Shown: piece by piece, positions 1-64,000 of the stretch
How the letters are laid out: each line of letters begins with the position of its first letter
Position numbering within the stretch: position 1 is the first letter of the stretch
Assembly (NCBI GenBank): GCA_964482725.1
Contig: CAYZYT010000001.1
Coordinates: 86,318 to 150,317 of the forward strand
From: an uncultured bacterium
GTDB lineage: Bacteria; Omnitrophota; Omnitrophia; Omnitrophales; Aquincolibacteriaceae
Length of the DNA stretch: 64,000 bases
Direction: 5' to 3'
Notes under the pieces: generated by a model
What the model saw: the letters and a program-made list of their open reading frames with translations, nothing else
What the model was told of the DNA's origin: nothing
The model's database searches: none
Program-made: the position numbers and the translations under genes

Positions 1-339
1 CAGAAGTTCGGCGTGATGGATCTTGGCGAGAGCCGCTGCAAAACTATCCGCATACGGAAGTTTCTGAAGAGCTTTATAGAGGGAAGCTTTCCGGGTGATC
101 GCCTCGTCGGCAGGAACAAGCTCGATGGGGAGAGTTTCGATAAGCTTCGCGACCTGCTCGGCCTTCTCAAGACCACACCGGCGGATCAGGATATAGTAAA
201 CTTCCCCCCAATTCACGATGCTCATAAGAAGACACTCGCCACGCTCCACGGCACCCGCGAAAGCGGTTTTCACCTTCTCGAATCCTTTTCCCCGTTCAAG
301 AAAAGTGATGAGAGCCGATGCGTCCAAAACCTTCGTCAT
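1..339 (-). CDS. vapC: PIN-domain ribonuclease toxin VapC. The CDS is partial: its 3' end lies beyond the window start. It was not in the ORF track because no stop codon falls inside the window.
   Basis: I translated the reverse complement of 1..339 by hand. It gives MTKVLDASALITFLERGKGFEKVKTAFAGAVERGECLLMSIVNWGEVYYIL..., a typical PIN/VapC N-terminus (DASALI). The ATG at 339..337 overlaps the stop codon of the upstream antitoxin ORF, as expected for translational coupling. Confidence 0.65.
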   Translation of the reverse strand, partial: MTKVLDASALITFLERGKGFEKVKTAFAGAVERGECLLMSIVNWGEVYYILIRRCGLEKAEQVAKLIETLPIELVPADEAITRKASLYKALQKLPYADSFAAALAKIHHAELL

Positions 340-578
340 GGCTTTTCTTCCCGATCTTTCTCCTGGCGCCGCGCCTGGAGCAGGTCCTTAAGCATCTGGC
401 CCTTGGAAGGAACGATTCCGGCCATCTGATCAAAATAATCCTCAGTGATAGGTTGAAGAATGACCTTTCCCTCGGATTCCACGATACAAAGCCGAGTCGC
501 CCGGGTAATGTTCAGACGTTTGCGGATCGCGGAAGGAATCACCACCTGGCCCTTAGTCGTCATAGAAGTGATCGTCAT
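336..578 (-). CDS. vapB: AbrB/MazE/SpoVT-type antitoxin (VapB-like)
   Basis: 80 aa. The motif TTKGQVVIPSAIRKRL is the swapped-hairpin motif of AbrB/MazE-type antitoxins. A GGAGGT RBS sits 8 nt upstream of the ATG at 578. The stop overlaps the PIN gene start. Confidence 0.8.
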   Translation of the reverse strand: MTITSMTTKGQVVIPSAIRKRLNITRATRLCIVESEGKVILQPITEDYFDQMAGIVPSKGQMLKDLLQARRQEKDREEKP

Positions 579-653
579 ATTTCTTACCTCCAGATATAAG
601 TATTACATATATCAAGAAGTAAGTCAACATTATGAAATTCTTACTTTACCCAA
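579..653. promoter_or_regulatory. AT-rich promoter/operator region of the vapBC pair. It contains an inverted repeat AGTAAG...CTTACT.
   Basis: Sequence ...agaagtaagtcaacattatgaaattcttacttta... lies immediately upstream of vapB. The inverted-repeat arms flank AT-rich spacers. Type II antitoxins typically autoregulate through such operators. Confidence 0.35.
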
Positions 654-1274
654 TTACCGGTTCCGGAGATAGGCTTTTTGTTTCACGGGATGGCGATCTT
701 CAAAGTAGGCGAGGTGTTTCTTGCCGGGGAATTTTCCGTTATAGGTGATAACGAGATCCGCCTGTGAAATATCCGAGGGGATATTATTGAAAACAAAAAA
801 GACACAATCGTGCTCCCCGTTCTCCCACACAAAGGGAAGCCTCTCCTTTTCTTTCGGGAACTCGAGTTCCGGCGCGAGCCCTTTTTCCATCGCCCCGTCA
901 TAGATCCTCGATGGCTCAAAGATTCGCGCCTCCTTCCCTGCCGGGGTCCGCTCGATCAACCGGATCCGGTCGACCTGAATCCTTGCCTGAGCTTTCGAGG
1001 ATGTCAGCTCAAAATTGAGACTTCCCGTCAGAACCGTTTGTGCGTCACCCTTTTTCCGTTCGCCCACGAGCATCCCGACGCCCATAAACACATCCCCGAT
1101 CGAAACATTCACAAGTCCCCCGCCTTTCTCGAAAGGGTACTGGATCTCCTCCACCACGACCGGCGTCGCATCCGAAGCGATCCCCACACCTCCCTGCGCT
1201 CGGAGATAGGCATACCCTCCGAAGAATACCAAGATTCCGATCAACCCCAAACACAAGATCTTAAAATAGGCCAT
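654..1274 (-). CDS. Hypothetical membrane-anchored protein with an N-terminal TM helix
   Basis: The ORF track gives 654..1337. The first ATG with a strong RBS (GGAGGTG, 5 nt upstream) is at 1274 (MAYFKILCLGLIGILVFFGGYAYL...). There is a single N-terminal hydrophobic helix followed by a soluble domain. I recognise no family. Confidence 0.55.
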   Translation of the reverse strand: MAYFKILCLGLIGILVFFGGYAYLRAQGGVGIASDATPVVVEEIQYPFEKGGGLVNVSIGDVFMGVGMLVGERKKGDAQTVLTGSLNFELTSSKAQARIQVDRIRLIERTPAGKEARIFEPSRIYDGAMEKGLAPELEFPKEKERLPFVWENGEHDCVFFVFNNIPSDISQADLVITYNGKFPGKKHLAYFEDRHPVKQKAYLRNR

Positions 1275-1319
1275 ACTCCACCTCCGTGAGTGTTTCCAGA
1301 CACAAAGATCAAGCGTCAC

Positions 1320-1406
1320 GAGAGAAAAAGAAATCAAAGTAACGGGACGCCGTCCGGGGGGAGACGTAAGGTGGTGTTAACCTCTCCCTGTGGACGGCGT
1401 CCGGTT
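1320..1406 (-). terminator. Rho-independent terminator-like hairpin downstream of the HEPN/MNT operon
   Basis: Two copies of the palindrome GGACGSCGTCC (1347..1357 and 1391..1401) form a long stem, roughly 1346..1367 paired with 1385..1406. In minus-strand orientation the stem is followed by a U-rich tract (CCGUUACUUUGAUUUCUUUUUCUCUC). Confidence 0.45.
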
Positions 1407-1429
1407 TACGGTTTACGCGATTTACTGAT

Positions 1430-1825
1430 TTAGACACGCGCCAGCTTAAAAACTTTTCGAACAAAGAACAGGTAATCGGCGACTTCCTTTTCCGTGATCA
1501 ATTCGCCACCGCCATAGAGGTCCTGGTTACGCTTCATCCGCATCCCGTTTCCGAAGGTCAGGATATCCGGATCTTTCAGTATCTCGCTCATCCGTTCCAG
1601 GATCTTTACATGATGCCCCGGTATACTGCGCACCTTCAAGCCTTCCCGGGCCAACAGGGCGATCCCAACCTTCATGAGCGCCTGAAAAGCATAAGTAAAA
1701 CGCACTTCTGGAAAACGATCTTTTTCCGCGATCTCCAGGTCCCGACGCGCACTCGCAAAACGCTTGCGAACCTCTTCTGGCAGAAACTTCTGCTTTTGGA
1801 AAAAATCTCCACCAGCGACTGTCAT
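1430..1825 (-). CDS. HEPN-domain protein, the toxin component of a HEPN/MNT toxin-antitoxin pair
   Basis: 131 aa, all-alpha sequence of the HEPN family. It lies immediately downstream of, and overlaps by 4 nt, a nucleotidyltransferase gene. This is the classic HEPN-MNT operon layout. Confidence 0.7.
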   Translation of the reverse strand: MTVAGGDFFQKQKFLPEEVRKRFASARRDLEIAEKDRFPEVRFTYAFQALMKVGIALLAREGLKVRSIPGHHVKILERMSEILKDPDILTFGNGMRMKRNQDLYGGGELITEKEVADYLFFVRKVFKLARV

Positions 1826-2364
1826 AAAAGTCGAATTTTCTTTTTACCAGCAAGGGATTTGAGAAACGGATCTTTCTTGAGTTTTTCTTTATATTCCTTC
1901 GACCCCATGCTGATCAGATTGATTTCACGATCCATTTCTTTCTGGAGCCCTGTAATGGCGCTCTGAAGCGCCAACGTGTCATGCCTCCCCACCACTAGAA
2001 GATCAATATCGCTCGCAGCATCCATGGTTCCTTTGGCATAAGAACCAAAAATAAAAGCTTGCTCGACCCCTTGAACTCCGGAAACTGCTTCACGAAGCTT
2101 TTGCTCAAAACCTATTGTCTTAAGCACGATCCCCCTATATTCCTTAAAAAGCGGATACTCGCGGTTCAAGGAGTAATAGCAGGCATTTGCGCTGTCGCGA
2201 CACTTGAGGATACCCTCCCCGGCAAGCGCCTTGAGCTTCCGGGACAGGTTCCCGTCATCCAGAGAAAATTTTCGGGCCATTTCATTGACATAGAGCTCCG
2301 CATCCTCATGGAGGAAAAGGTATCCCAAAACCGCCTTCGTTTCTTTCGCTCTCAAGCTGATCAT
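1822..2364 (-). CDS. Minimal nucleotidyltransferase (MNT) antitoxin with an N-terminal winged-HTH
   Basis: 180 aa. The C-terminal motif GSYAKGTMDAASDIDLLVVG is the GS-x9-D-x-D signature of the Pol-beta nucleotidyltransferase superfamily. The N-terminus (LGYLFLHEDAELYVNEMARKFSLDDGNLSRKLKALAGEGIL) resembles a MarR/ArsR-like HTH. Confidence 0.75.
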   Translation of the reverse strand: MISLRAKETKAVLGYLFLHEDAELYVNEMARKFSLDDGNLSRKLKALAGEGILKCRDSANACYYSLNREYPLFKEYRGIVLKTIGFEQKLREAVSGVQGVEQAFIFGSYAKGTMDAASDIDLLVVGRHDTLALQSAITGLQKEMDREINLISMGSKEYKEKLKKDPFLKSLAGKKKIRLL

Positions 2365-2380
2365 ATCAACCCTCCTCTGT

Positions 2381-2412
2381 TATAAGTTACAGTAATCACT
2401 GTAACTTATAAC
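2381..2412. promoter_or_regulatory. Perfect 32-bp palindrome (TTATAAGTTACAGT-AATC-ACTGTAACTTATAA) directly upstream of the MNT-HEPN operon. Candidate operator.
   Basis: The palindrome is read directly from the sequence. It lies between the stop of ORF 2423..2728 and the start of the MNT gene at 2364. The MNT protein carries an HTH, so autoregulation through this site is plausible. Confidence 0.5.
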
Positions 2413-2422
2413 AGAACTATTG

Positions 2423-2728
2423 TCAAACGCCACTTTCGAGCCCAAACTTTTCGAGCCGCTCTTTGAGGTGGTCCTGCACCTGCGGCAAAAGACTCCCGAA
2501 ATATTGATGATAAGGCCCCTGGCCCGCGAGCATATTATCCCGGGTCCAGGCAAGCATCTCCTTCTCCCAGGCCTCGTCACCCGTGATTTCCATCGTCCGC
2601 TGCACCACGGGATGAAGCATTACCCATCCGGATTCCCCAAAAGCCGCAAACACTTCCTCTTTTAGGACAAGCATCCTTTCGTAAGATTCCTTTGCCTCCC
2701 CAAACTTCCCCGCATGTTCAGCTAACAT
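2423..2728 (-). CDS. Hypothetical small protein (101 aa)
   Basis: ORF between the TPR gene and the TA module. No recognisable motifs. Acidic. Confidence 0.4.
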   Translation of the reverse strand: MLAEHAGKFGEAKESYERMLVLKEEVFAAFGESGWVMLHPVVQRTMEITGDEAWEKEMLAWTRDNMLAGQGPYHQYFGSLLPQVQDHLKERLEKFGLESGV

Positions 2729-2866
2729 CGCCTGCTTACCTAAACGGCGGATCTCCGTGTCCTCGAGAAGCTTTTTTTCTAAAAAATTTTTCTGGGACCC
2801 ATAATCAGCCCTGTAAAAATCACCGACTTTATCGGTCTGCTTCTTTTTGTTACCCTCTCCGGATTT

Positions 2867-3277
2867 TTACTCCTCAACCTTTCCCCCGCGCTTCTGCGCT
2901 TCGATCTTCTTGAGAAGACGCCGTTTTGTTTCTTCGTATTTCATTCGTCCAGGTAAGGTCAAATTCCTCCTCAGAAGCCAGTCGGTCTCCTCCATAGCCA
3001 AATAGTAATCACCGTTTTTCTCGTAAAATCTCAACAATGATCCCCTCGCGACCACTTCTGTGTCGTCGTTTTTCGCCATACGAAGAGCTTTTTTATAACA
3101 ATCAAGCGCCTCCTGCTTTTTTCCGCTCAAAGCTAATTGGTCGCCCTCATTTAATAAAGAGTAATATTTTACTAAAAGGCTTTCCGTTGTCTCAGTGGAC
3201 GCTGACACAGCAAAGCCTTCTACAGCAAAAAAAAGAATAAGAAATACGATTGAACTCTTACTATATATTTCCTTCAT
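2867..3277 (-). CDS. TPR-like secreted protein or lipoprotein, translationally coupled to the giant protein
   Basis: 136 aa. N-terminal signal peptide (MKEIYSKSSIVFLILFFAVEGFAVSA) followed by helical TPR-like repeats (ALDCYKKALRMAKNDD..., LLRFYEKNGDYYLAMEE). Its start overlaps the giant gene's stop by 4 nt. Confidence 0.6.
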   Translation of the reverse strand: MKEIYSKSSIVFLILFFAVEGFAVSASTETTESLLVKYYSLLNEGDQLALSGKKQEALDCYKKALRMAKNDDTEVVARGSLLRFYEKNGDYYLAMEETDWLLRRNLTLPGRMKYEETKRRLLKKIEAQKRGGKVEE

Positions 3278-6200
3278 CCTTCTAACCTCGATTCGAATAG
3301 AATGGGATCTATTGAATAAACTTTTCTTGTATCATCGTAGCTAACACCCATCCTTCCGCCATTAAGAAGATCGAAAAGCTGAACGACATTCGATGATGCA
3401 AGGCTTAGCTCTCTCATAAATAAGCTCGTTTTTCGGGCGATCTCACGCTCTTCGGCGCTGCCGTACTCAAAAGAGGAATCATAGCTGAAATCGTCGTGCC
3501 CGGCACCCAGGATTTCGATATTGCACTGATTGGGAAGCGCCGTGACATTCCCATTTTCGTCCACGATCTTAAAATCGCGCTGATCCAGAAGGGGCACTGC
3601 AAGACCGGGCTTCACACCACGCACGCGAACAAGCGTCTCAAGATAAGGATCATCGATAATCGCGTCTCCCACATACGGTCCCTCATAAACGACAAGCGTC
3701 TTGATCCGGGAACGATAGTCGTCCGGCATATGCTCCAACGCTTCGATCATAGGCTGAAAATTCCCCGAATGCGAAAAATGGGTGAACTTCATATTGGGAT
3801 CAAGGCCAAATTCCCGCTGGTTCAATTCGATAAGATCAACATAACTCTTCAATTCCCTTTCGATCTCATCGCGCATAAAATTGCACCCGAACCAGGTATC
3901 GGCCATCCACCGGAACACATTCCCAACGAGCGAGGTCTCTTCATAGAGCGTCACGGGAAGTGAACTCGTTGTAAGTATATTCCCATGCCGGTCACGGGCG
4001 ATGTTCCCGTCCGAATCAAAAAGCACGATGCCCGGAGTGCCCTTTTCCGCCTGGTCTGACTTAAGATCATTGATGAACTCCATGATGAGACCAGGGACAG
4101 CGTCGGGTGATTGATGCGTATTCCAGAATCCATTGCCGAATATAAACGCTACCAGCTGAGCTACGGATTCGGAGGAAAGATTCGTATTAAAATTATAAAA
4201 GAGCGGGTTCAGGTCCTGGAGGTCCGGTGCGATCGAAAAATCAAACGTGAATCGACCGTCTGCCGTCAGATAATGAGAAATCCCAAGATTATAATTGGTG
4301 AACTCAATAGCTCCGGAGGCATTGAACGATAGACGTCCGTATGTTTCCCCCGTCCAATCCCGGAACGAGATCTCCCGAACCAGGCCCTTGGGATCGAGAA
4401 GATCCCGGCGAGTCGTTCCATCAGGCATCCGTTCCTCGACAATCACTTGGATGATCCTTCCCTCCTCATCAACATCCCAACGGATGAGGCGCGGCTTACG
4501 ACCGTTGGAGTATTCCTCATAAATAGCGCGGATCTCAAGCCGTGTCCCTCTGGGGACATAAATAAAATTAATCGTCTTACCGTTCTTCGCCAGCTTCAGC
4601 AGCTTCGCGGACTCGCCCGCATAGATGATATCATCGGCAGAAGGCATTCCCCGCTCGATCCACTGGCTCAAACTCTCCCCGGCGCCCGTAAACTCCTGCA
4701 ACGCTTCCCGCGTAAACAGAGCGATCGCATACTGCTCGAGGCCTTCCGAAAAACCAAGATCTCGGATCGAGCCAAAAAGCTGCGCCAACATGGCCGGATC
4801 CAAAGAATGATAAATCGATTCGTCTACGGATTTGATAAGACTGTCGACAACGCTAAACCGCGTTGGCGAGGCTATGAAATCTCCGAAAAGGCCCGCGACG
4901 ACCCGGCTGGAAAAAGAACCGAGAAGCGAATCATCAAGGCCCCACCGAGCCATCAAAAACTCCGCGCTTACAGAGAGAACACCCCCCAAAGTTTCTCGGC
5001 TCAAAACAGCCTCTTTGATGAAGCCGAAGATCCCGGACGGATTAAAATCGATGGAACCGTTCCCCAGGAAAGCACCGGCAATATTTTCGGTGATGGCGGC
5101 GATCGGGGATCCTAATAATCGCATCAACCGGGGATCGAAGCCCATGGATCGGCTGACGAGTTCGAGACCGCCCAAGGTGAGTTGGGAAGCCATATGGGGA
5201 GCGATCTGGAGAAGACCGGCTTTGAGTGTAAGACTTGGATCAAAAAAAGCGGTTAAGCTCTGCGTGGCAACCAGAGAAAGGAGATTCGCGAACGGCGGGG
5301 CAAGGCCTCTTCTGAGCGCGATTTCGGAAACGCCCTGCATCGCAAGATGTTGAAGCCCTGCGTGCATAAAACTCGATGTGGCACTGCCAAGCCCTAAAAA
5401 TCCACCTCCCACAAAAGCTCCGGCAAGCTGCGTAAGCCTCGAATCCAGGCCCAATCCCTCAAGCCCTTTGGAAACACCGATCGTCAGCCCTGCCGCAACA
5501 AGCTGACGGGCCACATTCTGCGCAAAACTGAATGCATAGCCGGTCGTCACACCCTCCTTGATAATGGCCTGGGCAGGCGCTAACAAAAAATCCTTCACTT
5601 TGATAAGCCCGGACCCGATCGCATTCAATCCGCCTGAAAAACATTCCTTCAGAAAAACAAAGCCATTCTGAAAAAACCGGCCGACATAGGTCACGGAGTC
5701 CCAGAGCATCTTGCTGATATATAGAAAGCCCTGCTTGATCGTCTCAAAAACAGATTGTTGAGCAATACTCGAAAAAACCGCCTGCATCCCTTGAACGATA
5801 AACCCGCCGAGTCCGGCCACGATCCCGAGGATCCCCGCCACAAGCGCCGCATAGCCAAGGATTTTTCCGAATGCCGGGCTAAAGATCGAAACCACCCCAC
5901 TTGCGGCGGTCAACACAAGCGAAGCCACGAAAAAAAAGATGAACCAAAAAGCCCCTCGGATCTCCATAGCCTCCTGGTCCGAAAGTGCTTTCTCGAGAAT
6001 TGCCTGCTCTTCGGAAACCAGCAAAGGCCCGGCATTGTCTTCTGAAACCCAGACCTTGAGGAATTGTTCTTTCGTGATCGTCACCGATTCACCGTCCGTG
6101 CCCTTGCCTGCCTCCCGGTAAGTCACCTCGGCATCCGTCACTTTTTCAAGCATCACAAAATGATCTTCCCCGATATGCGCGATCATTCTCAAAGTGCAGG

Positions 6201-9200
6201 CACCGGCGGAAGACCCGCAAGCGGATCGATACATCGATCGAAGATCCTCGAAAGTGTATTTCCCCGCAGAGAAATTCCGGGCGTGGATCGCCGCCGTCCG
6301 GTCCAAGGCGAACAGGGAGATCAAAAGATCGCCTTCGGAGAATTTATGGATCACGCCCGTCAGAATATCGATCAAGATCGCTTCTTTCGCGATCACGTCC
6401 ATCGACACGTTCACGCCCTTCGAGGCCAACATCGCCTGGAGCGAAAGAAACGCTGACTGGCCAAAGTGAAGATCTCGGCTCCGCAACCATCCGAGGATCT
6501 TTTCCGTATCTTGTCGGGTGAGACTGACCGCTTCGGAAGGATCGAGTTTCAAATTTTGCAATAATTGCGCCCGAACCTCCAGAGACGCTGTCAGATATTC
6601 TTCCAGAAAGCTTTGGACCGCCCCGAGAATGGCCGCTTTTTGAGCCTCGCGCGTCGCCTTTTCCGAAGAATTTTGAAGTTCACTCCTGAGCGTCTCCGTA
6701 TCAAGCCGGCCCGCCGTCTTTGAACGGTTCACCCATTCATCGAATTCCTGCCGGGAGGCATCACGGCCGAGGATCCTTCTGAAAAAGTCCGTGATAATCG
6801 GTTCTATCTCCTGACGCAGAACATCCAGAAGGAACTCCTGTTTTTTTTGTTCCAGCTCCTGCCTTTTTTCGGCAGTCGCCTGTTCGATCTCCGATTTTTT
6901 GGATGCGACCGCGCCCGGGATCTCGGCCAACTGCATTTCACCGACCGCTATAAGTTCGGATCGCTGACCTGCCAAACGATTGATCGCATCCTGGATGCCC
7001 GGGACTTCGAACGTTTCTTCATGGCAGGATTTCCAAAAAACAAAACTACGGCATGTTTTTACATTCCGGAAACGCTGCGCTTGCAAGACTGCGATCTGAG
7101 TTGAGATCTGCCGCGCCCCGGCCTCCACGCTTTCTTTGATCTGCAAACGCGCGGCTTCATCCTGCCCGGCCAGACGATAATATGCGTCAAATTTCGCCTG
7201 CTCGATCTGCTGCTGAAACCTTTGGGATTCGGCTTCAAAATCACTGCGAGCTTTCACAAGCGTGATCTTCTTCAAGACTGCCTCGTTAGAATCCTGGCAT
7301 CCTCCCACCGGGCATTCATATTCATGGACCGCCACAAGATCGCCGACCGTGTTATAAGTCTCCCGGATCTTTCCGAACTCATAATAGGCTTTCATGCCAT
7401 CGATACGGCTCGTATAAATGATCTGCCCTTGAGCATCGTAAACCGTGGTGCTTTGCGTATCCTGAGACACCTTAAGTTTTTGGTAGCGCTCCAAAAATGG
7501 GCTGTAGGCCTCCGGGACCGCCAACGGGATATTCAATAACATCGGGGTATTTAAAAACAGAGGTTTTGTTTCCCCCGAGACAACAACCGTCTCGCTCCTT
7601 TCCTCTACAGTCGAAAAGAAACCCACCCCTGTCTTCTCGCGACCTTGGCCCATACCAAGCCCTTGGGCACCGAAAAAAGTCCATGGGCTGTTCGAGACCG
7701 ACGCCTGACGGATCTGCGCGGCACCCAACCCTTCCAAAAGCGTCAAGATTTCGTTACCGGCTTGTGAAAAGGAGCCGTCGGAAACCGCCATCGCGACCGC
7801 TTCGCCGGGTTTGATCCCTAAAAGAAAATTCTTGATCCTTGCGCGATCTCCGGACGATCCAAAACTTCCGGCGCAAAGATCCCACTGGTTCATCCCCGCC
7901 TTATAGACAGCAAACAAAAACCCGTTCCCCTCATGTTGGGCAATCTCTTGACCGCTCTCATCAAAAAGTTTCTGCGTTGTATCCGAAACAAGTTTCACTT
8001 CTTTTGGGAATGGAACTCCGTTGAACGCGATTTGGGACCGCTCGAAATGCGTATAGCCCGTCACGAGGCCAAGCGCATCCAAGACATACGAAAAAGTGTG
8101 CGTAACCCCGCTCGCGGATTCCGTCTTTGTGAGACGACCTGCGGTGTCATAGCTAAAAAACCATTCGCCGATCTTCAGTCGGATGCCGGTCCATCGATCC
8201 ATCTCGTCTTGTAAAAGCTCGTAAGTTTCCGCTTCAGGAAGAGCAATGGTGAAAAGCTGTCCATCCGGAAAACGCCCCCGGACCGGCACAGAGCGCTCGA
8301 TCTCCAGGATCAATCCGTCCGGAAACTGGATCTGCCCACTCAGGATATTCTGGTCGGAATCGAACGAAAGATTGACTCCATGCCCCCCGCCGGCAAGGGT
8401 CACCTCGCCGGTCCCATCCCTTTTGAAATCAAAAAGAACCTGCGACCCGTCCTGAGCCTCATACCCGATCAGATTCACCGCGCGCAATCCTGTCGCAGAG
8501 AAAAGTCTGGCAGGAAGGTCCTCTTCCGAAAAGCTCGCCTCCGGACCAGGCGCTTGTGTGTAGTCGGAATATTCATACAAGAAACCGTCCTTCGTAAGAT
8601 GCTTGATCAAGTCCCCATTTGAATCATAGAACCATGTCGTTCCTCGCTCATCCGTCACTTGTGTTCCGTCCCCAACAAAAGCATATTGCGTGCTGTTGAG
8701 GGCACGGCTGTTATAGGTCATTTGAGCGCCGATCAATTTCCCGTTCTCGTAGCTATAGCGCGTCTGAAGTTGATCCGGATCGGTCGCCGAAAGAAGTTTC
8801 CCGTCCTTGAACCGGCGTTCTTCTCCGCTTAGCCCATCCTTAAAAACGGTGATCTCTTGGCCGTCTGCATCAAATTCATAAAATAAAAGATATTCGCGAC
8901 CATCCGTCTGGATGATCTTTTGGAGGGCGCCATAGTGATAGTTGATCGTCCCCCCCGTAGACGTTTCACCAGGCGCCCCGATCGTTCCCTGCGACGAGTT
9001 GCCCGACACGGCATACTCGTGAACGGTTCCATCCGGCAAGGTCATGCGACTGACATTTTGTCCCCGAAGCTCCACCTGCGTTCCGTCGAGACGTTTAAAA
9101 TTAACAAGCTCACCGTCCCCCTCAAGGACATTTTGATAGTTCAAAACGGTGGGAATATCCAACAGCTCGGCCAGCGGCGGATAAACAACCGGAGTTTTTG

Positions 9201-12200
9201 AAGCAATGGCGGCCCCGACAGAAGTCAGCTGCATGAATTCGATCCGGAGACTCTTGAGTTTGCTAGCGAGAATCCCGGCAGGGCCTTCCCACAGAGGGTG
9301 ATCCATTTTTTTTAAAGCCAGGTAGGAAATATCCTTGATATAAAAAGCACCTGTTTTCCCCACTCCCGAAGACTGGCGAAAAACTTCGATCGTTACTTCC
9401 GCCTCCACCCCGGCCTTGTAAACCAATGGAAAATCGAATGTCTGGTAATCACTTCGGGTAGCGTCCACCTGAAAAGAATAAAGGGTAGACTGCTCGGAGG
9501 TCTTGAGTGTTAGTTGCAAAGTCTGGTTCCAATCCATCGAGGGATCTTTTTTGATCGTAAGAGTTAAAAAATCATAGTTTTCAATATTGACGGGAGTTGC
9601 GACATGCCGTGCAGACATTCCCAAAACGGGGCCGTTCAGATCCTGATAGTTGAATTGATAGCGCGCCAATGCGCCATCCCCAAAATCCCCCTCCACGGCC
9701 TGGGTAAGCTCACCGGGAGGAAGAGTTCCGGCACTAAAACCGACCACCGCATCCGCTCTTTCGAGCACATTGACAGGCGGTTCTTCCAAAATATGTGTTT
9801 TTTCGATCACGCGATCCGGCCGCTGCAGATACTCCGAAAGCTTCATGTATCGAGAGACGGTCTTCGAAGTCCCTGTTTGAGGATCCGGGACGGTTTCGAA
9901 AAAGCGAGCAAACGCGTTCGTGACCCTGCCCCCGGTAGGATCCAGATAATACGAGAAATAGGTGATCCCGTTCTGCGGGGTTTCAATGGCCTCTATGAGA
10001 TCCTTAGAATAAAAGACTTTTACGCCGCCTCCGACATCGGTCCCTTGCGATCCTGTCTGATCAATATCAAACCCGCCCCCTCCGACAAGCGCCACATGGG
10101 CCTTCGCGAGGTTCCCGTCATCGGCAAAAACAATGTCCGTCAGAGTGGCTGTGTCGGTTTGAATGGCATGGATTTGGCCTTGCTCAAAATCAACAACATA
10201 GCCGTCCTCCACAAGAGTTGTGAGTTGACCGCTCGCATCAAAGATCTTTTTACAGTCATTATCCTGGACGACAAAAGAACGGATCTCGCCCCGAAAACTC
10301 TGGTCGTAATAGAACCGTCCCGTTTCTAGTTTTCCGCGGGCCAGATCGATCACGAATGTCGCAAGCCCATTTTCAAAAAGGACCGTCCGACCGTTCCGGA
10401 ACACCCATTTCACGAGTTGTCCCTTTTGAAAATACTGGATCCCCCCGTCCGCCCGTCTGAGGACTCCCTGCACCAGCTTTCCATCCGAATCGACCGTAAA
10501 ATTCTCGAGAGTCTCCTTCTGCGCATAACCGCTTTCATAGCTGGCCTGATCGATAATCTTCTGCTGGATCAACGCACGGATCTCGGTTTCCGTCCTCCCG
10601 AGCAAAAGCTCCCATTGAATTTCATTTGAAGTTCTGACTTTCAAAGCTGAAAGTGGCCCCAGGAACAGATCGCCCGCGATAGGATTGCCGTCAAGGGGCT
10701 GGATCGAGATGGCCAGCTGGCTCATGGCGCCGGCAGGTTTCGGGATCGGAATGGAAATATACTGCCAGTCATAGGACAACGCACCCGTCAGGAAAACCTC
10801 GCCCATTCCCTTGAATTCGAATTTCAACCGAACATTTTCGGGCGTCCCGGGCGACAGCTTGACCGGGACAGAAAGAAAATCATATCCGGAAAGATCGAAT
10901 CCCGGGTAATTCGCCCAGATTCCCACGGGCTTCCCTGCCGACCGAAAATCAAAACTCAGATGCCTTACCTCCCCAAGACTGAGATCCATGGCGAGCATGC
11001 TCATCAAATGCCCCGACCCCGGCGTATAGAAAACTCCCTGGGACGAAGCTCGGTTTAAAATATCGCGTTGCAACCCGCCCAAAAGCGCGGTCGCGGAACC
11101 CGCGTGTTTTGGAGAAAGGCAATATTCCTGCAAATTGATCCTCCGGAGATTCTCTCCTTCCCCAAACTCGATCTCAACGTGATGGAATTTTCCACTCGGG
11201 GTCAAATAATTGAACACGCGCCCTGCTCCCCATTCCGGATCCACCAGCACAGGGACAAAAGCCTGTTGCTTGATGAGCCCCGCAGAAAGTCCATCCGGCA
11301 TGGCACTCGACCCGTCATAAAGCGGGGTCACAGTCTCGCCAAAATCAGGAGGCGGCAAGTTCGTTCGAATCGCAGGATTTAATTTGAAACTCAATCCTTG
11401 ATAAAGGGCATCAAAAGAGGATCGGACACCTGTCCGTCCCAGATATTTTTGAAAATAATTCCGGCTTGTATTCAGAAGGGAAAGAATAAAAGACGCCTGA
11501 TCCACACCGTAATACTGGTCGGAATAGACGGGGACCGTACTCATCACGGTTTCTCCGGTCTGGGGATCCTCCCGGGAAACTTTCCGGAGCTGGATCGCAT
11601 CAACAAAACCCGCGCCGGTCCGCATCTCCGGAAAATGAGACTCCATGTTTTTCAAAAATTGGAGTGTATAATGCGGCGCCAACGGAAAAGCGGCCGCGGT
11701 CCCATAAACAGACCCAGTATCCGTCCTTAAGAGATCGTCCGTTTCTGCAGCTCCGGGCAATCCTATCTTCCCCTGATAACCCTGCAACGGCACATCGCCG
11801 GCCGAAAGAAGACCCGGGATCCCCTGCGTGTTGACATATTCCGCTTGAGCGTAGAGAAAATTCCTCAGAGCGACTTCAAATTCCGGATATTGTGTTTCGT
11901 CCGCATGGATAAGCGGCCAGAACATCTGAAAGGCACCTCCGTCATAGGGCGTCGCCACATCGATCGTATCCCCGCTTTGAGTCTTAAAGGGACGGATCGC
12001 TATGTCCAGGTTCTTTAACGCGTCCTGGTATTGCGGATATTTTGCCGCAAGCCAGATCATTCCAGTCCTGAATTCGTTAAAAACACGGTCAATGTAATAA
12101 TTATTGATGAAATTCCATTGCCTTGTCCCCGCATCGAGGCCATACGCCCCGTGAAAACGTTTTTTACCAGGATCATAAAAAGCTGCATAGCCGGGTTCCT

Positions 12201-19992: not shown

Positions 19993-20424
19993 TTACTTAC
20001 AGCGGCAACGCTTCTTAAGAAGCGCATACTCCTGAACAACTTCCTTGATCTCGGCGGGTACGCGGCAGGGCTTCATGGTCTTGTTCACGAAAACATGCAC
20101 GGTATAACCCGTTGCGAGAGAAACCTGGGTCTTCGCATTCATCACCTGATATTCAAAACGCAAAGTGCTGTTGCCGATCTCGACAACGCTCGTCCTGACG
20201 ATAATGTCATCATCGTAGGTCGACGGCGCGAGATAATTGGCGTGCGCCTCCGCCACCGGAAGGTAGATCCCTTTTTTTTCGCATTCGGTGTACGGAAACC
20301 CGAGCGCCCTGAAATATTCCGTGCGCGCGGCCTCGAACCATTTCAGATAATTCGCGTAATAGGTGATCCCCATCTGATCCGTGTCTGCATAAAGCACCCG
20401 GTAACGATAATCAAAATAGTTCAT
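19993..20424 (-). CDS. Acyl-CoA thioesterase of the YbgC/4HBT (hotdog-fold) family
   Basis: 143 aa. Starts MNYFDYRYRVLYADTDQMGITYYANYLKWFEAARTEYF, the typical hotdog-fold 4HBT/YbgC N-terminus with the catalytic Asp. Confidence 0.7.
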   Translation of the reverse strand: MNYFDYRYRVLYADTDQMGITYYANYLKWFEAARTEYFRALGFPYTECEKKGIYLPVAEAHANYLAPSTYDDDIIVRTSVVEIGNSTLRFEYQVMNAKTQVSLATGYTVHVFVNKTMKPCRVPAEIKEVVQEYALLKKRCRCK

Positions 20425-20503
20425 GATATCTCCTCGGTGAACGGGAAACGCCGAACGGCAAACGTTCTCGTTCCCCGTTACCCGTTCCCCGGAAAAAGAT
20501 TTT

Positions 20504-21601
20504 TTAAAAAAAATTCTTTTTTGTTTGGATCTTTTCTTTACGCTCGCCCGCTAATTTTTCAAGCAGCTCTCGCTCCGGCTTGCTCAATTTTGTCGGGATC
20601 TCAATATCGACCTTCACATACTCCTCCCCACGGCGGCCCTCCATCCCAAACGCCGGAACGCCCTCGCCTTTGATCTTCAGGACCTTGCCGGCCGGAGTTC
20701 CGGCCGCGATCTCAAGGTTCGTCTTTCCCGTAAGGGTGGGCACTTCCACCTCTCCGCCCAGCACGGCAATGGTGTAAGGGATCAACACCTCACAATAAAT
20801 GTCTTGGCCCTGGCGCTCGAAGGTCTTGCTTTTTTTTACGAGCACTTGGATATAAAGATCGCCTCGGGACGCGCCCCCTTGCCCTGCCTCCCCTTCGCCC
20901 GTCACTCGGAGTCGTGAGCCATGTTCAATGCCGGAGGGGATCTTGACTTGAAGCTTGCGTGTTTTCCTCAAACGTCCTTCCCCGTGGCACGTTTGGCAGG
21001 GTTTCTCGATCGACTCCCCCTCCCCATGACAACGGGCACAGGTTCTGCGAAGCGTAAAAAAACCCTGGGAAACACGCACTTCGCCCCGACCTCCGCAATC
21101 GGCGCAAACTTTCTTTTTGGAACCTTTTTCGGCGCCCGTCCCCTGGCACTCGCTGCAAGTTTCCTTGCGCGGGATCTCAAGGTCAAAGGTTTTCCCGGTC
21201 AGCACTTCCGCCAGTTCGAGCTCGACGGTGTATTCAAGATCCGAACCCCGTTGCCCGCGGCCGCGCCTTCGGCCACCGCTCCCGCTCCCCCCAAAAAAAT
21301 CCTCGAAAAGATCGCCAAAAATATCACTGAACCCGCCAAAGGCATCCTGAAAACCTTCGAAACCGGAAAATCCAGCGCCGCCCATGCTGTGACCAAATTG
21401 GTCGTAACGGGCCCGTTTGTCTGAGTCGCTCAGGACCGCATAGGCCTCGGCGGCTTCCTTGAATTTTTCTTCGGATGCTTTATCCCCGGGATTACGATCC
21501 GGATGATATTGGAGGGCAAGCTTACGGTAGCTTTTCTTGATAGTTTCCCCGTCTGAATTCCGGGTCACGCTCAACACTTCATAATAATCGCGTTTGGTCA
21601 T
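20504..21601 (-). CDS. dnaJ: Molecular chaperone DnaJ
   Basis: J-domain with HPD ([14 protein letters not shown]), a G/F-rich linker, four CxxCxGxG zinc-finger repeats, and a C-terminal substrate-binding domain. Confidence 0.95.
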
Positions 21602-21673
21602 AAACCTTAGGATATCGGATGATGGATGGAGGAGGGTGAAAAACCCGCTTTTACTTCATCCGCCATTCTGTTG

Positions 21674-22336
21674 TCAGGTGATCTCGTCCTGTTTTTCTTC
21701 GGACGCGGGCGGTGGATTGGGAGACACACGGACACGGACCTTTGCAGCCCGGAGAAGACGGTCCTGCAACATGAAACCGGGCTCCAGCTCGTCCACGATC
21801 TGGTCCTCCTTACCTTCTTCGGACACATGCGCAACCACTTCATGAAAATGGGGATTGAAGGTTTGACCGACAGTCTCGATCTTCTTCAGCCCGTGCATTT
21901 TGAGAATATCGGCCAGTTGCTTTTGAACTCTCTCCACGCCGGAAATGACCGTCTTCAAATTTTGACGCAGGGCTTCATAACTCGAGGCATTCGCAGAAGC
22001 CGTGTTCGCATGACCCACCGCACGCTCAAAATTGTCCAACACCGGGAGGAGATCTTTTAAGATCCGCTCCTGGCTGAATTTGATGAAGTCCTCTTTATCC
22101 CGCGCGTTCCGCTTCTTCGCGTTCTCATAATCCGCCGCCGCGAGCAGAAATTTCTGGCGCAGCCCTTCGAGCTCCTCTACCTTTTTCTTGAGATCCTCAT
22201 ATTCCTGAACGGCGACTTCTATTTTTCCGCCTTGGGGCGACGCGGAAGGTAGCGAGCCCTCTTTCACTTCGCCCGGCATCTGATTTCCTGTATCCGGCTT
22301 TTCATGAGAATGATTTTTTTTGTGGTGGCTCATCAT
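21674..22336 (-). CDS. grpE: Nucleotide exchange factor GrpE
   Basis: Coiled-coil N-terminus and a conserved GrpE C-terminal beta-domain (...EVVAHVSEEGKEDQIVDELEPGFMLQDRLLRAAKVRV). It overlaps hrcA by 4 nt. Confidence 0.9.
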   Translation of the reverse strand: MMSHHKKNHSHEKPDTGNQMPGEVKEGSLPSASPQGGKIEVAVQEYEDLKKKVEELEGLRQKFLLAAADYENAKKRNARDKEDFIKFSQERILKDLLPVLDNFERAVGHANTASANASSYEALRQNLKTVISGVERVQKQLADILKMHGLKKIETVGQTFNPHFHEVVAHVSEEGKEDQIVDELEPGFMLQDRLLRAAKVRVRVSPNPPPASEEKQDEIT

Positions 22337-23112
22337 TCTTCAGATTCCCTATGTTCCAGAATATCCCCGACGGCCACAGCCATGCGAGAAACCAAGGGAA
22401 TGATCTGGCGATACGCCATGCGCTTGGGCCCCAGGATCGCGATCACCCCCTGACGGTTCTTTCCCGCGGTATAACGCGCCGTCACAATGGCGCAATCGCC
22501 CAAAGCTTCGTGCGAATGCTCATGACCTACAGAAACCGAAACATGTTCCGGGTCCGCGTGCGTCAGAACCCACTGCATCAACGCCACTTTTTCTTCAAAA
22601 ACACCCAGAAGGTTTCTGATTTTTCGAACATCCTGGAACTCCGGTTTCTCAAGCATGTAGGATAAGCCCTGTAACGAAAGCTTGAGACGGCCCGGCTTTT
22701 CAGACGCGGGGACTTCTGCGAAGGGCATTAACGTCAAACCGATTTCCTGAGAGAGCGAGGAAAGCAAGAGTGAAACATGGTCCAAAAACTCCTCAATTCT
22801 TTCATCCCCGTTCTTAGAAATGAGTTCTCCTCCCAAACGGTTCAAAGGTGCTTCGGAAGCATCTTCAAAGGAAGTATGATCCAGGTAATAACGATAGCCA
22901 TGGTCCGTCGGTAGACGACCGGACGAGGTGTGCGGATGTGTCAAATACCCCATTTCCTCCAAAGCACCCATCTCATGACGGATGGTCGCGGGAGAAAAAG
23001 AAATGGCGCATTTCTCCGCGATCGAACGAGAGCCCACCGGCTGAGTCGTCTCGATATGCGTTTCAATGACACCCCGGAGAATGTCGTTCTGTCTTAGGGA
23101 TAAGGTTTCCAT
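22333..23112 (-). CDS. hrcA: Heat-inducible transcription repressor HrcA
   Basis: N-terminal winged-HTH (LSLRQNDILRGVIETHIETTQPVGSRSIA), typical of HrcA. In an operon with grpE. Confidence 0.9.
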   Translation of the reverse strand: METLSLRQNDILRGVIETHIETTQPVGSRSIAEKCAISFSPATIRHEMGALEEMGYLTHPHTSSGRLPTDHGYRYYLDHTSFEDASEAPLNRLGGELISKNGDERIEEFLDHVSLLLSSLSQEIGLTLMPFAEVPASEKPGRLKLSLQGLSYMLEKPEFQDVRKIRNLLGVFEEKVALMQWVLTHADPEHVSVSVGHEHSHEALGDCAIVTARYTAGKNRQGVIAILGPKRMAYRQIIPLVSRMAVAVGDILEHRESEE

Positions 23113-23115
23113 GGG

Positions 23116-23186
23116 CCCTGATTTTCGTTCATTTCATTGATAAGGAAGTCGGTCCTGATTTTCATTTACTTTAAATCGAAAATCAG
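23116..23186 (-). promoter_or_regulatory. hrcA leader containing three copies of CTGATTTTC/GAAAATCAG (two direct, one inverted). No canonical CIRCE was found.
   Basis: CTGATTTTCG at 23118..23127, CTGATTTTC at 23156..23164, and the inverted copy CGAAAATCAG at 23177..23186. One copy sits 5 nt from the hrcA ATG, where the RBS should be. Confidence 0.4.
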
Positions 23187-23306
23187 CACAGTCCCAACCC
23201 TCCCTGCATTTTAACGAAGGATTGGAACAGGACAATCATGATCGGCGGGTATGATAGCAAAAAACAGGCCGGATGAAAAGGAGGCGTTATAAGCAAAAAG
23301 GACACA

Positions 23307-23374
23307 GCGCATAGTACCTAGCCCTTGAGAAAAAACGCTCCGTCTCTCTCCCAAGCTCGCTAAGTACTATGCGC
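23307..23374. repeat. 16-bp near-perfect inverted repeat, GCGCATAGTACCTAGC ... GCTAAGTACTATGCGC, with a 36-bp spacer. It lies between the CpxP-like gene and hrcA.
   Basis: The arms are at 23307..23322 and 23359..23374, matching 15 of 16 positions. Read directly. Confidence 0.5.
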
Positions 23375-23424
23375 CAGATACTTGATACCTTCCCGCCAAC
23401 AGGCAGGTTCTTGCCGTAGTGAAA

Positions 23425-23955
23425 CTAGCTCTTTTTCGGCTCTTGATCCTTTTTTCCCCAGCCGTCATGCTTCTTCTGCATCCAGCCTTTATGCTGATCC
23501 TGCATTTTGGCGAACTGCTCAGGCGTCAGGATCTCCTTCATGGCGAAAATGCCATCGATGTTCTGTGCGAACATCTGACCCTTGAGAGCATTCACTTCGT
23601 CGATGAGACCGCTCACCTCGGCCCGCGTCGTTCCCGGTTTCGCAACCACTTCGTGAAGCGCCTGCATTTTTTTCTTCATTTGATCACGAACCGCTTTGCT
23701 GCTTTCCATCTTCGCTTCCCGCTGGACTTTGAGCTTCTCTTTCTGCTCGGGGGTCAAATTCAGTTCTTTGAAGAACTCTTTGGGATCAGAACGTCCATAC
23801 CCCGAACCCTCGTCTCCGGAACCACCCTGAAGAGCCCCCGGATCACCTGCGGTTGCCGTGCCGCCGTCTTGAGATTCGGCATAGACCCCAGGCCCCGAAG
23901 CCATCAAACCCACCACCAGCAAAAGCGCCATCACCTTCGTTAGTTTTTTTTCCAT
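23425..23955 (-). CDS. Periplasmic LTXXQ-motif protein of the CpxP/Spy family
   Basis: Signal peptide (MEKKLTKVMALLLVVGLMASGPGVYA). Two LTPEQ motifs (NLTPEQKEKL and ILTPEQFAKM), which are the LTXXQ signature of the CpxP/Spy envelope-stress chaperones. Confidence 0.7.
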   Translation of the reverse strand: MEKKLTKVMALLLVVGLMASGPGVYAESQDGGTATAGDPGALQGGSGDEGSGYGRSDPKEFFKELNLTPEQKEKLKVQREAKMESSKAVRDQMKKKMQALHEVVAKPGTTRAEVSGLIDEVNALKGQMFAQNIDGIFAMKEILTPEQFAKMQDQHKGWMQKKHDGWGKKDQEPKKS

Positions 23956-24057
23956 TTTGAAGCCCTCCCTTTTCTGTCTTCTATACTGTTCTCTGTTAAA
24001 TTTTAAGGGTTAACAGTATTGTACTGCCTCCCCATAAAATCAATTGTCAGGCAGTGC

Positions 24058-24086
24058 TAAGACAACTCCCGTTCGATAATAGTTCC
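24058..24086 (-). promoter_or_regulatory. Candidate ECF-sigma-type promoter (GGAACT-N17-GTCTTA) upstream of the CpxP-like gene
   Basis: In minus orientation, GGAACT is the reverse complement of 24081..24086, followed by a 17-nt spacer and then GTCTTA (reverse complement of 24058..24063). This resembles sigma-E-type -35/-10 elements. It sits immediately after the anti-sigma gene's stop codon. Confidence 0.35.
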
Positions 24087-24087
24087 A

Positions 24088-24585
24088 TCATCCGCCCATC
24101 TGCTCCAGAACCGCCGAATAATCTTTCGGATCGCTATTCAAAAGGTCCGTGTCCCCGGCTTTGAGACCGCTCAGGAAGGTCATCTGCTCGGAGATATAGC
24201 CATAGACCGGATCCGCAAAACTGGAAGGCCATTTCGCGAGCACCACGACCCCCAGGATCACAACGGTCACGAAAGCCGCGCGCATCAGGGGAGCAGGCCA
24301 AGGGAAACGGGAAGCAAAAATATCCACAAGCTTCCAAAAACCACCGTTGGAACGCGCTCGCTCCGCCTCAAGCCTCTCCTGAATCCTCTGCCAAACAACG
24401 CCCTCCGGCTGCAATGCTCCGGCTTCTTTAAACGGAACCACCGAGCTCCTACGAACGACCGTAAGAAATTCCCGGCACTCCGCGCACACGGTTAAATGCC
24501 GTTCAACTTCCCTATTCTCTTCGGGGCCCAGCTCTTTGTCCACATATTCGGTTATAAGCCGATCCTGAATTTTTTTACATTCCAT
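24088..24585 (-). CDS. Zinc-finger (zf-HC2-type) anti-sigma factor with one TM helix
   Basis: MECKKIQDRLITEYVDKELGPEENREVERHLTVCAECREF gives an HxxxCxxC zinc-binding anti-sigma N-terminal domain, followed by a TM helix (AAFVTVVILGVVVLA). The AAGGAGGTG RBS is upstream of the ATG at 24585. It overlaps the sigma gene's end by 11 nt. Confidence 0.7.
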   Translation of the reverse strand: MECKKIQDRLITEYVDKELGPEENREVERHLTVCAECREFLTVVRRSSVVPFKEAGALQPEGVVWQRIQERLEAERARSNGGFWKLVDIFASRFPWPAPLMRAAFVTVVILGVVVLAKWPSSFADPVYGYISEQMTFLSGLKAGDTDLLNSDPKDYSAVLEQMGG

Positions 24586-25138
24586 GGCTCGCCACCTCCT
24601 TTTCCCCAAGGGCCATCAAGGTCTCACGGGCTCTTTTGAGCCTTGAACGGACCGTATTGATTTTAAGGCCAAGACTCGTCGCGATCCCCTGATAATCCAA
24701 CCCTTCGATCTCCCGGAGCACGATACAAGCCCTCTGGTCCGGGTTCAGTTGATCAAGCAGAAACTTCAGCTGTTGCTCGGTTTCTCCGGCTTCAAGACGC
24801 CTCCCGGCATCCGGCTGCGTCACAGTTGCGGGATCCTCAAAAACCTCTTCGACTTCGCGCGTGGTCACGCGACTTCTTTTTTTTGCATGGTTGAGGGCCG
24901 TATTCACCGAGATCCTGTAAAGCCACGTCTTAAACGACGCCTCAAACTTGAAAGAACCGATATTTTTATGAATCTTCAGAAAGACGTCCTGCGTCACTTC
25001 CTCGGCATCATGTTTTTTATTCACGACACGATAGGCCAATGTGTAGACATATCCGGAGGCCCTTTGATAGATCTCCCTGAAGGCTCCCCGGTCCCCTTGT
25101 CCCGCTCTTAGGATCAGTTCCCGCTCGATCTCTTGCAT
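24575..25138 (-). CDS. ECF-subfamily RNA polymerase sigma-70 factor
   Basis: Sigma-70 region 2 (FREIYQRASGYVYTLAYRVVNKKHDAEEVTQDVFLKIHKNIGSFK) and region 4 (LDQLNPDQRACIVLREIEGLDYQGIATSLGLKINTVRSRLKRAR). The AAGGA RBS is upstream of the ATG at 25138; the ORF track extends to 25162. Confidence 0.85.
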   Translation of the reverse strand: MQEIERELILRAGQGDRGAFREIYQRASGYVYTLAYRVVNKKHDAEEVTQDVFLKIHKNIGSFKFEASFKTWLYRISVNTALNHAKKRSRVTTREVEEVFEDPATVTQPDAGRRLEAGETEQQLKFLLDQLNPDQRACIVLREIEGLDYQGIATSLGLKINTVRSRLKRARETLMALGEKEVASHGM

Positions 25139-25153
25139 GGTCCTTATACCTTT

Positions 25154-25185
25154 CAATTTCATTAAAGATGAAATTGGGGCTGTTC
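25154..25185. promoter_or_regulatory. Conserved palindromic element, copy 2 (CAATTTCA-N7-TGAAATTG-GGGCTGTTC). It overlaps the promoter and leader of the sigma/anti-sigma operon.
   Basis: Direct reading: caatttca ttaaaga tgaaattg gggctgttc. It lies 16-47 nt upstream of the sigma factor's start at 25138. Confidence 0.6.
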
Positions 25186-25390
25186 TTGTCGACCGTAAAG
25201 GAAATAAAACGGAAGACGAGGATAGTTTGTTACCTCAACCCCCGACGACTTAGACCGCAGCCTCTGGGGTTTAGTTCCCCTCGCAGAGGACTTTTTCGAT
25301 CGCTGCCCATTCTAAGCTAAATTATTTTTTCCCCTCATTTTTTTTCGCATGTTAAACTTTGCTTCTTTTTTGAAAAGGGAATGGATCTCT

Positions 25391-28171
25391 ATGGACTTAA
25401 AACGCCTAAAAAAAGCGACCTGCATCTGCATCGCTGTCACCCTATGGTTTGGCCCAAACTCCGGCCTGGCCGTCACGGCCGACAACGCGACGACACCGGT
25501 ACCTCAAGAGATCTCTTTGCCCACCCCTCCCAAGCCAAGCCCCCCAGGCGCTCTTCCCGAAAAAACACAGGAACCCCTCTATTATAAACCCGGCTCCCTT
25601 TTCAAACAGGGGCCTTTGCCCCCCGACATGATCCGGGCCCCCCAAGAAATATCACCGAAAGAGTCCCTCTATATTGTCTCCGAACCCGACTTTTACGCCC
25701 TCAGTCAAACCCTGCCGCTTTCGGATGCCGCGCGATTTTTTTTAGAAGAAACTCTCATCCCTAACGAATCGATCTATTTCATGCCCGGGACGGGCATGGA
25801 CGCCAAGACAGGCATGCCTTACGACCACATCCGCATTCGCTTAAAGGAAAATCTTTTGAGCGAGGTCGGAAATTACACCGCCGCCTCGAAGTTGTCCCTG
25901 CTTATCCCCTTTTTATTAAAAGTGATACAAAAAAACCCTTATTACCGGCAGGTGAAGCTCACGCCCGAGGAAGCCTCCGTAAAACTGAAGCAGACTTTAA
26001 GGACCCTCATGAACTACAACCAAAAATATCCGGACTACGGCGGCTTCCTGCCCTGGGTTGACATCCGGCCCAATGGAACGATCGCGCCGGCCTCCACGAA
26101 AGTCCCCTCGCTGGACAACGGTCAGCTGACCTGGGCCCTGGCTGCGGTCGTTGCCGCGCTGGAAGATTCTGCAGACCCCGAACTACGCAAGATCTCTAGC
26201 ATGGCGCAGGGAATCCTGCACAGCCAAAACTACAGAAAATTCTACGATGACAAATTAAAACTTCTGCACGGCACGATCCAATTTGATACTGAAACGCGCA
26301 CATGGAGCGGGGACACTACTTATTATTTGAATGATATGTTCGAGGGAACGCTCGCCGTACTGTGGGGAGTTCTCAACGGCCAGATCCCGGAAGAAGTTTG
26401 GGACAACTTGTCCATCCCCACCATCGAATACATCACAGCGCATGATGAAAAGATCACGACGCTAGCGGGATTCCGGGCTTCGTTCCACGAGCATTGGGCT
26501 TTGGCTTTTCTTCCTGTCATGAGTTCCGCTCTAGCCCCCCTCTACCAGAACTTTCTTTACGCCCAGGCCGACCACGCCCGCAGGAACCACCTCCCGGGAT
26601 TCCTCAGCACGGCTTATGACCCCAAAGGGATCTACCGTCAGATGGGGGTCCCTTCCATTGCGTACAATCCGGTCGATCGAAGCGATGTGGCCGTGCTTTT
26701 CGCAACCGCCATGGCAATGCTGATCTCTCCAACCGTCGGCGCCTCCTGGCTCATCAAGCTTTATTCCTTTAAAAACTTCATCACACCTTATGGGGGCTAC
26801 GAATCCGTGGGCCGGGACGGTTATGCCGACATCTTCACCGCCGATGCGAAAGGAATGACCCTCCTCGCCGCAAGCGGAGGCGTCGTGGACGAGATCAACA
26901 AATATCTCAATGAACGAACCGTTCCTAGGACCAGCATCCCGATGAACGTGAAACTCATTGAACTGCTGCATGCAAAATACAAGCAAATGCTTGCCGCGCG
27001 CGATGGCCGGCCAATCTTTTTTCCTTCGAAGCCGTTCCCCGCTCCCCCGGAAGACCCGATCGTGGTCAATCCTCAAAAACCTCCCGACGCGGGCGATGTT
27101 TATGATGTGATCGCTCACCTGCAACCCGGCCATTTGCACGGGAAAAATGTCCGGTCCATCGGCCGAAAAACCCTGGAGCAGGATATTTTCCCCGACCAGC
27201 CCATCCAGTTTGAATTTGATATTCCCGCGTACTATTCCTACTTCGATCAGTGGGCCTTCCGAGGCACTTACGTCGATAAAGCCGTCCGCATCGCCGACAT
27301 GCGCTATGTGACCCTCACTGTGCCGGCCCGGAATCCCCCGGGCATGTTCGAACTCGAGATCAAAAGCGACGACATAACCTTAGCGACGGTCATCGTCAAT
27401 ACCACCAAACCGGGAAGGATCTCGGCAGACGGAAACTGGAAAATCCTTGCAGAGAAGATCACGCCGATCCCGGAATCGGATGATAAGCCGTTCAATTACA
27501 TCTCGGTGGCAATCCACGACCCACGGTATCTCCTGGGAGAGTTCACCCGGGGCGGTCGCGAAGGAACGATCCTCTTAAAAGAGATTATCTTGTATAAAAA
27601 GTTCCCCTTTCCGGATACTCCGGAAACTTTATTTGAGCGCCAAGAGAAGGAAGATAATACGGAATTGGAATTGGTGCGCTACTGGCGCTTGAGCCACGGA
27701 GATTTGCCCTTCAGACGAGACGATCTTCGCGGCACCTACTATTTTTCGGGAGGTTTGGGATGGCGGGGCGGGTATATTCCTTATACCAACTTGTCGAAAT
27801 TCCGCTATCTTTACATCAAGGCCCGCAATGTCTCGGACAAAAGCTGCGGCTGTTTTTATGTAGAGCTGAAGCATGAATCGGACCAGCTCCTTGGGGAAAA
27901 AACGCCGATCCACATGCCCGCGGACCAGAAATGGCGCATCTACGAGATCCCCATCCCTCCGCACATCCGTTACACCTTCAATTATATTGCGCTCTCGGAT
28001 CCTTTTTCAAGTTTCGAATTGGGTTCACTCTTGCTTTCGCCCGCTGAGATCACGGGAGATTTAGGCGCTATCGAAAAGGTTTCATACTCACCGCGTGAGC
28101 ATAAACCCCTTGAGTGCACTCATCGCCCCTGCCCGACCACCGCCGCCGACCTAGAACCTAAAGGTCTGTAG
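25391..28171 (+). CDS. Secreted protein with a DUF3131/GH144-like (alpha/alpha)6 glycoside-hydrolase-like domain, paralogous to a domain of the giant protein
   Basis: Signal peptide (MDLKRLKKATCICIAVTLWFGPNSGLAVTA) and a Pro-rich linker. The central domain has strings shared with the giant ORF: NFLYAQADHARRNHLPGFLSTAYDP here versus NFLYAQAEYVNTQGIPGLLSAGD in the giant protein. This family includes endo-beta-1,2-glucanases and the glucoamylase-like domains of cyclic glucan synthases. The start at 25391 is preferred over 25349 because of the upstream AGGGAA. Confidence 0.65.
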   Translation: MDLKRLKKATCICIAVTLWFGPNSGLAVTADNATTPVPQEISLPTPPKPSPPGALPEKTQEPLYYKPGSLFKQGPLPPDMIRAPQEISPKESLYIVSEPDFYALSQTLPLSDAARFFLEETLIPNESIYFMPGTGMDAKTGMPYDHIRIRLKENLLSEVGNYTAASKLSLLIPFLLKVIQKNPYYRQVKLTPEEASVKLKQTLRTLMNYNQKYPDYGGFLPWVDIRPNGTIAPASTKVPSLDNGQLTWALAAVVAALEDSADPELRKISSMAQGILHSQNYRKFYDDKLKLLHGTIQFDTETRTWSGDTTYYLNDMFEGTLAVLWGVLNGQIPEEVWDNLSIPTIEYITAHDEKITTLAGFRASFHEHWALAFLPVMSSALAPLYQNFLYAQADHARRNHLPGFLSTAYDPKGIYRQMGVPSIAYNPVDRSDVAVLFATAMAMLISPTVGASWLIKLYSFKNFITPYGGYESVGRDGYADIFTADAKGMTLLAASGGVVDEINKYLNERTVPRTSIPMNVKLIELLHAKYKQMLAARDGRPIFFPSKPFPAPPEDPIVVNPQKPPDAGDVYDVIAHLQPGHLHGKNVRSIGRKTLEQDIFPDQPIQFEFDIPAYYSYFDQWAFRGTYVDKAVRIADMRYVTLTVPARNPPGMFELEIKSDDITLATVIVNTTKPGRISADGNWKILAEKITPIPESDDKPFNYISVAIHDPRYLLGEFTRGGREGTILLKEIILYKKFPFPDTPETLFERQEKEDNTELELVRYWRLSHGDLPFRRDDLRGTYYFSGGLGWRGGYIPYTNLSKFRYLYIKARNVSDKSCGCFYVELKHESDQLLGEKTPIHMPADQKWRIYEIPIPPHIRYTFNYIALSDPFSSFELGSLLLSPAEITGDLGAIEKVSYSPREHKPLECTHRPCPTTAADLEPKGL

Positions 28172-28557
28172 ATCCATCCTGCGACGATACCACCGACGAT
28201 GCATTCCACCATCCCTCCCAGGAACCACGCCACGGGGATCACGACGGGAAGCGGCATGACGGCATAGCACATCATATTCGCGGCCGCAAACACCAAAAGT
28301 CCGGCCAAGACCCCGAACCGCAACCCCTGCCCAAGCCCCGGCTTGTCCTTTTCATAACCCTTAGCGAAGATCCAGACAAAGAAGAGAGCAAAGACCGGAT
28401 ATCCCGCCCAGATAAAGAGGCCTTTTATTTCAGCTTCGGGCCGCCAAAGATGAAGGGTCTGTTTATAAGCATCCATCAGGATCACGTTGTGCAGGACTAT
28501 ATCGATCGCGACGATCACGGCCGTAACCGCGAGCACAGCTCCTATGAAACGTTTCAT
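28120..28557 (-). CDS. Hypothetical small integral membrane protein (4 TM helices)
   Basis: 145 aa, largely hydrophobic (MKRFIGAVLAVTAVIVAIDIVL...). It overlaps the 3' end of the convergent GH144-like gene by about 50 nt. Confidence 0.45.
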   Translation of the reverse strand: MKRFIGAVLAVTAVIVAIDIVLHNVILMDAYKQTLHLWRPEAEIKGLFIWAGYPVFALFFVWIFAKGYEKDKPGLGQGLRFGVLAGLLVFAAANMMCYAVMPLPVVIPVAWFLGGMVECIVGGIVAGWIYRPLGSRSAAVVGQGR

Positions 28558-28600
28558 AATCTCCTCCTTTTGGCTTTGAGACTGAAAGGTTTTGATTTCC

Positions 28601-31600
28601 CTAGATCTTCTGACTGGCTTGGCTCACCGCGTCATCGATCTGCTTCACGAATTCCTCTTCGCTCTGGCCCCCAAGGATCTGCTTCACTTGCTGCGGGTTT
28701 TGACGGATCCGCCGGGCTTTCTCTACTAGAGCCGGATCGATCCCTTTTTTCTCAGAAAGAGCGAGGGCTTTGTCCGCGCGATCCAGGGCCTTGGACGCTT
28801 TCTCGGCGGAAAGAGTCTCCTTGCCAAGAGCTTTTTCCTGCTGCTTCATAATATCCTTCGCCTCGCCCCGCTCGATCTTCGGAGAATCTTCCCCGGCGAT
28901 CTTATTCAATTCTTTCTCGAGGTCTTTTTTCTTCGCGTCCATGTAAGCGCTTTCGCGCGGGCTCAGGCCTTCCGTCTTTTCATTGAGCCTTTTCAGTTCT
29001 TTCTCCATAAGATCTTTCCTGATCAGAAGATCCTGATCGGTCATCGCTTGCCCCGAGGTCTTGTAAGATTTGATCTCACCGCCCTCGCCGGGTTTAAAGA
29101 CCGTGGTCTTTCCCTGCGTCGCCTGCCGTGTCCGGACAAACCCGGCCGTGTAGGCGTCTCCGGGACCGGCCGTGGCACCGAACCGGTCATAAGTCTGATA
29201 GCCCACGTCATAAGAACTCAAACCCTTCGTTCTTAAACTCTCATCCACAAAAGCATCCTGAGCTTTGGCGAACTTCTTTGAAAGTTTCTCATTCGCTTTG
29301 ACAAGATCCCCGCCAAAATTCTTATCGGCATAGGTCTTCAGAGAGACCTCGTCGAATTTTGGCAGCGAAGCAAAATCCGCATCGGTATTGACCGAACGGA
29401 CCTTTCGGGAAGCGCTGGAACCGCTATCCCCCACCATCACTTCCTTGATCTTCACGCCGGTGTTCTTCTCAAATTCCGTCATAGTCTTCTTCACGCCGTT
29501 ATCCACCGCGGCATTCACCTCTTGGGAGATCACCTGGTTCATTTTCTTCACATCGTTCGCCCCCAGATGCCCCTTGCGCTCGAGCTGGCTTAATTCCTCC
29601 ATCCCGCCGCCGCGATAAAGTTTTTTGATCGCCTCCGCCCGCGCCGCATCGTCTTTGATCGCAAGAACTTTTTCAACCGACGTTTTCTTTTTGGCCAGCG
29701 ACTTTGAAAGCCCTTCCGTTCCGACTTCCGCGGCCTGTCCGAAGGCTGTCCGCACCGCGGTGGTTGCTTTCTTCGCACCATAAGACATAACCCCGGCCTG
29801 GGCTCTTCCGACCACCTCGGAAGTGGCCATGTTCAGGGTGGTTTTGGCCACCGCGCCCATGATCGAATCGCCGCTCTTCAGATGATCGTAGACCTGATAA
29901 CTCGCGTCGGCGGTGTTGTAAGCAACCTCGGAATAACCGACCGTCACGCTTCCCATAAGCATCCGAAGCGCCATGGCTTTATAAGAGGCTCCACCCTCGG
30001 CATCGGAGCCCGTGACGATCTCGCGCGCCGCGAGCTGCGCGGTATTCGTCATCGTCGCCTTGGAATTCCAGCGGGCATCCAGCGCATCTTGCTTCTGCTG
30101 CTCCTCGAGCTTATCGAGCTTGCTGCGAAGCGCCTCGACTTTTTCATGCTTGGCTTCCGCATCCTTGATCTTCTGTTTCGTGTCCCGGATATCCTGAGAC
30201 ATTCTCTGAAGCTCCTCCCGACGTTTCTGATCCGAGGCCTGGTTGGAGGCCTGGAATTTCTGATAGCTCGACTGTTTCTCCTTGGCCTCTTTTTCATCCA
30301 CCCAGCCCCACTGATCCGTGTAAACCTTGCCCTGACTGATCATGGAGACATCGCTTTCATAGATCTCAGGCTTCACCCACCCGCCTCCGGCCACAGGCGA
30401 CCACACTTTTCCTTCGCCATTCTTTTCCCCGGGTTGGGGGCTTCCGCTGATTTGAGAGGATCCCCCTTCTAAAGAAATAGGCGGAAGTTCTCCTTGGGCA
30501 TCCGTCTTGGGATCCCAGAAATCTCCGTCCAAAACGACCGGAGGCGCTTCTTCAAAAACACTTTCATCCAAAACTTCCTCTTCGTAAGGACTCTCCGTGC
30601 CCCCCCCCGTTGCCGAAAAAAGTTCGTCATAATCCACATCGCGGATCTTTTGGATGATCTCGTCGATCCTCTCCTGCGGTGGCTCTAAAAACTTCTTGTT
30701 CCTTGATTTAAAACCAAGTTCCACAAAGGCAGCCCCGACCCGGAGCTCATAAGAAGTATATACAGGGTCTTTCCCGACTTGCTTAAATCCGCCATCCCCC
30801 AAAGAAACCTTGGTATAGGTCATTTCCGGGCTCGGACTTTTGAGTCGATTATCAATGATGCTCTGAACGAATTTCTCACCCCCCTTAAAAGGATAAAAAA
30901 ACTGCGCGTGAACACTATGCTCCCAGGCAGGTGCGTCATTAGAATCTTCACGAAAAGGCACGATGGGCTCTGAAAAATAGGTTAATAGCATCCAGCTGAG
31001 CCCCGCCTGCTTTCCGCCGCCCGGCATTTTGTCCGTCGTAAGATAAATGCGTTCCGCAAGAAGCGTGCCGGCATTGATCACAAGCGGCTTAAGCGGGGCC
31101 GGAAGACGATCGAACTTGGGATTTCCTTTTTTAAATATCGCACGCCAACCCCCACTTGAGATCTCCGAGAGGATCTTTTCCACCATCGGATAAAAATCCA
31201 TCTGTTGTCCCATAAGCTTTATGGTGTCTGGCGACGTCGATGCATTGAAATAAACCACAGCGCCATCTTTTAGCGCGGCAAAATGCCACTGCTCGGAAGT
31301 TTTACCTTGCCCCCCATCCATAGTTTTTTTGGTCACAAAGCTTTCATCCGCGCCCTTCACCGGAGAAGCGTCTTTGGCGCCATACTGATAATTGTCCTTG
31401 ACCCACTGTTTACGGGTTGCGTACATCCTTTTTTGAAACCCTCCCCATTCCCCTCTGGGGCTAAAAAGATTGATCCGCACGTCGATATCCCATAACCGTT
31501 GTTTTTGGGGCCCGTAAGTTGGGTCATTCACCACCCTACTTTTCTCACGGGAATAATCCAATTCGACTTCATCTGCAGAAAAAGAGTTCCCGACGCTGGT

Positions 31601-33799
31601 TCGTTCAGAATCTCTCTCTCCTTTCTCTGCATAGTTTAGGATCAGTCCCTGTAAAACCCCGGGGATCTTGCCTGGACCAAATTGGGTTTTGTCCGTTGCC
31701 TCCTGATCCTTCGTCCACAGATCGTCGGAAATGACATAATCACATGGTCCGGAATCCGGAGCGGCCGGCTGCTTGGCCGCTTGGGCCTTCACGATCAGCT
31801 TCACGGGAAGTTTCTGCACTAATTTCCCCTGCGGATCACGGACCTCCACATCGGTCGAATAATTTCCGGTCCCGAGATTCTTCGTTTTATAGGCTAATTG
31901 AAAAGCAGCCTTCTGGCCGGCGGGGAGAGTCCCTTGCGCGGGCTCCACTATCAGCCAAGCTTCGTTGGTTTTGAGCGTGTAGGAAAATGGGCCGCCGCCA
32001 TTCGTTATTTCAAATGTTCCGGCAGGAGCGTCACTGCCCCGGAGGATCTCGGATGACAGATCCGCAGGATTAAGGGAAAGTCCGACTGTGCTTTTCACCT
32101 TCACGGTCACAGGGATCACGATCGGTTCTTTGAGGCCTTCTGACTCGACCTTGATCCCGGCTTTTTGCTCATCGCTACCGATTGAACGAGTATGGATAAC
32201 CGCCGCCAAGGCAGACTCCCCGCCGCTCCGGACAACGCCTTCCTGCGGGGTGACGACCAGCCAGGAGGAATCGCTTGATGTTTTAAATGTCACATCCTCA
32301 GAACCTGAATTTTTCAAAACAAGAGATTGCGGTTTCGGGTCTTGGCCGCTCTCCCCTTCAACGTTCAACGCCGAAGGTTCCACCCGAAGCGTGAAAACGG
32401 CTTCGACCTTGAGTTTCACAGAAAGTTTTTCTGGGCTGTTCTCCGCGTTGGGATCTATCACTTGGATCGTGGCCGGATAATCGCCCGCTTTCAGTCCGGA
32501 GGCGCGAACCTTTAAACTGATTTGCGCTGAATCATCTTTTTCAAGGTTCCCTGAAACAGAATCCAGTTCAAGCCACGCAGCATCTTTAACGCACTGGTAA
32601 TGCAACGTTCCGTCGCCGTCATTTTTAAGGGTAAAAGTTGCCGCCGCTTCAAGGTCCTTCCCAGCTTCGGTCTTCAGCTCAAGGACTTGCGGTTCCAGTT
32701 GAATCACGGGAGGCGTCGTGAGCTTGAGCGTTACCGGGATCTTTTTTGAGATCTTTGCGGTTTCATCGGCAATGACGATCTCACTTGTTTGCTCGCCGGG
32801 TGGGATCTCTTTCGTATCATAATTGACCGTAAGAACAGCTTCCTCACCGCCTTGCAGGGTCTTCGCGGCAGGCGTCACGGAAAGCCAAGGGCTCTTGGCT
32901 TCAACCTTGATCGTAACAGCAGACGATCCCGTATTCTCCACACGAAGGGTTTGAGGATTGACCGGTTTTCCTTTCACCGCTTCAGCGGATAGCGCCTGGG
33001 CACTTAGCGAAAGAACATCATTCGTCATAACGAACGCTGTGACCTGAACATTTTGAGGACTGTTCTTGGCGCCCGGCGCGATCACCTCGATCGTGGCAAC
33101 GTGGGTTCCGGCTGACATCGCGGAGCCTTGCATTTTGACGGTCACAGGAACGGATTGGCCGCTGGCGATCGACCCCTTCCCAGGCTCCGCGGTCATCCAT
33201 GAACTGCTGCCTTCTTCTGAAGCCATCCGCAGCGAATAATCAAGTGTTCCGGCGCCCTGGTTTTGGATTACAAAGGTCTGGTCCCCAGCCTTCTCCCCTT
33301 GCCGGAATTTCGTGCTTATTTGTCTCTTGTCCAGCATAAGCACTGCGCCGGGAAGAACACCCAGACGAACGAATATTGTTTGCGGACTGTTCTGAGCGTT
33401 TGCGTCCTCGATCACGATAGGTGCTACATAGTTACCTTCTTGAAGGTCCGCGGTCTTGAAACGAAGAGTGATCGGCTGCTCCGTATCGCCGGAGGAGGTG
33501 CCTTGCGTGGGGCTCGCCTCCACCCAGGGCATATTTGATTTGACGGAGAAGTTGAGAGTCCCGGCCCCGCTGTTTTTAACGCTGAAGCTTGCGTCCTGAA
33601 TGTTCTCTCCCATAACTCCCTGCCCCTTGAGCTCGGTTCCGCTCAAAACAATGAACGGCTTGCTCGGGTCTTTTGGGGTTTCGGTGAGGGAGGTTTTCAG
33701 CGTTTGAGTCAGATCCTCGAGCAAACCGGCGGAACTGACGGGGAGCATAAAAACACAGCACAAAATCAAGGCCAGGGATGCGCTGCGGACAAATTTCAT
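28601..33799 (-). CDS. Giant secreted protein (1733 aa) with about 7 tandem Ig-like beta-sandwich repeats, a central domain of unknown function, and a C-terminal coiled-coil/charged region
   Basis: The ATG at 33799 (MKFVRSASLALILCCVFMLPVSSAG, a signal peptide) has a GGGAG RBS 8 nt upstream; the ORF track extends to 34063. It contains repeating ~95-aa modules with the pattern ...G.GTL.Y.V....WL.V.P..G.......Q.V.V........G.Y...I.V.....NSPQ.I.V.L.V. The C-terminus has long K/E-rich coiled-coil stretches. Confidence 0.8.
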   Translation of the reverse strand: MKFVRSASLALILCCVFMLPVSSAGLLEDLTQTLKTSLTETPKDPSKPFIVLSGTELKGQGVMGENIQDASFSVKNSGAGTLNFSVKSNMPWVEASPTQGTSSGDTEQPITLRFKTADLQEGNYVAPIVIEDANAQNSPQTIFVRLGVLPGAVLMLDKRQISTKFRQGEKAGDQTFVIQNQGAGTLDYSLRMASEEGSSSWMTAEPGKGSIASGQSVPVTVKMQGSAMSAGTHVATIEVIAPGAKNSPQNVQVTAFVMTNDVLSLSAQALSAEAVKGKPVNPQTLRVENTGSSAVTIKVEAKSPWLSVTPAAKTLQGGEEAVLTVNYDTKEIPPGEQTSEIVIADETAKISKKIPVTLKLTTPPVIQLEPQVLELKTEAGKDLEAAATFTLKNDGDGTLHYQCVKDAAWLELDSVSGNLEKDDSAQISLKVRASGLKAGDYPATIQVIDPNAENSPEKLSVKLKVEAVFTLRVEPSALNVEGESGQDPKPQSLVLKNSGSEDVTFKTSSDSSWLVVTPQEGVVRSGGESALAAVIHTRSIGSDEQKAGIKVESEGLKEPIVIPVTVKVKSTVGLSLNPADLSSEILRGSDAPAGTFEITNGGGPFSYTLKTNEAWLIVEPAQGTLPAGQKAAFQLAYKTKNLGTGNYSTDVEVRDPQGKLVQKLPVKLIVKAQAAKQPAAPDSGPCDYVISDDLWTKDQEATDKTQFGPGKIPGVLQGLILNYAEKGERDSERTSVGNSFSADEVELDYSREKSRVVNDPTYGPQKQRLWDIDVRINLFSPRGEWGGFQKRMYATRKQWVKDNYQYGAKDASPVKGADESFVTKKTMDGGQGKTSEQWHFAALKDGAVVYFNASTSPDTIKLMGQQMDFYPMVEKILSEISSGGWRAIFKKGNPKFDRLPAPLKPLVINAGTLLAERIYLTTDKMPGGGKQAGLSWMLLTYFSEPIVPFREDSNDAPAWEHSVHAQFFYPFKGGEKFVQSIIDNRLKSPSPEMTYTKVSLGDGGFKQVGKDPVYTSYELRVGAAFVELGFKSRNKKFLEPPQERIDEIIQKIRDVDYDELFSATGGGTESPYEEEVLDESVFEEAPPVVLDGDFWDPKTDAQGELPPISLEGGSSQISGSPQPGEKNGEGKVWSPVAGGGWVKPEIYESDVSMISQGKVYTDQWGWVDEKEAKEKQSSYQKFQASNQASDQKRREELQRMSQDIRDTKQKIKDAEAKHEKVEALRSKLDKLEEQQKQDALDARWNSKATMTNTAQLAAREIVTGSDAEGGASYKAMALRMLMGSVTVGYSEVAYNTADASYQVYDHLKSGDSIMGAVAKTTLNMATSEVVGRAQAGVMSYGAKKATTAVRTAFGQAAEVGTEGLSKSLAKKKTSVEKVLAIKDDAARAEAIKKLYRGGGMEELSQLERKGHLGANDVKKMNQVISQEVNAAVDNGVKKTMTEFEKNTGVKIKEVMVGDSGSSASRKVRSVNTDADFASLPKFDEVSLKTYADKNFGGDLVKANEKLSKKFAKAQDAFVDESLRTKGLSSYDVGYQTYDRFGATAGPGDAYTAGFVRTRQATQGKTTVFKPGEGGEIKSYKTSGQAMTDQDLLIRKDLMEKELKRLNEKTEGLSPRESAYMDAKKKDLEKELNKIAGEDSPKIERGEAKDIMKQQEKALGKETLSAEKASKALDRADKALALSEKKGIDPALVEKARRIRQNPQQVKQILGGQSEEEFVKQIDDAVSQASQKI

Positions 33800-33903
33800 A
33801 TTTGATCTCCCGGAGCAAAGCAGTAATGAGATCCCATTTATAAAAAAACGGCCGGAGCTTTTAGACCCGGCCGTTTCCACTGAGTCTATTGTGCCACTTA
33901 ACG

Positions 33904-34176
33904 CTAGAACCCCATTTTCCTTTTCATGTCGTTGCCAGACTTCTGGGCTTCCTTCATGACCTTCTCGGCTTCCCGTCTGGTACAGGCGCCAAGACGATCC
34001 GCTTTTCGTTTTAACAGGATCTGATCCTTTTCCATCCCCTGCTTTCCAAGCGTCCCAAACCAATCTCCGGCTTGATCGATCGGAGTATCCTTAGTGCAAT
34101 CCGCGGCATAAGCGGTCAGGGTGAACCCGCCAAGCATAAGAGTGACAACAAAAAACGCGATGACGAATTTACGCAT
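33904..34176 (-). CDS. Small secreted protein (90 aa), first gene of the operon encoding the giant Ig-repeat protein
   Basis: Signal peptide (MRKFVIAFFVVTLMLGGFTLTAYA). Two Cys and a K/E-rich tail. Confidence 0.5.
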   Translation of the reverse strand: MRKFVIAFFVVTLMLGGFTLTAYAADCTKDTPIDQAGDWFGTLGKQGMEKDQILLKRKADRLGACTRREAEKVMKEAQKSGNDMKRKMGF

Positions 34177-34218
34177 GTTTTTTTCCTTTCGTTTGTTTGG
34201 AGCTACAAAAAACTGCTG

Positions 34219-34230
34219 TGATTATAATCA
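34219..34230 (-). promoter_or_regulatory. Perfect 12-bp palindrome TGATTATAATCA containing a TATAAT -10-like hexamer. Candidate promoter for the 33904..34176 / giant Ig-repeat protein operon.
   Basis: Read directly from the sequence. It lies about 45 nt upstream of the ATG at 34176. Confidence 0.4.
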
Positions 34231-34273
34231 TAAATCCCGCCCTCGCAACCCCCAAGATGACGGGCGAAAGTCT

Positions 34274-34588
34274 TTAAAAAATTCCTGCCTGTTTATAGTA
34301 ATCGAGAAGGGTTTTAACCGCATGGAGAAACACGGCCACCAGAGCATAGGTCAAGCCCAGCACGATCACCGTCAAGGCAACCTTTTTGCGCCGGCTATAC
34401 ACCGGATTAAACCAAACCAACGGCAAAGCGAACGGCCCCACAGTCAAAAAGCTGATCACTAAAGTCGCGGTCTTGGCATACCATGGAACTTGCGACGCCT
34501 GGGGAAGCTCGGTTAAGAATTCGCCACAATGTTTACATTTGACCGCCTCATCTTGGATCGCCTCAGCGCAAAACGGACATTTTTTCAT
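34274..34588 (-). CDS. Zinc-ribbon membrane protein (N-terminal CxxC-x11-CxxC, then 2 TM helices)
   Basis: MKKCPFCAEAIQDEAVKCKHCGEF is followed by hydrophobic helices (TATLVISFLTVGPFALPLVWF and VALTVIVLGLTYALVAVFLHAV). The first ATG is at 34588; the ORF-track start at 34630 is a TTG. Confidence 0.5.
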   Translation of the reverse strand: MKKCPFCAEAIQDEAVKCKHCGEFLTELPQASQVPWYAKTATLVISFLTVGPFALPLVWFNPVYSRRKKVALTVIVLGLTYALVAVFLHAVKTLLDYYKQAGIF

Positions 34589-34595
34589 AGAAAAG

Positions 34596-34841
34596 TTAAG
34601 GCCTTTTGAAGAAACGTTTGATCCATTCAAAAAAACAACCGGCTAGACAACTCGCGGGCGCAAGCCGACTGCCACAGAAAACACAATTCAGAGACTCCGA
34701 GGGCGTCTCTTTCTTACAGGAAGAACAAACGACCGTTTGGGGAGCCGAGACCTCTTCCCGCTCCCATTGCTTCTGGAGTTTTGGGGGAGGTTCCTCGTCT
34801 TTCAGCTCCCAATCCTTCGGCCCCTCTTCATCGTCAAACAT
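34596..34841 (-). CDS. Small acidic zinc-ribbon protein (81 aa)
   Basis: A CSSC...CVFCGSRL zinc-ribbon motif follows an acidic N-terminus. It is 8 nt upstream of, and likely coupled to, the next zinc-ribbon gene. Confidence 0.4.
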   Translation of the reverse strand: MFDDEEGPKDWELKDEEPPPKLQKQWEREEVSAPQTVVCSSCKKETPSESLNCVFCGSRLAPASCLAGCFFEWIKRFFKRP

Positions 34842-34888
34842 CCGAACTCCCCCCGGCTCTCCGAACCTGAAAACCTAATTAAGGATGG

Positions 34889-35923
34889 TTAGATCACGTT
34901 CACTTCGGGAGACAACTCAATCCCGAACTTCTCTTTTACGGAGCAGAAAATAGCCTCCGAAAGCTCCAGGATCTCTCGGCCAGTTGCGCCCCCATAATTG
35001 ACGAGCACCAGCGCTTGAGTCTTGTGAGATCCCGCACGCCCCACGGTCTTCCCCTTCCATCCGCATTGTTCCACAAGCCAACCTGCAGGGACCTTCACGG
35101 TACCATCGGGCTGAGGATAGTGCGGCATCTTGGGGTATTGGGAGGCAAGCGTTTCAAATCGACCCAGAGCCATAGAAGGATTTTTGAAAAAACTTCCGGC
35201 ATTCCCAAGCTCTTTCGGGTCCGGAAGCTTGGCGCGCCGTATCCGGCAGATCGCATCACTCACCGCTTTGAGGGAAAGCTCCTGAGCCTTCATTTCCTCC
35301 AAGGTTTTTCGAACCTCGCCGTATTCCATCCGAAAAGGATAATGACTATGGGTCGCAGAAAGTTTTGCGAGTTTGAACGAAACCGATGTGATGAGGAATT
35401 GCCCCTGAAATTTATGTTTAAAAACGCTGTCCCGATATCCGAAGGCGCAATCCGCAGCATTGAATTTCGCCAAAGTCCCCGAACGAATATCGATCGCTTC
35501 CAGCTCATAAAATGTGTCCTTGAGCTCGACACCGTAAGCCCCAATATTCTGGATCGGGGCGGCCCCGATGAGGCCCGGGATCAAGGAGAGATTCTCGAGT
35601 CCTCCGTAATTCTTTTCGATGCACCCCAACACGAAATCGTGCCAGCCCTCCCCAGCGCCGGCCTTCACGATCACTTCCGTCGTGGTCTCATTCACAACCG
35701 TAACGCCGAGGATCGAATTCTTCACGACCCAGCCGTCAAAATCCCCTGTCAAAAGAATATTGCTGCCACCGCCCAGGATCAGCTTCTTTTCTGAGGAGAA
35801 CCGCTCGTCGCTCACAAGCGCTTTGAATTCCTCCGCCGAGCGGATCTCTGTGAAATGTTTCGCCGCAGCGTCGATTCCAAACGTATTATGCGCTTTGAGA
35901 GACTTATTTTTTTCGGTCATCAT
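34889..35923 (-). CDS. murB: UDP-N-acetylenolpyruvoylglucosamine reductase
   Basis: FAD-binding domain motifs (LILGGGSNILL, GAGEGWHDFV, GLENLSLIPGLIGAAPIQNIGAYGVE) and the MurB C-terminal domain. Confidence 0.9.
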   Translation of the reverse strand: MMTEKNKSLKAHNTFGIDAAAKHFTEIRSAEEFKALVSDERFSSEKKLILGGGSNILLTGDFDGWVVKNSILGVTVVNETTTEVIVKAGAGEGWHDFVLGCIEKNYGGLENLSLIPGLIGAAPIQNIGAYGVELKDTFYELEAIDIRSGTLAKFNAADCAFGYRDSVFKHKFQGQFLITSVSFKLAKLSATHSHYPFRMEYGEVRKTLEEMKAQELSLKAVSDAICRIRRAKLPDPKELGNAGSFFKNPSMALGRFETLASQYPKMPHYPQPDGTVKVPAGWLVEQCGWKGKTVGRAGSHKTQALVLVNYGGATGREILELSEAIFCSVKEKFGIELSPEVNVI

Positions 35924-35938
35924 ACGATCAAGGAAGTC

Positions 35939-36097
35939 CTAGCTCTTCTTTTTATCCTGATGGGCCGGGATCCCGAAGCAGACGACGAAATTCCCCCACA
36001 GGACCGGATTAAAGAGCATCCTGATCTGATGATCCCATTTAAAAAGGACCTTTTCATCTCCGAGTGCAGTGGACGCAGACTTTGGGTTGTTATCCAT
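35939..36097 (-). CDS. Possible small protein (52 aa) upstream of murB. Below the ORF-track size cutoff.
   Basis: Hand translation gives MDNNPKSASTALGDEKVLFKWDHQIRMLFNPVLWGNFVVCFGIPAHQDKKKS. A GGAGAG RBS is 6 nt upstream of the ATG at 36097. It ends 16 nt before the murB start. It could be spurious. Confidence 0.25.
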   Translation of the reverse strand: MDNNPKSASTALGDEKVLFKWDHQIRMLFNPVLWGNFVVCFGIPAHQDKKKS

Positions 36098-36174
36098 TTT
36101 TCTCTCCACTTTCAGGATGGCGATTAAGTTCGCTGTAAAGAGGGGCCATTATACCCCCGATGCTTTTTGGGGGG

Positions 36175-36837
36175 TCAGGATTTTCGCTTATGCGCTTTGG
36201 CTTTTTTGGGAACCGGTGTAGTTTTTGCGGGGGCTTCCGATCCTCCCCAGAATCCCCGCTTCTGCTCTTTGGCTTCGTCCTGTAACGTTGAAAAAAGCTC
36301 CTGGAACTTCACGTTGGGCGGAAGGATCTTCCTTTGAGCGTAGCCGGACTTGATCAGCGTGGCATTCAGGAACACCCGGAACTGTCTTTCCTCAGTCCCC
36401 GGACTGAGTTCCACAGACCACTCGTCGGGTATTTTCATATCGAGATGGGGATCCAGATAAAAATAAGCATACACCCATCGCCGGCCAGACTTTTCCTTCT
36501 CCTTCTCCTGCTCATCATATTCTAAAACGATCTTTTCGTTCTTGACCAACTTGCGAAGAAATTTTGCAGCATTCTTCCCGGCCGCAATGAGCGTCGGGCC
36601 GTCCTTGCCGGTGCTCTTGACATCATCGCGAAGCTTGGCGTTTTTGGAAGAAGCAGGCACATCGATCCCGATCAGACGGACTTTCTCGCCGCTGGCGAGT
36701 TGAAGTGTTTCGCCATCAATAACGCTGATCACGATCACAGGATCGGAAGCTTGGCAGGAGTTGAACGGAAGGAGGATCGAAAGAGCTAAGACCCCTCCCA
36801 GCAAAAAGGCTGCCTTGGCCCTCATCGGTAAATCCAC
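36175..36837 (-). CDS. Secreted thermonuclease (staphylococcal nuclease, SNase-like) homologue
   Basis: Signal peptide, then an SNase-like core (VISVIDGETLQLASGEKVRLIGIDVPA ... RRWVYAYFYLD). Confidence 0.65.
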   Translation of the reverse strand: MDLPMRAKAAFLLGGVLALSILLPFNSCQASDPVIVISVIDGETLQLASGEKVRLIGIDVPASSKNAKLRDDVKSTGKDGPTLIAAGKNAAKFLRKLVKNEKIVLEYDEQEKEKEKSGRRWVYAYFYLDPHLDMKIPDEWSVELSPGTEERQFRVFLNATLIKSGYAQRKILPPNVKFQELFSTLQDEAKEQKRGFWGGSEAPAKTTPVPKKAKAHKRKS

Positions 36838-36898
36838 GCGTTGGTTCGCATTTTATCCCCGGGTGCTTTCGCCCCTCGGAAACCCGGGGGCTTGCGTC

Positions 36899-37063
36899 TT
36901 ATTTTTTGCAATCTTTCAGGAGAGTAATCACCGCATCCATTTGAGCGGATATTTTTTGAAGTATCTCCAACTGTTCTTTCGACATTCTTTCCTGCTTTTC
37001 CTGCATCTGCTTGGCTTCACCCGCTATTTTCGCCATATCCCCCAACTTGCTAAGATCGAACAT
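36899..37063 (-). CDS. Small protein (54 aa) resembling the N-terminal half of the YbaB/EbfC nucleoid-associated protein. Below the ORF-track cutoff.
   Basis: Hand translation gives MFDLSKLGDMAKIAGEAKQMQEKQERMSKEQLEILQKISAQMDAVITLLKDCKK. There is a strong GGGGAGGA RBS. The N-terminus resembles YbaB (M..LGNMMKQAQQMQEKMQ), but the protein is about half the usual length. A hairpin lies at 36857..36889 downstream. Confidence 0.35.
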   Translation of the reverse strand: MFDLSKLGDMAKIAGEAKQMQEKQERMSKEQLEILQKISAQMDAVITLLKDCKK

Positions 37064-37105
37064 TGTTCCTCCCCTGAAAGGTGAACGGTGTCATGCGCTT
37101 CGTTG

Positions 37106-37987
37106 TTATGATTTCGGAAAAAGGAACTGTACCGTGTACCGGACCGTCCAATCCGCTTGATACCTCGGCCGTTCCAAATTATACAAACCCTGAACGCTCA
37201 TGTTGACCGGTGTCTTTCCAAAATGCAAAAGTTTGCCAAGGCCGCCCCCGACGGGGAGCGTCCATTTTTCTCCGTTTTTGGCCTCCCAATTCGCAGTCAT
37301 GATCGGAGAGGTAAAAACGAACCAACCCTTCTGAAGGTTGTAATTGATGAAGGGCTGCAGAGTCATGTTGTTCACATCTTTGCGGTTCCGGTTTCCGGCG
37401 TAAGACCAGAGATTATTGACGAGCGCGCCCAGCAACCAGCGCCCCTTGGAATACACAACGACCCCGGTCGGCCCGATCGACCATTTTTCAAGACCCAGCG
37501 TACGATCGGTCGCCGTCGGGAATTGGAACACCGGCCCCACGCCCACCATGAGATTCCCGAAAGGGGGCGGCGTAAAGAAAAAAGAGCTTGTGAGATCGCC
37601 CAAGCCTCCCGTATTGCGTGGCCATGGTTGGGCGACCACCGGAAGAATGTTCCGTGTAATAAGCGTCCATTTTCGAGGCAGTGCGATGGGATAGACCGGT
37701 TGGATGTTGCAAACGTACTGCATCTTGCCGTGCGGGCCATATCCGAGATTGAAATTATTCTGGAACGGAACGCTCACCATGTTCGCGATCGGATTTTGCG
37801 CTGCCTTAATAAGGGCTTCATTCTTTTGCTCCGCCGTAAGCGCGCTGGGATCCACGCCACGGGCTTGAGCAAGCGCGCTCAGAGTTTCCACCGCGCGAGC
37901 CGGCCTGGGCGAAAGGATCAAGCTGCCGGAGATCGCGAGGACGCAAATAAAAGAACCTGCTTTTTTTATAAACATCTCCCCCCCCAT
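37106..37987 (-). CDS. Outer-membrane beta-barrel protein (transporter / MetA-pathway-of-phenol-degradation-like family)
   Basis: Signal peptide, then alternating beta-strand pattern rich in aromatics and Gly (ANMVSVPFQNNFNLGYGP...). Ends ...FLFPKS. The choice of start (37987 or 37975) is ambiguous. Confidence 0.55.
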   Translation of the reverse strand: MGGEMFIKKAGSFICVLAISGSLILSPRPARAVETLSALAQARGVDPSALTAEQKNEALIKAAQNPIANMVSVPFQNNFNLGYGPHGKMQYVCNIQPVYPIALPRKWTLITRNILPVVAQPWPRNTGGLGDLTSSFFFTPPPFGNLMVGVGPVFQFPTATDRTLGLEKWSIGPTGVVVYSKGRWLLGALVNNLWSYAGNRNRKDVNNMTLQPFINYNLQKGWFVFTSPIMTANWEAKNGEKWTLPVGGGLGKLLHFGKTPVNMSVQGLYNLERPRYQADWTVRYTVQFLFPKS

Positions 37988-38068
37988 TTTATCGGATTAT
38001 GATGCTGAGCCCCGGCGAGGGCGAAGGATCTTCCATGCGTTGTTCCGCTCATCAGAAGGGTCCGTTCC

Positions 38069-39118
38069 CTAGAAAACGTAGATCAAATTCGCGGTCCCAA
38101 GAATGCCCTTGAAACGGTCCACACCGTAATATTCGTAGTAACACTTGGTCGTGAGGCTCAGTTTCTCTTTGAGGATCCATCCCGTGAACTGACCGCCGAT
38201 CGCGTGGATCTGATAAAAAACGTTCTTATTTCTCGCAGCGGTCCCCGTATCCGAGGAGATCTGCCACTGATCATAGCCGCACACACCGACTTCAACGCGA
38301 CTGTTCATATAATGGCTCAACGCGTACTCGATCGTCATGCTCTGACCCGGCTTCAAATCTTGGGAATATCTTTTACTGTTCAGATTGTACGTGGCGGTCG
38401 TGATCAGCGCTGTTTTGTGGTGGTCATCGAAATAGTAAGCGCCGAACGCCTGGAACTGCTGGGTCCAGAACCCCATGCCGACATTGGCAGCACGCTTCTC
38501 AAGGTACGATCCGGTCGGTGCAAAAAAACCGTAGTTGACACCCACATCATAGTGCTTGCCGCGCCAGTCGAGCATCAAGGGCTGCACCAACATGTCCCCC
38601 AAGCCGTAATCATCGCTCTTGAACTTAACTTCCTGATTGGCCGTCACCGTGTGAGTGGTCCCGCCGACCGTAATAGTCCCTGTTTCGCGCGCCTTGAGCT
38701 TCGCCTTGAGACTCACATACCCCAGGGATGGCATAAGGAGCATCGCATAATCCGCGCCCAAAAACTTCCATCCCGGGACCCAAAGCAGAAGGAGCTGCTC
38801 GGTGGTGAACATCATGGCCGTGCTGATATCCGCAGACAGATTCGCCGAAAGTGTTACGGGAATGGTCTGCCCCTGGACATTGATATATCTCGTCCCGGTT
38901 TCGGACTTTGAAAAGTGCGAGAGCTTTTCGCCGTGGGCGTCCTGGAGGCTGTTGCTCCCATAGATCGGATTGTAATAGATCGCGTAAAATCCTTTGGGAG
39001 GCATGATGATATCGCGCATGCCCAGAACGCCGGGATAATAATGACCCAGCGTTCCGGCATGGGCGTTTTGGAACGCAAAAAACATCATCAAAACAAAAAA
39101 CAGGCTCTTCCGCTTCAT
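38069..39118 (-). CDS. Outer-membrane beta-barrel protein (same transporter-like family)
   Basis: Signal peptide (MKRKSLFFVLMMFFAFQNAHA). Amphipathic beta-strands. C-terminal ...LIYVF, with a terminal Phe typical of outer-membrane proteins. Confidence 0.65.
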   Translation of the reverse strand: MKRKSLFFVLMMFFAFQNAHAGTLGHYYPGVLGMRDIIMPPKGFYAIYYNPIYGSNSLQDAHGEKLSHFSKSETGTRYINVQGQTIPVTLSANLSADISTAMMFTTEQLLLLWVPGWKFLGADYAMLLMPSLGYVSLKAKLKARETGTITVGGTTHTVTANQEVKFKSDDYGLGDMLVQPLMLDWRGKHYDVGVNYGFFAPTGSYLEKRAANVGMGFWTQQFQAFGAYYFDDHHKTALITTATYNLNSKRYSQDLKPGQSMTIEYALSHYMNSRVEVGVCGYDQWQISSDTGTAARNKNVFYQIHAIGGQFTGWILKEKLSLTTKCYYEYYGVDRFKGILGTANLIYVF

Positions 39119-39150
39119 CGATCTCCGTTTCCCTTCAGCCCTAAAAAAAC

Positions 39151-39798
39151 CTATTGAACCATGGTGTCGTTACTGACGGGCGCGGGAGGCGGTGAAACAA
39201 CCTGATAATAAACGCCATTGGACCCAAAAAACGGCCGATACCAGGATGCCCCGCACTGATACGCCATCGTTCCATTCACATTTTCGGCCGAACACACACC
39301 GGGAAGCGTGGTCACTTGAGTCCCGAGCGGGGGGGACGCTGGCACGACTTGCTGGATCACCGTGGTCGGCTGCTCCACCACGACCGTGGAAGGCTGAGCC
39401 GCCGCAGCTCCGATCATCGTGCCCATCGCCATGCCGGCAAGGGCATCGTCCGCAGCTCCATAACCCCAACCGCCACCCCACCCGTTCACGTCGTAATTGT
39501 TGGTGGTATTGTTGTTATTATTATTGTTATTGTTTCTCCGGTGACCGTCCCCATGATCGCCGCCGCCATGATATTCGCCGCTTCCGTGTTCGCCCGGTCT
39601 ATCCCCACGACCTCCTCCGCCAAAATCTCCACCTCGTCCTTCGCCGCCAAATCCGCCGCGCCCGCCACCGCTCCACCCTCCGCCCCCGCGGCCGCCACCA
39701 AAACCACCGCCCCCGCCGCCTCGCGCATACACATCCCCGGAGCAAAGCAACACCACGATCGCTAAGATCACCATTGTAAAAAGTTTATTTTTTTTCAT
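39151..39798 (-). CDS. Secreted glycine-rich (RGG/GGF repeat) low-complexity protein with a poly-Asn tract
   Basis: ATG at 39798 with a GAGGAG RBS; the ORF track extends to 40029. The sequence is MKKNKLFTMVILAIVVLLCSGDVYA-RGGGGGGFGGGRGGGGWSGGGRGGFGGEGRGG...HRRNNNNNNNNNTTNNYDVNGWGGGWGYG..., with two Cys near the C-terminus. Confidence 0.55.
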   Translation of the reverse strand: MKKNKLFTMVILAIVVLLCSGDVYARGGGGGGFGGGRGGGGWSGGGRGGFGGEGRGGDFGGGGRGDRPGEHGSGEYHGGGDHGDGHRRNNNNNNNNNTTNNYDVNGWGGGWGYGAADDALAGMAMGTMIGAAAAQPSTVVVEQPTTVIQQVVPASPPLGTQVTTLPGVCSAENVNGTMAYQCGASWYRPFFGSNGVYYQVVSPPPAPVSNDTMVQ

Positions 39799-39814
39799 GG
39801 CCAAGCTCCTCACG

Positions 39815-40639
39815 TTACTGTTGGTCTGCAGCGCCGGAAGAAACTCCCCGGCCTTGCTGCATCGGGTTGCGAAACTCGACCTTCGCCGCCTTGGACGTGT
39901 TCTGGTAGATAAACGTTTCCGGAGGAACCGGCGCATTGACCTTCCAGTCCAGGAATCCCACCGTATAGCTCGGCTCGCTAATATCGTCAAAGTAGTTCGC
40001 ATACACCAACCTCGGGAGATGGTCTTCAACTCCGATCCAGATCTGCCACTCCACGCCCTTATTGATAAACACCAGATGATCCGTTTTTACACCGCCGATC
40101 GTCGACTGTCCGACATAAACAGCTTTGACCAATCCTTCCGTCAGAACCTTGAACGGCTCCGCCACAAGAATATCGGCATACGGAAAGGACTTCCCTTCTT
40201 CCCGGTAGGCTGCCTCGATCACGTCATCGACCGTGCCCGGGGTTACCTTCTCAGCATAAAAATTCTTTGTCGGCGAGTAGGCCGTCACCGTTTTTCCGTC
40301 AAAATAAAAATCATACGGGAAAAAATCGCCACGGGTTTCCGCAAAGAGTTTCCCGGAACCTTCCTTGACGACCCGGGCTGTCCCGAAAAGGCTGACCCAG
40401 ATCCCGTTCGGTGACTTGATCGGAACCATACTGCGAGCTTCAAACTGGATCGACTTCGCTTGAGCAAGCGTGTCGCTCATAACTTTAAGCGCATCGAGAG
40501 CACGCGGGTCGAGAGACGCTCCGGCCGTCTGTGAAGACACAGCCTGCGGCGAAACGCCTTCCAGCGCCCAAGCATGCGTCATTCCGATCACCAGAACCGC
40601 CGCACATAACGTGGATATCAAAAGTTTTTTTCGCGCCAT
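39815..40639 (-). CDS. Periplasmic DUF2092 family protein (LolA-like fold)
   Basis: ATG at 40639 with a perfect AAGGAGGA RBS. Signal peptide (MARKKLLISTLCAAVLVIGMTHAWA). The overall pattern matches DUF2092 proteins. Confidence 0.55.
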   Translation of the reverse strand: MARKKLLISTLCAAVLVIGMTHAWALEGVSPQAVSSQTAGASLDPRALDALKVMSDTLAQAKSIQFEARSMVPIKSPNGIWVSLFGTARVVKEGSGKLFAETRGDFFPYDFYFDGKTVTAYSPTKNFYAEKVTPGTVDDVIEAAYREEGKSFPYADILVAEPFKVLTEGLVKAVYVGQSTIGGVKTDHLVFINKGVEWQIWIGVEDHLPRLVYANYFDDISEPSYTVGFLDWKVNAPVPPETFIYQNTSKAAKVEFRNPMQQGRGVSSGAADQQ

Positions 40640-40736
40640 AAATCCTCCTTGATGAGTTAGAACCCCCAACCGTCCTTGGAACATGTTGCACTACCGAGCC
40701 CTCAAAATCGAGCTCTTTATCATACGATCCTGCGTG

Positions 40737-41237
40737 CTACCGGGTTTTTGAAAAAAAGATCGCTTTTGTTTTATCAACGCCAACCGCGCGGATCAATTCA
40801 GCGGCCGCGCAGTAAAAAAGCAACAGCACGGCAACCCATATTTCCCCGGACCAAAAAACTGGCCATACGATGTCAGCAGTCAAACGGTCAAATGAGGCGA
40901 CAAAGCCCCCGTGTTTGAGCATCTGGTGAAAAAGCTCCTCGATAAAAAGGAATAGGTACGTGAAAAGGCCGAACACCACGGTCTTGGACAGCACGTTCAG
41001 GATCAAGGGCTGCCGGGGATAAAAATTAAGGAACGGAAATTTGTCCGCAATGAAGATCGCTTTCGAGACGACCAGCGCTCCCAGGAGCGCCATGGCGTGG
41101 GCGTGGGAGGCGATCCCATACTCTTTGAGCGTAAGCGCCCGTGTGACAAAAAGGATATGGAACATGACAAGAAAGAAGATAAATGTCGGCAGGATCTCTA
41201 GAAATTCGCTTTTGATTCTGTTGAGAATATTTTTCAT
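40737..41237 (-). CDS. Hypothetical integral membrane protein (about 4 TM helices)
   Basis: 166 aa, hydrophobic helices. No family recognised. Confidence 0.45.
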   Translation of the reverse strand: MKNILNRIKSEFLEILPTFIFFLVMFHILFVTRALTLKEYGIASHAHAMALLGALVVSKAIFIADKFPFLNFYPRQPLILNVLSKTVVFGLFTYLFLFIEELFHQMLKHGGFVASFDRLTADIVWPVFWSGEIWVAVLLLFYCAAAELIRAVGVDKTKAIFFSKTR

Positions 41238-41297
41238 GGTTCGCCTCGCCTCATGGTTCTCTCTACCGGTCCACAGAGATCACGGGAGCTCTTCTCG

Positions 41298-41981
41298 TCA
41301 ACCGCCGTGTTCCATTTTCCCTTTGTTTTCCCGAGCATACAAACTGACCAGCCTCGCGATAAAGATCGCCAGATACAATTGCCCCGTCATACCTTCCAGA
41401 CAGGCAAGTACCATCGCCCAATGGCTGACCGGGAACATATCTCCAAAACCGATCGTGGCGAGGGTCGAAAAGCTGAAGCAAAAAAAATAGGTCATGCTCG
41501 GCTTTGCTGAAAAATGGAACGCCCCGTTATCCAAACAGTAGATAATGTAATAGAGGAACGCCCATGCGAACCCGAGTAAGAAATAGATATTGATCCCTCC
41601 GGCAATCGTATCGATGGTGACCGTGGAGGATCGGAACAGATTGGAGCTCATAAAAAATATACAGAGCCCTAAGAAAACACAGTAGAGGGAGCACAACGCG
41701 ATGCTCAAAGGAACCGTATAGGAAGAACCCCAGGAAAAATTGAGCATCGTAAAGAGCGCGAAAAGTAGCGCGCCGATCCCGGCCGCGCCCCACAACCACT
41801 TCCGGCCGATCCCGAGCGTCCTCAGGATAAAAAGCAATGCGACGACAAAGATCGGGGTCATGACGGGGATCTTCGGATGGATCTCATTGATGTAAGGAGA
41901 GGCCAGGCAGATCAAAAGTATCACGGCCAAGAGATGCGCGTGTTTATTCACGACGAAAGCTTTGCCGGACGTCATCTTCAT
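41298..41981 (-). CDS. Potassium-channel-like protein with a 2TM/pore domain and a K+ selectivity filter
   Basis: The selectivity-filter signature TIGFGD (FSFSTLATIGFGDMFP) is flanked by TM helices. There are additional N-terminal TM helices. Confidence 0.7.
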   Translation of the reverse strand: MKMTSGKAFVVNKHAHLLAVILLICLASPYINEIHPKIPVMTPIFVVALLFILRTLGIGRKWLWGAAGIGALLFALFTMLNFSWGSSYTVPLSIALCSLYCVFLGLCIFFMSSNLFRSSTVTIDTIAGGINIYFLLGFAWAFLYYIIYCLDNGAFHFSAKPSMTYFFCFSFSTLATIGFGDMFPVSHWAMVLACLEGMTGQLYLAIFIARLVSLYARENKGKMEHGG

Positions 41982-41996
41982 GAAGAACTTCCTTGT

Positions 41997-43703
41997 TTAT
42001 TTGGCTTCGTAAACAACGTTGCCGCCCACGATGGTTTTCAGAGGTTTTACATTCTTAAGATCCTCTTTCGGCATTGTAAAGATATCGTCCGAAAGCACCG
42101 TCATATCGGCATATTTGCCCGGCTCGATCGAACCTTTCACGTCGGATTCGCCCATCGATTTTGCGGCCCAGATCGTCCACATCTTAAGAGCCTCAGTGAC
42201 AGAGATCGCCTCCGCGGGCTCAAAAAGTCCGTCATCCGAATCTCGAGTCACAGCCCCGTAGATCGCCAGGAATGGGTTCACATTATCAAGGTAGATCCCC
42301 GTCACATCCGAACCTGCCGCCGGTTCGAGGCCCGCATCGATCATGTCGCGGAACCTGAATCCAGTCTTGGTCCGTTCGGGCCCCATATTCTCATAATCGG
42401 CCTTCACCAGGTCCAAAAGCCACGTTGGCTGAACCGATACCTTAAATCCTTTATCAATCATGGCCTTCGCGCGAGCGAGCTGCTCATCCTTCATCTGGAA
42501 CATCCCGAAATGTTCGATACGCATGAGTGTCCCCGTGGCTCCCGATTTGATCTTGTTTTCATACGCGGTTAGCCCCATATCCATCGCTTCATCACCCGAA
42601 CAATGCATCATGCTCATCACGCCATTCTTATTCGCGATCGTGGCAAAACGATCTGCCACTGTCTGTGGGGTCACAAGAGTCCCTCGGCCTCCCGGAGGAT
42701 CGGTATCAAAATGCCCGACATACGGACCGTACATGTAACCCGTCCGGCAATCGTTTTCGCCGTCGATCCACACCTTGATCCCTCCGAGACGGTACCACGC
42801 AGGATCGGCGCTCGGGGGCATGCGGAATTTGTTAAGATCTTCGGGCATATCCTCGCCATTGGCGGAAGTCCACACCGAAGTGGTATAGCGGATCGTCGGC
42901 TGCACTTTCATCCCGGCAATCTTTTGCAGAACAGGAAGCGCAGCGGCGGGAGTGATCGCCAAAACCGAGGTGAACCCATGCGCGTTCCAGAACTCCTGGA
43001 GATCTTTCGTGTAATACTGTTCCAGCTGCGCCAGTGTCGGCGTCGTCGGCACATCCGCTTGGGCGTCCGTGAGAACGCCCGTCGGTTCACCGTGCTCATC
43101 CACGATCACCGAACCTCCGTGAGGGAGCTTGGTCACTCCCTTGACGATACCCAGTTTTTTTAAAGCCGCCGAATTCACGATCGCCATATGAGTGCCGTTG
43201 GCCACTACGGTGGGATTATGGGGAGAGACAAGATCGAGCTCGGTTTTTGTCGGGAGACGTTTTTCTTCAAATTTGTTTTCACTCGCTGAAACGCACGCCG
43301 CGAAGATCCATTCGCCCTTCGCCGTCTTTTTCACCCATGCGGCAATATGTTCCAGCGCCACTTTGACTGACGGGGTCTCCGGAAAGCGGCAGTCCACCCA
43401 GGTTTCTTTCATCATCATCGCTTCCATCGGATGACAATGCGCGTCAATCAGCCCCGGCACCACGGTCTTCCCGCCGAGATCGACCCTTTGGGTTGCAGGC
43501 CCTGCGAGTTTTTTAATTGCGTCGGAAGTTCCAACGCTCTCAAATTTTCCATCCTTGACCGCCACCGCTTCGGCCGTCGATCCTGCGGCATCCAGCGTTG
43601 CGATCTTTCCGTTAAAATAAATGACGTCCGGCTCCGCGGCATGGGCCGGCACCGGCATCAAGGCAAACGCCACGGTCATAAGCACCGCGATTATTTTTCC
43701 CAT
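41997..43703 (-). CDS. Secreted metal-dependent amidohydrolase (amidohydrolase-3 family)
   Basis: ATG at 43703 with an AAGGAG RBS. Signal peptide (MGKIIAVLMTVAFALMPVPAHA). Metal-binding motif GLIDAHCHP. A long TIM-barrel-like body. Confidence 0.7.
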   Translation of the reverse strand: MGKIIAVLMTVAFALMPVPAHAAEPDVIYFNGKIATLDAAGSTAEAVAVKDGKFESVGTSDAIKKLAGPATQRVDLGGKTVVPGLIDAHCHPMEAMMMKETWVDCRFPETPSVKVALEHIAAWVKKTAKGEWIFAACVSASENKFEEKRLPTKTELDLVSPHNPTVVANGTHMAIVNSAALKKLGIVKGVTKLPHGGSVIVDEHGEPTGVLTDAQADVPTTPTLAQLEQYYTKDLQEFWNAHGFTSVLAITPAAALPVLQKIAGMKVQPTIRYTTSVWTSANGEDMPEDLNKFRMPPSADPAWYRLGGIKVWIDGENDCRTGYMYGPYVGHFDTDPPGGRGTLVTPQTVADRFATIANKNGVMSMMHCSGDEAMDMGLTAYENKIKSGATGTLMRIEHFGMFQMKDEQLARAKAMIDKGFKVSVQPTWLLDLVKADYENMGPERTKTGFRFRDMIDAGLEPAAGSDVTGIYLDNVNPFLAIYGAVTRDSDDGLFEPAEAISVTEALKMWTIWAAKSMGESDVKGSIEPGKYADMTVLSDDIFTMPKEDLKNVKPLKTIVGGNVVYEAK

Positions 43704-43760
43704 ACACACTCCTTGGTTTTCCCGCTTCGCGCGCGACCGCATGCTTCGATCATGGATTCC

Positions 43761-44609
43761 TCACGACTTCTCCGGAAAGTTTTCGGCATATTCTTTAGCG
43801 GGCTCGACCAACTCTCCGCCCTTGTAAACTCCCTCTCTCTTCAATTTTCCGCTTTCATAATACCACCGAACCGTTCCCTCCAGCTTTCCGTTCTTCAAGG
43901 CTCCCTCACTTTTCAACTTTCCATTCTCTTCGTACCACTTCACCGTCCCCTCCGGCTCTCCGTTCTTCAAAACTCCCTCGCTTTTCACCGTTCCACTTTC
44001 ATAATAATTTCTAAACGGCCCCTCGAGCTTTCCCTCTTTATAGAAGGTCCCGTTTTTCAACTTTCCGTTCTCGTAATAAATCTTAAACGGTCCTTCGATC
44101 TTCCCGTCCTTGTAAAAAGCTTCCTCGTGAAGGCGTCCGCTCTCGTCATACCGAAGAACCTTTCCGTCAAGCTCTCCGCTCTTTAAAGCTCCCTCACGTT
44201 GTAGCTTTCCGTTCTTGTAATAACTCTTAAACGGCCCCGCAGGCTCACCGTTCTGATAAAATTCTTCCTTCTTGAGTGATCCTTCTTCGTAATACCACTT
44301 CACCCACCCCTCAAGCTTTCCGTTCTTTAACTCTCCTTCACTGTCAAAAACCCCGTTTTTGTCATACCACTTAACCAACCCCTCAGGCTCTCCGTTCTTT
44401 AAAGCACCTTCACGCTGTAATTTTCCGTTTTCATAGTAGTTCCTAAACGGGCCTTCAAGCTTTTTGTTTTTGTAAAATGCCTCGAGTCTGAGCTTCCCGC
44501 TTTTGTAATATTCCCGGACGAGTTCCGCCCCGTATCCGGTCGAACTTAATGCGGTCATTGAAATCACGAAGATTCCGATGAGCCCGCTGATGAAGACTCC
44601 TGCTTTCAT
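43761..44609 (-). CDS. Secreted MORN-variant (YwqK-like) repeat protein
   Basis: Signal peptide, then about 11 tandem 23-aa repeats of the form YYENGKLQREGALKNGEPEGLVKWYDKNG, which is the MORN_2/YwqK-type repeat. Confidence 0.65.
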   Translation of the reverse strand: MKAGVFISGLIGIFVISMTALSSTGYGAELVREYYKSGKLRLEAFYKNKKLEGPFRNYYENGKLQREGALKNGEPEGLVKWYDKNGVFDSEGELKNGKLEGWVKWYYEEGSLKKEEFYQNGEPAGPFKSYYKNGKLQREGALKSGELDGKVLRYDESGRLHEEAFYKDGKIEGPFKIYYENGKLKNGTFYKEGKLEGPFRNYYESGTVKSEGVLKNGEPEGTVKWYEENGKLKSEGALKNGKLEGTVRWYYESGKLKREGVYKGGELVEPAKEYAENFPEKS

Positions 44610-44670
44610 AAGCTTCTCCTATTGTGTTCCGGATTGTTCCATAAAACCCGGCTTTGATCGTTTTGCTATT

Positions 44671-45429
44671 TTATTTTGAACCGCCCGGGATATCCCGCAA
44701 GGTCAATACGATGTTGACCACCTCATGGGCGGCATTTTCGAAGATCTCCAGACGCACCTCCGCGCACTGCATCGCGGATCGTTCGGAACCTTTCTTTTCG
44801 ATCTTGAATTTTTTGGGGGCGCCTGCGCAGTCATTCAGCTCATTCCAAGGAACAGAAACGGTATAATGGTCGAAAATAAAATCCAGAAAATTAACGTTTT
44901 CGAACCCCGTTCCGGGCATAAGATAGCGTTGGGCCGCCTGATTGAGATTGGTGATGACCCAATCGGGACGACACACGATCAAGGGCTGGCTCATCTCCGA
45001 GATCATATGCCACAGCTTTTCTTTTTCATCCAGAGAGTCCCGGTAAAAACTGACCTTCAAAAGCGAGCGAACCCTGGCAATGAGCTCGCTCTCGTCAAAA
45101 GGTTTTGAAATGAAATCGTCACATCCCGCCTTAAGACCGCGGGCTTTGTCTTCCGGGGCATGAAGGGCTGTCACCAGGACCACGGGGATCGAGCGCGTTC
45201 GTTCCGACGAACGCAACGTCTCCAGCACCTGGAGCCCCGACATGACCGGCATCATGATATCCAACAGGATAAGGTCCGGGATCCTCTGAGAGATCCGATT
45301 GAGCGCATCTTCCCCGGACCCTGAAAGTTCAAGATCGTATCCCAGAGGCAAAAGCAGGGCCTCCAGAAGTTCGAGATTTTTCTTGTCGTCATCCACACAA
45401 AGCACCGTCCGTTTTTTCTCATTTCCCAT
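44671..45429 (-). CDS. Response regulator (REC domain) with a C-terminal PAS-like or sensory domain
   Basis: The REC motifs VLCVDDD, DLILLDIMMP and FISKP are present. There is no DNA-binding output domain. Confidence 0.75.
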   Translation of the reverse strand: MGNEKKRTVLCVDDDKKNLELLEALLLPLGYDLELSGSGEDALNRISQRIPDLILLDIMMPVMSGLQVLETLRSSERTRSIPVVLVTALHAPEDKARGLKAGCDDFISKPFDESELIARVRSLLKVSFYRDSLDEKEKLWHMISEMSQPLIVCRPDWVITNLNQAAQRYLMPGTGFENVNFLDFIFDHYTVSVPWNELNDCAGAPKKFKIEKKGSERSAMQCAEVRLEIFENAAHEVVNIVLTLRDIPGGSK

Positions 45430-45472
45430 GGAATCCTCCCTAATGCATCGGTTTAAAATGAACGATCTATTT

Positions 45473-46615
45473 TCAATTTTTTTGAGCGTCAGGACTTTTG
45501 TTTTTATCCAAAGCTTTCGTCCCCGAAGGGATCGTGAACCCGACGGTTGTTCCTTTGTCTATCCCCTCGGATTCGATCCAGATCCTGCCGCCGTGAAGCT
45601 CCACGAGCTTCTTGGAGATCGCCAACCCAAGTCCCGTTCCCTCGGTCTCCTTGGTATAGGCATTTTCAACTCGGGTAAAAGCTTCAAAAACCATTCCCAG
45701 GTGCTCGGAAGCGATCCCGATCCCCGTATCCCAAACAGCCACTTCGATCCCGACATCGGTCCTCCGGGCCCGGAGGCCTATCTTTCCTCCCGCAGGAGTG
45801 AATTTGACCGCGTTGGAGATCAAATTATAAAGGACCTGCTTGAGTTTGCGACGGTCGGCCTGGATCTCACCGAGGTTCTCGGAAAGTTCTATGACGAATT
45901 GGATCTTTTCAGAAAGATCCAGTCCCCCGATGAGCAGCGAGGCTTCCTCCAGAACATTTTTCACCGGGAAGACAGACGTTTCCAGGATCATCTTGCCGGA
46001 CTCCACACGCGCCAGGTCCAGGACATCTGTAATAAGAGAAAGGAGATACTGGCCGCTTGTGAGAATATTCTGGGCATATTTTTTCTGCCGTTCATTAAGC
46101 GGGCCGAAGGTCTCTTTGGTGAGAACGCCCGAAAACCCGATAATGGAGTTCAACGGCGTCCGGAGCTCATGCGACATATTGGCCAAGAACTCGTCCTTTG
46201 CCTTGCCGGCCTTTTGAAGATCCTCCGAACGCTTGCGCTCAATGGCATACCTTGCGGAACGCACGAGCAGCGGACCATCGAACTGGCTTTTGACCAGATA
46301 ATCCTCGGCACCGATCTCAAGTGCCTTGAGAGCGATCGCCTCGTCGTTCGTGCCGGTGATCACAACGATCGCAAGTTGAGCCGCACTCCCCTGAAAGCTC
46401 TCCATGGTAGAGATCCCGCGGCTGTCGGGCAAATTAAAATCCAGGAGCATCAGATCAAACGGTTCCTTGTGCAGACGATCATGGGCACCGCGAAGGGTCC
46501 CCTCGACCGAAAATTCATACCGCCCCGGGGTCTCGGCTTTCATCATCTCCTGGACCAGGAACGCCTCGTCCGGGTTGTCTTCCACCAATAACACCCTGAT
46601 CTTACCGTCCGTCAT
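45473..46615 (-). CDS. Cytoplasmic hybrid response-regulator/histidine-kinase (REC-HisKA-HATPase)
   Basis: REC domain (RVLLVEDNPDEA...DLMLLDFNLPD). H-box (FLANMSHELRTPLNSIIG). N, G1 and G2 boxes (YNLISNAVKFT, DTGIGI, GTGLGLAI). No TM segment. Confidence 0.85.
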   Translation of the reverse strand: MTDGKIRVLLVEDNPDEAFLVQEMMKAETPGRYEFSVEGTLRGAHDRLHKEPFDLMLLDFNLPDSRGISTMESFQGSAAQLAIVVITGTNDEAIALKALEIGAEDYLVKSQFDGPLLVRSARYAIERKRSEDLQKAGKAKDEFLANMSHELRTPLNSIIGFSGVLTKETFGPLNERQKKYAQNILTSGQYLLSLITDVLDLARVESGKMILETSVFPVKNVLEEASLLIGGLDLSEKIQFVIELSENLGEIQADRRKLKQVLYNLISNAVKFTPAGGKIGLRARRTDVGIEVAVWDTGIGIASEHLGMVFEAFTRVENAYTKETEGTGLGLAISKKLVELHGGRIWIESEGIDKGTTVGFTIPSGTKALDKNKSPDAQKN

Positions 46616-46636
46616 ACCCTACCCCGCTCCGTCATT

Positions 46637-46975
46637 TTATTTTGTCTCGTCCCCGGAATTCCGGTTCATTTCTTTATTCAGAAAATAGCTCGTCACCGTC
46701 CGGATGGCCACCATCGAACCCAGGACCGCCAGCTCCTGAAGCGACGGCCGGATCAGGGTCCGGACGATATCGGCACCGATCAGATATTCCAAGCCCATGA
46801 GAAGGTAAAAGCCAAAACGTTGTCTGACATGATACCGCTCCGCGCAAACATCTTTCCCTGAAAATCCTCTTACCTCCGCAACCCCCAGCGCCACCGTCGA
46901 GACAAGCGCGCCCCACACGATCACCGCCACCCCGATACATCCGATGCCCAGCGACAGGGCGTTCACGATCTCCAT
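46637..46975 (-). CDS. Small membrane protein, probably DUF1622-like
   Basis: ATG at 46975 with an AAAGGAGGA RBS (the ORF track extends to 47056). Two TM helices followed by a charged tail. Confidence 0.45.
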   Translation of the reverse strand: MEIVNALSLGIGCIGVAVIVWGALVSTVALGVAEVRGFSGKDVCAERYHVRQRFGFYLLMGLEYLIGADIVRTLIRPSLQELAVLGSMVAIRTVTSYFLNKEMNRNSGDETK

Positions 46976-46991
46976 CGGTGTTCCTCCTTTT

Positions 46992-48260
46992 TTATTTCTT
47001 CTTTTTCTGCAATTTAAAGTCAAAAAAATCGGAATAGACAAGATCCTTTGGGTCACCGGTGGCCGGATCGATCCGCCCGTCCTTCAGATAGAACTTCACC
47101 TTCATCGTACCATTTTTTTGATCGTACAGATCGGTCCAGATCGTTCGGTTCGGAATGGTAGGATTGGCCATCCCCCGGCCCGGATTATTCCAGCGGGCGA
47201 CCACCGCGGTCTGGTTCGCGATAACATCGTCCTCGGAGAATGTATCTTTCTTGCTAAGCAGGTTCTCAAGCGCGTTGTACCGCGCGAAAGTATTATCCTC
47301 CTCGAACGGTTGATACGCCGGGAAATCCGCGGGGTTTTTAAAACGATAGAGCGGATGATTGGTGAACGGCTGCGGCTTGCCGCTATTTTCCGTGAATTCG
47401 ACGCGCAGGTTCTTGGGATTGATCTCCGCGATAAGCGACCGGCCGGACATATCGGCGATCAAAAGATGCCCCGGCTCGAACGTCAGTGAAAGTTTTTGAT
47501 TCAGGATCGCGGTCTTCGCTTCGCCCACGGTTTGACAGTTCTCAAGAACATAGCGCAGGATCTGCGTCGGGAAGATCAGGCCCGAGATATCCGGCTTCGG
47601 GTCGGTGTTGATCGCGGTGTAATTATCCGTGTGAAGAATGGCGATCAGTCCCTTCTCGTTCATGCCGCTCACCACGCTCAAAAGGTCACCCGTTCCGACA
47701 CCGATCGAGGAGTATCCTTGATCAGGGTAGAGCTCGATCACATAATTCCGGGTGAACATGGGCGGGGCATTTCCCTCGGGAAGCTTTAAGAGTTTGTTGA
47801 TCGAGCACAGCGGATAGTCCATATTGTGCCCGAGAAATCCACGGCCCCCCTCCGTAAGCGCCGGAGGATAATAGACGCTCGAACACCCCCAAGGCCCCGC
47901 GTCATAAACCAGTTGATTGAAAATCGAAAGGGAATCTCCGTAATTTTCGTTGTAAGCCGCGGCCACGCCTACGGCCCGCTCCCTCAGCACCGGAAAGTTA
48001 TCTTGCATATATTGATCCATCGCTTTCGCATAAACGGCATCCGGATACTGCTGAAGCTGGGTGATCCCGTAATCTTTCCGCGCGATATCTCCCAGGGCCT
48101 GCCCGATCTCTTCGTTGGTGCCGCGGATCACAATATGCCGGACACTTTGGTAGCTATCCTTGCCCTGTTCCAAGATCACTTCATTTTTTACAACAGGCGC
48201 CGCGAAAAGAGCGCTTGTCGAAAATAAAAAAAAGAACACGCACCACAATGTTTTCTTCAT
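46992..48260 (-). CDS. Secreted Ntn-hydrolase-like protein, probably of the peptidase C45 (acyl-CoA:6-APA acyltransferase-like) family
   Basis: ATG at 48260 with an AAGGAG RBS. Signal peptide (MKKTLWCVFFFLFSTSALFA). The internal Gly-Cys (DAGPWG-CSSVYY) is the kind of autoproteolytic site seen in C45 enzymes. The family assignment is tentative. Confidence 0.45.
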   Translation of the reverse strand: MKKTLWCVFFFLFSTSALFAAPVVKNEVILEQGKDSYQSVRHIVIRGTNEEIGQALGDIARKDYGITQLQQYPDAVYAKAMDQYMQDNFPVLRERAVGVAAAYNENYGDSLSIFNQLVYDAGPWGCSSVYYPPALTEGGRGFLGHNMDYPLCSINKLLKLPEGNAPPMFTRNYVIELYPDQGYSSIGVGTGDLLSVVSGMNEKGLIAILHTDNYTAINTDPKPDISGLIFPTQILRYVLENCQTVGEAKTAILNQKLSLTFEPGHLLIADMSGRSLIAEINPKNLRVEFTENSGKPQPFTNHPLYRFKNPADFPAYQPFEEDNTFARYNALENLLSKKDTFSEDDVIANQTAVVARWNNPGRGMANPTIPNRTIWTDLYDQKNGTMKVKFYLKDGRIDPATGDPKDLVYSDFFDFKLQKKKK

Positions 48261-48276
48261 AGGGGCTCCTTGTGTT

Positions 48277-48561
48277 TTAAAGTACCGCGGCACTGCTTCC
48301 TGCCGTCGACCCGGTCCGGGCCGGTTTTTCGAATCTCGCCTTCTCCTGAGCATAGGCTTCGCTGGAAGCCGAAGAGGAGGAGGAAGAGGAAGAAGCCATT
48401 TGCTTCGCCTTGCGGGCGGCAAGCGCTGTTCTTGCCGCGCGGATACCGAAGATGGCATAAGCCGACGGTATTTCCAAAAGGAACGCCATGGCCATGAGCC
48501 AAATGATCATTCTAAAAAAATTCTTCATCATAAGCCGTGTTCTCCTTTGGGTGACAGTCAC
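48277..48561 (-). CDS. Hypothetical small membrane protein with a poly-Ser tract
   Basis: MMKNFFRMIIWLMAMAFLLEIPSAYA... followed by an SSSSSSSSASS run. It may be spurious. Confidence 0.3.
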   Translation of the reverse strand: MTVTQRRTRLMMKNFFRMIIWLMAMAFLLEIPSAYAIFGIRAARTALAARKAKQMASSSSSSSSASSEAYAQEKARFEKPARTGSTAGSSAAVL

Positions 48562-48566
48562 CTTTT

Positions 48567-49706
48567 TTACGGTTTGCCGGCAGGATAATACTTTACCGGA
48601 AGCGGACCGAACTCTTTGGCCTCCGCGGTCACGTCACGATATCCCGCGGGCATTTCTGCCGGGATCGTCATGATCCCCTTGGCCTGGGCGAGGGCCTTTG
48701 TCACATCGACCATGCGCCAATCTTTATTGGCGTAGGTATGGAAATAAAACCTTTTTCCGGAAAGGTCCGCAACGACGGCCCATTGGGTTTGGTCGTAGAC
48801 CGGCTCCTTACCGCTCATGTCACGGACTGAACCGATCGGGATATCGATATTGTTGATGATCGTCATCGCGAGATTGAGACCTTCTTCCGCCCCAGTCACG
48901 GGAAGCGATGAATGCACCAGTGCCACCATGCGAACGAACCGGGACGGCGGAGTGTAATCCCCCGGAAGCCCCAACATCCCTGATCCCTGGCCAAAACCGG
49001 ATTGCTTCAATCCTTCGACCGTGAAAGGCTTCGGGTTCGCCGCAGAGAGATTGGCATAATTACGAAGATTGGTCAGATGCCAATCAAACGGCGGCGAGTT
49101 GGTCATCACGCCAAGCGGGTTGTCATAGACCTTGAGTTCACCATTCACATATTCGATGACGATCGAATCCCCTTTTGAATCATGAACGGTATAATGAAGC
49201 GGTAGCTTGCCGACCAGCGCCTCAGGCCCCTTGGAGACGCGAATATTTTTGATGGCTTCTTTCACTTCACCGACCGTAGCGAAATTCGACAAGATCCAGG
49301 TGATCACTTCATACTGAGCGATCGTGCTGGAAGCCTGGGCCGGATCGAATGTCTGGTATCCGGCGTATCCGGGGAACATAAGATTCCCGGCGGCCAATCC
49401 CGCATCGTTCATCCCGTCACTGATCACGGGCAGACCGTACGTATTCATCCCGACCATTCCGTATTTCGTGGTCCACGCGAGGCCGGCTTGAGTGCCATCC
49501 GTCAATGTTCCCTGATATTTCGTTCCTTGGGGGATCACGGACACCGAAGAGTGGAAGAGTTCCCCGCCTTCCATCGTCCGCGCATAAAACACGAGGCCGT
49601 CCGCTGTTTTCACACGAAGACTGGTGCAAGCGCTCGCGCACGGCACGAGCCCCATGCACACTACCATGACTCCACAAAGGATTTTGATCGTCGTCGTCTT
49701 CTTCAT
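48567..49706 (-). CDS. Choloylglycine hydrolase / linear amide C-N hydrolase (Ntn, peptidase C59 family), paralogue 1
   Basis: The signal peptide ends ...CASA-CTSLRV, exposing the N-terminal nucleophile Cys. The body fits the CBAH / penicillin V acylase family. Confidence 0.75.
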   Translation of the reverse strand: MKKTTTIKILCGVMVVCMGLVPCASACTSLRVKTADGLVFYARTMEGGELFHSSVSVIPQGTKYQGTLTDGTQAGLAWTTKYGMVGMNTYGLPVISDGMNDAGLAAGNLMFPGYAGYQTFDPAQASSTIAQYEVITWILSNFATVGEVKEAIKNIRVSKGPEALVGKLPLHYTVHDSKGDSIVIEYVNGELKVYDNPLGVMTNSPPFDWHLTNLRNYANLSAANPKPFTVEGLKQSGFGQGSGMLGLPGDYTPPSRFVRMVALVHSSLPVTGAEEGLNLAMTIINNIDIPIGSVRDMSGKEPVYDQTQWAVVADLSGKRFYFHTYANKDWRMVDVTKALAQAKGIMTIPAEMPAGYRDVTAEAKEFGPLPVKYYPAGKP

Positions 49707-49730
49707 AAGTGTTCCCTTTATTTTACAGTC

Positions 49731-50831
49731 TTATTTGATAGAGTCCGTAATGTCGATGGCCGGCTGATCGATAAAGCTTGAGAAAAGCACAGGCCCGATC
49801 TTTTTTTTCTGCGCGAAAAGCTTATTCAAATCGATGAGTAAATAATTCAGCCGGTGGGCATAGTCGGAGACAAAAATCTTGTTATTTTTGAGGTCTTTGA
49901 TGAGGGTGATCTGCGCCGTCTCCAGCATGGCCTGGCCCTCGTAATCGCCGGAATTGACCGACCCTTTTGGGATATCCACGGTATTGATGATGTGCCCGGC
50001 AAGAGAATACGCTTCTTCCGCCGTATCAACGGGAGCCGCAAAAGAACGGAGCAGGCTTACCTTCACAAATCTGGATGCCGATTTGAAATCCCCGGGAAGT
50101 CCCGTCATCCCGTCGCCGGTGCTGAGTTCTTTTAAGGCATATCCGTCTCGCTCCAACGAAACCATGTCTTTAGGGTTCAGCGTCATATAATTCCGGAGGT
50201 TCGTAAGATGCCAATCATACGTGGGGCTGTTGGTCATCGTATGCGTAACGTTATCATGGATATTCAGCTTGCCCTTCACGTACTCCACAACGATTCCCGC
50301 ACCCGTCCTGTCAGTGATCGCGAAATGGAGCGTAGCACTTCCCTGGGCCGACACCGCAGGTGTCCAGACGGTGCATTTCGGCAAAGCTGCCCGGACTTCC
50401 TGAACCGTCGCAAAGTTCCCCATGATCCAGTCTCCCAGATCCGCCAAAGACACAACAGTTTTGTCTTCGGGCGTCACTGTCTGGAATTCAGTGAATCCCG
50501 GCAAATTCAATCCTTCCATATTAAGCCCGGCTTCGTTCTGAGCGGAATCGAGCCCCTGTTGAACGGTCACGCCCACTCCGGCATAGGCATATTGGCTCAT
50601 CCACGACGTAGGTTTAAAATCTTTCGCCACCTTGTCAGCAGGATAGCTCGCCGTAAAAGTTTCGCCCTTGGGCACCACCACAAAAGTGTACTCCATGGGA
50701 AATCCCCATTCGATCGTGCGCCCGATCACAACGCTGCCGTCTTTTGCTTCCACATCGACAAAAGTACAGGCGCTGACGCACGGCGCCAAAGCTATGCATA
50801 ACGACATTATTAAACCCATGATCTTTTTCAT
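49731..50831 (-). CDS. Choloylglycine hydrolase / linear amide C-N hydrolase family, paralogue 2
   Basis: The signal peptide ends ...CVSA-CTFVDV. Its length and motifs parallel the adjacent paralogue (NLRNY, GDY..SRFV). Confidence 0.75.
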   Translation of the reverse strand: MKKIMGLIMSLCIALAPCVSACTFVDVEAKDGSVVIGRTIEWGFPMEYTFVVVPKGETFTASYPADKVAKDFKPTSWMSQYAYAGVGVTVQQGLDSAQNEAGLNMEGLNLPGFTEFQTVTPEDKTVVSLADLGDWIMGNFATVQEVRAALPKCTVWTPAVSAQGSATLHFAITDRTGAGIVVEYVKGKLNIHDNVTHTMTNSPTYDWHLTNLRNYMTLNPKDMVSLERDGYALKELSTGDGMTGLPGDFKSASRFVKVSLLRSFAAPVDTAEEAYSLAGHIINTVDIPKGSVNSGDYEGQAMLETAQITLIKDLKNNKIFVSDYAHRLNYLLIDLNKLFAQKKKIGPVLFSSFIDQPAIDITDSIK

Positions 50832-50854
50832 AAATTTCCTTTTTCTTTCTCCGG

Positions 50855-51385
50855 TTATATTTTCTTTTTCTCAAACCATACAAATGCCGACAAGATCACC
50901 AGAGCGATGACGGGAATAATGATCCAAGCCGAGATCCCGAAGGCTTCGGGCAACCCGATCGTACCGAAATCTTTCCACGCAAGAACTGTGGATTGAAAGA
51001 AAGGAAAAAGCGCGGCAAAAATTCCCCCGCCCAAGAGCATCCCCAGGAGTGCAAAAATGGCATGCCACCGACCCTCCGCGACCGCAGCCCCGGAAGTCCC
51101 CGGGCAAAAACCCATGAATGGCAACCCGATCCCAAAAAGAACGCCGCCCCATAAAACGCCTCCCACATTCATGGGTTTGTGCGCGAAAGAAATCATGCCA
51201 AGATCTGCGAAAATCCAGATCCCCACCATACCCACCAGAACAGCGGCAAGCAAGAATTTGATCACCGCCGCGTCCTTGAGGAGTAATGCGTTGATCACTT
51301 TTTCAAAACGAAGGATGTGCGCTTTCTGCAAAAGAACTCCGAAAAAGATCCCCGTGATCAGGCCCAAAATCTGCGTCAGACTCAT
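50855..51385 (-). CDS. YeeE/YedE-family (sulfur/thiosulfate transporter-like) membrane protein, half-size unit B
   Basis: Four TM helices with a conserved GFCPG-type Cys loop. It overlaps the upstream half-gene by 4 nt. Confidence 0.65.
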   Translation of the reverse strand: MSLTQILGLITGIFFGVLLQKAHILRFEKVINALLLKDAAVIKFLLAAVLVGMVGIWIFADLGMISFAHKPMNVGGVLWGGVLFGIGLPFMGFCPGTSGAAVAEGRWHAIFALLGMLLGGGIFAALFPFFQSTVLAWKDFGTIGLPEAFGISAWIIIPVIALVILSAFVWFEKKKI

Positions 51386-51942
51386 TGGGGTTTCCTCCCG
51401 TAAACAATGCGGGCAACGAGGGCGGCCACAACAAAGAATGCCATGAAGAACACAAACCCGCTCGCGGACAGTTGCATCATGCCGCTAAGAGCGTTGCCGC
51501 TGGGGCAGCCGTCCGCCAGACGCGTCCCGATCAAACAGATCACGGCGCCCAGGAATGCCGCGAGGGCCCGCTTGACGATCGAAGATCCGAACTTTTCCTT
51601 CCACAGAACCGGCAGGCTTTCGGCCTTAAAACTTTTCCCGGCCAACGAAGAGATCCACGCCCCGATCACAATACCGATCACGATCATGAATTCCCAATCG
51701 ACGGTGAGACCGAGCTTATGGTAATAGGCATTGGCTTCCACATAAGCCGGGAAAAAAGGTCTTAGGATAAAACCCGAAGCGCGTGCATAAGTCGTCGATG
51801 CCCCGAGATATTTTGAAGACCCGAGAAAAAGATCCGTAACCACGGCCGCCACGATCGACAGAATTCCAACCAAGGCTCCGGCAAAATAGGGATTCCATGC
51901 ACCGTCTTCTGTTTTAAACCGTATTCTCGAAGATGAAGCCAT
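51382..51942 (-). CDS. YeeE/YedE-family membrane protein, half-size unit A
   Basis: The motif TRLADGCPSGNALSG carries the conserved GC-x-SG Cys motif of the YeeE/YedE sulfur-transport family. Confidence 0.65.
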   Translation of the reverse strand: MASSSRIRFKTEDGAWNPYFAGALVGILSIVAAVVTDLFLGSSKYLGASTTYARASGFILRPFFPAYVEANAYYHKLGLTVDWEFMIVIGIVIGAWISSLAGKSFKAESLPVLWKEKFGSSIVKRALAAFLGAVICLIGTRLADGCPSGNALSGMMQLSASGFVFFMAFFVVAALVARIVYGRKPQ

Positions 51943-51983
51943 GGATTTTTCCTCCGCCGTATATGAGTTGGCTTTAAAAATAG

Positions 51984-52802
51984 TTAATAAAAAAAACCAA
52001 TGCGCGCTTCCATCTTGAATTCATAGGTCGTATAGAATTGGGCCAGTTCCCCGCTGTGGTACATCGGAAATCCGAGCTCCACCGAGAAAACGGCCTTTTG
52101 GGGAATGGTTTTTCCGATCGCGATGTCGAACGGCACGAAGACGGCACCCTTGTCCTGGAAATTGATCTGAAGATCGGGCGAAGGAAATGCGGTGATGAAC
52201 CAGTGACGCGGGAGCATCCAGTTCACCATGGGCGCCATTTCGAGCGTGCTGATGTGACTCCTCTTGGAAGAGCCCGCATAGTCGCCAGCATACCGCATGA
52301 GGAAAGCTGCAAAGCTTCCGTTGCTTATTCCGGGAAGCGACCTGCGAACGCCCAGGGTGGGCACGATCTGGTATTTCCCGTCGCCCATCTGATCGGTACC
52401 TGCCGTCGGAAAAACGAACTGGGTGCCGGCCGCAGCCGCCCATTGGTCGTTAAATTTCCTAGCCAGAAGTATCTGAGCGAGAATATCTCCCAACCCGAAC
52501 CGAAGCGCTCCGTTCGGCTCATCCGCGGTCACCTTATTGGTAAGGTCAGAAGGAAGATCGACGCGAAGCCCGATCCCCCAGAAATCGTTCATCACGATCG
52601 GATAGTCAGAGCGGAGAGTAAAGATATTCTTGGAGCGTCCTTCTTTCAGAAGCTGATACTGGTAACGAGCGTCGACGCGGGAGAGCGGGCGTGTGATGTC
52701 CTGACCATTGTTGATCTGCCGGTTCCCGCCGACTTCTGCGGCAAAAGCGGCGGCGGAAAGGACCAAGCTAAGAAGCGCTAGAAGAAGGGTTCTTTTGAGC
52801 AT
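51984..52802 (-). CDS. Outer-membrane beta-barrel protein (transporter-like family)
   Basis: Signal peptide (MLKRTLLLALLSLVLSAAAFA). Beta-strand periodicity. An aromatic C-terminus (...ARIGFFY). Confidence 0.55.
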   Translation of the reverse strand: MLKRTLLLALLSLVLSAAAFAAEVGGNRQINNGQDITRPLSRVDARYQYQLLKEGRSKNIFTLRSDYPIVMNDFWGIGLRVDLPSDLTNKVTADEPNGALRFGLGDILAQILLARKFNDQWAAAAGTQFVFPTAGTDQMGDGKYQIVPTLGVRRSLPGISNGSFAAFLMRYAGDYAGSSKRSHISTLEMAPMVNWMLPRHWFITAFPSPDLQINFQDKGAVFVPFDIAIGKTIPQKAVFSVELGFPMYHSGELAQFYTTYEFKMEARIGFFY

Positions 52803-52913
52803 ATCTTATGGTCGAAATTATACCGTAAAAAAAATAATCGCCTAAAGAAAATACGCTCTAAAAAAGCGCACCAACGGCAAATCGCCCTCTTTGATTTTAG
52901 TCCCAATTCTTAT

Positions 52914-52945
52914 CAATTTCAGAGCGTCTGAAATTGGGGCAATCC
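52914..52945. promoter_or_regulatory. Conserved palindromic element, copy 3 (CAATTTCA-N7-TGAAATTG-GGGCAATCC), in a divergent intergenic region
   Basis: Direct reading: caatttca gagcgtc tgaaattg gggcaatcc. Locally it is the extended palindrome AATTTCAGA-gcg-TCTGAAATT. Confidence 0.6.
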
Positions 52946-53020
52946 CTGTCTCCATTTAATAAAAAAATAAGACAGGGATAGGGCTATCTGCCGATACAAT
53001 ATCCATAGGCGGTCGTTCAG

Positions 53021-53166
53021 AGCTCAAGACTTATGGGGCGGGAACATCAAAAGAAAAGGCTTGCCCCGTTAGAGTCTTAAACCACTCAAAGCGGGAGTTG
53101 AAAAAATAAAAGTTGATCTTAATCAGAAATTTCAGATAACAGCTCAAGACTCTAACGGGGGAACAC
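53021..53166 (+). promoter_or_regulatory. Structured 5' leader of gene 53167..53523. A 15-bp perfect inverted repeat sequesters the RBS, and an upstream near-copy offers an alternative pairing. Candidate riboregulator or attenuator.
   Basis: CCCCGTTAGAGTCTT at 53064..53078 is exactly complementary to AAGACTCTAACGGGG at 53146..53160, and the latter overlaps the GGGGGA RBS. A direct repeat of the right arm (AGCTCAAGACTTATGGGGCGGGAACA at 53021..53046) lies upstream and can also pair imperfectly with the middle arm. Confidence 0.45.
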
Positions 53167-53523
53167 ATGAAAAAATATCTTCTGGCGTTTGGGGTGGTTG
53201 CATTGGCCTTGATAAGCTTGGTCTCTACATCGCGGGCCGCCGAGGACAACGCTTTCACAAAATTCGGACGCGGCATGGCCAACATCGTGATCTCCCCCGG
53301 AGAGCTTTACACACAACCGCTATTGCTTTCGAAAAATAACGATGCCCCTGTCGCCATTTTCGGAGGACTACTCAAAGGAACAGCGATATTTCTCGCCCGG
53401 GAAGGGGTGGGAATCTATGAAGTGCTCACGTTCCCCTTTCCGATGCCAAAGGGATACCGGCCGATCATTGAGCCCGCCACAACCTTCACGGATTGGGATA
53501 CCCGCAAGCCCCAGAACGGATAG
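53167..53523 (+). CDS. Small secreted protein. It resembles the exosortase-associated TIGR04073 family.
   Basis: Signal peptide (MKKYLLAFGVVALALISLVSTSRA). The motifs FTKFGRGMANIVISPGELY and GIYEVLTFPFPMPKGY match my recollection of this small-protein family. The family assignment is tentative. Confidence 0.45.
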   Translation: MKKYLLAFGVVALALISLVSTSRAAEDNAFTKFGRGMANIVISPGELYTQPLLLSKNNDAPVAIFGGLLKGTAIFLAREGVGIYEVLTFPFPMPKGYRPIIEPATTFTDWDTRKPQNG

Positions 53524-53814
53524 CGAACATCAAACGCACCCATCAAGTGCTTAGGCTGGGATAATTCCTGATATGATTAGGAGGCCCTGAGAAACCGGCT
53601 ATACTGCCTTTCTCAAAGGGGGTGATTCCATTGGGTAATAAGAGCAATTCGACCAGAGAGAAAAAAAAGAAAAAAGGCGCCTTCAAAGGCAAAAAGAAAT
53701 AAAGCTACAAAAGTGGCGGTTATTCAAACGACCCGCTTGAAAAAGAAATGATAAATTTGGGCTGTCCCTGGATGGCCGCCACTTGAACCCTACCCGAGAA
53801 AGCGCCCTCCCTCT

Positions 53815-54228
53815 TTAATAACCCCAGGGACCCCACGGGCCCCAGACGCCCCAATTGAACATGGTTTCGTTGTTCAGCTCCGCCGTTGTTTCCTGTTCGT
53901 CGGCAAGCTCTGTCTGGTAAACCATTTTCTGATAGTCCTGGTAATTTTTCTCTGTGCCGACATAAACACACTGACAGACCTCGGCATCCGCATAAACATA
54001 CATGACCTGACCCCCTTGGGTATGCGGGATCAGCTTTCGCTGCGGCATACTTTGGACATTCGCCATTTGTTCCGGCGTCTGGGCTTGCTTCATCTGAAAA
54101 CCCGCCGCCGCAAGAGTCTCCTCTTTGGATCTGGCGTTACTATCCCGTATCGTCTGGCAGCCGGTCAGTGCGACCAGGGCACAGACGATCCAAAGGCCTA
54201 TCGAAACTTTCCGTTTTAAGAAAACCAT
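53815..54228 (-). CDS. Lipoprotein, hypothetical
   Basis: ATG at 54228 with a GAGGGG RBS. Lipobox LTGC (MVFLKRKVSIGLWIVCALVALTGCQ). C-terminal WGVWGPWGPWGY aromatic repeat. Confidence 0.5.
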   Translation of the reverse strand: MVFLKRKVSIGLWIVCALVALTGCQTIRDSNARSKEETLAAAGFQMKQAQTPEQMANVQSMPQRKLIPHTQGGQVMYVYADAEVCQCVYVGTEKNYQDYQKMVYQTELADEQETTAELNNETMFNWGVWGPWGPWGY

Positions 54229-54283
54229 AATCCCCTCTTTCCTGTAATATTGCGGTGAATGGCGCGCCACAGGCCCCTTCGCC

Positions 54284-55528
54284 TTATCGCTTCTTCAGTT
54301 CGGCAACCTCTTTTTTCAACACGTTGATCTGCTGTTGCTGTTCCTTAATCGCTTCGATGAGTGGCGGGATAAGTCCATTATATTCTACTAATTTCAGCCC
54401 ATGTTTATCAGACCCGACAATTTCAGGAAAAACCTTTTCCACTTCTTGAGCAATCACTCCCATTTGTAGTGATACACCTCGGTTTTCGTCTTTCCAGTGG
54501 TAGGTTACTCCGCGCAGGTCACAGACCTTTTTAAGAGCCTCAGGAATAGTAGCGATGTCTTTTTTAAGGGAAATGTCAGAAGTGTACTTTGTCACCCCAT
54601 TCACCATCACAGTCGCTGCAACAAGGTCGATCACTCCGGTAACACCATTTATGTGAGGTCCAATATAGATTGAATCATTAGCGCCACCATTACCGCTATT
54701 TACGGTCAAAACAGTTTCGCATCCTGACGTTAGGGATCCTGGATTTGCGGAATACAATTTACCTCGGCCCGGTCCAAAAAAAATAGCTCCATCAACATCG
54801 AGCAGCCCCTCTGGAGCCAAAGTCCCGACACCAACGCTACCGCCCCCAGGGTTTAGAAGAAGGGCCTTCGCCGTTCCAACACCCCCCCATGCCTGCAATC
54901 TTCCATACTCTGCCACGCCAGCATCATACCGATAACCAATTTCAAGTCTGCCGCTATTGGCATCCGAACTGCGAACATGGAGCTGTTGCGCAGCAATGTC
55001 GTCAGGGCCACTCACCACAAGCCTGACGACAGTTGGCGAAGTAAAAGGAAGCACCCCGATGCCGATATTACCGTCAGATGAGATGCGCATGGCTTCATTG
55101 GCTGCATCACTAAGGCTTCCCGATTTCCAGACTTTGAATGAGATCGCGCCTGTTTTATTGTTTGTGGAGCCGGTCAGAAAGTCGATCCCTGCGATGGCGG
55201 AGTTCTTATCGGTCCCGGCACGCCATGCGCCCACAATAGAATCTGTTCCCACATCCTCGTTTCGGAAGAGCTCTATAAAAGAAGCACGGCCAAGCGAATT
55301 AATGGTCAGACCCCGCCCGCCGTAGCCGGCATAATTCGGAGTGGTCGTCCCGATACCGACACTCCCGGAGGTAGTGGCAAAGTAAGCGTTTTCTGTCGTG
55401 CTTAAAGTTTGATACTCCCCCATCGGCGCGGGGTAGTAGGTCGTCAGTTCAACCTTCCCCGCAAAAGCGGAAGAGACCATCGCTAAAAACAAAACGCTCC
55501 AGCCGTATAAAATAATCTTTTTAACCAT
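54284..55528 (-). CDS. Secreted tail-fibre-like protein with a C-terminal peptidase S74 / intramolecular-chaperone (endosialidase chaperone) domain
   Basis: ATG at 55528 (MVKKIILYGWSVLFLAMVSSAFA). Gly/Ser/Thr-rich beta-rich body. The C-terminus SDISLKKDIATIPEALKKVCDLRGVTYHWKD...GVIAQEVEKVFPEIV...LIEAIKEQQQQINVLKKEV matches the S74 autoproteolytic chaperone domain found in phage tail fibres and tailspikes. Confidence 0.7.
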   Translation of the reverse strand: MVKKIILYGWSVLFLAMVSSAFAGKVELTTYYPAPMGEYQTLSTTENAYFATTSGSVGIGTTTPNYAGYGGRGLTINSLGRASFIELFRNEDVGTDSIVGAWRAGTDKNSAIAGIDFLTGSTNNKTGAISFKVWKSGSLSDAANEAMRISSDGNIGIGVLPFTSPTVVRLVVSGPDDIAAQQLHVRSSDANSGRLEIGYRYDAGVAEYGRLQAWGGVGTAKALLLNPGGGSVGVGTLAPEGLLDVDGAIFFGPGRGKLYSANPGSLTSGCETVLTVNSGNGGANDSIYIGPHINGVTGVIDLVAATVMVNGVTKYTSDISLKKDIATIPEALKKVCDLRGVTYHWKDENRGVSLQMGVIAQEVEKVFPEIVGSDKHGLKLVEYNGLIPPLIEAIKEQQQQINVLKKEVAELKKR

Positions 55529-55657
55529 AGGGAAACCTTTCCGTTTCTGTTTTTTCCTAGCATCCGTGCGCTGCACAGAGGACCCTCGCTTGACCTGCGC
55601 CATTCCAAATTTTAACTTTGCCGGCTATCGCCCTGAAGAGTAACTCTCGAAGAACGT

Positions 55658-56914
55658 TCAAAGAGCGCCGGTGTCTTTCCCCTCACGGACAAGCGGGCTG
55701 CCGGCGAGCGGAGTAAAATCCCGGAGCGTCGCCGCAGGGCCAAAGTTTTTGGCTCCTGAAAAAAGCTGCGCGTAATTATTGTTCGTTCCGCTGGTGAATT
55801 GAACCATGACGTTATCCTGGAAGACCGTTCCCGTATCTCCCTCGGTATCGTAATAAGTGAGAACATTGTAGCGGACGATCGCATTCGTCGTTCGGACAAG
55901 CTCTAACCGAGGATAGGTCCTCCAATTGGCGATATCCCCCAGCCAGTCCGCAAGGACCGTGTTATGTTGAATGATCAATCCGGACGCCACATCGTAGACT
56001 GTGATCCCCTGCATTTTCCCGTTATAGATCACGTTTCGTTCGATCAGAATGTCTCTCCCCACGTAAAGCCCGCTGTCGCTCTTGGTTTCGATAAAAATAC
56101 TTTGCATGGAATCGCCCGTGCCCCGCAACATGACGTTGCCGCGGATCACAATATCGGTCATATCTTTGGTGGCGGTCGAATTCCAGAATTGAATAAAATC
56201 CATATGATCCGGTCGAGCCCCCGTAAGGACGGGATGGAAACTTGTGAAGAGATTATTTTCCACAAGCACATGCGACGCGCTCTGGAACGCGACGCCATCG
56301 CAGCGGATATTTTTAAAGGTGTTGTCCCGGACGATGACGTGATCGGTGTCGTAAAAAGTTCCTCCGATATAAAGATCATGCAAGACATTACCTTCGAAGC
56401 GGACATCCTGCGTAAGGCTCGTCCCGAAACCACGCACATCGTTATTGTAAATGCCGTCCACGCTTCCATAGAACTCTGAATCCAGGACTTCAAGGTGTTT
56501 CGAATTCTTGACGTAAAAGGCGCGGGTGTAGTCGGTGTCAGTGGGCAAGCGGTCGTGATGAATCACCACACCCCGGAATCGCACGTAGCTGACGTTGGTA
56601 AGATGGAGGGTGTCGAAAACGGCGCGACGGACCGGATCTTCGGAACGGATCGTGACGTAGCTTGTGTATTGTTTGTTGCTGAAATCGATCGGGGCATAAT
56701 TCCCCGCCGCGAGCACGATCTCTTCGCCTCCGGTCGCACGATTCAGCGCGTTTACAAGCTCTGGACTGGTCGTCACACGGACCGTGGACGGGGTAGAAAC
56801 CCGAGACCCGGAGGATACGTCATGGGCCGCAACGCCGAGTGGGACGGTCTGCAATAAAACAAGGCTAAGGGCAAAAAAAACAACGCCGGCCTTTTGCGCA
56901 TTTCGTGGTTTCAT
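55658..56914 (-). CDS. Secreted right-handed parallel beta-helix (pectin-lyase-fold) protein
   Basis: ATG at 56914 with a GGGAG RBS (the ORF track extends to 56992). Signal peptide (MKPRNAQKAGVVFFALSLVLLQTVPLGVAA). Repeating beta-helix rungs (NVLHDLYIGGTFYDTDHVIVRDNTFKNIRCDGVAFQSASHVLVENNLF). Confidence 0.65.
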   Translation of the reverse strand: MKPRNAQKAGVVFFALSLVLLQTVPLGVAAHDVSSGSRVSTPSTVRVTTSPELVNALNRATGGEEIVLAAGNYAPIDFSNKQYTSYVTIRSEDPVRRAVFDTLHLTNVSYVRFRGVVIHHDRLPTDTDYTRAFYVKNSKHLEVLDSEFYGSVDGIYNNDVRGFGTSLTQDVRFEGNVLHDLYIGGTFYDTDHVIVRDNTFKNIRCDGVAFQSASHVLVENNLFTSFHPVLTGARPDHMDFIQFWNSTATKDMTDIVIRGNVMLRGTGDSMQSIFIETKSDSGLYVGRDILIERNVIYNGKMQGITVYDVASGLIIQHNTVLADWLGDIANWRTYPRLELVRTTNAIVRYNVLTYYDTEGDTGTVFQDNVMVQFTSGTNNNYAQLFSGAKNFGPAATLRDFTPLAGSPLVREGKDTGAL

Positions 56915-57106
56915 TCTTCCCAACTCCCGCCATAACTTCTTATGAACTCTATTCGTCTCAAGTGAAACAACACGGATGATTGACTTCGCCATTTCAAATT
57001 TTCTGATTATAGCCCTTGAGAAATGAACTGCCTAGAAAGAATCGGAAAACAGCCTCCGGGAGACGCCCCGAGCGCTACGCCTATTTTGCATTCCACGCTC
57101 CAGGCT

Positions 57107-58873
57107 CTAGGCTCTTGACAATTTCGCCCGCATCGCCGGAGTCAATTGTTTGACAAGCTCGGCATTGTACGAACCTGTCGGCATAGGTTTGATACTTGGA
57201 TCGGACAGTGGACTCGGATCTTGATATACCGCTCGCGTGTTAACGATCTGCTGCGCTGCAACAGCATAAGAACGCGACTTTGCCGCGGGGGTTCCCTCTT
57301 TGACCGCTGGATCCACGTTGGTCGTTATGATGGAAAGCGTCGCATCACTGTTGAGGTAGATCTCAAACAGGCGGAACTGCTGAGGAAATTCTCTCAGCGA
57401 GGATGTTTCCACCTGCCAAAAGCCTTTTTCAGGATTGCGGACTGGATCCGGAGAAATAAAAGCCTTCACCGTGTTGACATGACGATGCCCCGCGATCCAA
57501 AGAAGGAGATTCGGGTGACTTTGAAGTTCCGCGATCAGATCCGGCAGGGTGACAGCATTTTGAGGATCCCGCCACCATCCCATTTCGGACTGAGTCGGTT
57601 CAACGCTGAGCGGGATATGCGCAGCGATGATCATGAGCTGACCGGCAGCATCGCCCGCCGCAAGTTCTTTTTTAAGCCAGTCCCAACGCTCCGGATCAAG
57701 AAAACCATGCCCATGAATATCCAAAGAGCCGTCGTCTTCCCTTTGGGTATCGTCGAGGACGATCACCTTGATCGGGAGAGTTGACTTCGGCACGAAGCTA
57801 TAACAGGCGAAGCCTTTTCCTTTGCCGGGGTCGACCCCGTTAAACCCATGGCCGACCGGACTCGAAGATGTTTTGAAAAATTCTTTTATCCATTCCGTTC
57901 TTAAAAGTGAACGGCGATCCGGATCGGGAGCCACCTTCGGAGGATTCTTGAAGTTCGCGACAGGCCCCGCGTATTTGATATCACCGTACGGAGTCGAGCC
58001 GTCGAGTACGCCCATATAGTAATCAGGCTTTTTTATATTTCGAGGATCGGCAAGAACATCTCCCGTCGCGAAAACCGTGTCGCTCACATAGGACTTTCGA
58101 AGATCCTCGTTCACAGGGATCGACCCGATCCAGAAATGATCGTGATTGCCGAGAGTCTGATACCAGGGGATCCCCTTATCAAGCCCCGCCGCCTTGTAAG
58201 GCTTCTGATAATCGAGAGTGCCGGCGCCGAGATGAGCGCCCGAACTGGGGGTGATGACCCTGCCATCGAGGACGTCGATATACCATCTGAGTTCGTTCTG
58301 CTGGGTACTGTTGCAGGTATCGCCTAGGGAGATGCCGAAATCAAACGGATTTTTTTTGTGAAGGGCATTGATCGTCTGGACCGCTGCGTCAAGCACGTGC
58401 GTGGTATACAGCATGATCGGCGAATAGATCGAGGTGACCGCCGCATCTCTGGCATTCAGCTGCTGAAGATAGATCAACTGATTGGGAGATTCTTTGTCGG
58501 TGATATGGATGTCGGTGAAGGTAAAGAAATTCAAAAGTTTTGTTTTTTTAGTGACAGAGGCCCCGTCATAAGCACTTCCCATGATGTCGAGCCGCTTTTC
58601 GGAAAGAAGAGGCCCCCCCGCCTTCCATTGACCGTAGCCGTAGAGGCCGAATTTTGCGACCTGGCAAAGATCTTGCGGAAGAAGCTTCCCTGAAAATGTC
58701 GAGGCGGGGACGACCGTCTTCTGGAGCGTCGTAAAGACATCGGAAGCGATCGGGTATCCCTCGAGACGGGCTTGCTCTCGGACGACGCCTTTGGAACATC
58801 CCGATGAGAAGGAGATCAGCGCGCCCATCAAAAAAGTGAAACAGAAAATTTTAAGTCCATCCGATGGCTTCAA
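57107..58873 (-). CDS. Calcineurin-like metallophosphoesterase lipoprotein
   Basis: Lipobox (LISFSSGC). Metallophosphoesterase motifs (FTDIHITD, GDTCN, GNHDHFW, and a later GHRH-like motif). Confidence 0.7.
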   Translation of the reverse strand: MKPSDGLKIFCFTFLMGALISFSSGCSKGVVREQARLEGYPIASDVFTTLQKTVVPASTFSGKLLPQDLCQVAKFGLYGYGQWKAGGPLLSEKRLDIMGSAYDGASVTKKTKLLNFFTFTDIHITDKESPNQLIYLQQLNARDAAVTSIYSPIMLYTTHVLDAAVQTINALHKKNPFDFGISLGDTCNSTQQNELRWYIDVLDGRVITPSSGAHLGAGTLDYQKPYKAAGLDKGIPWYQTLGNHDHFWIGSIPVNEDLRKSYVSDTVFATGDVLADPRNIKKPDYYMGVLDGSTPYGDIKYAGPVANFKNPPKVAPDPDRRSLLRTEWIKEFFKTSSSPVGHGFNGVDPGKGKGFACYSFVPKSTLPIKVIVLDDTQREDDGSLDIHGHGFLDPERWDWLKKELAAGDAAGQLMIIAAHIPLSVEPTQSEMGWWRDPQNAVTLPDLIAELQSHPNLLLWIAGHRHVNTVKAFISPDPVRNPEKGFWQVETSSLREFPQQFRLFEIYLNSDATLSIITTNVDPAVKEGTPAAKSRSYAVAAQQIVNTRAVYQDPSPLSDPSIKPMPTGSYNAELVKQLTPAMRAKLSRA

Positions 58874-59005
58874 AAACCCCTCCCCGGTTAATCGCTCGTG
58901 ATCGACTCGTCCCCTTCGGCTATGCCTTATGATTATATCCTTATTCGGAAGACCCGGATAGGCGTGGTTTCGGGATCTGTGAAACGATTGAACGAACCGC
59001 TAGAA

Positions 59006-60631
59006 CTATTTCCCGGAGACTTCAATAACATAGAGAAGTGGCATATGATCTCGCTCGACTTTGTAGAGCACCTTACCCGGGAAAAGGTTCTGTCTCCCAA
59101 AACGCGTGGTGGACAGGAAAATATCCGGATCCGTTAGGACCATCTCAAAGCGATCACGCAATTCCTGAGTTTTTTCTAAATAATAGCCGGTTTGACACGG
59201 CACCGACGCATTCAGGACCCGGATTTTTCTCTTGAAGGCGGGGTGGTAATTTTTGATCACCCACAGGATCCCTTCTCGATAAGAATTCCCCCAATAATCT
59301 GTTTCGTATTTTGTTGCAGCCTCAGCAAGTCCTCCGGCCAGGACACGATTAAAATACACCGTTTCATAGGGGTGAAGACGGCGCATATCGAGGGCTGTCA
59401 TTGCCAGGGAAAAGGCGATGGCGCAAATAAAAAACACCTTCACCCAATGATTTATTTTTGAATGGACCCACGCGGAAAACGAAAGGCCCCCCAAAATAGC
59501 CAGAAGCGGAATTAGAAAAAGAAAGTGGCGGAATCCGTCAAATTGGGGCGCCTTAAAAAAAATTGACCCCAAAACAGGCCCAAGACATGCGAACACGAGC
59601 AAGCTTACTTGAACAACCTGGAAGGTTAATCTCGGATTTCTAATTATATAAATAACAGCAAGCGCGGCTCCAAGCGACAGAACTATAAAAAAGTACTCCG
59701 GGAGAGAAATCAGAACGGATTGCATTAAATAAGCTTTGGGAAGCTGAAAAGAACTAAAATAATCCCCGTTAAATAACACCTTCATCTCTGTATTAAAATC
59801 CCAACGCGCCGCCTTGATCGCTCCGATGAAAGGACGGGTGAACGGATCGAGCTGTGCCCACGGCCACCAGACCAGCATGACGGGCCAGGCAATTCCAAAG
59901 ATCCACGCCAGATTGCGGATAAACTCGCGAGCGATCTTTTTGAGGCGGGTGTGCGTTGTCGTTACTTTGCCATTGGGGGACCCTTGCCCCAGAAACCACA
60001 AGAACCAGCCAAACAGCATACATGGAAATGCGATAAGCATACCTCCGACGCGTATCGCCATCATCAATCCCAGAGAAAGCCCCAGGAAAAACAGATCCTT
60101 TGGCTTGAGTCTCGGGAGGTTCTCGTAGGCGGCGATCATGCAATAGAGCGCTGTCAGAAACAAGGCTCCGAAAGGAATATCCACGGGGTTATTGAACATG
60201 TGGCCATAAAAAACGGGGTGCAAAGCGAGAAAAAGAGCCGAAAAGAAACCCGCCAGAGTTCCCGCAATTTTTTTCGCAATACAGAAACACATAAAAATAG
60301 TCCAGTAACCCAACAGTGCGCCCAAGAAGTGTCGCGTCTCAAAAACTCCCCAGGGAGATAGTCGGCTTGCTACTTGGGCAAGAACATCAAAAAATCCTCC
60401 ATAGAAAACAAGAACGGGATGCTGAAGAGCCCTCCCATCCTTTAAAAATGAAAGATACCATTTAACAACAAGCTTGCCGTAAGTTTGATGATCCTCTTCA
60501 TCCCAAGTAATGCCGTAATCGCGGAATGTTTTTAAAATAATAAAAAACAGAACGGCAAAAAAAACACAGGCACAGAGCTTGATGATTTTCTCAAAGGTGA
60601 AAGCATTCCATTCCAGGGGGCAGCGCTTCAT
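59006..60631 (-). CDS. Integral-membrane GT-C-type glycosyltransferase (ArnT/PMT/GT39-like)
   Basis: At least 10 TM helices with large periplasmic loops. This is the general GT-C topology. The region is lower in GC than the rest of the window. Confidence 0.5.
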   Translation of the reverse strand: MKRCPLEWNAFTFEKIIKLCACVFFAVLFFIILKTFRDYGITWDEEDHQTYGKLVVKWYLSFLKDGRALQHPVLVFYGGFFDVLAQVASRLSPWGVFETRHFLGALLGYWTIFMCFCIAKKIAGTLAGFFSALFLALHPVFYGHMFNNPVDIPFGALFLTALYCMIAAYENLPRLKPKDLFFLGLSLGLMMAIRVGGMLIAFPCMLFGWFLWFLGQGSPNGKVTTTHTRLKKIAREFIRNLAWIFGIAWPVMLVWWPWAQLDPFTRPFIGAIKAARWDFNTEMKVLFNGDYFSSFQLPKAYLMQSVLISLPEYFFIVLSLGAALAVIYIIRNPRLTFQVVQVSLLVFACLGPVLGSIFFKAPQFDGFRHFLFLIPLLAILGGLSFSAWVHSKINHWVKVFFICAIAFSLAMTALDMRRLHPYETVYFNRVLAGGLAEAATKYETDYWGNSYREGILWVIKNYHPAFKRKIRVLNASVPCQTGYYLEKTQELRDRFEMVLTDPDIFLSTTRFGRQNLFPGKVLYKVERDHMPLLYVIEVSGK

Positions 60632-61464
60632 TAAGATGATGGCGTGCGGGAAGACAGAATTTCTTTTATTTGATCTATTCTTACGTTGAGAGGCTTTCCA
60701 GGGATATGATAAATAAACGACTCTGTCGTCAACTCACCTCTAGGGAAAATCCTCCCATAAAGCTTATGGGTGTATGCGTTCAAAATATGCTGGGGAACAA
60801 ACTGCACCCTTTTGCGAATACCCCTCCAATCCCGGTCGATCAAATCGATGACCGCTCTTTGCCACCACCACGCATGATCGACATATTTTCTAAGCGACCA
60901 GGTTTTTTTAAGCATCGCCTTCACGAAACAAGTATTTTTCAAAAGGGTCACTCCCGTATTCACACCATTGAAATCTTTGGTTAATATCATCTCAATTTGA
61001 GGCGGCGCCTTTTGGATAATTTGCGTCAGGAGATTAAAATCTAAATTCACGATACATGCATCGGCGTCGATCCAGACAACCCATGCCTCAGGATCATTTC
61101 CCACCAAAAAAATAAGCGCATAATACAACGTAGCAGCCGTGAGCCAAGGATAAGGCCGACGGCACATATTCTCCCCTTCAAATATCACAGCCCCAAAATC
61201 GTACCGCTCACAATATTTTTTGATCTGGGATGCGGCAATATCCCCCAAGATTTTATAATCACGGTTGTAGGCGGTAATCATAGTTACTTTCTTTGCCCTA
61301 TAATCGCCGGGGGGCGAGCTAAAATGCGCCTTTATTTGCCTGAGCGGTATTTGATAGCGCGGGAATTCCAACCAATAATATTTGAGATACTTGAACTTCC
61401 TCAAAAAGCTTTTGAGAGTTTGGATTATTTTAGATTTTTTCTCAAAAAACAGTTTCAAACCCAC
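60631..61464 (-). CDS. Putative nucleotide-diphospho-sugar glycosyltransferase (GT-A-like, DxD motif)
   Basis: WIDADA, a DxD-type motif. Low GC. The family assignment is tentative. Confidence 0.4.
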   Translation of the reverse strand: MGLKLFFEKKSKIIQTLKSFLRKFKYLKYYWLEFPRYQIPLRQIKAHFSSPPGDYRAKKVTMITAYNRDYKILGDIAASQIKKYCERYDFGAVIFEGENMCRRPYPWLTAATLYYALIFLVGNDPEAWVVWIDADACIVNLDFNLLTQIIQKAPPQIEMILTKDFNGVNTGVTLLKNTCFVKAMLKKTWSLRKYVDHAWWWQRAVIDLIDRDWRGIRKRVQFVPQHILNAYTHKLYGRIFPRGELTTESFIYHIPGKPLNVRIDQIKEILSSRTPSS

Positions 61465-61549
61465 AGATCCAATTCCTCCCTAATCTCTCGTTTTTACAAT
61501 ATGCTCTGCTCTAGCAAAGCCGCATCAAAACTCGTGGTCATCACAATCC

Positions 61550-62698
61550 TCAAAAGATCAACCACTTGAGAACCCCCGCGGTCGCAACGAGATTAAGCCC
61601 CAAAGCGATCCGATCCCCGCGCCGACCGCTGCGGGCATAGCAAATAAGCAGCAAACCCGCCGACGGAAGCAACAGACGCCCGTACGCCCACGGTTCAGGC
61701 CAAACATTATGGCTCCCCAGGATCGGGAGCAGAGAGAAAAACAAAAACGACATGGAGAGGGCATCCGGACAGCGCCTGACCTCACGCACCGCACTGAACA
61801 GCGTAAAGAGCAGGACCAAAATAAAAGCAGCCAGGCAATACCCGTCCTGGCTCACACCCTGGCCTGAAAAAAACCTCTGGGCCAAGCCCAGGAACGGCAT
61901 ATCAAAATTATGGCCCACGCTCTTTTGTAGAAAAGTTCCGAGCCGAACGTAAACATAGCCCTGCCAGAGCACAAAAGGGATAAGCGCGGTGGCACATATC
62001 GCGGCTTTTCGAAACTGGCGCCGTTGGAACCCTTGATCCAGAATCATGAAGACCGCAATCGGAAGATAGATCTCACGGGTAAGCAAGGCAGCGCTGAGCC
62101 ATAAAGCACAGCCCCAGAAACGCCGCGATTCATACAAAATAAGTGCTGAAACCGCAAGCGTTAGCCCGAGAGGATCCGCCAAGTCACGGAAAAGCCCCAA
62201 AAGATTGCCTCCCAGAAAAGCAAAAACAATGGCCCAAAGAGACGAACGCCCCTGAGAGGCCAAATAGCGCGCTACAAAAAAAGCCCCCATGATAATGGCT
62301 ACAAAATTGATCTGAACCATACGATCCGGATAATTCCGAGGGTCGCCTCCGGCCGTCCAATGCACCAGCAATGGATAAAAAATGCGTTGATAGCGATAAC
62401 CCGGGCCATCGATGTATTTGTAATAATCACTGAGGATCCAAGGATCGTGAGCGATCAGATAAAATAATTGTCCGTCGTAACCCTCGGAATTTTTGAGGTA
62501 AGGGATTCCGGGATCCAGTTTTCCGGGAGGAATAAATTGATCCCCAATGCAAATAAAGCCTCCTGTGTTCCCCCCCAACCTCACAAAATACCCACCCACC
62601 ACACCGAGCAGAATGATGGCGCACAGGAGAGCAACCCCCCAGGGACGGCTCTTCCGGAGTTGATCGAGCACGCGGTCCTGAAAAATGCTTTTATTCAT
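61550..62698 (-). CDS. Hypothetical polytopic membrane protein (possible glycopolymer or O-antigen-like polymerase or transferase)
   Basis: About 10 TM helices. Adjacent to the glycosyltransferases. Confidence 0.45.
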   Translation of the reverse strand: MNKSIFQDRVLDQLRKSRPWGVALLCAIILLGVVGGYFVRLGGNTGGFICIGDQFIPPGKLDPGIPYLKNSEGYDGQLFYLIAHDPWILSDYYKYIDGPGYRYQRIFYPLLVHWTAGGDPRNYPDRMVQINFVAIIMGAFFVARYLASQGRSSLWAIVFAFLGGNLLGLFRDLADPLGLTLAVSALILYESRRFWGCALWLSAALLTREIYLPIAVFMILDQGFQRRQFRKAAICATALIPFVLWQGYVYVRLGTFLQKSVGHNFDMPFLGLAQRFFSGQGVSQDGYCLAAFILVLLFTLFSAVREVRRCPDALSMSFLFFSLLPILGSHNVWPEPWAYGRLLLPSAGLLLICYARSGRRGDRIALGLNLVATAGVLKWLIF

Positions 62699-62922
62699 CT
62701 TCGGGTCTCAATGTTTCTTTTTTAATAATGAAAAATGTTTTTAAAGAATAATCTCCCGTAACCCCATCAAAAGGAGCTACGCCTATCCAAACCATGACGG
62801 TTTCGCGCGGGAAGTTGCCACGCACGAATGAATCAATTGCTGCGAAAATAGCGACCGCTTGCGTTAATCCATTGAACTCAGAAGCATTTCATTCTCCGGT
62901 CGTTACTGCTTTCGCCCCGATT

Positions 62923-63726
62923 TTACCGAGCAACTGCATTGAGTATAGGCCTCAGCAAACGGGAAATGGTTTCTACCCGCCGTGCCCCTGCAAGTTTAAG
63001 CTGCCCACGGCGTTCAAAAACCTGAGCATGCGCAGCACCCTCCACCCGCCCTAGATAACGGAGCCCCATCGCCCTCAGAACCAAGTGAAAAGTGTGTTTA
63101 AGATGGAAAGTGGTTGGCAGATGGCTTTGGATGACAGGAGAAAAACAGTTTGCGAAGATCGCTTTGCCACCCTCTCGAACTGCTTCTGCAATGTCAAAGG
63201 CGATCCGCACAGGATCCTCGACATGTTCCAGAACATCCTGCGCGATAATGGCATCATAGCCAAGGGCTGAAAGCTCACTCACAAAGTGGATCTCTGGTTC
63301 ATTTTTCAGGTACCCCACTGAAACACGAGATGGATAGGGGTCGATGAGCGAAACTTTCGCATTCGGCATGGACCTCATGAGGGCCTGCGCAAGAGCCCCC
63401 CCACCCCCTCCATAATCAGCGATGTTGGCTGCACCGGTTTGTGCGATGTAGGACGCTATAGCTGAGCGATGTCCCGCGGAAACAGGATCGAGCCGGGTGA
63501 AAACGCCATTCATGACCCAGACGGGATGTTTGTAGTAATCGCCTATGGCTTGCCCAGCCAATGGCAACGCATTATTAAGCTTCAATTGTTCCCAGACTCG
63601 ATCCATTTCGGACCAAACCCACTCCACCGTAGGAAGCCTCTGCGGCAGGCTGGCAAGATAGTCGTATTCAGCCTGGTTGAGAAATTCACGAGGGATAGTG
63701 CTGCCCCATAAGTTTACGCCATTCAT
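62923..63726 (-). CDS. Class I SAM-dependent methyltransferase
   Basis: Motif I IADYGGGGGALA and post-I LIDPYP. A Methyltransf_11/23-like fold. Confidence 0.7.
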   Translation of the reverse strand: MNGVNLWGSTIPREFLNQAEYDYLASLPQRLPTVEWVWSEMDRVWEQLKLNNALPLAGQAIGDYYKHPVWVMNGVFTRLDPVSAGHRSAIASYIAQTGAANIADYGGGGGALAQALMRSMPNAKVSLIDPYPSRVSVGYLKNEPEIHFVSELSALGYDAIIAQDVLEHVEDPVRIAFDIAEAVREGGKAIFANCFSPVIQSHLPTTFHLKHTFHLVLRAMGLRYLGRVEGAAHAQVFERRGQLKLAGARRVETISRLLRPILNAVAR

Positions 63727-64000
63727 CTTTTATAACACCCCTCATAAGCATCAATAAATCGCGCCCAATAGACATCCACTTTAATTTCAGTCTCCTTCAA
63801 GCTATTTTACTCCTCAAAGGTTTCTTTAAAATCCGCACCTTCCTGCCGCGGGATCACCGTCCGGTTACCGCATAACCCATAGTTTCAGCGCTAAAATAAA
63901 AGTAATGCCATCGCTTTGTCTAGGCTGTTTGAATTCCTACCCACTAATTAAGAGCAGCCCTTTTTCTCACTATGTCACGCACGTAACGAAGCTGAGCAAT

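Follow-up and report, generated by a model that had tools for sequence, protein, structure and literature searches.

An undescribed family of giant secreted proteins, apparently from Candidatus Omnitrophota, with the look of toxin-delivery devices

Bacteria compete to a large extent by means of polymorphic toxins, and few devices are known by which these are released, namely the Rhs aspartyl protease and HINT, ZU5, PrsW, caspase-like and papain-like domains. In the Tle/Tli pairs of the T6SS, lipase-type effectors are matched by periplasmic repeat-protein immunity. Many double-glycine bacteriocins are hydrophobic and Gly-rich after their cut site. Omnitrophota are tiny, uncultured bacteria that probably live as parasites or predators, and most of what their giant proteins do awaits explanation. 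The Sec-signal ("T2SS") class of Rhs/YD polymorphic toxins described by Zhang et al. (2012) includes the RHS-Ntox10 toxins of Bacteroidetes and Verrucomicrobia (PMC3482391), and the same work offers precedents for alpha/beta-hydrolase toxin domains (Tox-ABhydrolase-1 to -3) and for TPR-containing immunity proteins. For giant Omnitrophota proteins, the searched text of West-Roberts et al. (2023; bioRxiv 10.1101/2023.11.21.568195) suggests cleavage by C39 domains, and that of a further preprint (bioRxiv 10.64898/2026.06.07.730766) contains a 24-protein PF03412 architecture cluster.

The locus described here lies in a 64,000-nucleotide stretch of DNA (the window) from an uncultured Omnitrophota bacterium (Table 1). 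We conclude that its giant gene probably encodes a Sec-exported, multi-domain effector of the polymorphic-toxin type from a Candidatus Omnitrophota bacterium, with a putatively self-processing core, an exchangeable tail and a partner gene. In common with Rhs/YD polymorphic toxins, the protein and its relatives possess an N-terminal signal, long YD/RHS repeats, a conserved body with exchangeable C-termini (Ntox10 in the relative P0014, E 3.7e-24), an immediate downstream gene that co-varies and, in some relatives, apparent orphan cassette fragments; of the features that mark polymorphic toxins in PMC3482391, a signal with repeats, unrelated C-termini on a shared body and a co-varying downstream gene were found. 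Unlike those toxins, the window protein has no aspartyl autoprotease and carries GRSxGLDPR as its junction block, and the absence of the canonical Rhs core-end motif PxxxxDPxGL, noted in a preliminary description of this DNA, was borne out by a regex search that found only a DPxGL at aa 4099, inside the tail. Further differences are the coiled coil, DUF4214-like segment, Ser-variant C39 domain, double-glycine site, transmembrane (TM) hairpin and Gly-rich region of about 220 aa between repeats and toxin (Pfam searches assigned none of these modules of the window protein to a family), the GH192-like glucanase between the repeat blocks, the length of 3-5 kaa and the apparent restriction of the hosts to Omnitrophota. 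The giant C39 proteins of the two Omnitrophota preprints resemble ours, as far as their searched text goes, in phylum, in being very long and exported and in their C39-type domains, whereas that text covers proteins of >30 kaa, or Pfam architectures only, and makes no mention of a double-glycine site, a Ser variant, a TM/Gly-rich module, tails that are exchanged or partners that co-vary with them.

Table 1. Features of the giant gene and its partner gene, in window coordinates (aa numbered from the first GTG)
Feature	Residues (aa)	Position (nt)	Strand	Basis
Giant ORF, 4,471 codons counted from first GTG		3274..16689	-	Single ORF
N-terminal export signal: basic N-region, hydrophobic core AVAFCMVLIFSS, then VLA|DS		16438..16608	-	Sequence reading, hydropathy scan
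Right-handed beta-helix-like region	172-312	15754..16176	-	NCBIfam NosD family, Pfam Beta_helix
Repeated beta-rich modules	570-850	14140..14982	-	Segment HMM in homologues
YD-like repeat block 1	850-1320	12730..14142	-	HMM cross-match with block 2
Embedded (alpha/alpha)6 glycoside-hydrolase domain, GH192/GH144-clan beta-1,2-glucanase-like	1321-1900	10990..12729	-	PDB 8xuj, Pfam PF10091
Beta-rich region, fold without assignment, kept in orthologues	1900-2500	9190..10992	-	Segment comparison
YD/RHS repeat block 2	2500-2920	7930..9192	-	Pfam RHS_repeat, TIGR01643
ILEI/PANDER-like domain	2946-3010	7660..7854	-	Pfam PF15711
Coiled coil and DUF4214-like segment; start of family-wide conserved core	3100-3400	6490..7392	-	Segment HMMs
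C39-fold peptidase-like domain; S3412 (nucleophile position), H3510, E3526	3400-3564	5998..6492	-	AF2, Foldseek, profile
Double-glycine-type cleavage motif LSDQEAMEIRGA; predicted cut after A3580 (before F3581)	3569-3580	5950..5985	-	Motif conservation
Hairpin of two transmembrane helices	3581-3636	5782..5949	-	Hydropathy 2.3-2.4 over 19 aa; family-conserved
Gly-rich amphipathic region	3637-3860	5110..5781	-	Segment HMMs, identity profile
Last conserved block GGLELVSRSMGFDPRL (GRSxGLDPR), closing Gly-rich region	3840-3855	5125-5172	-	Homology breaks after
Exchangeable tail: linker, YD-like beta-hairpin segment, alpha/beta-hydrolase-like domain	3861-4471	3277..5109	-	Motifs, homology break
Alpha/beta-hydrolase-like domain	~4140-4471	3277-4272	-	FGNG, S4308 in HSG, H4398 in GAGH
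Partner gene, candidate immunity: signal peptide and TPR-like helical repeats, ~284-285 codons		2423..3277	-	Orthologues, frame continuity, TPR matches

The giant ORF of about 4.4 kaa proposed in the preliminary description is real, as are its signal-like N-terminus, recognised by sequence reading and a hydropathy scan, and the four nucleotides (ATGA) that it shares with ORF 2867..3277 downstream. From reading of the sequence, the best start is probably the GTG at nt 16608 (codon 28), which follows a GAGGGGG ribosome-binding site. The domain combination had been considered unprecedented, and this did not hold, because an exhaustive search of representatives with a profile of the C-terminal 1,008 aa recovered at least 223 clusters at 50% identity, mostly of 3-5 kaa. 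Contig scans recovered the family as well, with a 12-sequence alignment used for the metagenome scan. These proteins constitute a large, undescribed family, the named source records of which are Candidatus Omnitrophota. Segment HMMs delineated a core common to the family, consisting of the coiled coil, DUF4214-like segment, C39-like domain, double-glycine site, TM hairpin and Gly-rich region, and the full architecture including the glucanase insert was present in P0004, P0007, P0011, P0014, P0020, P0021, P0034 and P0051.

The pectin-lyase-like beta-helix of the preliminary description received weak to moderate support, with a match to the NCBIfam NosD family (E 1.3e-8, aa 172-295) and one to Pfam Beta_helix that stayed below the cut-off (E 1.2e-3); Pfam and PDB searches for a fold in the N-terminal 540 aa returned nothing significant. 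Its Ig-like domains stand as a repeated module, the HMM of which matches up to eight tandem copies in homologues, but no Pfam or PDB match was found for an Ig fold. Both blocks of YD/RHS-type repeats were recovered, block 2 through RHS_repeat (E 2.3e-9) and TIGR01643 (E 1.4e-6) at aa 2847-2882 and block 1 through HMMs of the two blocks that match each other's regions in family members. An ILEI/PANDER-like domain that the preliminary description did not include (PF15711, E 2.6e-7; 31.5 bits, the Pfam cut-off being 27) is presumably involved in glycan binding, to judge from what is known of its family. The (alpha/alpha)6 domain, previously likened to GH144/DUF3131, was confirmed and refined to GH192-like, its closest solved relative being PDB 8xuj (E 3.9e-11 in a single-sequence search, 6e-16 in a profile search), to which it is homologous across about 350 residues, with a Pfam PF10091 match at E 3.8e-5. 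The 8XUJ protein is EeSGL1, a GH192 beta-1,2-glucanase (clan GH-S, with GH144 and GH162) with catalytic residues D149 and E221 (PMC12102758), and these align with D1455 and E1539, both invariant in four orthologues. Judged by its sequence, the domain is beta-1,2-glucanase-like and retains both catalytic acids, from which its activity and substrate can be predicted; unlike EeSGL1, it is embedded within a protein of 4.4 kaa, and its unusual placement between two YD-repeat blocks hints at which envelope glycan is targeted. In the mechanism we propose, the N-terminal ~3,500 aa would lie outside the cytoplasm, where they would bind and degrade glycans of the target surface. Adhesins commonly have a signal peptide, long repeats, a beta-helix and repeated beta modules, and the protein could be imagined as a purely structural adhesin, or a surface protein of S-layer type, that has no effector function and resembles toxin systems by accident; we regard this as very improbable given the conserved catalytic residues in three enzyme-like domains, the exchangeable C-termini that co-vary with the downstream gene and the Ntox10 tail in one relative.

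The conserved core begins with a segment of which the HMMs match nearly all family members; the coiled-coil/DUF4214-like segment named in the preliminary description is thus conserved across the family, although DUF4214 itself was detected at only E 0.16, in one of five orthologues. A sequence search with aa 3100-3580 gave no match, its candidates probably having been swamped by coiled-coil words. For the C39-like domain, the AF2 model (pLDDT 92.5) had as its top Foldseek matches the peptidase domains of PCAT1, LahT150 with its leader peptide and ComA, with TM-scores, normalised to target length, of 0.70 for LahT150 and 0.71 for ComA and a maximum of 0.72 among the hits. The family profile matched PCAT1 at E 9.6e-7, placing H3510 on His99 and E3526 on Asp115 (position 3526 is Glu in the window protein and Asp in many relatives). 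In hhalign, the PCAT1 peptidase was matched with 96% probability and aligned over the His-side half only, the first 25 residues of the PCAT1 sequence being approximate, and the nucleophile column was for this reason assigned from a Cys-type sister class. In that class (L074, L076-L084), which has the same double-glycine motif, the Cys aligns without gaps with a Ser that is invariant in 40 diverse members of the window's family, while the His and the Asp/Glu position are invariant or conserved. Pfam C39 (PF03412) scored 13.5 bits on the window protein, under the gathering cut-off of 22, and exceeded it in the relatives P0066 (31.7), P0084 (33.0) and P0038 (23.9); a 40-sequence profile of the domain retrieved one fragment only from a word-indexed database, which misses this family. 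The window domain consequently has the fold, the His and Asp/Glu and the double-glycine site of a C39 peptidase, and lacks the catalytic Cys and a PF03412 score above the cut-off. The papain-fold, C39-like character given to this segment in the preliminary description is upheld by fold and profile, but the cysteines of its quoted SACGSSAGAC are not the active site, which has Ser in place of Cys.

Immediately after this domain, the LSxxELxxIxGG consensus of PCAT1, LahT and ComA substrates is matched by LSDQEAMEIRGA. The motif occupies this position in 164 of 173 family proteins in its core form and in 122 of 173 as the 12-mer, and the 12-mer pattern matched 125 times in 509,036 aa, 122 of these at this one site. 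Compared with PCAT1, LahT and ComA, the domain shares the fold and the aligned catalytic His and Asp/Glu, and differs in its Ser, in the absence of a fused ABC transporter, in its predicted extracytoplasmic location inside a Sec-exported giant protein, and in a cleavage motif that lies in cis, about 55 residues past the catalytic His, ahead of a "cargo" of ~890 aa. As in double-glycine bacteriocins, the window sequence past the cut site is hydrophobic and Gly-rich. The glycine-zipper bundle of TM helices proposed earlier proved, by hydropathy, to be a hairpin of two clear TM helices followed by the Gly-rich region, a module with no relative found in Pfam or PDB. Because of the signal peptide and the two TM helices, both large parts of the protein are predicted to lie outside the cytoplasmic membrane, and the position of the hairpin between repeats and tail would argue against encapsulation of the toxin in a YD cocoon.

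On this basis, the Ser-variant C39 domain would cut its own chain after GA3580, at LSDQEAMEIRGA|F, and release a C-terminal fragment of ~890 aa, the hydrophobic, Gly-rich N-terminus of which would insert into a membrane much like double-glycine bacteriocin cargo. The cassette past GRSxGLDPR would then act as a swappable enzyme toxin, Ser/His hydrolase-like in the window version. The boldest form of this proposal, in which an extracytoplasmic C39 protease has switched from Cys to Ser, cuts itself at an internal double-glycine site, and launches a bacteriocin-like, membrane-inserting cargo with an exchangeable toxin from a giant glycan-binding and glycan-degrading surface protein of ultra-small, possibly predatory Omnitrophota, is tentative, and we place it somewhat short of an even chance. 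If true, it would represent the first natural serine-type C39 peptidase, an evolutionary link between double-glycine bacteriocin processing and Rhs-type toxin delivery, and a release mechanism not described for polymorphic toxins. The C39-like domain could instead be a non-catalytic, leader-binding module, because its fold normally uses Cys as the nucleophile. As such a pseudo-protease, it would clamp the adjacent leader-like helix in the way that the HlyB-type C39-like domain binds without cutting, leaving the protein intact and anchored by its TM hairpin. The replacement of Cys by Ser in 40 of 40 diverse members fits this alternative, as do solved structures of C39-like domains that lack the catalytic Cys (the fold matches include 3b79) and the HlyB domain cited as a chaperone in the searched text of 10.1101/2023.11.21.568195. 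A pure binding module would, however, hardly be expected to keep the Ser, His and Asp/Glu positions invariant or conserved, about 95% of members retain the cleavage consensus in full, with G-[AGS] at positions -2/-1, the sister class retains Cys along with the same motif, and in the predicted extracytoplasmic location a Ser nucleophile would be oxidised less readily; we therefore consider a binding-only role unlikely, though its probability is appreciable.

Homology within the family ends sharply past the GRSxGLDPR block, with a drop in identity after aa ~3870, and GC drops across the exchangeable cassette. The C-terminal hydrolase-like domain of the preliminary description (HSGN ... GAGHDD) contains FGNG, HS(4308)G and GAGH(4398) in canonical order with G, S and H invariant, but it matched no Pfam alpha/beta-hydrolase or toxin family and nothing in PDB by sequence. 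Its motifs suggest a Ser/His enzyme of alpha/beta-hydrolase-like type in the window tail, which would probably act as an esterase or lipase. This tail type accounted for 63 of 115 tails, the other 52 being without the window's domain, and 15 tail clusters were distinguished among 64 loci. A weak Tox-ART-HYD1 match was obtained in the tail of P0083 (E 6.5e-4), most tail and partner types belong to no known toxin or immunity family, and many tail types are unknown. Close orthologues (L001, L003, L005, P0004, P0007) carry the same tail and the same partner gene as the window. An adhesin-type explanation based on invariant tails in close orthologues was nevertheless rejected, as the scaffold-similar L006, L007, L008, L009, L015 and L025 carry other tails. 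In L007, L008, L015, L039 and L043, the downstream DNA contains orphan fragments of tails or junctions, and L020 has a second partner gene in tandem; no orphan cassette fragments were found in the window over the 3.3 kb that follow.

The preliminary description had pointed to variable C-termini with a matching downstream gene among homologues as the signature to look for, and this is the pattern that the family displays: tails are replaced, and tail type co-varies with the adjacent downstream gene. Tail cluster T1, to which the window belongs, was paired with downstream cluster D1 in 26 of 28 loci, further pairs were T4-D3, T5-D8, T6-D12 and T7-D7, and an association of this strength did not arise in any of 5,000 permutations. 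Within T1, tail identity correlated with partner identity (rho 0.40), whereas scaffold identity correlated with neither tail nor partner (rho -0.03 and -0.01), the locus pairs being non-independent in both comparisons. In L007, L025 and L006, identity to the window is 61-62% for the scaffold, but the tails and partners have only 22-30% and 22-31%, respectively; in L020, scaffold, tail and partner have 48%, 68% and 47%. Tail-partner co-variation independent of scaffold relatedness is, at the level of sequence, a polymorphic toxin/immunity signature, from which we infer a protective role for the partner as a cognate immunity or self-protection protein. The tail exchange and the partner co-variation also support the effector logic (repeat shell, protease-like unit, membrane module, enzymatic tail) that had been read from the window.

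In the window, the partner gene is broken by an in-frame TAA at 2867-2869 into ORFs of 136 aa and 101 aa, across which the frame is continuous. In L001, L003 and L005, it is one gene of 279-294 aa, and the split form was seen in contigs from four sequencing runs. The two ORFs that had been put forward as separate partners are hence two halves of a single interrupted gene, which is the co-varying downstream gene. The description of ORF 2867..3277 as a TPR lipoprotein agrees with its TPR matches, but the 136-aa protein is not a lipoprotein because its signal peptide MKEIYSKSSIVFLILFFAVEGFAVSAS contains no Cys and hence no lipobox; in the partner orthologues, Cys is present outside a canonical lipobox. 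Across the family, partners are exported repeat proteins of TPR, HEAT and PD40 type. In the proposed mechanism, the translationally coupled downstream gene would yield an exported TPR-type protein that protects the producer, with a premature TAA in this population. An interrupted presumed immunity gene is odd for an active self-toxic enzyme. A Ser/His hydrolase-like tail followed directly by the gene of an exported helical-repeat protein is a combination comparable with Tle/Tli and Tox-ABhydrolase systems, although, unlike in Tle/Tli, delivery is not by T6SS and the tail has no Pfam alpha/beta-hydrolase or toxin match.

The interrupted partner bears on a further explanation, in which the protein is a surface scaffold presenting exchangeable degradative enzymes (lipase/esterase, glucanase) to the envelope of prey or host, and the partner is a tail-specific chaperone, export or anchoring factor rather than an immunity protein. 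Giant Omnitrophota proteins are linked to prey adhesion and cell-wall digestion in the searched text of 10.1101/2023.11.21.568195, the glucanase has intact catalytic residues and is accompanied by a lectin-like domain, the partners are generic repeat proteins, and the interruption has no obvious consequence for this population, all of which would be in keeping with such a carrier. We nonetheless judge it improbable, given that Ntox10, which is not known outside polymorphic toxins (PMC3482391), occurs in relatives on the same scaffold, in addition to the weak ART-HYD1 match, that orphan tail or junction fragments and scaffold-independent cassette exchange are typical of toxin/immunity arms races, and that the conserved core would be a likelier binding partner for a chaperone than the variable tail. 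Under the polymorphic-toxin reading that we prefer, what is new in the family is a different putative release cassette, composed of the Ser-variant C39 fold, its built-in double-glycine site, the membrane hairpin and the Gly-rich region. The family moreover supplies more than 12 uncharacterised tail and partner types, and the predicted cleavage site, catalytic residues and toxin/immunity pairs are testable hypotheses.

No secretion system adjoined the giant gene among the neighbouring genes examined. A FadL-type outer-membrane protein, gpsA, dnaJ and grpE are encoded upstream of it; the FadL-type protein was considered as a conserved secretion partner and dismissed, being adjacent only here and in L047. 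The two toxin-antitoxin modules reported nearby are supported, one as an MntA-like gene with its partner and the other as MazE/PIN just past the window start.

The giant gene carries an exchangeable C-terminal cassette that co-varies with the gene directly downstream (the partner). Against loci (L-numbered contigs with related giant genes) with similar scaffolds, the conserved body of the protein, pairwise identity to the window was 40-75% as far as the block GGLELVSRSMGFDPRL (aa 3840-3855) and 14-30% beyond. In line with the polymorphic-toxin logic of the preliminary description, homologues had variable C-termini with matching downstream genes: clustering the 64 loci, from metagenomes and genomes, whose 3' end was complete gave 15 tail clusters (T), and their observed association with clusters of the adjacent downstream gene (D) was reached in 0 of 5,000 label permutations, whether the window's own class, T1/D1, was included or excluded. 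In 26 of 28 non-redundant loci T1 was accompanied by D1; further pairings were T4 with D3 (PD40 propeller), T5 with D8 (HEAT), T6 with D12, T7 with D7 (TPR), and T2 with D4 or D14. Relatedness alone does not explain this pairing, because within T1/D1 scaffold identity tracked neither tail identity (rho -0.03) nor partner identity (rho -0.01), whereas tail and partner identities were associated (rho 0.40, over locus pairs that are not independent), and because L007, L025, and L006 match the window at 61-62% in the scaffold versus 22-30% in the tail and 22-31% in the partner, while L020 does so at 48%, 68%, and 47%, respectively. Orphan tail or junction fragments lie downstream at L007, L008, L015, L039, and L043, L020 has a second paralogue of the partner gene, and GC content declines, being 0.52-0.56 in the scaffold, 0.49 over the hydrolase domain, and 0.40-0.46 where the two genes meet.

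Our exhaustive profile search recovered 223 protein clusters at E up to 1e-3 (representatives carry P numbers), most of 3-5 kaa. HMMs of window segments revealed a common core of YD repeats, coiled coil, DUF4214-like segment, C39-like domain, TM hairpin, Gly-rich region, and tail; the whole architecture, glucanase insert included, occurred in eight representatives, and the window's C-terminal domain in only 63 of 115 tails. In P0014 the shared scaffold ends in Ntox10 (E 3.7e-24), a domain described only from RHS-repeat polymorphic toxins (PMC3482391). The P0083 tail, a type also present in P0020, P0034, and L009, gave a weak Tox-ART-HYD1 match below the cut-off (E 6.5e-4), and a Pfam search of the other family tails returned no match for most. 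A recurrent second type in P0013, P0096, P0119, and several loci, hydrolase-like with the motif 'AHSAGTE ... SPR ... GD ... H', is unrelated to the window's hydrolase-like tail and has no Pfam match; other recurrent types lack any annotation, one with a PD40 beta-propeller partner and another with a HEAT-repeat partner. At L013, L030, and L059 the giant ORF ends early and the tail resumes in a different frame, with strong tblastn matches straight after the stop, the result of either frameshifted pseudogenes or assembly errors. A word-index search with the last 1,008 aa found only three homologues, one named Candidatus Omnitrophota, and five loci came from species-representative genomes, two labelled Omnitrophota. 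From aa ~570 as far as the C-terminus, the giants of L001, L003, and L005 are colinear with the window (46-59% identity), and no variable segment stands out over that span.

In these three relatives the partner is one protein of 279-294 aa. Its two ends align with the 136-aa and the 101-aa ORF of the window, so that these ORFs, earlier taken for separate partners, are halves of one gene parted by a stop codon (table). Contigs from four runs (SRR12261223, -24, -25, and -27), each assembled on its own, show the identical split, so the interruption belongs to the population rather than arising from a random assembly error. The former designation as a TPR lipoprotein held in part: TPR matches were weak for the window partner and clearer for that of L005, and a lipoprotein was rejected because the signal-like N-terminus has no Cys.

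The giant gene itself is a single ORF, as first described, and the downstream ORF 2867..3277 shares 4 nt with its stop codon. Codon 28, a GTG (nt 16608), is the likely start, leading into a probable Sec-type signal: GAGGGGG precedes it, and downstream come a basic segment, then the hydrophobic core AVAFCMVLIFSS, then VLA|DS. Library searches with the whole protein supported the proposed YD/RHS-type repeats (RHS_repeat, E 2.3e-9; TIGR01643, E 1.4e-6) and matched Beta_helix (E 1.2e-3), a NosD family (E 1.3e-8), PF10091 'putative glucoamylase' (E 3.8e-5), and an ILEI domain missing from the earlier inventory (E 2.6e-7); hydropathy revealed two strong TM helices at about aa 3581-3636. The sole solved relative by sequence was 8XUJ (E 3.9e-11), the structure of EeSGL1, founding GH192 beta-1,2-glucanase of clan GH-S, which also holds GH144 and GH162; the enzyme uses D149 and E221 for catalysis (PMC12102758). 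A glucanase-domain profile from the window and three orthologues matched 8XUJ at E 6e-16 and aligned these residues with D1455 and E1539, both invariant in the four sequences. The 'GH144/DUF3131-like' label is thus right at clan level, with GH192 EeSGL1 the closest solved relative, and the domain looks catalytically competent.

The C39-like segment was upheld as a fold: an AlphaFold2 model from 40 family sequences (pLDDT 92.5) best matched, among solved structures, the double-glycine peptidase domains of PCAT1, LahT150 (whose crystal structure includes its leader peptide), and ComA, the family profile matched PCAT1 at E 9.6e-7 (hhalign probability 96%), and distant members passed the Pfam C39 cut-off. 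Profile alignment placed the PCAT1 catalytic His at H3510 and Asp115 at E3526 (Asp in many relatives), and residues invariant in 40 diverse members include H3408, S3412, D3441, S3458, and H3510. Between the WL motif and ILIDILTG, the window can be aligned gap-free with giant ORFs of a sister class (L074, L076-L084), whose nucleophile column holds Cys ('ILNCAINAL') where the window has Ser ('HFGQSAFLSL'). From this Cys and the invariant S3412 at the start of helix 1 in the model, the window family is a natural Cys-to-Ser variant of the C39 fold, and the active site is not SACGSSAGAC, as had been suggested. The cysteine pair of the latter (aa 3489-3498, nt ~6196-6225; C202 and C209 of alignment A5), conserved in close relatives only, sits in a loop ahead of the His strand and possibly forms a disulfide in an extracytoplasmic domain.

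Almost all members have, directly after the C39-like domain and just ahead of TM1, the motif [LI][ST]xxE[AT]xx[IV][RK]G[AS] (LSDQEAMEIRGA|FWF in the window), which is the double-glycine leader consensus LSxxELxxIxGG. Its core was at this position in 164 of 173 proteins, and the 12-residue regex matched 125 times in 509,036 aa, 122 of them exactly at the post-C39 site; cleavage in cis after A3580 is predicted. The Cys-type sister class also carries such a motif; there the C39-like domain lies near the N-terminus, and LSKQRMKEIRGA|AGSDTD leads into a hydrophilic stretch, with thousands of residues still to follow. These sister-class domains may correspond to the N-terminal C39 domains that have been mentioned for 'Archaeovorin'-type proteins.

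The analysis established the domain layout, the folds, the conserved residues and motif, the exchange of cassettes, and the co-variation of the partner. Beyond these, we infer that the giant protein would be exported via Sec, its N-terminal part binding and degrading glycans outside the cytoplasm, and that the Ser/His/Glu C39-fold domain would cut its own chain at GA3580. The freed C-terminal fragment could then enter a membrane through its Gly-rich hydrophobic N-terminus and act as an enzymatic toxin, which the exported TPR partner would neutralise in the producer. Such a system would work like Sec-class Rhs polymorphic toxins, but the Rhs core-end motif PxxxxDPxGL is absent from the giant protein, as already reported; likewise, the release unit shares the fold and substrate motif of C39 peptidases but not the catalytic Cys. 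The searched text of two Omnitrophota giant-protein preprints (bioRxiv 10.1101/2023.11.21.568195 and 10.64898/2026.06.07.730766) mentions C39 domains, with self-cleavage suggested in one, and does not describe this family, its double-glycine motif, Ser variant, or cassettes. Among searchable papers, none linked Omnitrophota to Rhs or polymorphic toxins. The family is of clear interest for work on interbacterial toxins and on Omnitrophota.

Coordinates of features in the window and, in the last row, at a sister-class locus
Feature	Position	Strand	Remarks
Giant ORF	3274..16689	minus	4,471 codons from first GTG, uninterrupted
ILEI/PANDER-like domain	7660-7854 (aa 2946-3010)		between YD block 2 and coiled coil; Pfam PF15711, above cut-off
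Partner gene, interrupted	2423-3277	minus	single in-frame TAA at 2867-2869, frame otherwise continuous
MntA-like HTH-nucleotidyltransferase gene	1822-2364	minus
131-aa partner of MntA-like gene	1430-1825	minus	4-nt overlap with MntA-like gene
MazE-like ORF	336-578	minus	weak match
FadL/TodX-family outer-membrane transport protein	17332-18771	plus	divergent, upstream of giant gene
Second long ORF	28601-34063	minus	1,820 aa
L077 (sister class) ORF	4620-14670		C39-like domain at ORF aa 598-740

Both toxin-antitoxin modules noted nearby were recovered, one formed by the MntA-like gene and its 131-aa partner, for which no family match was found, and the other by the MazE-like ORF and a PIN gene. 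The FadL/TodX neighbour recurs in L047 (65% identity) and in no other fetched locus; gpsA, dnaJ, and grpE, housekeeping genes, lie farther upstream of the giant gene. On a Logan contig (L086, 5700-6334), the PIN gene extends past the window start and is followed by a T2SSE-type ATPase gene.

Follow-up and report, generated by a model that had tools for sequence, protein, structure and literature searches.

The 64,000-nt stretch of Omnitrophota DNA analysed here (the window) had been predicted to encode related (alpha/alpha)6 domains in two proteins, raising the question of which families these domains belong to, how they are related and whether the copy carried by a giant protein is an enzyme or a binding module. 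A six-frame HMM scan of the window detected exactly two (alpha/alpha)6 domains of the SGL clan, defined as in PMC12102758 as clan GH-S plus GH189, one in a free-standing protein and one inside a giant of approximately 4,400 residues encoded by the same bacterium. The genes lie 8.7 kb apart, and residues of the giant are numbered according to its 4471-aa ORF. The regions concerned are:

25349..28171, plus strand: free-standing SGL protein, 940 aa (ORF list, translation)
25676..26998, plus strand: GH162-type (alpha/alpha)6 barrel of the free protein, aa ~110-550 (phmmer, AF2, Foldseek)
27086..27598, plus strand: beta-sandwich 1 of the free protein, aa ~580-750 (AF2 secondary structure, pLDDT >90)
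27686..28048, plus strand: beta-sandwich 2 of the free protein, aa ~780-900 (AF2, Foldseek; weak kinship to module A of the giant)
3274..16689, minus strand: giant ORF, 4471 codons from GTG (ORF list, translation)
11392..12744, minus strand: GH192-related SGL-clan (alpha/alpha)6 barrel of the giant, aa ~1316-1766 (phmmer, profile, AF2, Foldseek)

Homology between the two domains, the core of the original prediction, is confirmed. BLASTP returned a single collinear HSP joining aa 1323-1672 of the giant to aa 134-461 of the free protein (25% identity, E 2e-14), and hhalign aligned the two barrels over 399 columns with a probability of 99.9% and an E of 1.2e-35. Profile searches agree in both directions, the free-family profile detecting the giant at E 8e-29 and the profile of the giant's clade detecting the free protein at E 7e-51. 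AF2 models of the giant's domain (pLDDT 92.4, pTM 0.91) and the free protein (pLDDT 87.9) are both confident, and the best Foldseek matches in the PDB, the top 19 for the former and the top 17 for the latter, all belong to the SGL clan. The best structure and sequence matches of both regions, 8XUJ, 6IMU, 8WY1, 8RF0 and 5GZK, are likewise clan members, in keeping with the proposed superfamily of endo-beta-1,2-glucanases and glucoamylase-like domains of cyclic beta-1,2-glucan synthases. The clan residues E239, Y367 and F286 of XcSGL correspond to E1539, Y1638 and F1587 in the giant and to E332, Y429 and H380 in the free protein, the His being as in GH162; these positions were mapped via E221/Y324/F274 of EeSGL1 and E262/Y373/H316 of TfSGL. 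Local Pfam and NCBIfam libraries contained no significant model for either barrel.

Some positional details of the prediction required adjustment. The giant's domain, first placed at residues ~1650-2050, occupies aa ~1316-1766 (window 11392-12744) in the AF2 model. Of the paired strings quoted as collinear, NFLYAQA... (NFLYAQAEYV starting at aa 1610 of the giant) and DNGQLTWALAAV/GDALNLAVSLASV do fall in the same alignment columns, whereas PWVDIRPNGTI and IPTGQTRTVYRYE do not, the latter lying in a beta-hairpin modelled at aa 1417-1446 of the giant, a hairpin seemingly absent from more distant clade members.

The term duplicated is justified only in an ancient sense. A local origin is suggested by the proximity of the genes and by the repetition of the arrangement in one related genome. 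However, only close relatives share the linkage, and one relative at 85% identity as well as distant genomes have lost it. In addition, the two copies are 21-25% identical and lie on opposite sides of a split with 100% bootstrap support in an NJ tree, values which argue against recent duplication. GH162 and the free family group with 100% support, as does the embedded clade of the giant, a grouping which includes the intermediate sequence P0225, while deeper nodes received 35-51%. Judged from this tree, the two copies are ancient paralogues in different families.

The free protein is related to TfSGL, the GH162 enzyme of Talaromyces funiculosus (PDB 6IMU/6IMW), matching it by phmmer over aa 206-529 (6IMU, E 2.6e-24, 26% identity) and by Foldseek with a TM of 0.80 and an rmsd of 3.0 (6IMW). 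Its key residues are Asp256, Glu332, His380, Tyr429 and Asp499, of which E332, H380, Y429 and D499 align with E262, H316, Y373 and D446 of TfSGL. Across 64 sequences D256, E332 and D499 never vary, and conservation of H380 reaches 90% or more. The homologues form 76 clusters, every one of which carries a precomputed PF26157 (SGL_GH162) assignment, and the named ones are from Omnitrophota; the local Pfam copy gave no match for the free protein of the window itself. Thus, similarity to TfSGL, the catalytic Glu and Asp and the family His are all found in this protein, as expected of GH162. It differs from TfSGL in carrying a Pro-rich linker and two additional beta-sandwiches; the protein runs from a predicted signal-peptide N-terminus through the linker and the barrel to the beta-sandwiches, for which lower-ranked Foldseek matches are CBM-like or jelly-roll modules and which may bind carbohydrate. 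The coding start first given at 25391 is probably correct, being Met15 ahead of the signal-peptide-like stretch MDLKRLKKATCICIAVTLWFGPNSGLAVTA, although the ORF itself is longer and begins at 25349. The free protein is bacterial, although GH162 has been described as a family found almost exclusively in eukaryotes (PMC12102758), and the clade of the free protein is sister to the eukaryote-type GH162 sequences.

The barrel of the giant belongs elsewhere in the clan. Its best match in both sequence and structure is EeSGL1 of Endozoicomonas elysicola (GH192 Group 1, PDB 8XUJ), detected by phmmer from the single sequence at E 3.2e-14, by the profile of the giant's clade over its full length at E 1.4e-54 and by Foldseek with a TM of 0.81-0.83. 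The same profile detected GH189 at E 1.4e-17 and did not match GH162; phmmer against TfSGL gave no match (0 bits). Four residues identical in EeSGL1, the mutationally supported D149 and E221 together with F274 and Y324, are encoded by the following codons:

12325..12327, minus strand: Asp1455, candidate general base (aligned with EeSGL1 D149; Asp in 72 of 72 clade members)
12073..12075, minus strand: Glu1539, general acid by alignment (EeSGL1 E221, TfSGL E262; Glu in 72 of 72)
11929..11931, minus strand: Phe1587, clan-defining Phe (EeSGL1 F274; Phe in 71 of 72)
11776..11778, minus strand: Tyr1638, clan-defining Tyr (EeSGL1 Y324; Tyr in 72 of 72)

The motif AVDNGN is confirmed by the D149N primer listed in the supplement of PMC12102758. 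Phe1587 replaces the His found at this position in GH162 (PMC12102758 Table S3), H316 in TfSGL. Our sequence alignment places an Asp of TfSGL in the D149 column, at odds with PMC12102758, in which TfSGL is described as having no acidic residue at this position. Similarity to EeSGL1 and PgSGL1 and the pair D1455 and E1539, equivalent to D149 and E221, thus connect the domain with GH192. Identity to EeSGL1 is nevertheless 23%, and the embedded domains form a clade apart from classical GH192 sequences, scoring 36-100 bits against EeSGL1 compared with 260-356 bits for the closest classical members. Conservation of the catalytic acids in both copies, the check proposed with the original prediction, is therefore seen in the alignments to TfSGL and EeSGL1.

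Embedding of such a barrel in a giant had been regarded as unusual. This holds relative to the GH192 enzymes characterised so far, each of which has a single domain and a length of ~440 aa (PMC12102758), but within the giant's clade embedding is the norm, the barrel usually residing in proteins of 1,000-8,000 aa, with 44 of 63 non-orthologous representatives exceeding 1000 aa. At least 77 representative clusters contain the embedded module, whose clade was recovered almost exclusively from Omnitrophota, the phylum to which essentially all of the named homologues and of 80 genome loci belong. Ten shorter members of the clade gave no Pfam match. The method of search influenced recovery of the family, as word-index searches with the domain and with the clade alignment returned one match each and missed it, whereas exhaustive HMMER returned 209.

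Assignment of the domains to GH144/DUF3131, as originally proposed, is not sustained at the sequence level. GH144 (CpSGL 5GZK, XcSGL 8XUL; PF10091 'Glycoamylase', DUF3131) shares the clan, the fold (TM 0.6-0.74) and the same set of clan-defining Glu, Phe and Tyr, and PF10091 does match the giant weakly. However, this match, at 23.8 bits, falls short of the cut-off of 27, nothing was obtained for the free protein at E <= 0.01, and the giant-clade profile detects 'putative glucoamylase' structures at E 0.006 or weaker, so that neither barrel has significant sequence-level membership. Lack of a significant DUF3131/GH144 match is the outcome which the original prediction itself had named as a refutation.

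The embedded copy had been proposed to be either a lectin-like targeting module or an enzyme. Its neighbours in the giant comprise:

16444..16527, minus strand: predicted Sec-type signal peptide or anchor, aa ~55-82, a hydrophobic segment ending in LRAVAFCMVLIFSSNQMVLA and followed by DS
15754..16176, minus strand: right-handed beta-helix (NosD-like), aa ~172-312 (weak Pfam Beta_helix; TIGR04247, 33.8 bits)
10573..11094, minus strand: repeat module A, aa ~1866-2039, following the barrel (internal repeat with module B, E 4e-16 and 2e-08)
9250..9819, minus strand: repeat module B, aa ~2291-2480, paralogue of module A
7660..7854, minus strand: ILEI (FAM3/PANDER-like) domain, aa 2946-3010 (PF15711, E 2.6e-7, 31.5 bits, cut-off 27)
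5794..5940, minus strand: transmembrane hairpin, aa 3584-3632 (Kyte-Doolittle, two segments of 2.3-2.4)

The true start of the giant is probably near codon 55, as orthologue N-termini begin at the signal peptide, sharing the pattern M..(K/R)..hydrophobic..Q.V.A followed by (E/D/N)G. Many Omnitrophota genomes encode orthologues of 4300-5700 aa, only some of which have the beta-helix (NosD/Beta_helix is annotated for the L003/L004 orthologue), and in many orthologues similarity to the giant begins only at aa ~570. Modules A and B, which flank a YD-type block at aa 2026-2290, are linked to the free protein by a weak resemblance of module A to its beta-sandwich 2 (hhalign probability 64%, E 6.6e-5) and to free-family members (HMM E ~4e-4). 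Module A is presumed to be a beta-sandwich and is possibly carbohydrate-binding. A shared cassette of barrel plus beta-sandwich is not claimed at these values (hhalign probability 64%, HMM E ~1e-3 to 4e-4).

The resemblance of the repeat modules to the free beta-sandwich and a possible glycan-binding role of the ILEI domain would suit a binding function in the giant. In contrast, no segment of the giant is better conserved than the barrel, which is 49-66% identical to its counterparts in orthologues, and Asp, Glu and Tyr are invariant and Phe nearly so across the clade, which is not as expected of a degenerate binding module. Catalysis is therefore favoured over lectin-like binding for the giant's domain on the evidence of residue conservation, and the combined proposal of a locally duplicated GH144/DUF3131 domain whose embedded copy is a non-catalytic targeting module appears very improbable.

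The reading which best accommodates these observations, to which we assign a probability of roughly 60%, is that a GH162-type barrel in the free protein and a GH192-related barrel in the giant are both inverting endo-glucanases, a role at the cell surface being more speculative. By analogy with the characterised enzymes, both are most likely active on beta-1,2-glucan. Protonation of the scissile bond would fall to the conserved Glu (E332 of the free protein, E1539 of the giant), acting via the 3-OH of the glucose bound at subsite +2, and the putative base would be Asp499 for the GH162-type barrel and Asp1455 for the GH192-type barrel. Beta-1,2-glucan is the most likely substrate as the characterised GH144, GH162 and GH192-194 enzymes are all specific for it (PMC12102758).

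A different glycan, such as a surface polysaccharide of prey or host, could be the substrate of one or both barrels, were both active hydrolases. We regard this as possible, though less probable than the preferred reading. It is suggested by the distance from characterised enzymes (23% identity for the giant, 26% for the free protein), by the separation of the embedded clade from classical GH192 and its want of a Pfam model, and by two extra beta-hairpins beside the barrel in orthologous giants. Furthermore, substrate-recognition residues vary between groups of the clan and one member, PgSGL4, has no known substrate (PMC12102758), and the window contains no beta-1,2-glucan utilisation genes, with no GH94 phosphorylase, GH3 glucosidase or sugar transporter. 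Conversely, all clan families with measured hydrolysis are specific for beta-1,2-glucan (PMC12102758), and the Glu and Tyr which contact glucose at subsites +2 and -3 are conserved, as is the Phe/His.

If the substrate is beta-1,2-glucan, its source may be the bacterium itself, the enzymes turning over or trimming self-made periplasmic or capsular glucan rather than that of other cells. In this lineage the free gene divergently adjoins genes for an ECF sigma factor, an anti-sigma factor and an LTXXQ periplasmic-stress protein, and free-type genes are common across Omnitrophota, among housekeeping genes, both consistent with an envelope function. The ECF linkage is missing from more distant genomes, in which the context of the free gene is not conserved, and the window showed no glucan synthase. 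Close relatives vary in whether they have the giant, and this patchiness, combined with its exchangeable termini and a partner gene that varies in step, is typical of accessory effectors or adhesins and not of housekeeping functions. A role confined to the cell's own envelope is consequently unlikely for the pair. An operon link of the free gene with the ECF sigma/anti-sigma genes or the giant was also considered as a general feature and rejected, the context being different in three distant genomes.

Returning to the preferred reading of two endo-glucanases, the giant may, more speculatively, present its glucanase on the cell surface or bring it to bear on a target cell. Candidate targets are the periplasmic or cyclic glucans of neighbouring Gram-negative cells, and cutting of beta-1,2-glucan could constitute one step of adhesion, attack or feeding. 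Omnitrophota have been proposed to be predators or parasites whose large proteins carry few annotated domains (PMC10066038). Giant surface proteins of this phylum (Kizina 2022, as cited in PMC10066038) resemble the present protein in being large, exported and membrane-anchored, and are proposed to degrade surface polysaccharides of target cells (PMC10066038; 10.1101/2023.11.21.568195; 10.64898/2026.06.07.730766). They differ in size, 20,000-147,000 aa, and in having dockerin, TSP3, lectin or GH76-like parts, or flanking GH2 genes; a text search of bioRxiv 10.1101/2023.11.21.568195 and 10.64898/2026.06.07.730766 returned no mention of beta-1,2-glucanase, glucoamylase or GH144.

A broader proposal joins three elements: display of the glucanase on polymorphic surface proteins, with periplasmic or cyclic beta-1,2-glucans of Gram-negative targets cut during attachment or attack by ultra-small Omnitrophota; the embedded clade as a new, lifestyle-specific glycoside hydrolase family or subfamily; and the free-standing enzymes as a prokaryotic sister group of otherwise eukaryotic GH162. 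Taken jointly, these seem improbable to all hold. GH192 and GH162 are very recently defined CAZy families, and the present data extend the former by a phylum-restricted clade almost always embedded in multi-domain proteins and the latter by a broad bacterial sister clade, which bears on the origin of a 'eukaryotic' family. An intact predicted hydrolase module also provides a concrete biochemical hypothesis for the poorly annotated large proteins of Omnitrophota and, if beta-1,2-glucan is the substrate, would suggest that antagonism between bacteria, or predation, can be directed at periplasmic glucans.

The ends of the giant invite comparison with polymorphic toxins of the Rhs/YD-repeat type, for which two further features are relevant:

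3277..4677, minus strand: variable C-terminal module of the giant, aa ~4005-4471
2867..3277, minus strand: gene for a 136-aa predicted exported TPR protein (TPR matches), overlapping the stop codon of the giant

With these toxins the giant shares YD repeats (PF05593, 37.9 bits, cut-off 22; TIGR01643, 28.5 bits, cut-off 15.8), a conserved body, an exchangeable C-terminal module of ~470 aa and a co-varying small downstream gene. It differs in that clear YD motifs number only about seven over 4471 aa and that its body includes a transmembrane hairpin as well as large modules not of the YD type. A regex search of the giant for the core-end motif PxxxxDPxGL gave no match; DPKGL occurs at aa 4099 but lacks the Pro upstream of it. 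A canonical Rhs toxin architecture is thus ruled out for the giant, the core-end motif being absent and the repeats sparse. The window contains no secretion-system genes. Two additional domain assignments, a C39-like/papain-like domain at aa ~3385-3575 (invariant HFGQSAF, IAH...DH) and an alpha/beta-hydrolase-like C-terminal module ((S/A)HSG(N/D) and (G/K)AGH motifs), were suspected but left unassigned, as profile searches of PDB sequences gave nothing below E ~0.01, and the C-terminal module has no Pfam or PDB sequence match.

Exchange of the C-terminus is evident among the orthologues, similarity to the giant stopping by aa ~4100 in 17 of 26 and between aa 3864 and 4034 in 13 of 26. No homologue of the TPR protein is encoded downstream of 10 orthologues with other C-termini, whereas one lies just downstream in L007, L009, L011, L019 and L023, exactly the orthologues with the same C-terminal type. 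The TPR protein is thus a candidate cognate partner of the C-terminal module, either an immunity protein or a chaperone, and by analogy with Rhs systems the two form a candidate toxin/immunity pair.

The giant 4471-codon ORF and the free-standing 940-aa protein each contain one barrel domain of the SGL clan (clan GH-S plus GH189; PMC12102758), and a six-frame scan detected no third copy in the window. The features concerned are:

3274-16689, minus strand: giant ORF, 4471 codons
11392-12744, minus strand: barrel domain of the giant, aa ~1316-1766, from the AF2 model
3277-4677, minus strand: exchangeable C-terminal ~470 aa of the giant, variable among orthologues
2867-3277, minus strand: 136-aa signal-peptide-bearing TPR protein, predicted to be exported, its gene overlapping the stop codon of the giant
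25349-28171, plus strand: free protein ORF, 940 codons

Judged from their sequences, homology of the two domains is real and far beyond chance, as BLASTP aligned giant aa 1323-1672 with free aa 134-461 in one collinear HSP (25% identity, E 2e-14), the free-family profile matched the giant at aa 1321-1698 (E 8e-29), the profile of the giant's clade matched the free protein (E 7e-51) and profile-profile alignment of the two families spanned 399 columns with a probability of 99.9% (E 1.2e-35). The original prediction of two collinear homologous domains is thus borne out, although the giant's copy had been located at residues 1650-2050 rather than at aa ~1316-1766. Two of the three string pairs quoted in its support are in register. 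The third, PWVDIRPNGTI/IPTGQTRTVYRYE, is out of register because the giant's string lies within a modelled beta-hairpin that appears to be missing from more distant clade members.

Assignment to GH144/DUF3131, proposed together with an HMM match as its test, failed, as PF10091 scored 23.8 bits in the giant, under the cut-off of 27, and gave no match to the free protein in a Pfam scan. The wider claim of membership in the beta-1,2-glucanase superfamily nevertheless holds. The free protein matches the GH162 endo-beta-1,2-glucanase TfSGL of Talaromyces funiculosus (6IMU, E 2.6e-24) and, at E 2e-13, the GH192 enzyme EeSGL1 of Endozoicomonas elysicola (8XUJ), and PF26157 (SGL_GH162) is precomputed on all 76 of its 76 homologue clusters. 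In single-sequence searches the giant's domain matches 8XUJ only (E 3e-14); a 14-sequence clade profile aligned with 8XUJ over its full length (E 1.4e-54) and with the GH189 domain 8WY1 (E 1.4e-17), and matched no GH162 entries. The AF2 models (pLDDT 87.9 for the free protein; pLDDT 92.4 and pTM 0.91 for the giant's domain) retrieved SGL-clan structures throughout their top Foldseek matches, the nearest being 6IMW (TM 0.80, rmsd 3.0) and 8XUJ (TM 0.82) for the free protein and 8XUJ (TM 0.81-0.83) for the giant's domain.

The term duplicated, understood as a recent event, does not describe this pair. Neighbour joining of 51 domains (100 bootstraps) placed the giant's clade (100% support) next to classical GH192 and grouped the free family with eukaryote-type GH162 sequences, including TfSGL, also with 100% support. 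The latter group contains two clusters of MMETSP transcript and Symbiodinium proteins (P0075, P0077), the GH162-type sequences closest to the free family being eukaryotic. Giant and free domains share 21% identity in the multiple alignment, compared with 23% for giant-EeSGL1, 26% for free-TfSGL and 14% for giant-TfSGL. On this sequence evidence the copies are ancient paralogues in different families without recent duplication, the free enzyme being a newly found bacterial member of a known family.

Comparison of the catalytic acids with characterised enzymes revealed conservation in both copies. Table S3 and the mutagenic primers of PMC12102758 identify D149 (AVDNGN), E221 (KANESR), F274 and Y324 in EeSGL1 and E262, H316 and Y373 in TfSGL, with D446 named in the main text; the index mapping was confirmed by 6IMW, the E262Q mutant of TfSGL. 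The EeSGL1 residues align with D1455, E1539, F1587 and Y1638 of the giant, conserved in 72/72, 72/72, 71/72 and 72/72 domains of the embedded clade. E332, H380, D499 and Y429 of the free protein align with E262, H316, D446 and Y373 of TfSGL; 64 free-family sequences show no variation at E332 and D499 and at least 90% conservation at H380. Since Phe in the giant and His in the free protein correspond to the difference by which PMC12102758 separates GH162, each copy bears the signature of its own family. The same paper describes TfSGL as having no acid at the EeSGL1 D149 position, which conflicts with the present alignment, where the Asp of TfSGL 'LDNGE' falls in that column. A lectin-like or a catalytic role had been offered for the embedded domain. 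Its near-invariant catalytic residues, combined with a barrel region (aa 1401-1800) that surpasses all other parts of the giant in conservation (49-66% identity among 13 orthologues; N- and C-terminal regions mostly 14-55%), speak for a functional enzyme and against a lectin-like relic.

The free protein is a signal-peptide-bearing, three-domain protein. Its AF2 model shows a helix at the N-terminus (aa 14-34), a Pro-rich linker that is disordered (aa 38-105), an SGL-clan barrel with intact family-specific catalytic residues and two C-terminal beta-sandwiches. In the giant, a barrel whose catalytic residues are likewise intact lies inside a modular protein predicted to be exported and membrane-anchored. 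Judging by the N-termini of its orthologues, the giant is probably translated from about codon 55, where a Sec-type signal peptide lies. Besides the barrel, a beta-helix resembling NosD and sparse YD-type repeats can be recognised in it, as can a pair of paralogous modules that follow the barrel (internal repeat E 4e-16), an ILEI domain scoring 31.5 bits and, at aa 3584-3632, a transmembrane hairpin. Directly before the hairpin, ~190 strongly conserved residues (aa 3385-3575, ~5965-6537, minus strand) with invariant HFGQSAF and IAH...DH motifs matched nothing in Pfam or PDB sequences.

Orthologues share a core at aa ~570-3900 and differ at both ends. Homologues of the TPR protein lie immediately downstream of five orthologues, precisely those that share this C-terminal type (loci L007, L009, L011, L019 and L023), and downstream of none of ten with other C-termini, making the C-terminal module and TPR protein a candidate toxin/immunity-like or effector/chaperone-like pairing. 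With its exchangeable C-terminus and co-occurring TPR gene, the giant is organised like a polymorphic effector accompanied by a candidate cognate partner; unlike Rhs proteins it lacks the canonical core-end motif, and its YD motifs are few.

Embedding, considered unusual in the original prediction, is so beside the characterised single-domain GH192 enzymes (PMC12102758) but is the rule within the giant's clade. When 1.84 billion representative proteins were searched exhaustively by HMMER with the giant's domain, 209 relatives emerged, 14 of them orthologous giants (up to 4983 aa, some incomplete); among ~63 non-orthologous clade members (roughly 28-38% identity, median length 1289 aa), 44 are longer than 1000 aa and just 2 have 600 aa or fewer. 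Giants also contain classical GH192-type barrels, as SGL barrels lie near aa 6400-6850 in homologues P0167 (7,967 aa) and P0169 (7,976 aa), the latter scoring 226 bits against EeSGL1. Scanning 185,579 species genomes for the clade motif DG[GS]AFQxFW yielded 81 loci (82% identity at best match, two copies in several genomes), the named ones from Omnitrophota except one MAG labelled Elusimicrobia; named homologues of both proteins belong to Candidatus Omnitrophota. Ten shorter embedded-clade members scanned had no Pfam annotation, two giant-protein preprints (bioRxiv 10.1101/2023.11.21.568195 and 10.64898/2026.06.07.730766) mention no glucanase, glucoamylase or GH144-type domain, and 'glycoside hydrolase', the only term sought there, is absent from PMC10066038. 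The embedded module is an architectural and phyletic variant, new for a known catalytic family.

By analogy with the characterised families (PMC12102758), both barrels would most likely be inverting endo-beta-1,2-glucanases in which the conserved Glu acts via the substrate 3-OH at subsite +2. Caution is called for by the low identity to characterised enzymes, the absence of beta-1,2-glucan pathway genes from the window and the existence of one SGL-clan member without known substrate (PMC12102758). Speculatively, the giant might bring the glucanase to the beta-1,2-glucans of Gram-negative cells nearby in adhesion, attack or feeding, consistent with the predatory or parasitic lifestyle proposed for Omnitrophota in PMC10066038.

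The two genes lie 8.7 kb apart, a linkage limited to this lineage, with the same arrangement in a 72%-identical relative. The giant is an accessory gene; comparison of loci L001/L002 with window 16689-16951 places its absence at the syntenic site in the closest relative (free SGL protein 85% identical), which keeps the whole FadL-GpsA-DnaJ-GrpE-HrcA-ECF sigma block. In three more distant genomes the free-type gene occupies unrelated contexts. Genes for an ECF sigma factor, a zf-HC2 anti-sigma factor and an LTXXQ/Spy-like periplasmic protein (24088-25162 and 23425-23955, minus strand) are divergent from the free SGL gene, an arrangement kept in close relatives only.

Elsewhere in the window, all on the minus strand, an 1820-aa protein (28601-34063) carrying six BACON_2 domains as well as several Ig-like ones of HYDIN/ASH/MSP type is absent from syntenic contigs L001 and L003 and thus represents an insertion relative to close relatives. 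An HTH and MNT-type nucleotidyltransferase ORF (1430-2364), followed by a 131-aa ORF without annotation, is possibly part of an MNT/HEPN-like toxin-antitoxin pair. The choloylglycine hydrolase/Ntn-hydrolase family (CBAH) is represented by three paralogues in tandem at 46992-50831, and a Peptidase_S74 (endosialidase chaperone) protein adjoining a beta-helix/NosD protein (54284-56992) looks like a pair of tailspike or tail-fibre genes.

What the first reader, a model, noticed from the sequence alone, without database searches (positions are those of the whole stretch)
28601..34841. Operon: two zinc-ribbon proteins, then a small secreted protein, then a 1733-aa Ig-repeat protein with a novel central domain and a highly charged coiled-coil C-terminus
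Four co-directional genes with short gaps.

The giant product has a signal peptide and about 7 tandem ~95-aa beta-sandwich repeats with the recurring NSPQ...V.L.V pattern (Ig-like or BACON-like). It then has a central domain of about 550 aa of no recognisable family. It ends with about 500 aa of K/E-rich coiled coil and Ala/Gly-rich segments.

The upstream zinc-ribbon proteins are intracellular or membrane-bound and have unrelated chemistry. One carries a membrane anchor. A 12-bp palindrome containing TATAAT (34219..34230) lies in front of the small secreted gene.

This is a self-contained unit of unknown function, possibly an S-layer-like or adhesin system with a dedicated membrane zinc-ribbon partner.
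Basis: partly seen in the sequence, partly recalled or inferred. Interest (0 to 1): 0.6.

Follow-up and report, generated by a model that had tools for sequence, protein, structure and literature searches.

The report
Exported Ig-repeat protein with undescribed module
A 1732-residue exported protein of an uncultured Omnitrophota bacterium ends in a well-folded, enzyme-looking 610-residue module that no database describes but at least eight bacterial lineages (phyla to orders) share, and the "four-gene operon" around it is really three separate transcription units.

Summary
The four co-directional genes are real, but they are not one operon. The 90-aa secreted-protein gene has its own conserved promoter and a conserved intrinsic terminator, which separates it from the large gene.

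The large protein is 1732 aa. It has a signal peptide, six BACON/ASH-type Ig repeats, a lineage-specific orphan domain of about 430 aa, and a C-terminal module of about 610 aa.

It is in fact a conserved module:
- 173 cluster representatives carry it, from Chloroflexota, Acidobacteriota, Planctomycetota, Actinobacteriota, Ignavibacteriota, Firmicutes and Omnitrophota.
- The last 369 aa fold confidently (pLDDT 93.5).
- Pfam, NCBIfam, PDB sequences and Foldseek against PDB and BFVD give no significant match.
- Its invariant G-S…T-D-x-D signature resembles a pol-beta nucleotidyltransferase, but this is unproven.

Outside Omnitrophota the module sits behind a transmembrane helix, so it is probably cytoplasmic. 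It is always next to a partner gene that ends in a double zinc ribbon or an FHA domain. The Omnitrophota version has no such helix and no such partner.

A 140-aa gene partners the large gene in relatives. It has been cleanly deleted in this window.

The zinc-ribbon neighbours are syntenic only in close relatives, although zinc ribbons recur around this module family-wide. Function is unknown. My best guess is a mosaic, exported cell-contact protein carrying a conserved effector module.

The parts
34596..34841 (-). ZnR1: 81-aa protein with an acidic N-terminus, a CxxC-x12-CxxC zinc ribbon and a hydrophobic/amphipathic C-terminus
   Evidence: ORF. Weak Pfam DZR match, E=0.018. Homologues at 54-61% identity in L001/L007/L008/L025 only.
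34274..34588 (-). ZnR2: 104-aa protein with an N-terminal zinc ribbon (CPFC-x12-CKHC) and two predicted TM helices. It starts 8 nt after the ZnR1 stop, so the two are probably co-transcribed.
   Evidence: Homologues at 69-74% identity in close relatives only.
34221..34248 (-). Sigma-70-like promoter TTGCGA-16-TATAAT of the 90-aa gene. The 12-bp palindrome at 34219..34230 overlaps its -10 element.
   Evidence: 10/12 match, the only hit in 7 kb. The -35 TTG and the TATAAT are invariant in L001, L004 and L007, but the palindrome is not.
33904..34176 (-). 90-aa secreted, K/E-rich small protein with a signal peptide and two Cys. It is a monocistronic unit.
   Evidence: no family. Homologues at 63-72% identity in L001, L004, L007, L008 and L025.
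33842..33876 (-). Intrinsic terminator after the 90-aa gene: a G+C-rich hairpin followed by T7
   Evidence: Fold dG -24.1 kcal/mol, z -2.6. The same hairpin plus T-run occurs in L004 and L001 with compensatory stem changes.
33801..33818 (-). Remnant (TTG plus five codons) of the deleted 140-aa partner gene, joined directly to the start region of the large gene. GGGAG at -12..-8 can serve as the ribosome-binding site.
   Evidence: Alignment A4. tblastn of the 140-aa protein finds nothing in the window.
28601..33799 (-). Large gene, 1732 aa
   Evidence: An identical protein, P0001, is in NCBI on a 356-kb contig.
33728..33799 (-). Signal peptide (residues 1-24, ...PVSSA/G). It has no lipobox.
   Evidence: Sequence. 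It is the only hydrophobic segment in the protein.
31784..33658 (-). Six BACON_2/ASH-type Ig-like repeats (residues 48-672)
   Evidence: Pfam BACON_2 E=9.8e-44 in 6 stretches, plus the HYDIN/Cep192/MSP Ig families. Identity to relatives varies repeat by repeat, a mosaic pattern.
30455..31747 (-). Lineage-specific orphan central domain (residues 685-1115)
   Evidence: No Pfam, NCBIfam, PHROG, PADLOC or PDB match. Found only in Omnitrophota-type relatives P0003-P0015. Only 23% identical in P0009.
28604..30442 (-). Conserved C-terminal module (residues 1120-1732). It comprises a W-rich beta-hairpin unit (1130-1170), a coiled coil (1171-1245), an amphipathic Ala/Gly-rich segment (1246-1363), and an alpha/beta plus helical domain (1364-1732).
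   Evidence: 173 representatives at E<=1e-3 and 83 at E<=1e-30, almost all matching only this part. AF2 models.
29375..29431 (-). Signature G-D-S-G-S-S-x9-T-D-A-D (residues 1457-1475), located on a strand-loop-strand
   Evidence: G1460, S1461, T1472, D1473 and D1475 are invariant in 29 diverse members. The motif holds family-wide. Strands fall at model positions 88-95 and 111-119.
28120..28557 (-). 145-aa polytopic membrane protein, 43 nt downstream of the large gene, with no terminator predicted in the gap. It may be co-transcribed with the large gene.
   Evidence: Weak DUF2177 match, E=8.6e-4. Syntenic in L004 and L026, degraded in L007/L027, absent in L001. Terminator scan.

Best explanation
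The locus is three adjacent transcription units, not a four-gene operon:
- ZnR1-ZnR2.
- A monocistronic gene for a 90-aa secreted protein, with its own promoter and terminator.
- The large gene, perhaps together with the 145-aa membrane gene downstream.

The large product is exported by the Sec pathway and has no membrane anchor. Its first two-thirds are six BACON-type Ig repeats plus a fast-evolving orphan domain. This part is the variable, recombining, outward-facing region and most likely makes contact with another cell or surface.

Its last third is a conserved module: a beta-hairpin unit, a coiled-coil stalk, an amphipathic segment, and an alpha/beta plus helical domain. The conserved polar residues (G-S loop, T-D-x-D, further Asp, Lys and Arg) look like an active site of the nucleotidyltransferase type.

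In other phyla the same module is tethered to the cytoplasmic face of the membrane, behind a variable ectodomain. There it is paired with a partner protein ending in a zinc ribbon or an FHA domain. Omnitrophota fused it to an exported stalk and dropped the anchor and the partner.

I infer that here the module acts as the conserved effector end of a cell-contact protein in a bacterium thought to live on or prey on other cells.

Shown: gene structure, terminator, promoter, deletion, domain architecture, family distribution, conserved partner gene, confident fold.
Inferred: export, cytoplasmic location of the module in other phyla, enzymatic nature, role in cell contact.
For: Transcription units:
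- Terminator hairpin plus T7, conserved with compensatory changes.
- Promoter elements conserved.
- ZnR1 stop and ZnR2 start are 8 nt apart.

Architecture:
- Pfam finds six BACON_2 stretches and nothing after residue 685.
- The only hydrophobic segment is the N-terminal signal peptide.

Module family:
- 173 representatives.
- Loci in Omnitrophota, Dehalococcoidales, Melioribacter, Acidobacteriota, Phycisphaerae, Actinobacteria and Anaerolineales.
- Members also in Firmicutes and Acidimicrobiales, all named hypothetical.

Fold and active-site look:
- pLDDT 93.5, pTM 0.90 for residues 1364-1732.
- Invariant G, S, T, D, D, D, K, R.

Partner gene and topology in other phyla:
- The partner gene fam1 is adjacent in 14 of 14 non-Omnitrophota loci and absent from Omnitrophota loci. 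Its C-terminus is a double zinc ribbon or FHA.
- Most members have a TM helix followed by R/K about 250-400 residues before the core.

Mosaic evolution:
- Compared with L007/P0006, the neighbouring genes are 60-69% identical, Ig3 is 35% identical and Ig5 is absent, yet the central domain and module are 89-97% identical.
- Compared with P0009, Ig1-4 are 62-75% identical and the central domain only 23%.

Background: large Omnitrophota proteins have been proposed to mediate prey adhesion (bioRxiv 10.1101/2023.11.21.568195).
Against: - No experiment or annotated homologue bears on function.
- The nucleotidyltransferase reading rests on a motif and a strand-loop-strand only. Foldseek of the confident model finds nothing significant in PDB; the best alpha/beta hit is FAM46C at E=0.46, TM 0.20. 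hhalign against kanamycin nucleotidyltransferase gives 0.3% probability.
- An NTP-dependent enzyme makes little sense outside the cell unless it is delivered into another cell, and no delivery apparatus was identified.
- The topology of other family members comes from a crude hydropathy scan and the positive-inside rule.
- The exported Omnitrophota subfamily is narrow, about five lineages, so comparative power is low.
Confidence: 0.4

Rival explanations
1. One reading: a dedicated four-gene surface system, with an S-layer-like or adhesin protein working with a membrane zinc-ribbon partner and a small secreted accessory protein.
For: - The order ZnR1-ZnR2-90aa-(140aa)-large gene is kept in the window, L007 and the L001/L008/L025 lineage, where the large protein is 73-97% identical.
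- Zinc ribbons of the same type recur around the module in other phyla: at the fam1 C-terminus, in a 224-aa membrane zinc-ribbon gene directly upstream in L011, at the N-terminus in L012, and fused in 3 of 92 long members.
Against: - A conserved terminator and a separate promoter split the units.
- The three upstream genes are absent in L005/L006/L028 and L009.
- There is no SLH domain or S-layer family.
- In other phyla the zinc ribbons are on proteins predicted to be cytoplasmic, whereas this large protein is exported.
- Zinc ribbons are very common small domains.
Confidence: 0.2
2. A purely structural surface fibre. The Ig repeats and coiled coil form a stalk, and the C-terminal domain is an oligomerisation or anchoring head whose conserved polar residues bind a metal or ligand rather than catalyse a reaction.
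For: - A helix of about 90 residues and a helix-rich C-terminal domain.
- No significant structural match to any enzyme.
- The amphipathic Ala/Gly-rich segment could associate with a membrane.
Against: - Invariant residues are mostly small and acidic residues clustered on a strand-loop-strand (G-S, T-D-x-D), plus Lys and Arg. This pattern is typical of phosphate and metal sites.
- In other phyla the same module is predicted to sit in the cytoplasm, where a surface-anchor role is not possible.
Confidence: 0.2
3. A polymorphic-toxin-like or contact-dependent inhibition system. The module would be the toxin, and the 140-aa cytoplasmic protein encoded 4-11 nt upstream in relatives would be its immunity protein or chaperone.
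For: - The 140-aa gene is tightly coupled to the large gene in L001, L004, L005, L008, L025 and L028, even where every other neighbour differs.
- The protein is exported and the gene is a recombination mosaic.
Against: - The C-terminus is the most conserved part of the protein, not the variable part.
- The 140-aa gene lies upstream, and the window and L007 have lost it while the module stays intact.
- In other phyla the module is chromosomal, membrane-tethered and cytoplasmic.
- No known toxin, immunity or trafficking domain was found.
Confidence: 0.1

Closest known systems
BACON / ASH-type Ig-repeat surface proteins (Pfam PF19190 BACON_2, PF13004 BACON, PF22544 HYDIN/VesB-like Ig)
   Same: A signal peptide followed by tandem beta-sandwich repeats of about 100 aa. 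Six significant BACON_2 stretches.
   Different: Known BACON proteins carry glycoside hydrolase, protease or phage-tail domains. Here the repeats lead to an orphan domain and an undescribed 610-aa module.
[quoted passage not shown]
   Same: Same phylum. Exported, repeat-rich, largely unannotated, with a proposed cell-contact role. A 4471-aa RHS/ILEI protein lies in the same window.
   Different: This protein is far smaller (1732 aa). It has none of the domains reported for those proteins (dockerin, C39 peptidase, SecA-like). Its conserved part is shared with non-predatory phyla.
Pol-beta-type nucleotidyltransferases (kanamycin nucleotidyltransferase, minimal NTases, FAM46/TENT5)
   Same: The sequence pattern hG[GS]-x9-13-DhDh sits on a strand-loop-strand preceded by a long helix. 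A further conserved Asp lies before the next strand. A helical C-terminal domain carries invariant Lys and Arg.
   Different: No significant match by sequence, profile or structure. No helix between the two strands. Membership is not established.
Receptor-type membrane enzymes with a variable ectodomain, one TM helix, a coiled-coil stalk and a cytoplasmic nucleotide-using domain (class III adenylyl cyclases, GGDEF receptors). This is a works-like analogy, for the non-Omnitrophota family members only.
   Same: Ectodomain-TM-coiled coil-conserved cytoplasmic domain. The neighbouring protein carries FHA or kinase-prefix-type zinc ribbons.
   Different: No homology to cyclase or GGDEF domains. The protein in this window lacks the TM helix altogether.
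Polymorphic toxin / contact-dependent inhibition systems
   Same: A large exported protein with a repeat stalk, a small tightly linked cytoplasmic partner gene in relatives, and a recombination mosaic.
   Different: The conserved and variable ends are reversed. The partner gene is upstream and dispensable. No known toxin or immunity family was found.

Membership tests
BACON_2 / Ig-like repeat proteins | Significant matches to the repeat profile, in tandem | tested here: met
   PF19190 E=9.8e-44 (147.6 bits against a cut-off of 25), 6 stretches across residues ~50-680
Zinc-ribbon proteins (Zn_ribbon_3 / DZR) | Four Cys as CxxC-x(10-20)-CxxC, plus a profile match above the curated cut-off | tested here: inconclusive
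   Both proteins have CxxC-x12-CxxC. ZnR2 scores 26.2 bits against a cut-off of 27, and PHROG families reach E=1.7e-11. ZnR1 reaches only E=0.018.
Single operon of four genes | No terminator or internal promoter between the genes, and the arrangement conserved in relatives | tested here: not met
   Conserved terminator at 33842..33876. Conserved promoter at 34221..34248. The upstream genes are absent in L005/L006/L028/L009.
Pol-beta nucleotidyltransferase superfamily | hG[GS] motif followed after 9-13 residues by [DE]h[DE]h on the next strand | tested here: met
   V-G-D-S-G-S ... T-D-A-D-F. G1460, S1461, D1473 and D1475 are invariant in 29 diverse members. Strands at model positions 88-95 and 111-119.
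Pol-beta nucleotidyltransferase superfamily | Third catalytic carboxylate on the adjacent strand | tested here: inconclusive
   D1531 is conserved in at least 80% of 113 members and lies 3 residues before strand 1534-1538. Invariant D1548 lies in the following loop. No coordinates were available to check the geometry.
Pol-beta nucleotidyltransferase superfamily | Detectable structural or profile similarity to solved members | tested here: not met
S-layer proteins | An SLH or other known S-layer anchoring or lattice domain | tested here: not met
   No such Pfam or NCBIfam hit
Polymorphic toxin systems | Conserved N-terminal trafficking region, variable C-terminal toxin, immunity gene immediately downstream | tested here: not met
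   The C-terminus is the most conserved region. The downstream gene is variable. No toxin or immunity families were found.
Module + fam1 two-gene cassette (defined here) | A TM helix before the module and an adjacent fam1 gene with a zinc-ribbon or FHA C-terminus | tested here: not met
   The window protein has no TM helix other than the signal peptide. fam1 is absent from the window and from all Omnitrophota loci. Only the module itself is shared.

The most novel reading that the evidence does not exclude
The C-terminal module is a new nucleotidyltransferase-like enzyme family. In most phyla it would form a transmembrane sensor-effector pair with a zinc-ribbon/FHA partner, serving a signalling or defence function. 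Omnitrophota would have turned it into an exported, contact-delivered effector mounted on a recombining Ig-repeat stalk, for use against host or prey cells.
Probability: 0.15. Interest if true: 0.8.

Novelty: new variant of a known kind. Interest (0 to 1): 0.45.

Why it matters
- The locus exposes a protein module present in at least eight bacterial lineages (phyla to orders) that folds confidently, has an active-site-like constellation of invariant residues, and has a strictly linked partner gene. It is nevertheless absent from Pfam, NCBIfam and the PDB, which makes it a tractable piece of microbial dark matter.
- In Omnitrophota the module has been moved from a presumably cytoplasmic, membrane-tethered setting to an exported, rapidly recombining Ig-repeat protein. 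Omnitrophota are ultra-small, uncultured bacteria suspected of living on other cells.
- If the module is an enzyme delivered to other cells, it would be a concrete molecular handle on that lifestyle.
- If it is not, the work still corrects the operon model and gives the domain boundaries needed for experiments.

Tried and rejected
Family and sequence searches that found nothing for residues 685-1732, the 90-aa protein or the 140-aa protein:
- Pfam, NCBIfam, PHROGs and PADLOC.
- PDB sequence and profile searches.

Structure:
- The first AF2 model, of residues 1125-1732 with 7 sequences, was poor (pLDDT 64), and its Foldseek search was empty.
- The second model (29 sequences) was excellent, but Foldseek against PDB and BFVD still found nothing significant.

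Profile comparisons:
- hhalign of the module profile against kanamycin nucleotidyltransferase was negative.
- The 140-aa protein against fam1, the central domain against fam1, and the 140-aa protein against the central domain were all unrelated. The idea that Omnitrophota fused fam1 into the large protein is therefore rejected.

Searches for relatives:
- The word-indexed searches returned only close relatives or fragments.
- The first related-loci call, on the diverse alignment, failed for lack of a conserved stretch.
- No relatives in plasmids, phages or viral contigs, so a mobile-element or phage origin is rejected.
- The metagenome scan added only four loci of lineages already known.

Other:
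- No tRNA or Rfam RNA in the window.
- The palindrome as a regulatory operator is rejected. It is not conserved and is expected by chance.
Full report
**Origin of the window.** The large protein is identical to an NCBI protein on a 356-kb contig. Its nearest named relative is MEI7750870.1 from a Candidatus Omnitrophota MAG. Related loci come from Omnitrophota MAGs and from lake metagenomes. The window has no tRNA or Rfam match.

**The genes.** All four genes lie on the minus strand.
- ZnR1 (34596..34841, 81 aa) has a CxxC-x12-CxxC ribbon. Pfam support is weak (DZR E=0.018).
- ZnR2 most likely starts at the ATG at 34588, 8 nt after the ZnR1 stop. This gives the 104-aa protein called in relatives. 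It scores 26.2 bits on Zn_ribbon_3 against a cut-off of 27, and PHROG zinc-ribbon families reach E=1.7e-11. Two hydrophobic helices follow the ribbon.
- The 90-aa gene (33904..34176) encodes a signal peptide and a K/E-rich mature part with no family match.
- The large gene starts at the ATG at 33799 and encodes 1732 aa. The longer TTG-initiated ORF would overlap the 90-aa gene.

**Not one operon.** Three observations split the locus into separate units.
- The only sigma-70-like site in 7 kb is TTGCGA-16-TATAAT at 34248..34221, in front of the 90-aa gene. Its -35 TTG and its TATAAT are invariant in three relatives.
A perfect palindrome of this length is expected about 16 times by chance in 64 kb.
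- Between the 90-aa stop and the large gene's start lies a G+C-rich hairpin followed by seven T (33842..33876; dG -24 kcal/mol, z -2.6). L004 and L001 have the same hairpin and T-run with compensatory stem changes.

The 90-aa gene is therefore a monocistronic unit, and the large gene is transcribed separately. A 145-aa membrane-protein gene lies 43 nt downstream of the large gene with no predicted terminator in the gap. It is syntenic in some relatives and may belong to the large gene's unit.

**Synteny.**
- ZnR1, ZnR2 and the 90-aa gene accompany the large gene only in close relatives: L007, and the L001/L008/L025 lineage. L004 has the 90-aa gene but ends at a transposase-like gene.
- In the lineage at about 50% identity (L005/L006/L028) and in L009, every neighbour is different.
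- What survives that distance is a 140-142-aa cytoplasmic protein encoded 4-11 nt upstream of the large gene. It matches no family or structure.
- The window and L007 lack it. Alignment shows a clean deletion that leaves the TTG start and five codons (33801..33818) joined to the large gene's start region, between short repeats GAGAT(C/A)AAA.

**Architecture of the large protein.** Pfam finds six BACON_2/ASH-type Ig repeats between residues 48 and 672 (E=9.8e-44) and nothing afterwards. Residues 685-1115 are an orphan domain. It occurs only in the Omnitrophota-type relatives and matches no family or solved structure.

The exhaustive profile search changed the picture for the C-terminus. 173 cluster representatives match at E<=1e-3 and 83 at E<=1e-30, almost all of them only over residues ~1120-1595. 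Local searches show the helical tail is conserved as well.

The module has four parts:
- a Trp-rich beta-hairpin unit (VWSPVAGGGWVKPEIYE…GKVYTDQWGWV);
- a coiled coil of about 75 residues;
- a conserved amphipathic Ala/Gly-rich segment;
- a domain of about 370 residues with the family-wide consensus LY..GGM..L..LE..G … EV.VGDSGSSA-x8-9-RS..TDADRT … YA … DVDYK.Y..G..G..DSYP.GF..RQA.QG.T.V … Y.TSGQA..DQ … AKA..R … DP.L…A..IR.NPQ.

With 29 diverse sequences, AlphaFold2 predicts this last domain at pLDDT 93.5 and pTM 0.90. The predicted order is a long helix, a strand, a G-S-rich loop, a strand starting at the D-x-D, helices, three more strands, and a helical bundle.

Foldseek finds nothing significant in the PDB or in BFVD. 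The best alpha/beta hit is the nucleotidyltransferase FAM46C at E=0.46. The sequence pattern fits the pol-beta nucleotidyltransferase signature hG[GS]-x9-13-DhDh. However, hhalign against kanamycin nucleotidyltransferase is negative (that sequence was verified against PDB entry 6un8). I therefore treat the nucleotidyltransferase reading as a lead, not a result.

**The family elsewhere.** Members are 900-1900 aa and are all annotated as hypothetical. They come from Dehalococcoidales, Anaerolineales, Acidobacteriota, Phycisphaerae, Actinobacteriota/Acidimicrobiales, a Melioribacter MAG, Candidatus Syntrophonatronum and Omnitrophota. None occurs in plasmid, phage or viral-contig collections.

Most members have a signal peptide or several TM helices, then a variable ectodomain (PEGA in one). 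A TM helix followed by Arg/Lys comes about 250-400 residues before the core. By the positive-inside rule this places the module in the cytoplasm; this is an inference.

In all 14 non-Omnitrophota loci a gene of about 385-445 aa (fam1) lies next to the module gene. Its N-terminal ~330 residues match no family. Its C-terminus is a double zinc ribbon or an FHA domain.

Zinc ribbons also appear in other positions around the module:
- fused to 3 of 92 long members;
- at the N-terminus of the L012 member;
- in three further genes around the Melioribacter member, including a 224-aa membrane protein with a C-terminal ribbon directly upstream.

The support is circumstantial, because these ribbons are common domains.

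**What is special about the Omnitrophota version.** It has a cleavable signal peptide and no other hydrophobic segment, and it has no fam1 gene. The module is fused to Ig repeats and the orphan domain.

The gene is also a mosaic.
- Against L007/P0006, the flanking genes are 60-69% identical, Ig3 is 35% identical and Ig5 is missing, yet the central domain and module are 89-97% identical.
- Against P0009, Ig1-4 are 62-75% identical, while Ig5-6 and the central domain are 23-30%.

Exchange of gene segments between lineages, combined with fast divergence of the outward-facing part, is what one expects of a surface protein under diversifying selection.

**Interpretation.** I commit to an exported cell-contact protein with a variable Ig-repeat and orphan-domain front end and a conserved, probably enzymatic, C-terminal effector module. 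This fits proposals that large Omnitrophota proteins serve prey or host adhesion. Confidence is about 0.4 overall. It is high for the gene organisation and architecture, and low for the function.

Three rivals remain:
- the four-gene adhesin/zinc-ribbon system (0.2);
- a non-enzymatic surface fibre (0.2);
- a toxin/immunity-like pair with the 140-aa protein (0.1).

The main difficulty for my reading is that a nucleotide-using enzyme outside the cell needs a route into a target cell, and none was identified.

**Verdict.** The locus is ordinary in being a large exported repeat protein. Its C-terminal third belongs to an undescribed, widespread, confidently folded module family that has a fixed partner gene in other phyla. 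I rate it a new variant of a known kind, with interest 0.45.

Noticed in passing
window 3274..16689 (-): A 4471-aa ORF with only weak RHS_repeat, ILEI and Glycoamylase Pfam hits. A syntenic gene of 4356-4367 aa occurs in relatives L002-L004.
   Followed up: partly
window 25349..28171 (+): A 940-aa protein with a signal peptide and no Pfam family. It converges on the 145-aa membrane gene (28120..28557, -) and overlaps it by 52 bp. It is present in L007 but absent at this position in L001 and L004, so it is an insertion relative to those lineages.
   Followed up: partly
window 33801..33818; L001 9567..9989; L004 1774..2196; L005 9569..9997: A 140-142-aa cytoplasmic orphan protein lies 4-11 nt upstream of the large gene in relatives. 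The window and L007 have lost it by a clean deletion between short repeats GAGAT(C/A)AAA, leaving the start codon and five codons.
   Followed up: yes
L007 3164..9083 compared with window 28601..34841: The flanking genes (ZnR1, ZnR2, 90-aa) are 60-69% identical, but the central domain and module of the large protein are 89-97% identical. Ig repeats 2-4 are 35-55% identical and Ig5 is missing. This suggests recent exchange of the 3' two-thirds of the gene between lineages.
   Followed up: partly
L010-L024 (e.g. L010 8223..9428, L012 8947..10272, L018 9009..10340): A conserved, undescribed partner gene (fam1) lies next to the module gene in 14 of 14 non-Omnitrophota loci. It has an unknown N-terminal domain of about 330 aa with an EDFRWPL motif. 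Its C-terminus is a double zinc ribbon or an FHA domain.
   Followed up: partly
L011 3079..10103 (Melioribacter roseus MAG): Five zinc-ribbon-containing genes lie around the module gene. One is a 224-aa multi-TM protein with a C-terminal ribbon that ends 8 nt before the module gene.
   Followed up: no
L012 13763..14815, L019 3805..4959, L021 4381..5436: A TM-anchored beta-propeller-like protein of about 350-385 aa (repeated G..W.GT motifs) recurs near the module gene in three loci from two phyla.
   Followed up: no
L001 4587..8366: In the L001/L008 lineage, a 1241-aa autotransporter (PATR plus Autotransporter domains) lies between murB and the zinc-ribbon genes. In the window, murB (34889..35923) directly abuts ZnR1.
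   Followed up: no
P0148, P0152, P0156 (representative-search hits): Some relatives share the coiled coil and amphipathic segment but end in a different C-terminal domain. That domain has a similar P-W-D-[IV]-N-T-D-x-D motif, which hints at a wider superfamily.
   Followed up: no

Follow-up and report, generated by a model that had tools for sequence, protein, structure and literature searches.

The complementary arms that enclose the ribosome-binding site of a small-protein gene in the stretch of DNA analysed here (64,000 nt; hereafter, the window) can with moderate confidence be regarded as the terminal inverted repeats of a recent insertion of ~100 nt, InsB, which occurs in a single small clade of Candidatus Omnitrophota and probably dampens translation. 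The gene belongs to the TIGR04073 family of exosortase-system-associated proteins, scoring 73.2 bits over profile positions 4-74 of 75 against an NCBIfam cut-off of 50; an earlier note on this DNA had described the product as a small secreted protein of exosortase-associated-like type. Its close homologues (n = 68) come mostly from Candidatus Omnitrophota; a literature search returned nothing on TIGR04073 and no relevant work on repeats in Omnitrophota. The locus is laid out as follows, H2 denoting the sequestering stem (53064-53078 with 53146-53160) and H1 the competing "anti-sequester" hairpin.

52891..52896, + strand: -35 hexamer TTGATT, conserved in orthologues; in the window ~80 nt away from the -10 hexamer because of InsA
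52901..52978, + strand: InsA, a 78-nt insertion with duplicated TAG flanks (52898-52900 and 52979-52981)
52995..53000, + strand: -10 hexamer TACAAT, conserved
53026..53042, + strand: 5' strand of the predicted hairpin H1, within the direct repeat 53021-53046
53033..53080, + strand: upstream reading frame of 15 codons, which crosses the left arm and is not conserved
53049..53059, + strand: ancestral Shine-Dalgarno region, AAAAGAAAAGG, now ~105 nt 5' of the ATG
53060..53165, + strand: InsB, a lineage-specific insertion of ~100 nt, its ends uncertain by ~5 nt
53064..53078, + strand: putative left terminal inverted repeat of InsB and left arm of H2, the perfect complement of 53146-53160
53079..53128, + strand: interior of InsB, A-rich, evolving at an approximately neutral rate
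53146..53160, + strand: putative right terminal inverted repeat of InsB and right arm of H2, carrying most of the new Shine-Dalgarno sequence
53157..53161, + strand: present Shine-Dalgarno sequence, GGGGG, 5 nt before the ATG and supplied by the end of InsB
53167..53523, + strand: TIGR04073-family gene, 118 aa, with a signal-peptide-like N-terminal segment; ATG at 53167

Orthologous loci were drawn from metagenomes, metagenome-assembled genomes (MAGs) and assemblies, with 260-300 nt inspected 5' of each start codon, and the window was aligned with ~20 distinct orthologous leaders. The insertion-free leaders of Omnitrophota (n = 14) are ~60 nt long and have in common a TTGATT-N17-TACAAT promoter and the Shine-Dalgarno sequence AAAGAAAAGG. 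The same layout is common to all orthologues of at most 81% protein identity, in which the promoter CTCTTTGATTTT...ATCTGCCGATACAAT is followed by a leader of ~60 nt that ends in ...GGGAACATCAAAAGAAAAGG-N6-8-ATG; a promoter scan calls the contiguous TTGATT-N17-TACAAT in L009 and in L003. The -10 region (GCCGATACAAT) is nearly invariant across all orthologues, lying 59-70 nt 5' of the ATG in those that are insertion-free, and AAAAGAAAAGG aligns with the Shine-Dalgarno sequence of every insertion-free orthologue, where it precedes the ATG by 6-9 nt. Placed from the conserved -10 hexamer, transcription in the window would start near 53007, and both arms would then lie within the mRNA. The main caveat is that displacement of the -35 hexamer by InsA, in the window and in L091, leaves the true start site uncertain. 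A consensus secondary structure calculated for the 14 insertion-free leaders contains no consensus pairs.

According to the alignment, InsB sits precisely between the ancestral Shine-Dalgarno sequence (53049-53059) and the ATG. Its only carriers are the window (identical in L001 and L002), L004/L091 (91% protein identity) and L003/L083 (90%); it is missing from L005-L018, L084-L089 and L092-L094, that is, present in three lineages and absent from more than 15, and both arms are entirely absent from orthologues of 81% protein identity or less. When 53060-53160 is removed in silico, the resulting sequence, ...AAAAGAAAAGGGAACACATG, matches that of the insertion-free leader L009 (...AAAAGAAAGGGAAACAACATG). 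There is no conserved reading frame in InsB, the upstream frame being different in all three carriers. An origin of InsB as a tandem duplication of ~120 nt was considered and rejected, the remainder of the supposed unit being unlike the coding sequence that would be its second copy.

The left arm, 53064-53078 (CCCCGTTAGAGTCTT), and the right arm, 53146-53160 (AAGACTCTAACGGGG), are exact reverse complements of each other, and a repeat search extends the inverted repeat to 18 nt at 94% identity with one mismatch (53061-53078 with 53146-53163). Chance would produce ~0.012 perfect inverted repeats of 15 bp within 200 nt per 64 kb, and just 10 local inverted repeats of at least 13 nt exist in the entire window. 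The right arm is identical across all three insertion-bearing lineages and is paired in the minimum-free-energy (MFE) fold. The host leader also contains a near-duplicate of the right end of InsB (53021-53046 compared with 53141-53165; local alignment score 26, the maximum of 1000 shuffles being 25), both copies of which contain the 11-mer AGCTCAAGACT.

The MFE fold predicted for 53010-53180 contains the H2 stem (-46.4 kcal/mol, z = -3.9, with 0 of 200 shuffles equally stable); bases 53157-53160 of the Shine-Dalgarno sequence are paired in it, and further pairs extend to 53166, the base preceding the ATG. In H1, 53026-53042 would pair with 53060-53078 through 17 pairs and a 2-nt bulge (-23.0 kcal/mol folded alone). 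The two helices are mutually exclusive and near in energy in the predicted folds of the window: the leader alone favours the H2 form (-46.4 kcal/mol, versus -40.4 kcal/mol with H1 forced), whereas addition of 32 nt of coding sequence flips the preference to H1 (-52.6 versus -48.7 kcal/mol). The structural claims of the earlier note thus stand: the 15-bp perfect complementarity is read directly from the sequence, the stem buries most of the GGGGG of the 53167 gene in the predicted MFE fold, and the near-copy at 53021..53046 can compete for the left arm through the 17 pairs of H1. No U-tract follows the H2 helix in the sequence, so H2 is not a terminator.

Comparison of predicted folds among the orthologous leaders points to reduced ribosome access where InsB is present. 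Opening of the initiation region is calculated to cost 10.4-13.9 kcal/mol in the three insertion-bearing leaders versus 0.4-5.9 kcal/mol in the seven insertion-free leaders tested, and the mean unpaired probability at positions -13 to -4 is 0.15-0.32 in the former and 0.58-0.90 in the latter. In the nascent leader of the window H1 folds at -24.8 kcal/mol, and in that of L091 at -14.3 kcal/mol; in L003 it does not form. This gradient of H1 from absent through weak to strong is suggestive, consisting as it does of three sequences only. The idea that TIGR04073 leaders in general sequester the ribosome-binding site was rejected: the few distant paralogues with a high opening cost have generic structure, at 59-71% G+C, and no analogous hairpin.

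The probable sequence of events is that InsB entered the 5' leader of the TIGR04073 gene between the ancestral Shine-Dalgarno sequence and the start codon, its right end supplying GGGGG as a replacement that became enclosed by an end-to-end stem of 15-18 bp. Transcription from the conserved promoter near 53007 would put the left and right arms in the mRNA, where H2 at equilibrium would cut ribosome access, either damping translation constitutively or offering a double-stranded target to RNase III. In the lineage of the window, the 5' leader would then have become complementary to the left arm, giving rise to the 17-bp H1, which would form first during transcription and partly lift the block, as a fixed suppressor and not a sensor. 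Partial relief of the block by H1 in the window lineage is, on the folding calculations, probable.

Tests for selection on structure were made on a three-way alignment of the InsB carriers (the window, L091 and L003). H2 has 15 invariant pairs out of 17 and no compensatory change; its other two pairs fail in L003, one of them through an uncompensated C.A at 53075. H1, likewise devoid of compensatory changes, has lost seven of its 17 pairs in one or more relatives. The interior of InsB has diverged at 9 of 50 positions between the window and L091, versus 8 of 59 fourfold sites; the interior evolves at least at the fourfold-site rate and therefore shows no aptamer-like constraint. Elsewhere in InsB, across both arms, the 3' part and the junction, none of 57 positions has changed (p = 7e-4 versus the interior), which is a sign of some constraint: the Shine-Dalgarno sequence and initiation region account for it on the right side, though not necessarily in the left arm, which by itself is not significant (P = 0.11 for 15 nt unchanged). 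Rfam returned sub-threshold noise only (microRNA models, and the HtrA thermometer at 16.6 bits versus 52), both for the entire window at gathering thresholds and for 52780-53300 at E values up to 10.

These tests bear on the possibility that the leader is a two-state riboregulator, shifted between H1 (free) and H2 (sequestered) by a ligand, a protein, a small RNA or temperature. Like the platforms of riboswitches and attenuators that sequester a ribosome-binding site, it has a predicted helix over the Shine-Dalgarno sequence, H2, and an exclusive upstream helix that shares a partner strand with it; the two forms are 4-6 kcal/mol apart in the window, H1 would form first on the nascent RNA (at the -24.8 kcal/mol given above), a window-specific T to G change at 53036 mends a mismatch of H1, and neither arm differs between the window and L091. 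Unlike those platforms, the leader has no conserved aptamer or other sensor, the sole candidate region being approximately neutral and the upstream frame unconserved; it matches no Rfam family; its structure is lacking in every orthologue of 81% identity or less; and H1 is weak in L091 and lost in L003. A perfect 15-bp stem would moreover be too stable for a thermometer. The riboswitch- or attenuator-like logic that the earlier note had proposed does not survive the comparison of orthologous leaders, an absence of covariation being the outcome that the note itself had set against its proposal: no pair covaries, and the insertion-free leaders yield no shared structure. A two-state riboregulator is accordingly very unlikely.

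The divergence of InsB is much lower than that of its surroundings. Between the window and L003, 8 of 101 positions of InsB differ, versus 44 of 112 in the 5' leader and fourfold sites combined (p = 6e-8; 21 of 53 leader positions and 23 of 59 fourfold sites), and the drop in divergence comes no more than ~2 nt from the left inverted repeat. Since the interior is unconstrained, such low divergence implies that the common ancestor of the InsB copies is much more recent than that of the flanks, and the far greater likeness of InsB than of its flanks suggests recent lateral spread. InsA and InsB occur across lineages in all four combinations of presence and absence. The host leader of L003 keeps the ancestral sequence without the 11-mer, yet its InsB has the 11-mer of the window type; the InsB of L003 would thus derive from a window-like source, having arrived through transposition or short-tract recombination. 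Occupation of the same site despite flanks diverged by 39% would require site-specific insertion or short-tract recombination, which counts against the preferred reading. Overall, InsB behaves like a MITE-like small non-autonomous mobile element or a laterally exchanged cassette.

Several properties expected of a MITE are found in InsB: its length (~100 nt, below ~500 bp), its lack of coding capacity, its terminal inverted repeats of 15 perfect bp, and its polymorphism of presence and absence at an orthologous site, where it is younger than its flanks. A clear target-site duplication cannot be read from the junctions (GG-CTTG|CCCC ... GGGG|GAACAC), which permit at most a decayed GGAAC-like duplication of 5-7 nt, the left junction being different among the three carriers. 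A second site occupied by InsB was sought in the 64-kb window, across ~0.45 Mb of related loci and in IMG/VR, and none was seen; these data cover a small fraction of each genome. Within the window, an arm allowed up to three mismatches gives chance-level single matches only, within a giant ORF, and there is no other repeat pair matching the ends of InsB, such as a related IS would have; a 10-mer search of 90 loci, together with blastn-short of the window and loci, recovers the orthologous InsB site only; and a scan of IMG/VR for the arm with 14 specified bases gives 93 matches, all single and unpaired, as is consistent with chance. Membership of InsB in a MITE family is therefore unproven, multiple copies being absent from the data searched.

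The neighbouring insertion, InsA, lies between the -35 and -10 hexamers of the TIGR04073 gene promoter and splits them. Inside it is the element called copy 3 of a palindromic element (ATTTCA-N7-TGAAATTGGGGC, 52914-52940; three copies in the window), accompanied by a second hairpin (TCCCTGTCT / AGACAGGGA). Carriers of InsA are the window, L004/L091 and L092-L094 (79% identity); L003, L005 and the remaining orthologues lack it. InsA is a member of a dispersed family of elements of ~85-90 nt, of which the window has three full copies and one partial copy, others being found by nhmmer elsewhere in L003 and L008, and the fold of the family comprises two hairpins with six compensatory pairs; a search of IMG/VR with the pattern of the palindromic element gave one coincidental match, in a coding region. 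Between the window and L092, InsA differs at ~8 of 78 positions (hand count), versus 19 of 51 fourfold sites. The partial copy is situated in the loop of a hairpin (53710-53783) that is compact in L003. Besides InsB, the same 900 bp contain two small insertions from the dispersed repeat family, and the recurrence of small insertions marks the locus as a hotspot for them. The layered control of the gene envisaged in the earlier note is right in so far as the palindromic element lies directly upstream of the leader, but this element is better seen as a small insertion that splits a conserved promoter.

Other explanations of the arms differ in whether, and how, they would act in the mRNA. The inverted repeats might be a substrate of RNase III, cleavage of which would shed the 5' leader and either free the ribosome site or destabilize the mRNA: the stem has 15 perfect pairs and 2-3 flanking pairs, and RNase III is known to cut Correia elements in mRNA at their inverted repeats (PMC10969869, PMC2649163), but 15-18 bp is at the short end of the range of the enzyme and H1 may pre-empt the stem in the window, so that this function is unlikely. 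If transcription started instead within InsB, from a promoter borne on the insertion and offsetting the damage done to the native promoter by InsA, the left arm would never be in the mRNA. TTGATC (53113-53118), loosely like the native -35 hexamer, is kept in all three copies of InsB and is followed 16 nt 3' by GATAAC; InsA has parted the native hexamers in the window and L091; and Correia elements are known creators of promoters (PMC2649163). Against such a promoter, a consensus scan finds no sigma-70-like site in the InsB of the window or L003, the final T is lacking in all candidate -10 hexamers, InsB has no significant similarity to the native promoter (local alignment supports the 27-nt repeat described below and no promoter duplication), and L003 has InsB together with an intact upstream promoter; a start within InsB is quite unlikely. 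Translational coupling, with ribosomes on the 15-codon frame at 53033-53080 melting the left arm and freeing the Shine-Dalgarno sequence, is highly improbable. The frame does span the entire left arm, at the last base of which it stops, and a longer frame of 23 codons also runs over the arm in L091, but ATG 53033 has no preceding Shine-Dalgarno sequence, the frame is reduced to two codons in L003 and several orthologues, the ATG is missing in others, and the peptide is unconserved.

The remaining alternatives concern the origin of InsB. A significant direct repeat of 27 nt links the right end of InsB and the host leader, and fits local duplication, template switching or gene conversion as well as it fits transposition. 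InsB could be a one-off local rearrangement, consisting of inverted and direct duplications of the leader (by template switching, for example), that was subsequently passed to the L003 lineage by homologous recombination. This is possible, if rather doubtful: the left arm is an inverted version of the sequence that is directly repeated, InsB is single-copy in everything searched, and the four-gamete pattern of InsA and InsB shows that recombination has occurred in the region; however, ~55 nt of the interior have no local source, the 11-mer is in the InsB of L003 while the leader of L003 lacks it, low divergence sets in right at the terminus of the inverted repeat, and the neighbouring insertions are from a clearly dispersed family. 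A more elaborate form of the insertion hypothesis, in which InsB is a portable translational cassette, MITE-like and of low or single copy number, that carries a Shine-Dalgarno sequence in its terminal repeat and passes between Omnitrophota lineages to the same position in the leader, with the anti-sequester evolving later in the host leader of the window lineage, is distinctly speculative. Of these possibilities, a recent insertion with terminal inverted repeats that probably dampens translation is still the preferred explanation of the arms.

A leader in which a long-range duplex occludes the ribosome site has precedents in E. coli adhE and phage lambda N, both of which are activated by RNase III; the InsB leader is like these in its predicted occluding duplex and unlike them in that the duplex would be born of a recent insertion. 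InsB also resembles the Correia elements (CREE) of Neisseria, and such comparable MITEs of bacteria as ERIC, RUP and MITEAba12, in being a non-coding element of ~100-150 nt with terminal inverted repeats, located in a 5' untranslated region, and present or absent among close relatives (PMC2649163, PMC10969869, PMC2229807). The repeats of those elements pair in mRNA as a long hairpin that alters adjacent expression (PMC2649163, PMC10969869, PMC2229807), and for InsB such a hairpin is predicted. InsB differs from them in that one copy is seen and no target-site duplication is recognizable (Correia elements duplicate TA), in having no sequence similarity to any of those families, and in lying between a Shine-Dalgarno sequence and a start codon such that its own terminal repeat is the new Shine-Dalgarno sequence. 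In prokaryotes, a MITE family may be represented by just a single copy in a genome (PMC10969869). With InsA and its relatives, InsB has in common that it is small, non-coding, intergenic at the same locus, variable among lineages and less diverged than its flanks; the InsA type forms two local hairpins and is multi-copy, whereas InsB, of different sequence, forms one long-range terminal stem and is seen as a single copy.

The structure in this leader is real and its kind is ordinary; what makes it mildly interesting is the donation of a Shine-Dalgarno sequence by the insertion, its probable lateral spread, and an anti-sequester that may be compensatory. Convincing energetics of sequester and anti-sequester can arise from a recent palindromic insertion, the origin of which is exposed only by comparison of orthologues, and this calls for caution in structure-based screens for riboswitches. 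In the barely studied Omnitrophota, small inverted-repeat insertions have remodelled both the promoter (InsA) and the initiation region (InsB) of one conserved gene. If the upstream complementarity is compensatory, it would represent an early step in the emergence of regulatory RNA from mobile DNA, and if InsB should prove to be a portable cassette, the locus would show a two-state riboregulator being born of a transposable-element insertion.

The 78-nt insertion InsA (52901-52978), which is flanked by a duplicated TAG and belongs to a dispersed family of repeats of ~85-90 nt, sits precisely in the interval that separates the -35 (TTGATT) from the -10 (TACAAT) in the promoter of the TIGR04073 gene (52891-53000), a promoter that is highly conserved in other respects. 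It occupies the same promoter site in the window and in the related loci L091 and L092, despite a difference of ~37% at synonymous sites among these lineages, and is absent from the TIGR04073 promoters of L003 and L005. An A-rich tract (52955-52969) might play an UP-element-like role. Copies of the repeat family are dispersed over the window and the related loci:

Window 16638-16727: full copy
Window 25140-25225: full copy
Window 52899-52982: full copy, at the InsA site
Window 53718-53765: partial copy
L003 2894-2979: copy
L008 4736-4819: copy
L092 2331-2414: copy

The family (nhmmer E = 1e-19 to 3e-21) begins with (C)TGTCC..ATAC, followed by a first hairpin (TCAATTTCA-N5-7-TGAAATTGG), GGGC, and a second hairpin with an A-rich loop of ~24 nt and stems such as GTCCAAAC...GTTTGGAC or TCCCTGTCT...AGACAGGGA. 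The consensus fold of six copies (RNAalifold) has 19 pairs, of which 6 show compensatory changes, and a scan of the window found no match to the family in Rfam. The copies are mostly intergenic and adjoin gene starts; one lies ~40 nt upstream of the likely start, at 16608, of a giant open reading frame. The family may represent a MITE/REP-like element, or else a structured RNA.

The partial copy belongs to the third small insertion inside 900 bp. The L003 locus carries, downstream of the TIGR04073 gene, a hairpin that is compact and perfectly paired (AAGTGGCGTCTATCC-TCGC-GGATAGACGCCACTT, 3083-3117). The same stem is present in the window at 53710-53783 (AAGTGGCGG...CCGCCACTT), where it encloses an insert of ~56 nt; this insert has a weak match to the half of the repeat family that contains hairpin 2 (nhmmer E = 0.039) and is 73% identical to 16668-16718.

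Other genes and reading frames in the window include the following:

3274-16608, minus strand: giant open reading frame, ~4,440-4,470 aa
51984-52802, minus strand: divergent gene, 272 aa

The giant open reading frame likely starts with the GTG at 16608, preceded by a Shine-Dalgarno sequence (GAGGGGGA). The 272-aa product has no match in Pfam or NCBIfam. Upstream of its gene (52803-52850, minus strand), a conserved TATAAT is only ~15 nt from the ATG, which no Shine-Dalgarno sequence precedes, suggesting an mRNA that is leaderless or has a very short leader. Elsewhere, five copies of 137 nt (43773-44413; identity 60-70%), whose starts are 72, 144 or 216 nt apart, always a multiple of 72 nt, overlap an open reading frame on the minus strand (43761-44609), which suggests that it encodes a repeat-containing protein.

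Within InsB, the insertion of ~100 nt between the old Shine-Dalgarno sequence and the ATG of the TIGR04073 gene, an interior segment (CCACTCAAAGCG, 53081-53092) is complementary to early coding sequence (CGTTTGGGGTGG, 53185-53197). Once the fold takes in 32 nt of coding sequence, the MFE shifts to the conformer with the competing, anti-sequester hairpin H1; the shift is due to this complementarity, which is probably fortuitous.

The spacer and -10 region of the TIGR04073 promoter (ATCTGCCGATACAAT, above all GCCGATA) is nearly invariant among orthologous leaders (window 52986-53000; for example, L009 2405-2433). This extends to orthologues with as little as 60% protein identity and holds even if the gene upstream is a different one. 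Such conservation exceeds what a plain sigma-70 spacer would need, and the region might serve as an operator or as a -10 element for an alternative sigma factor.
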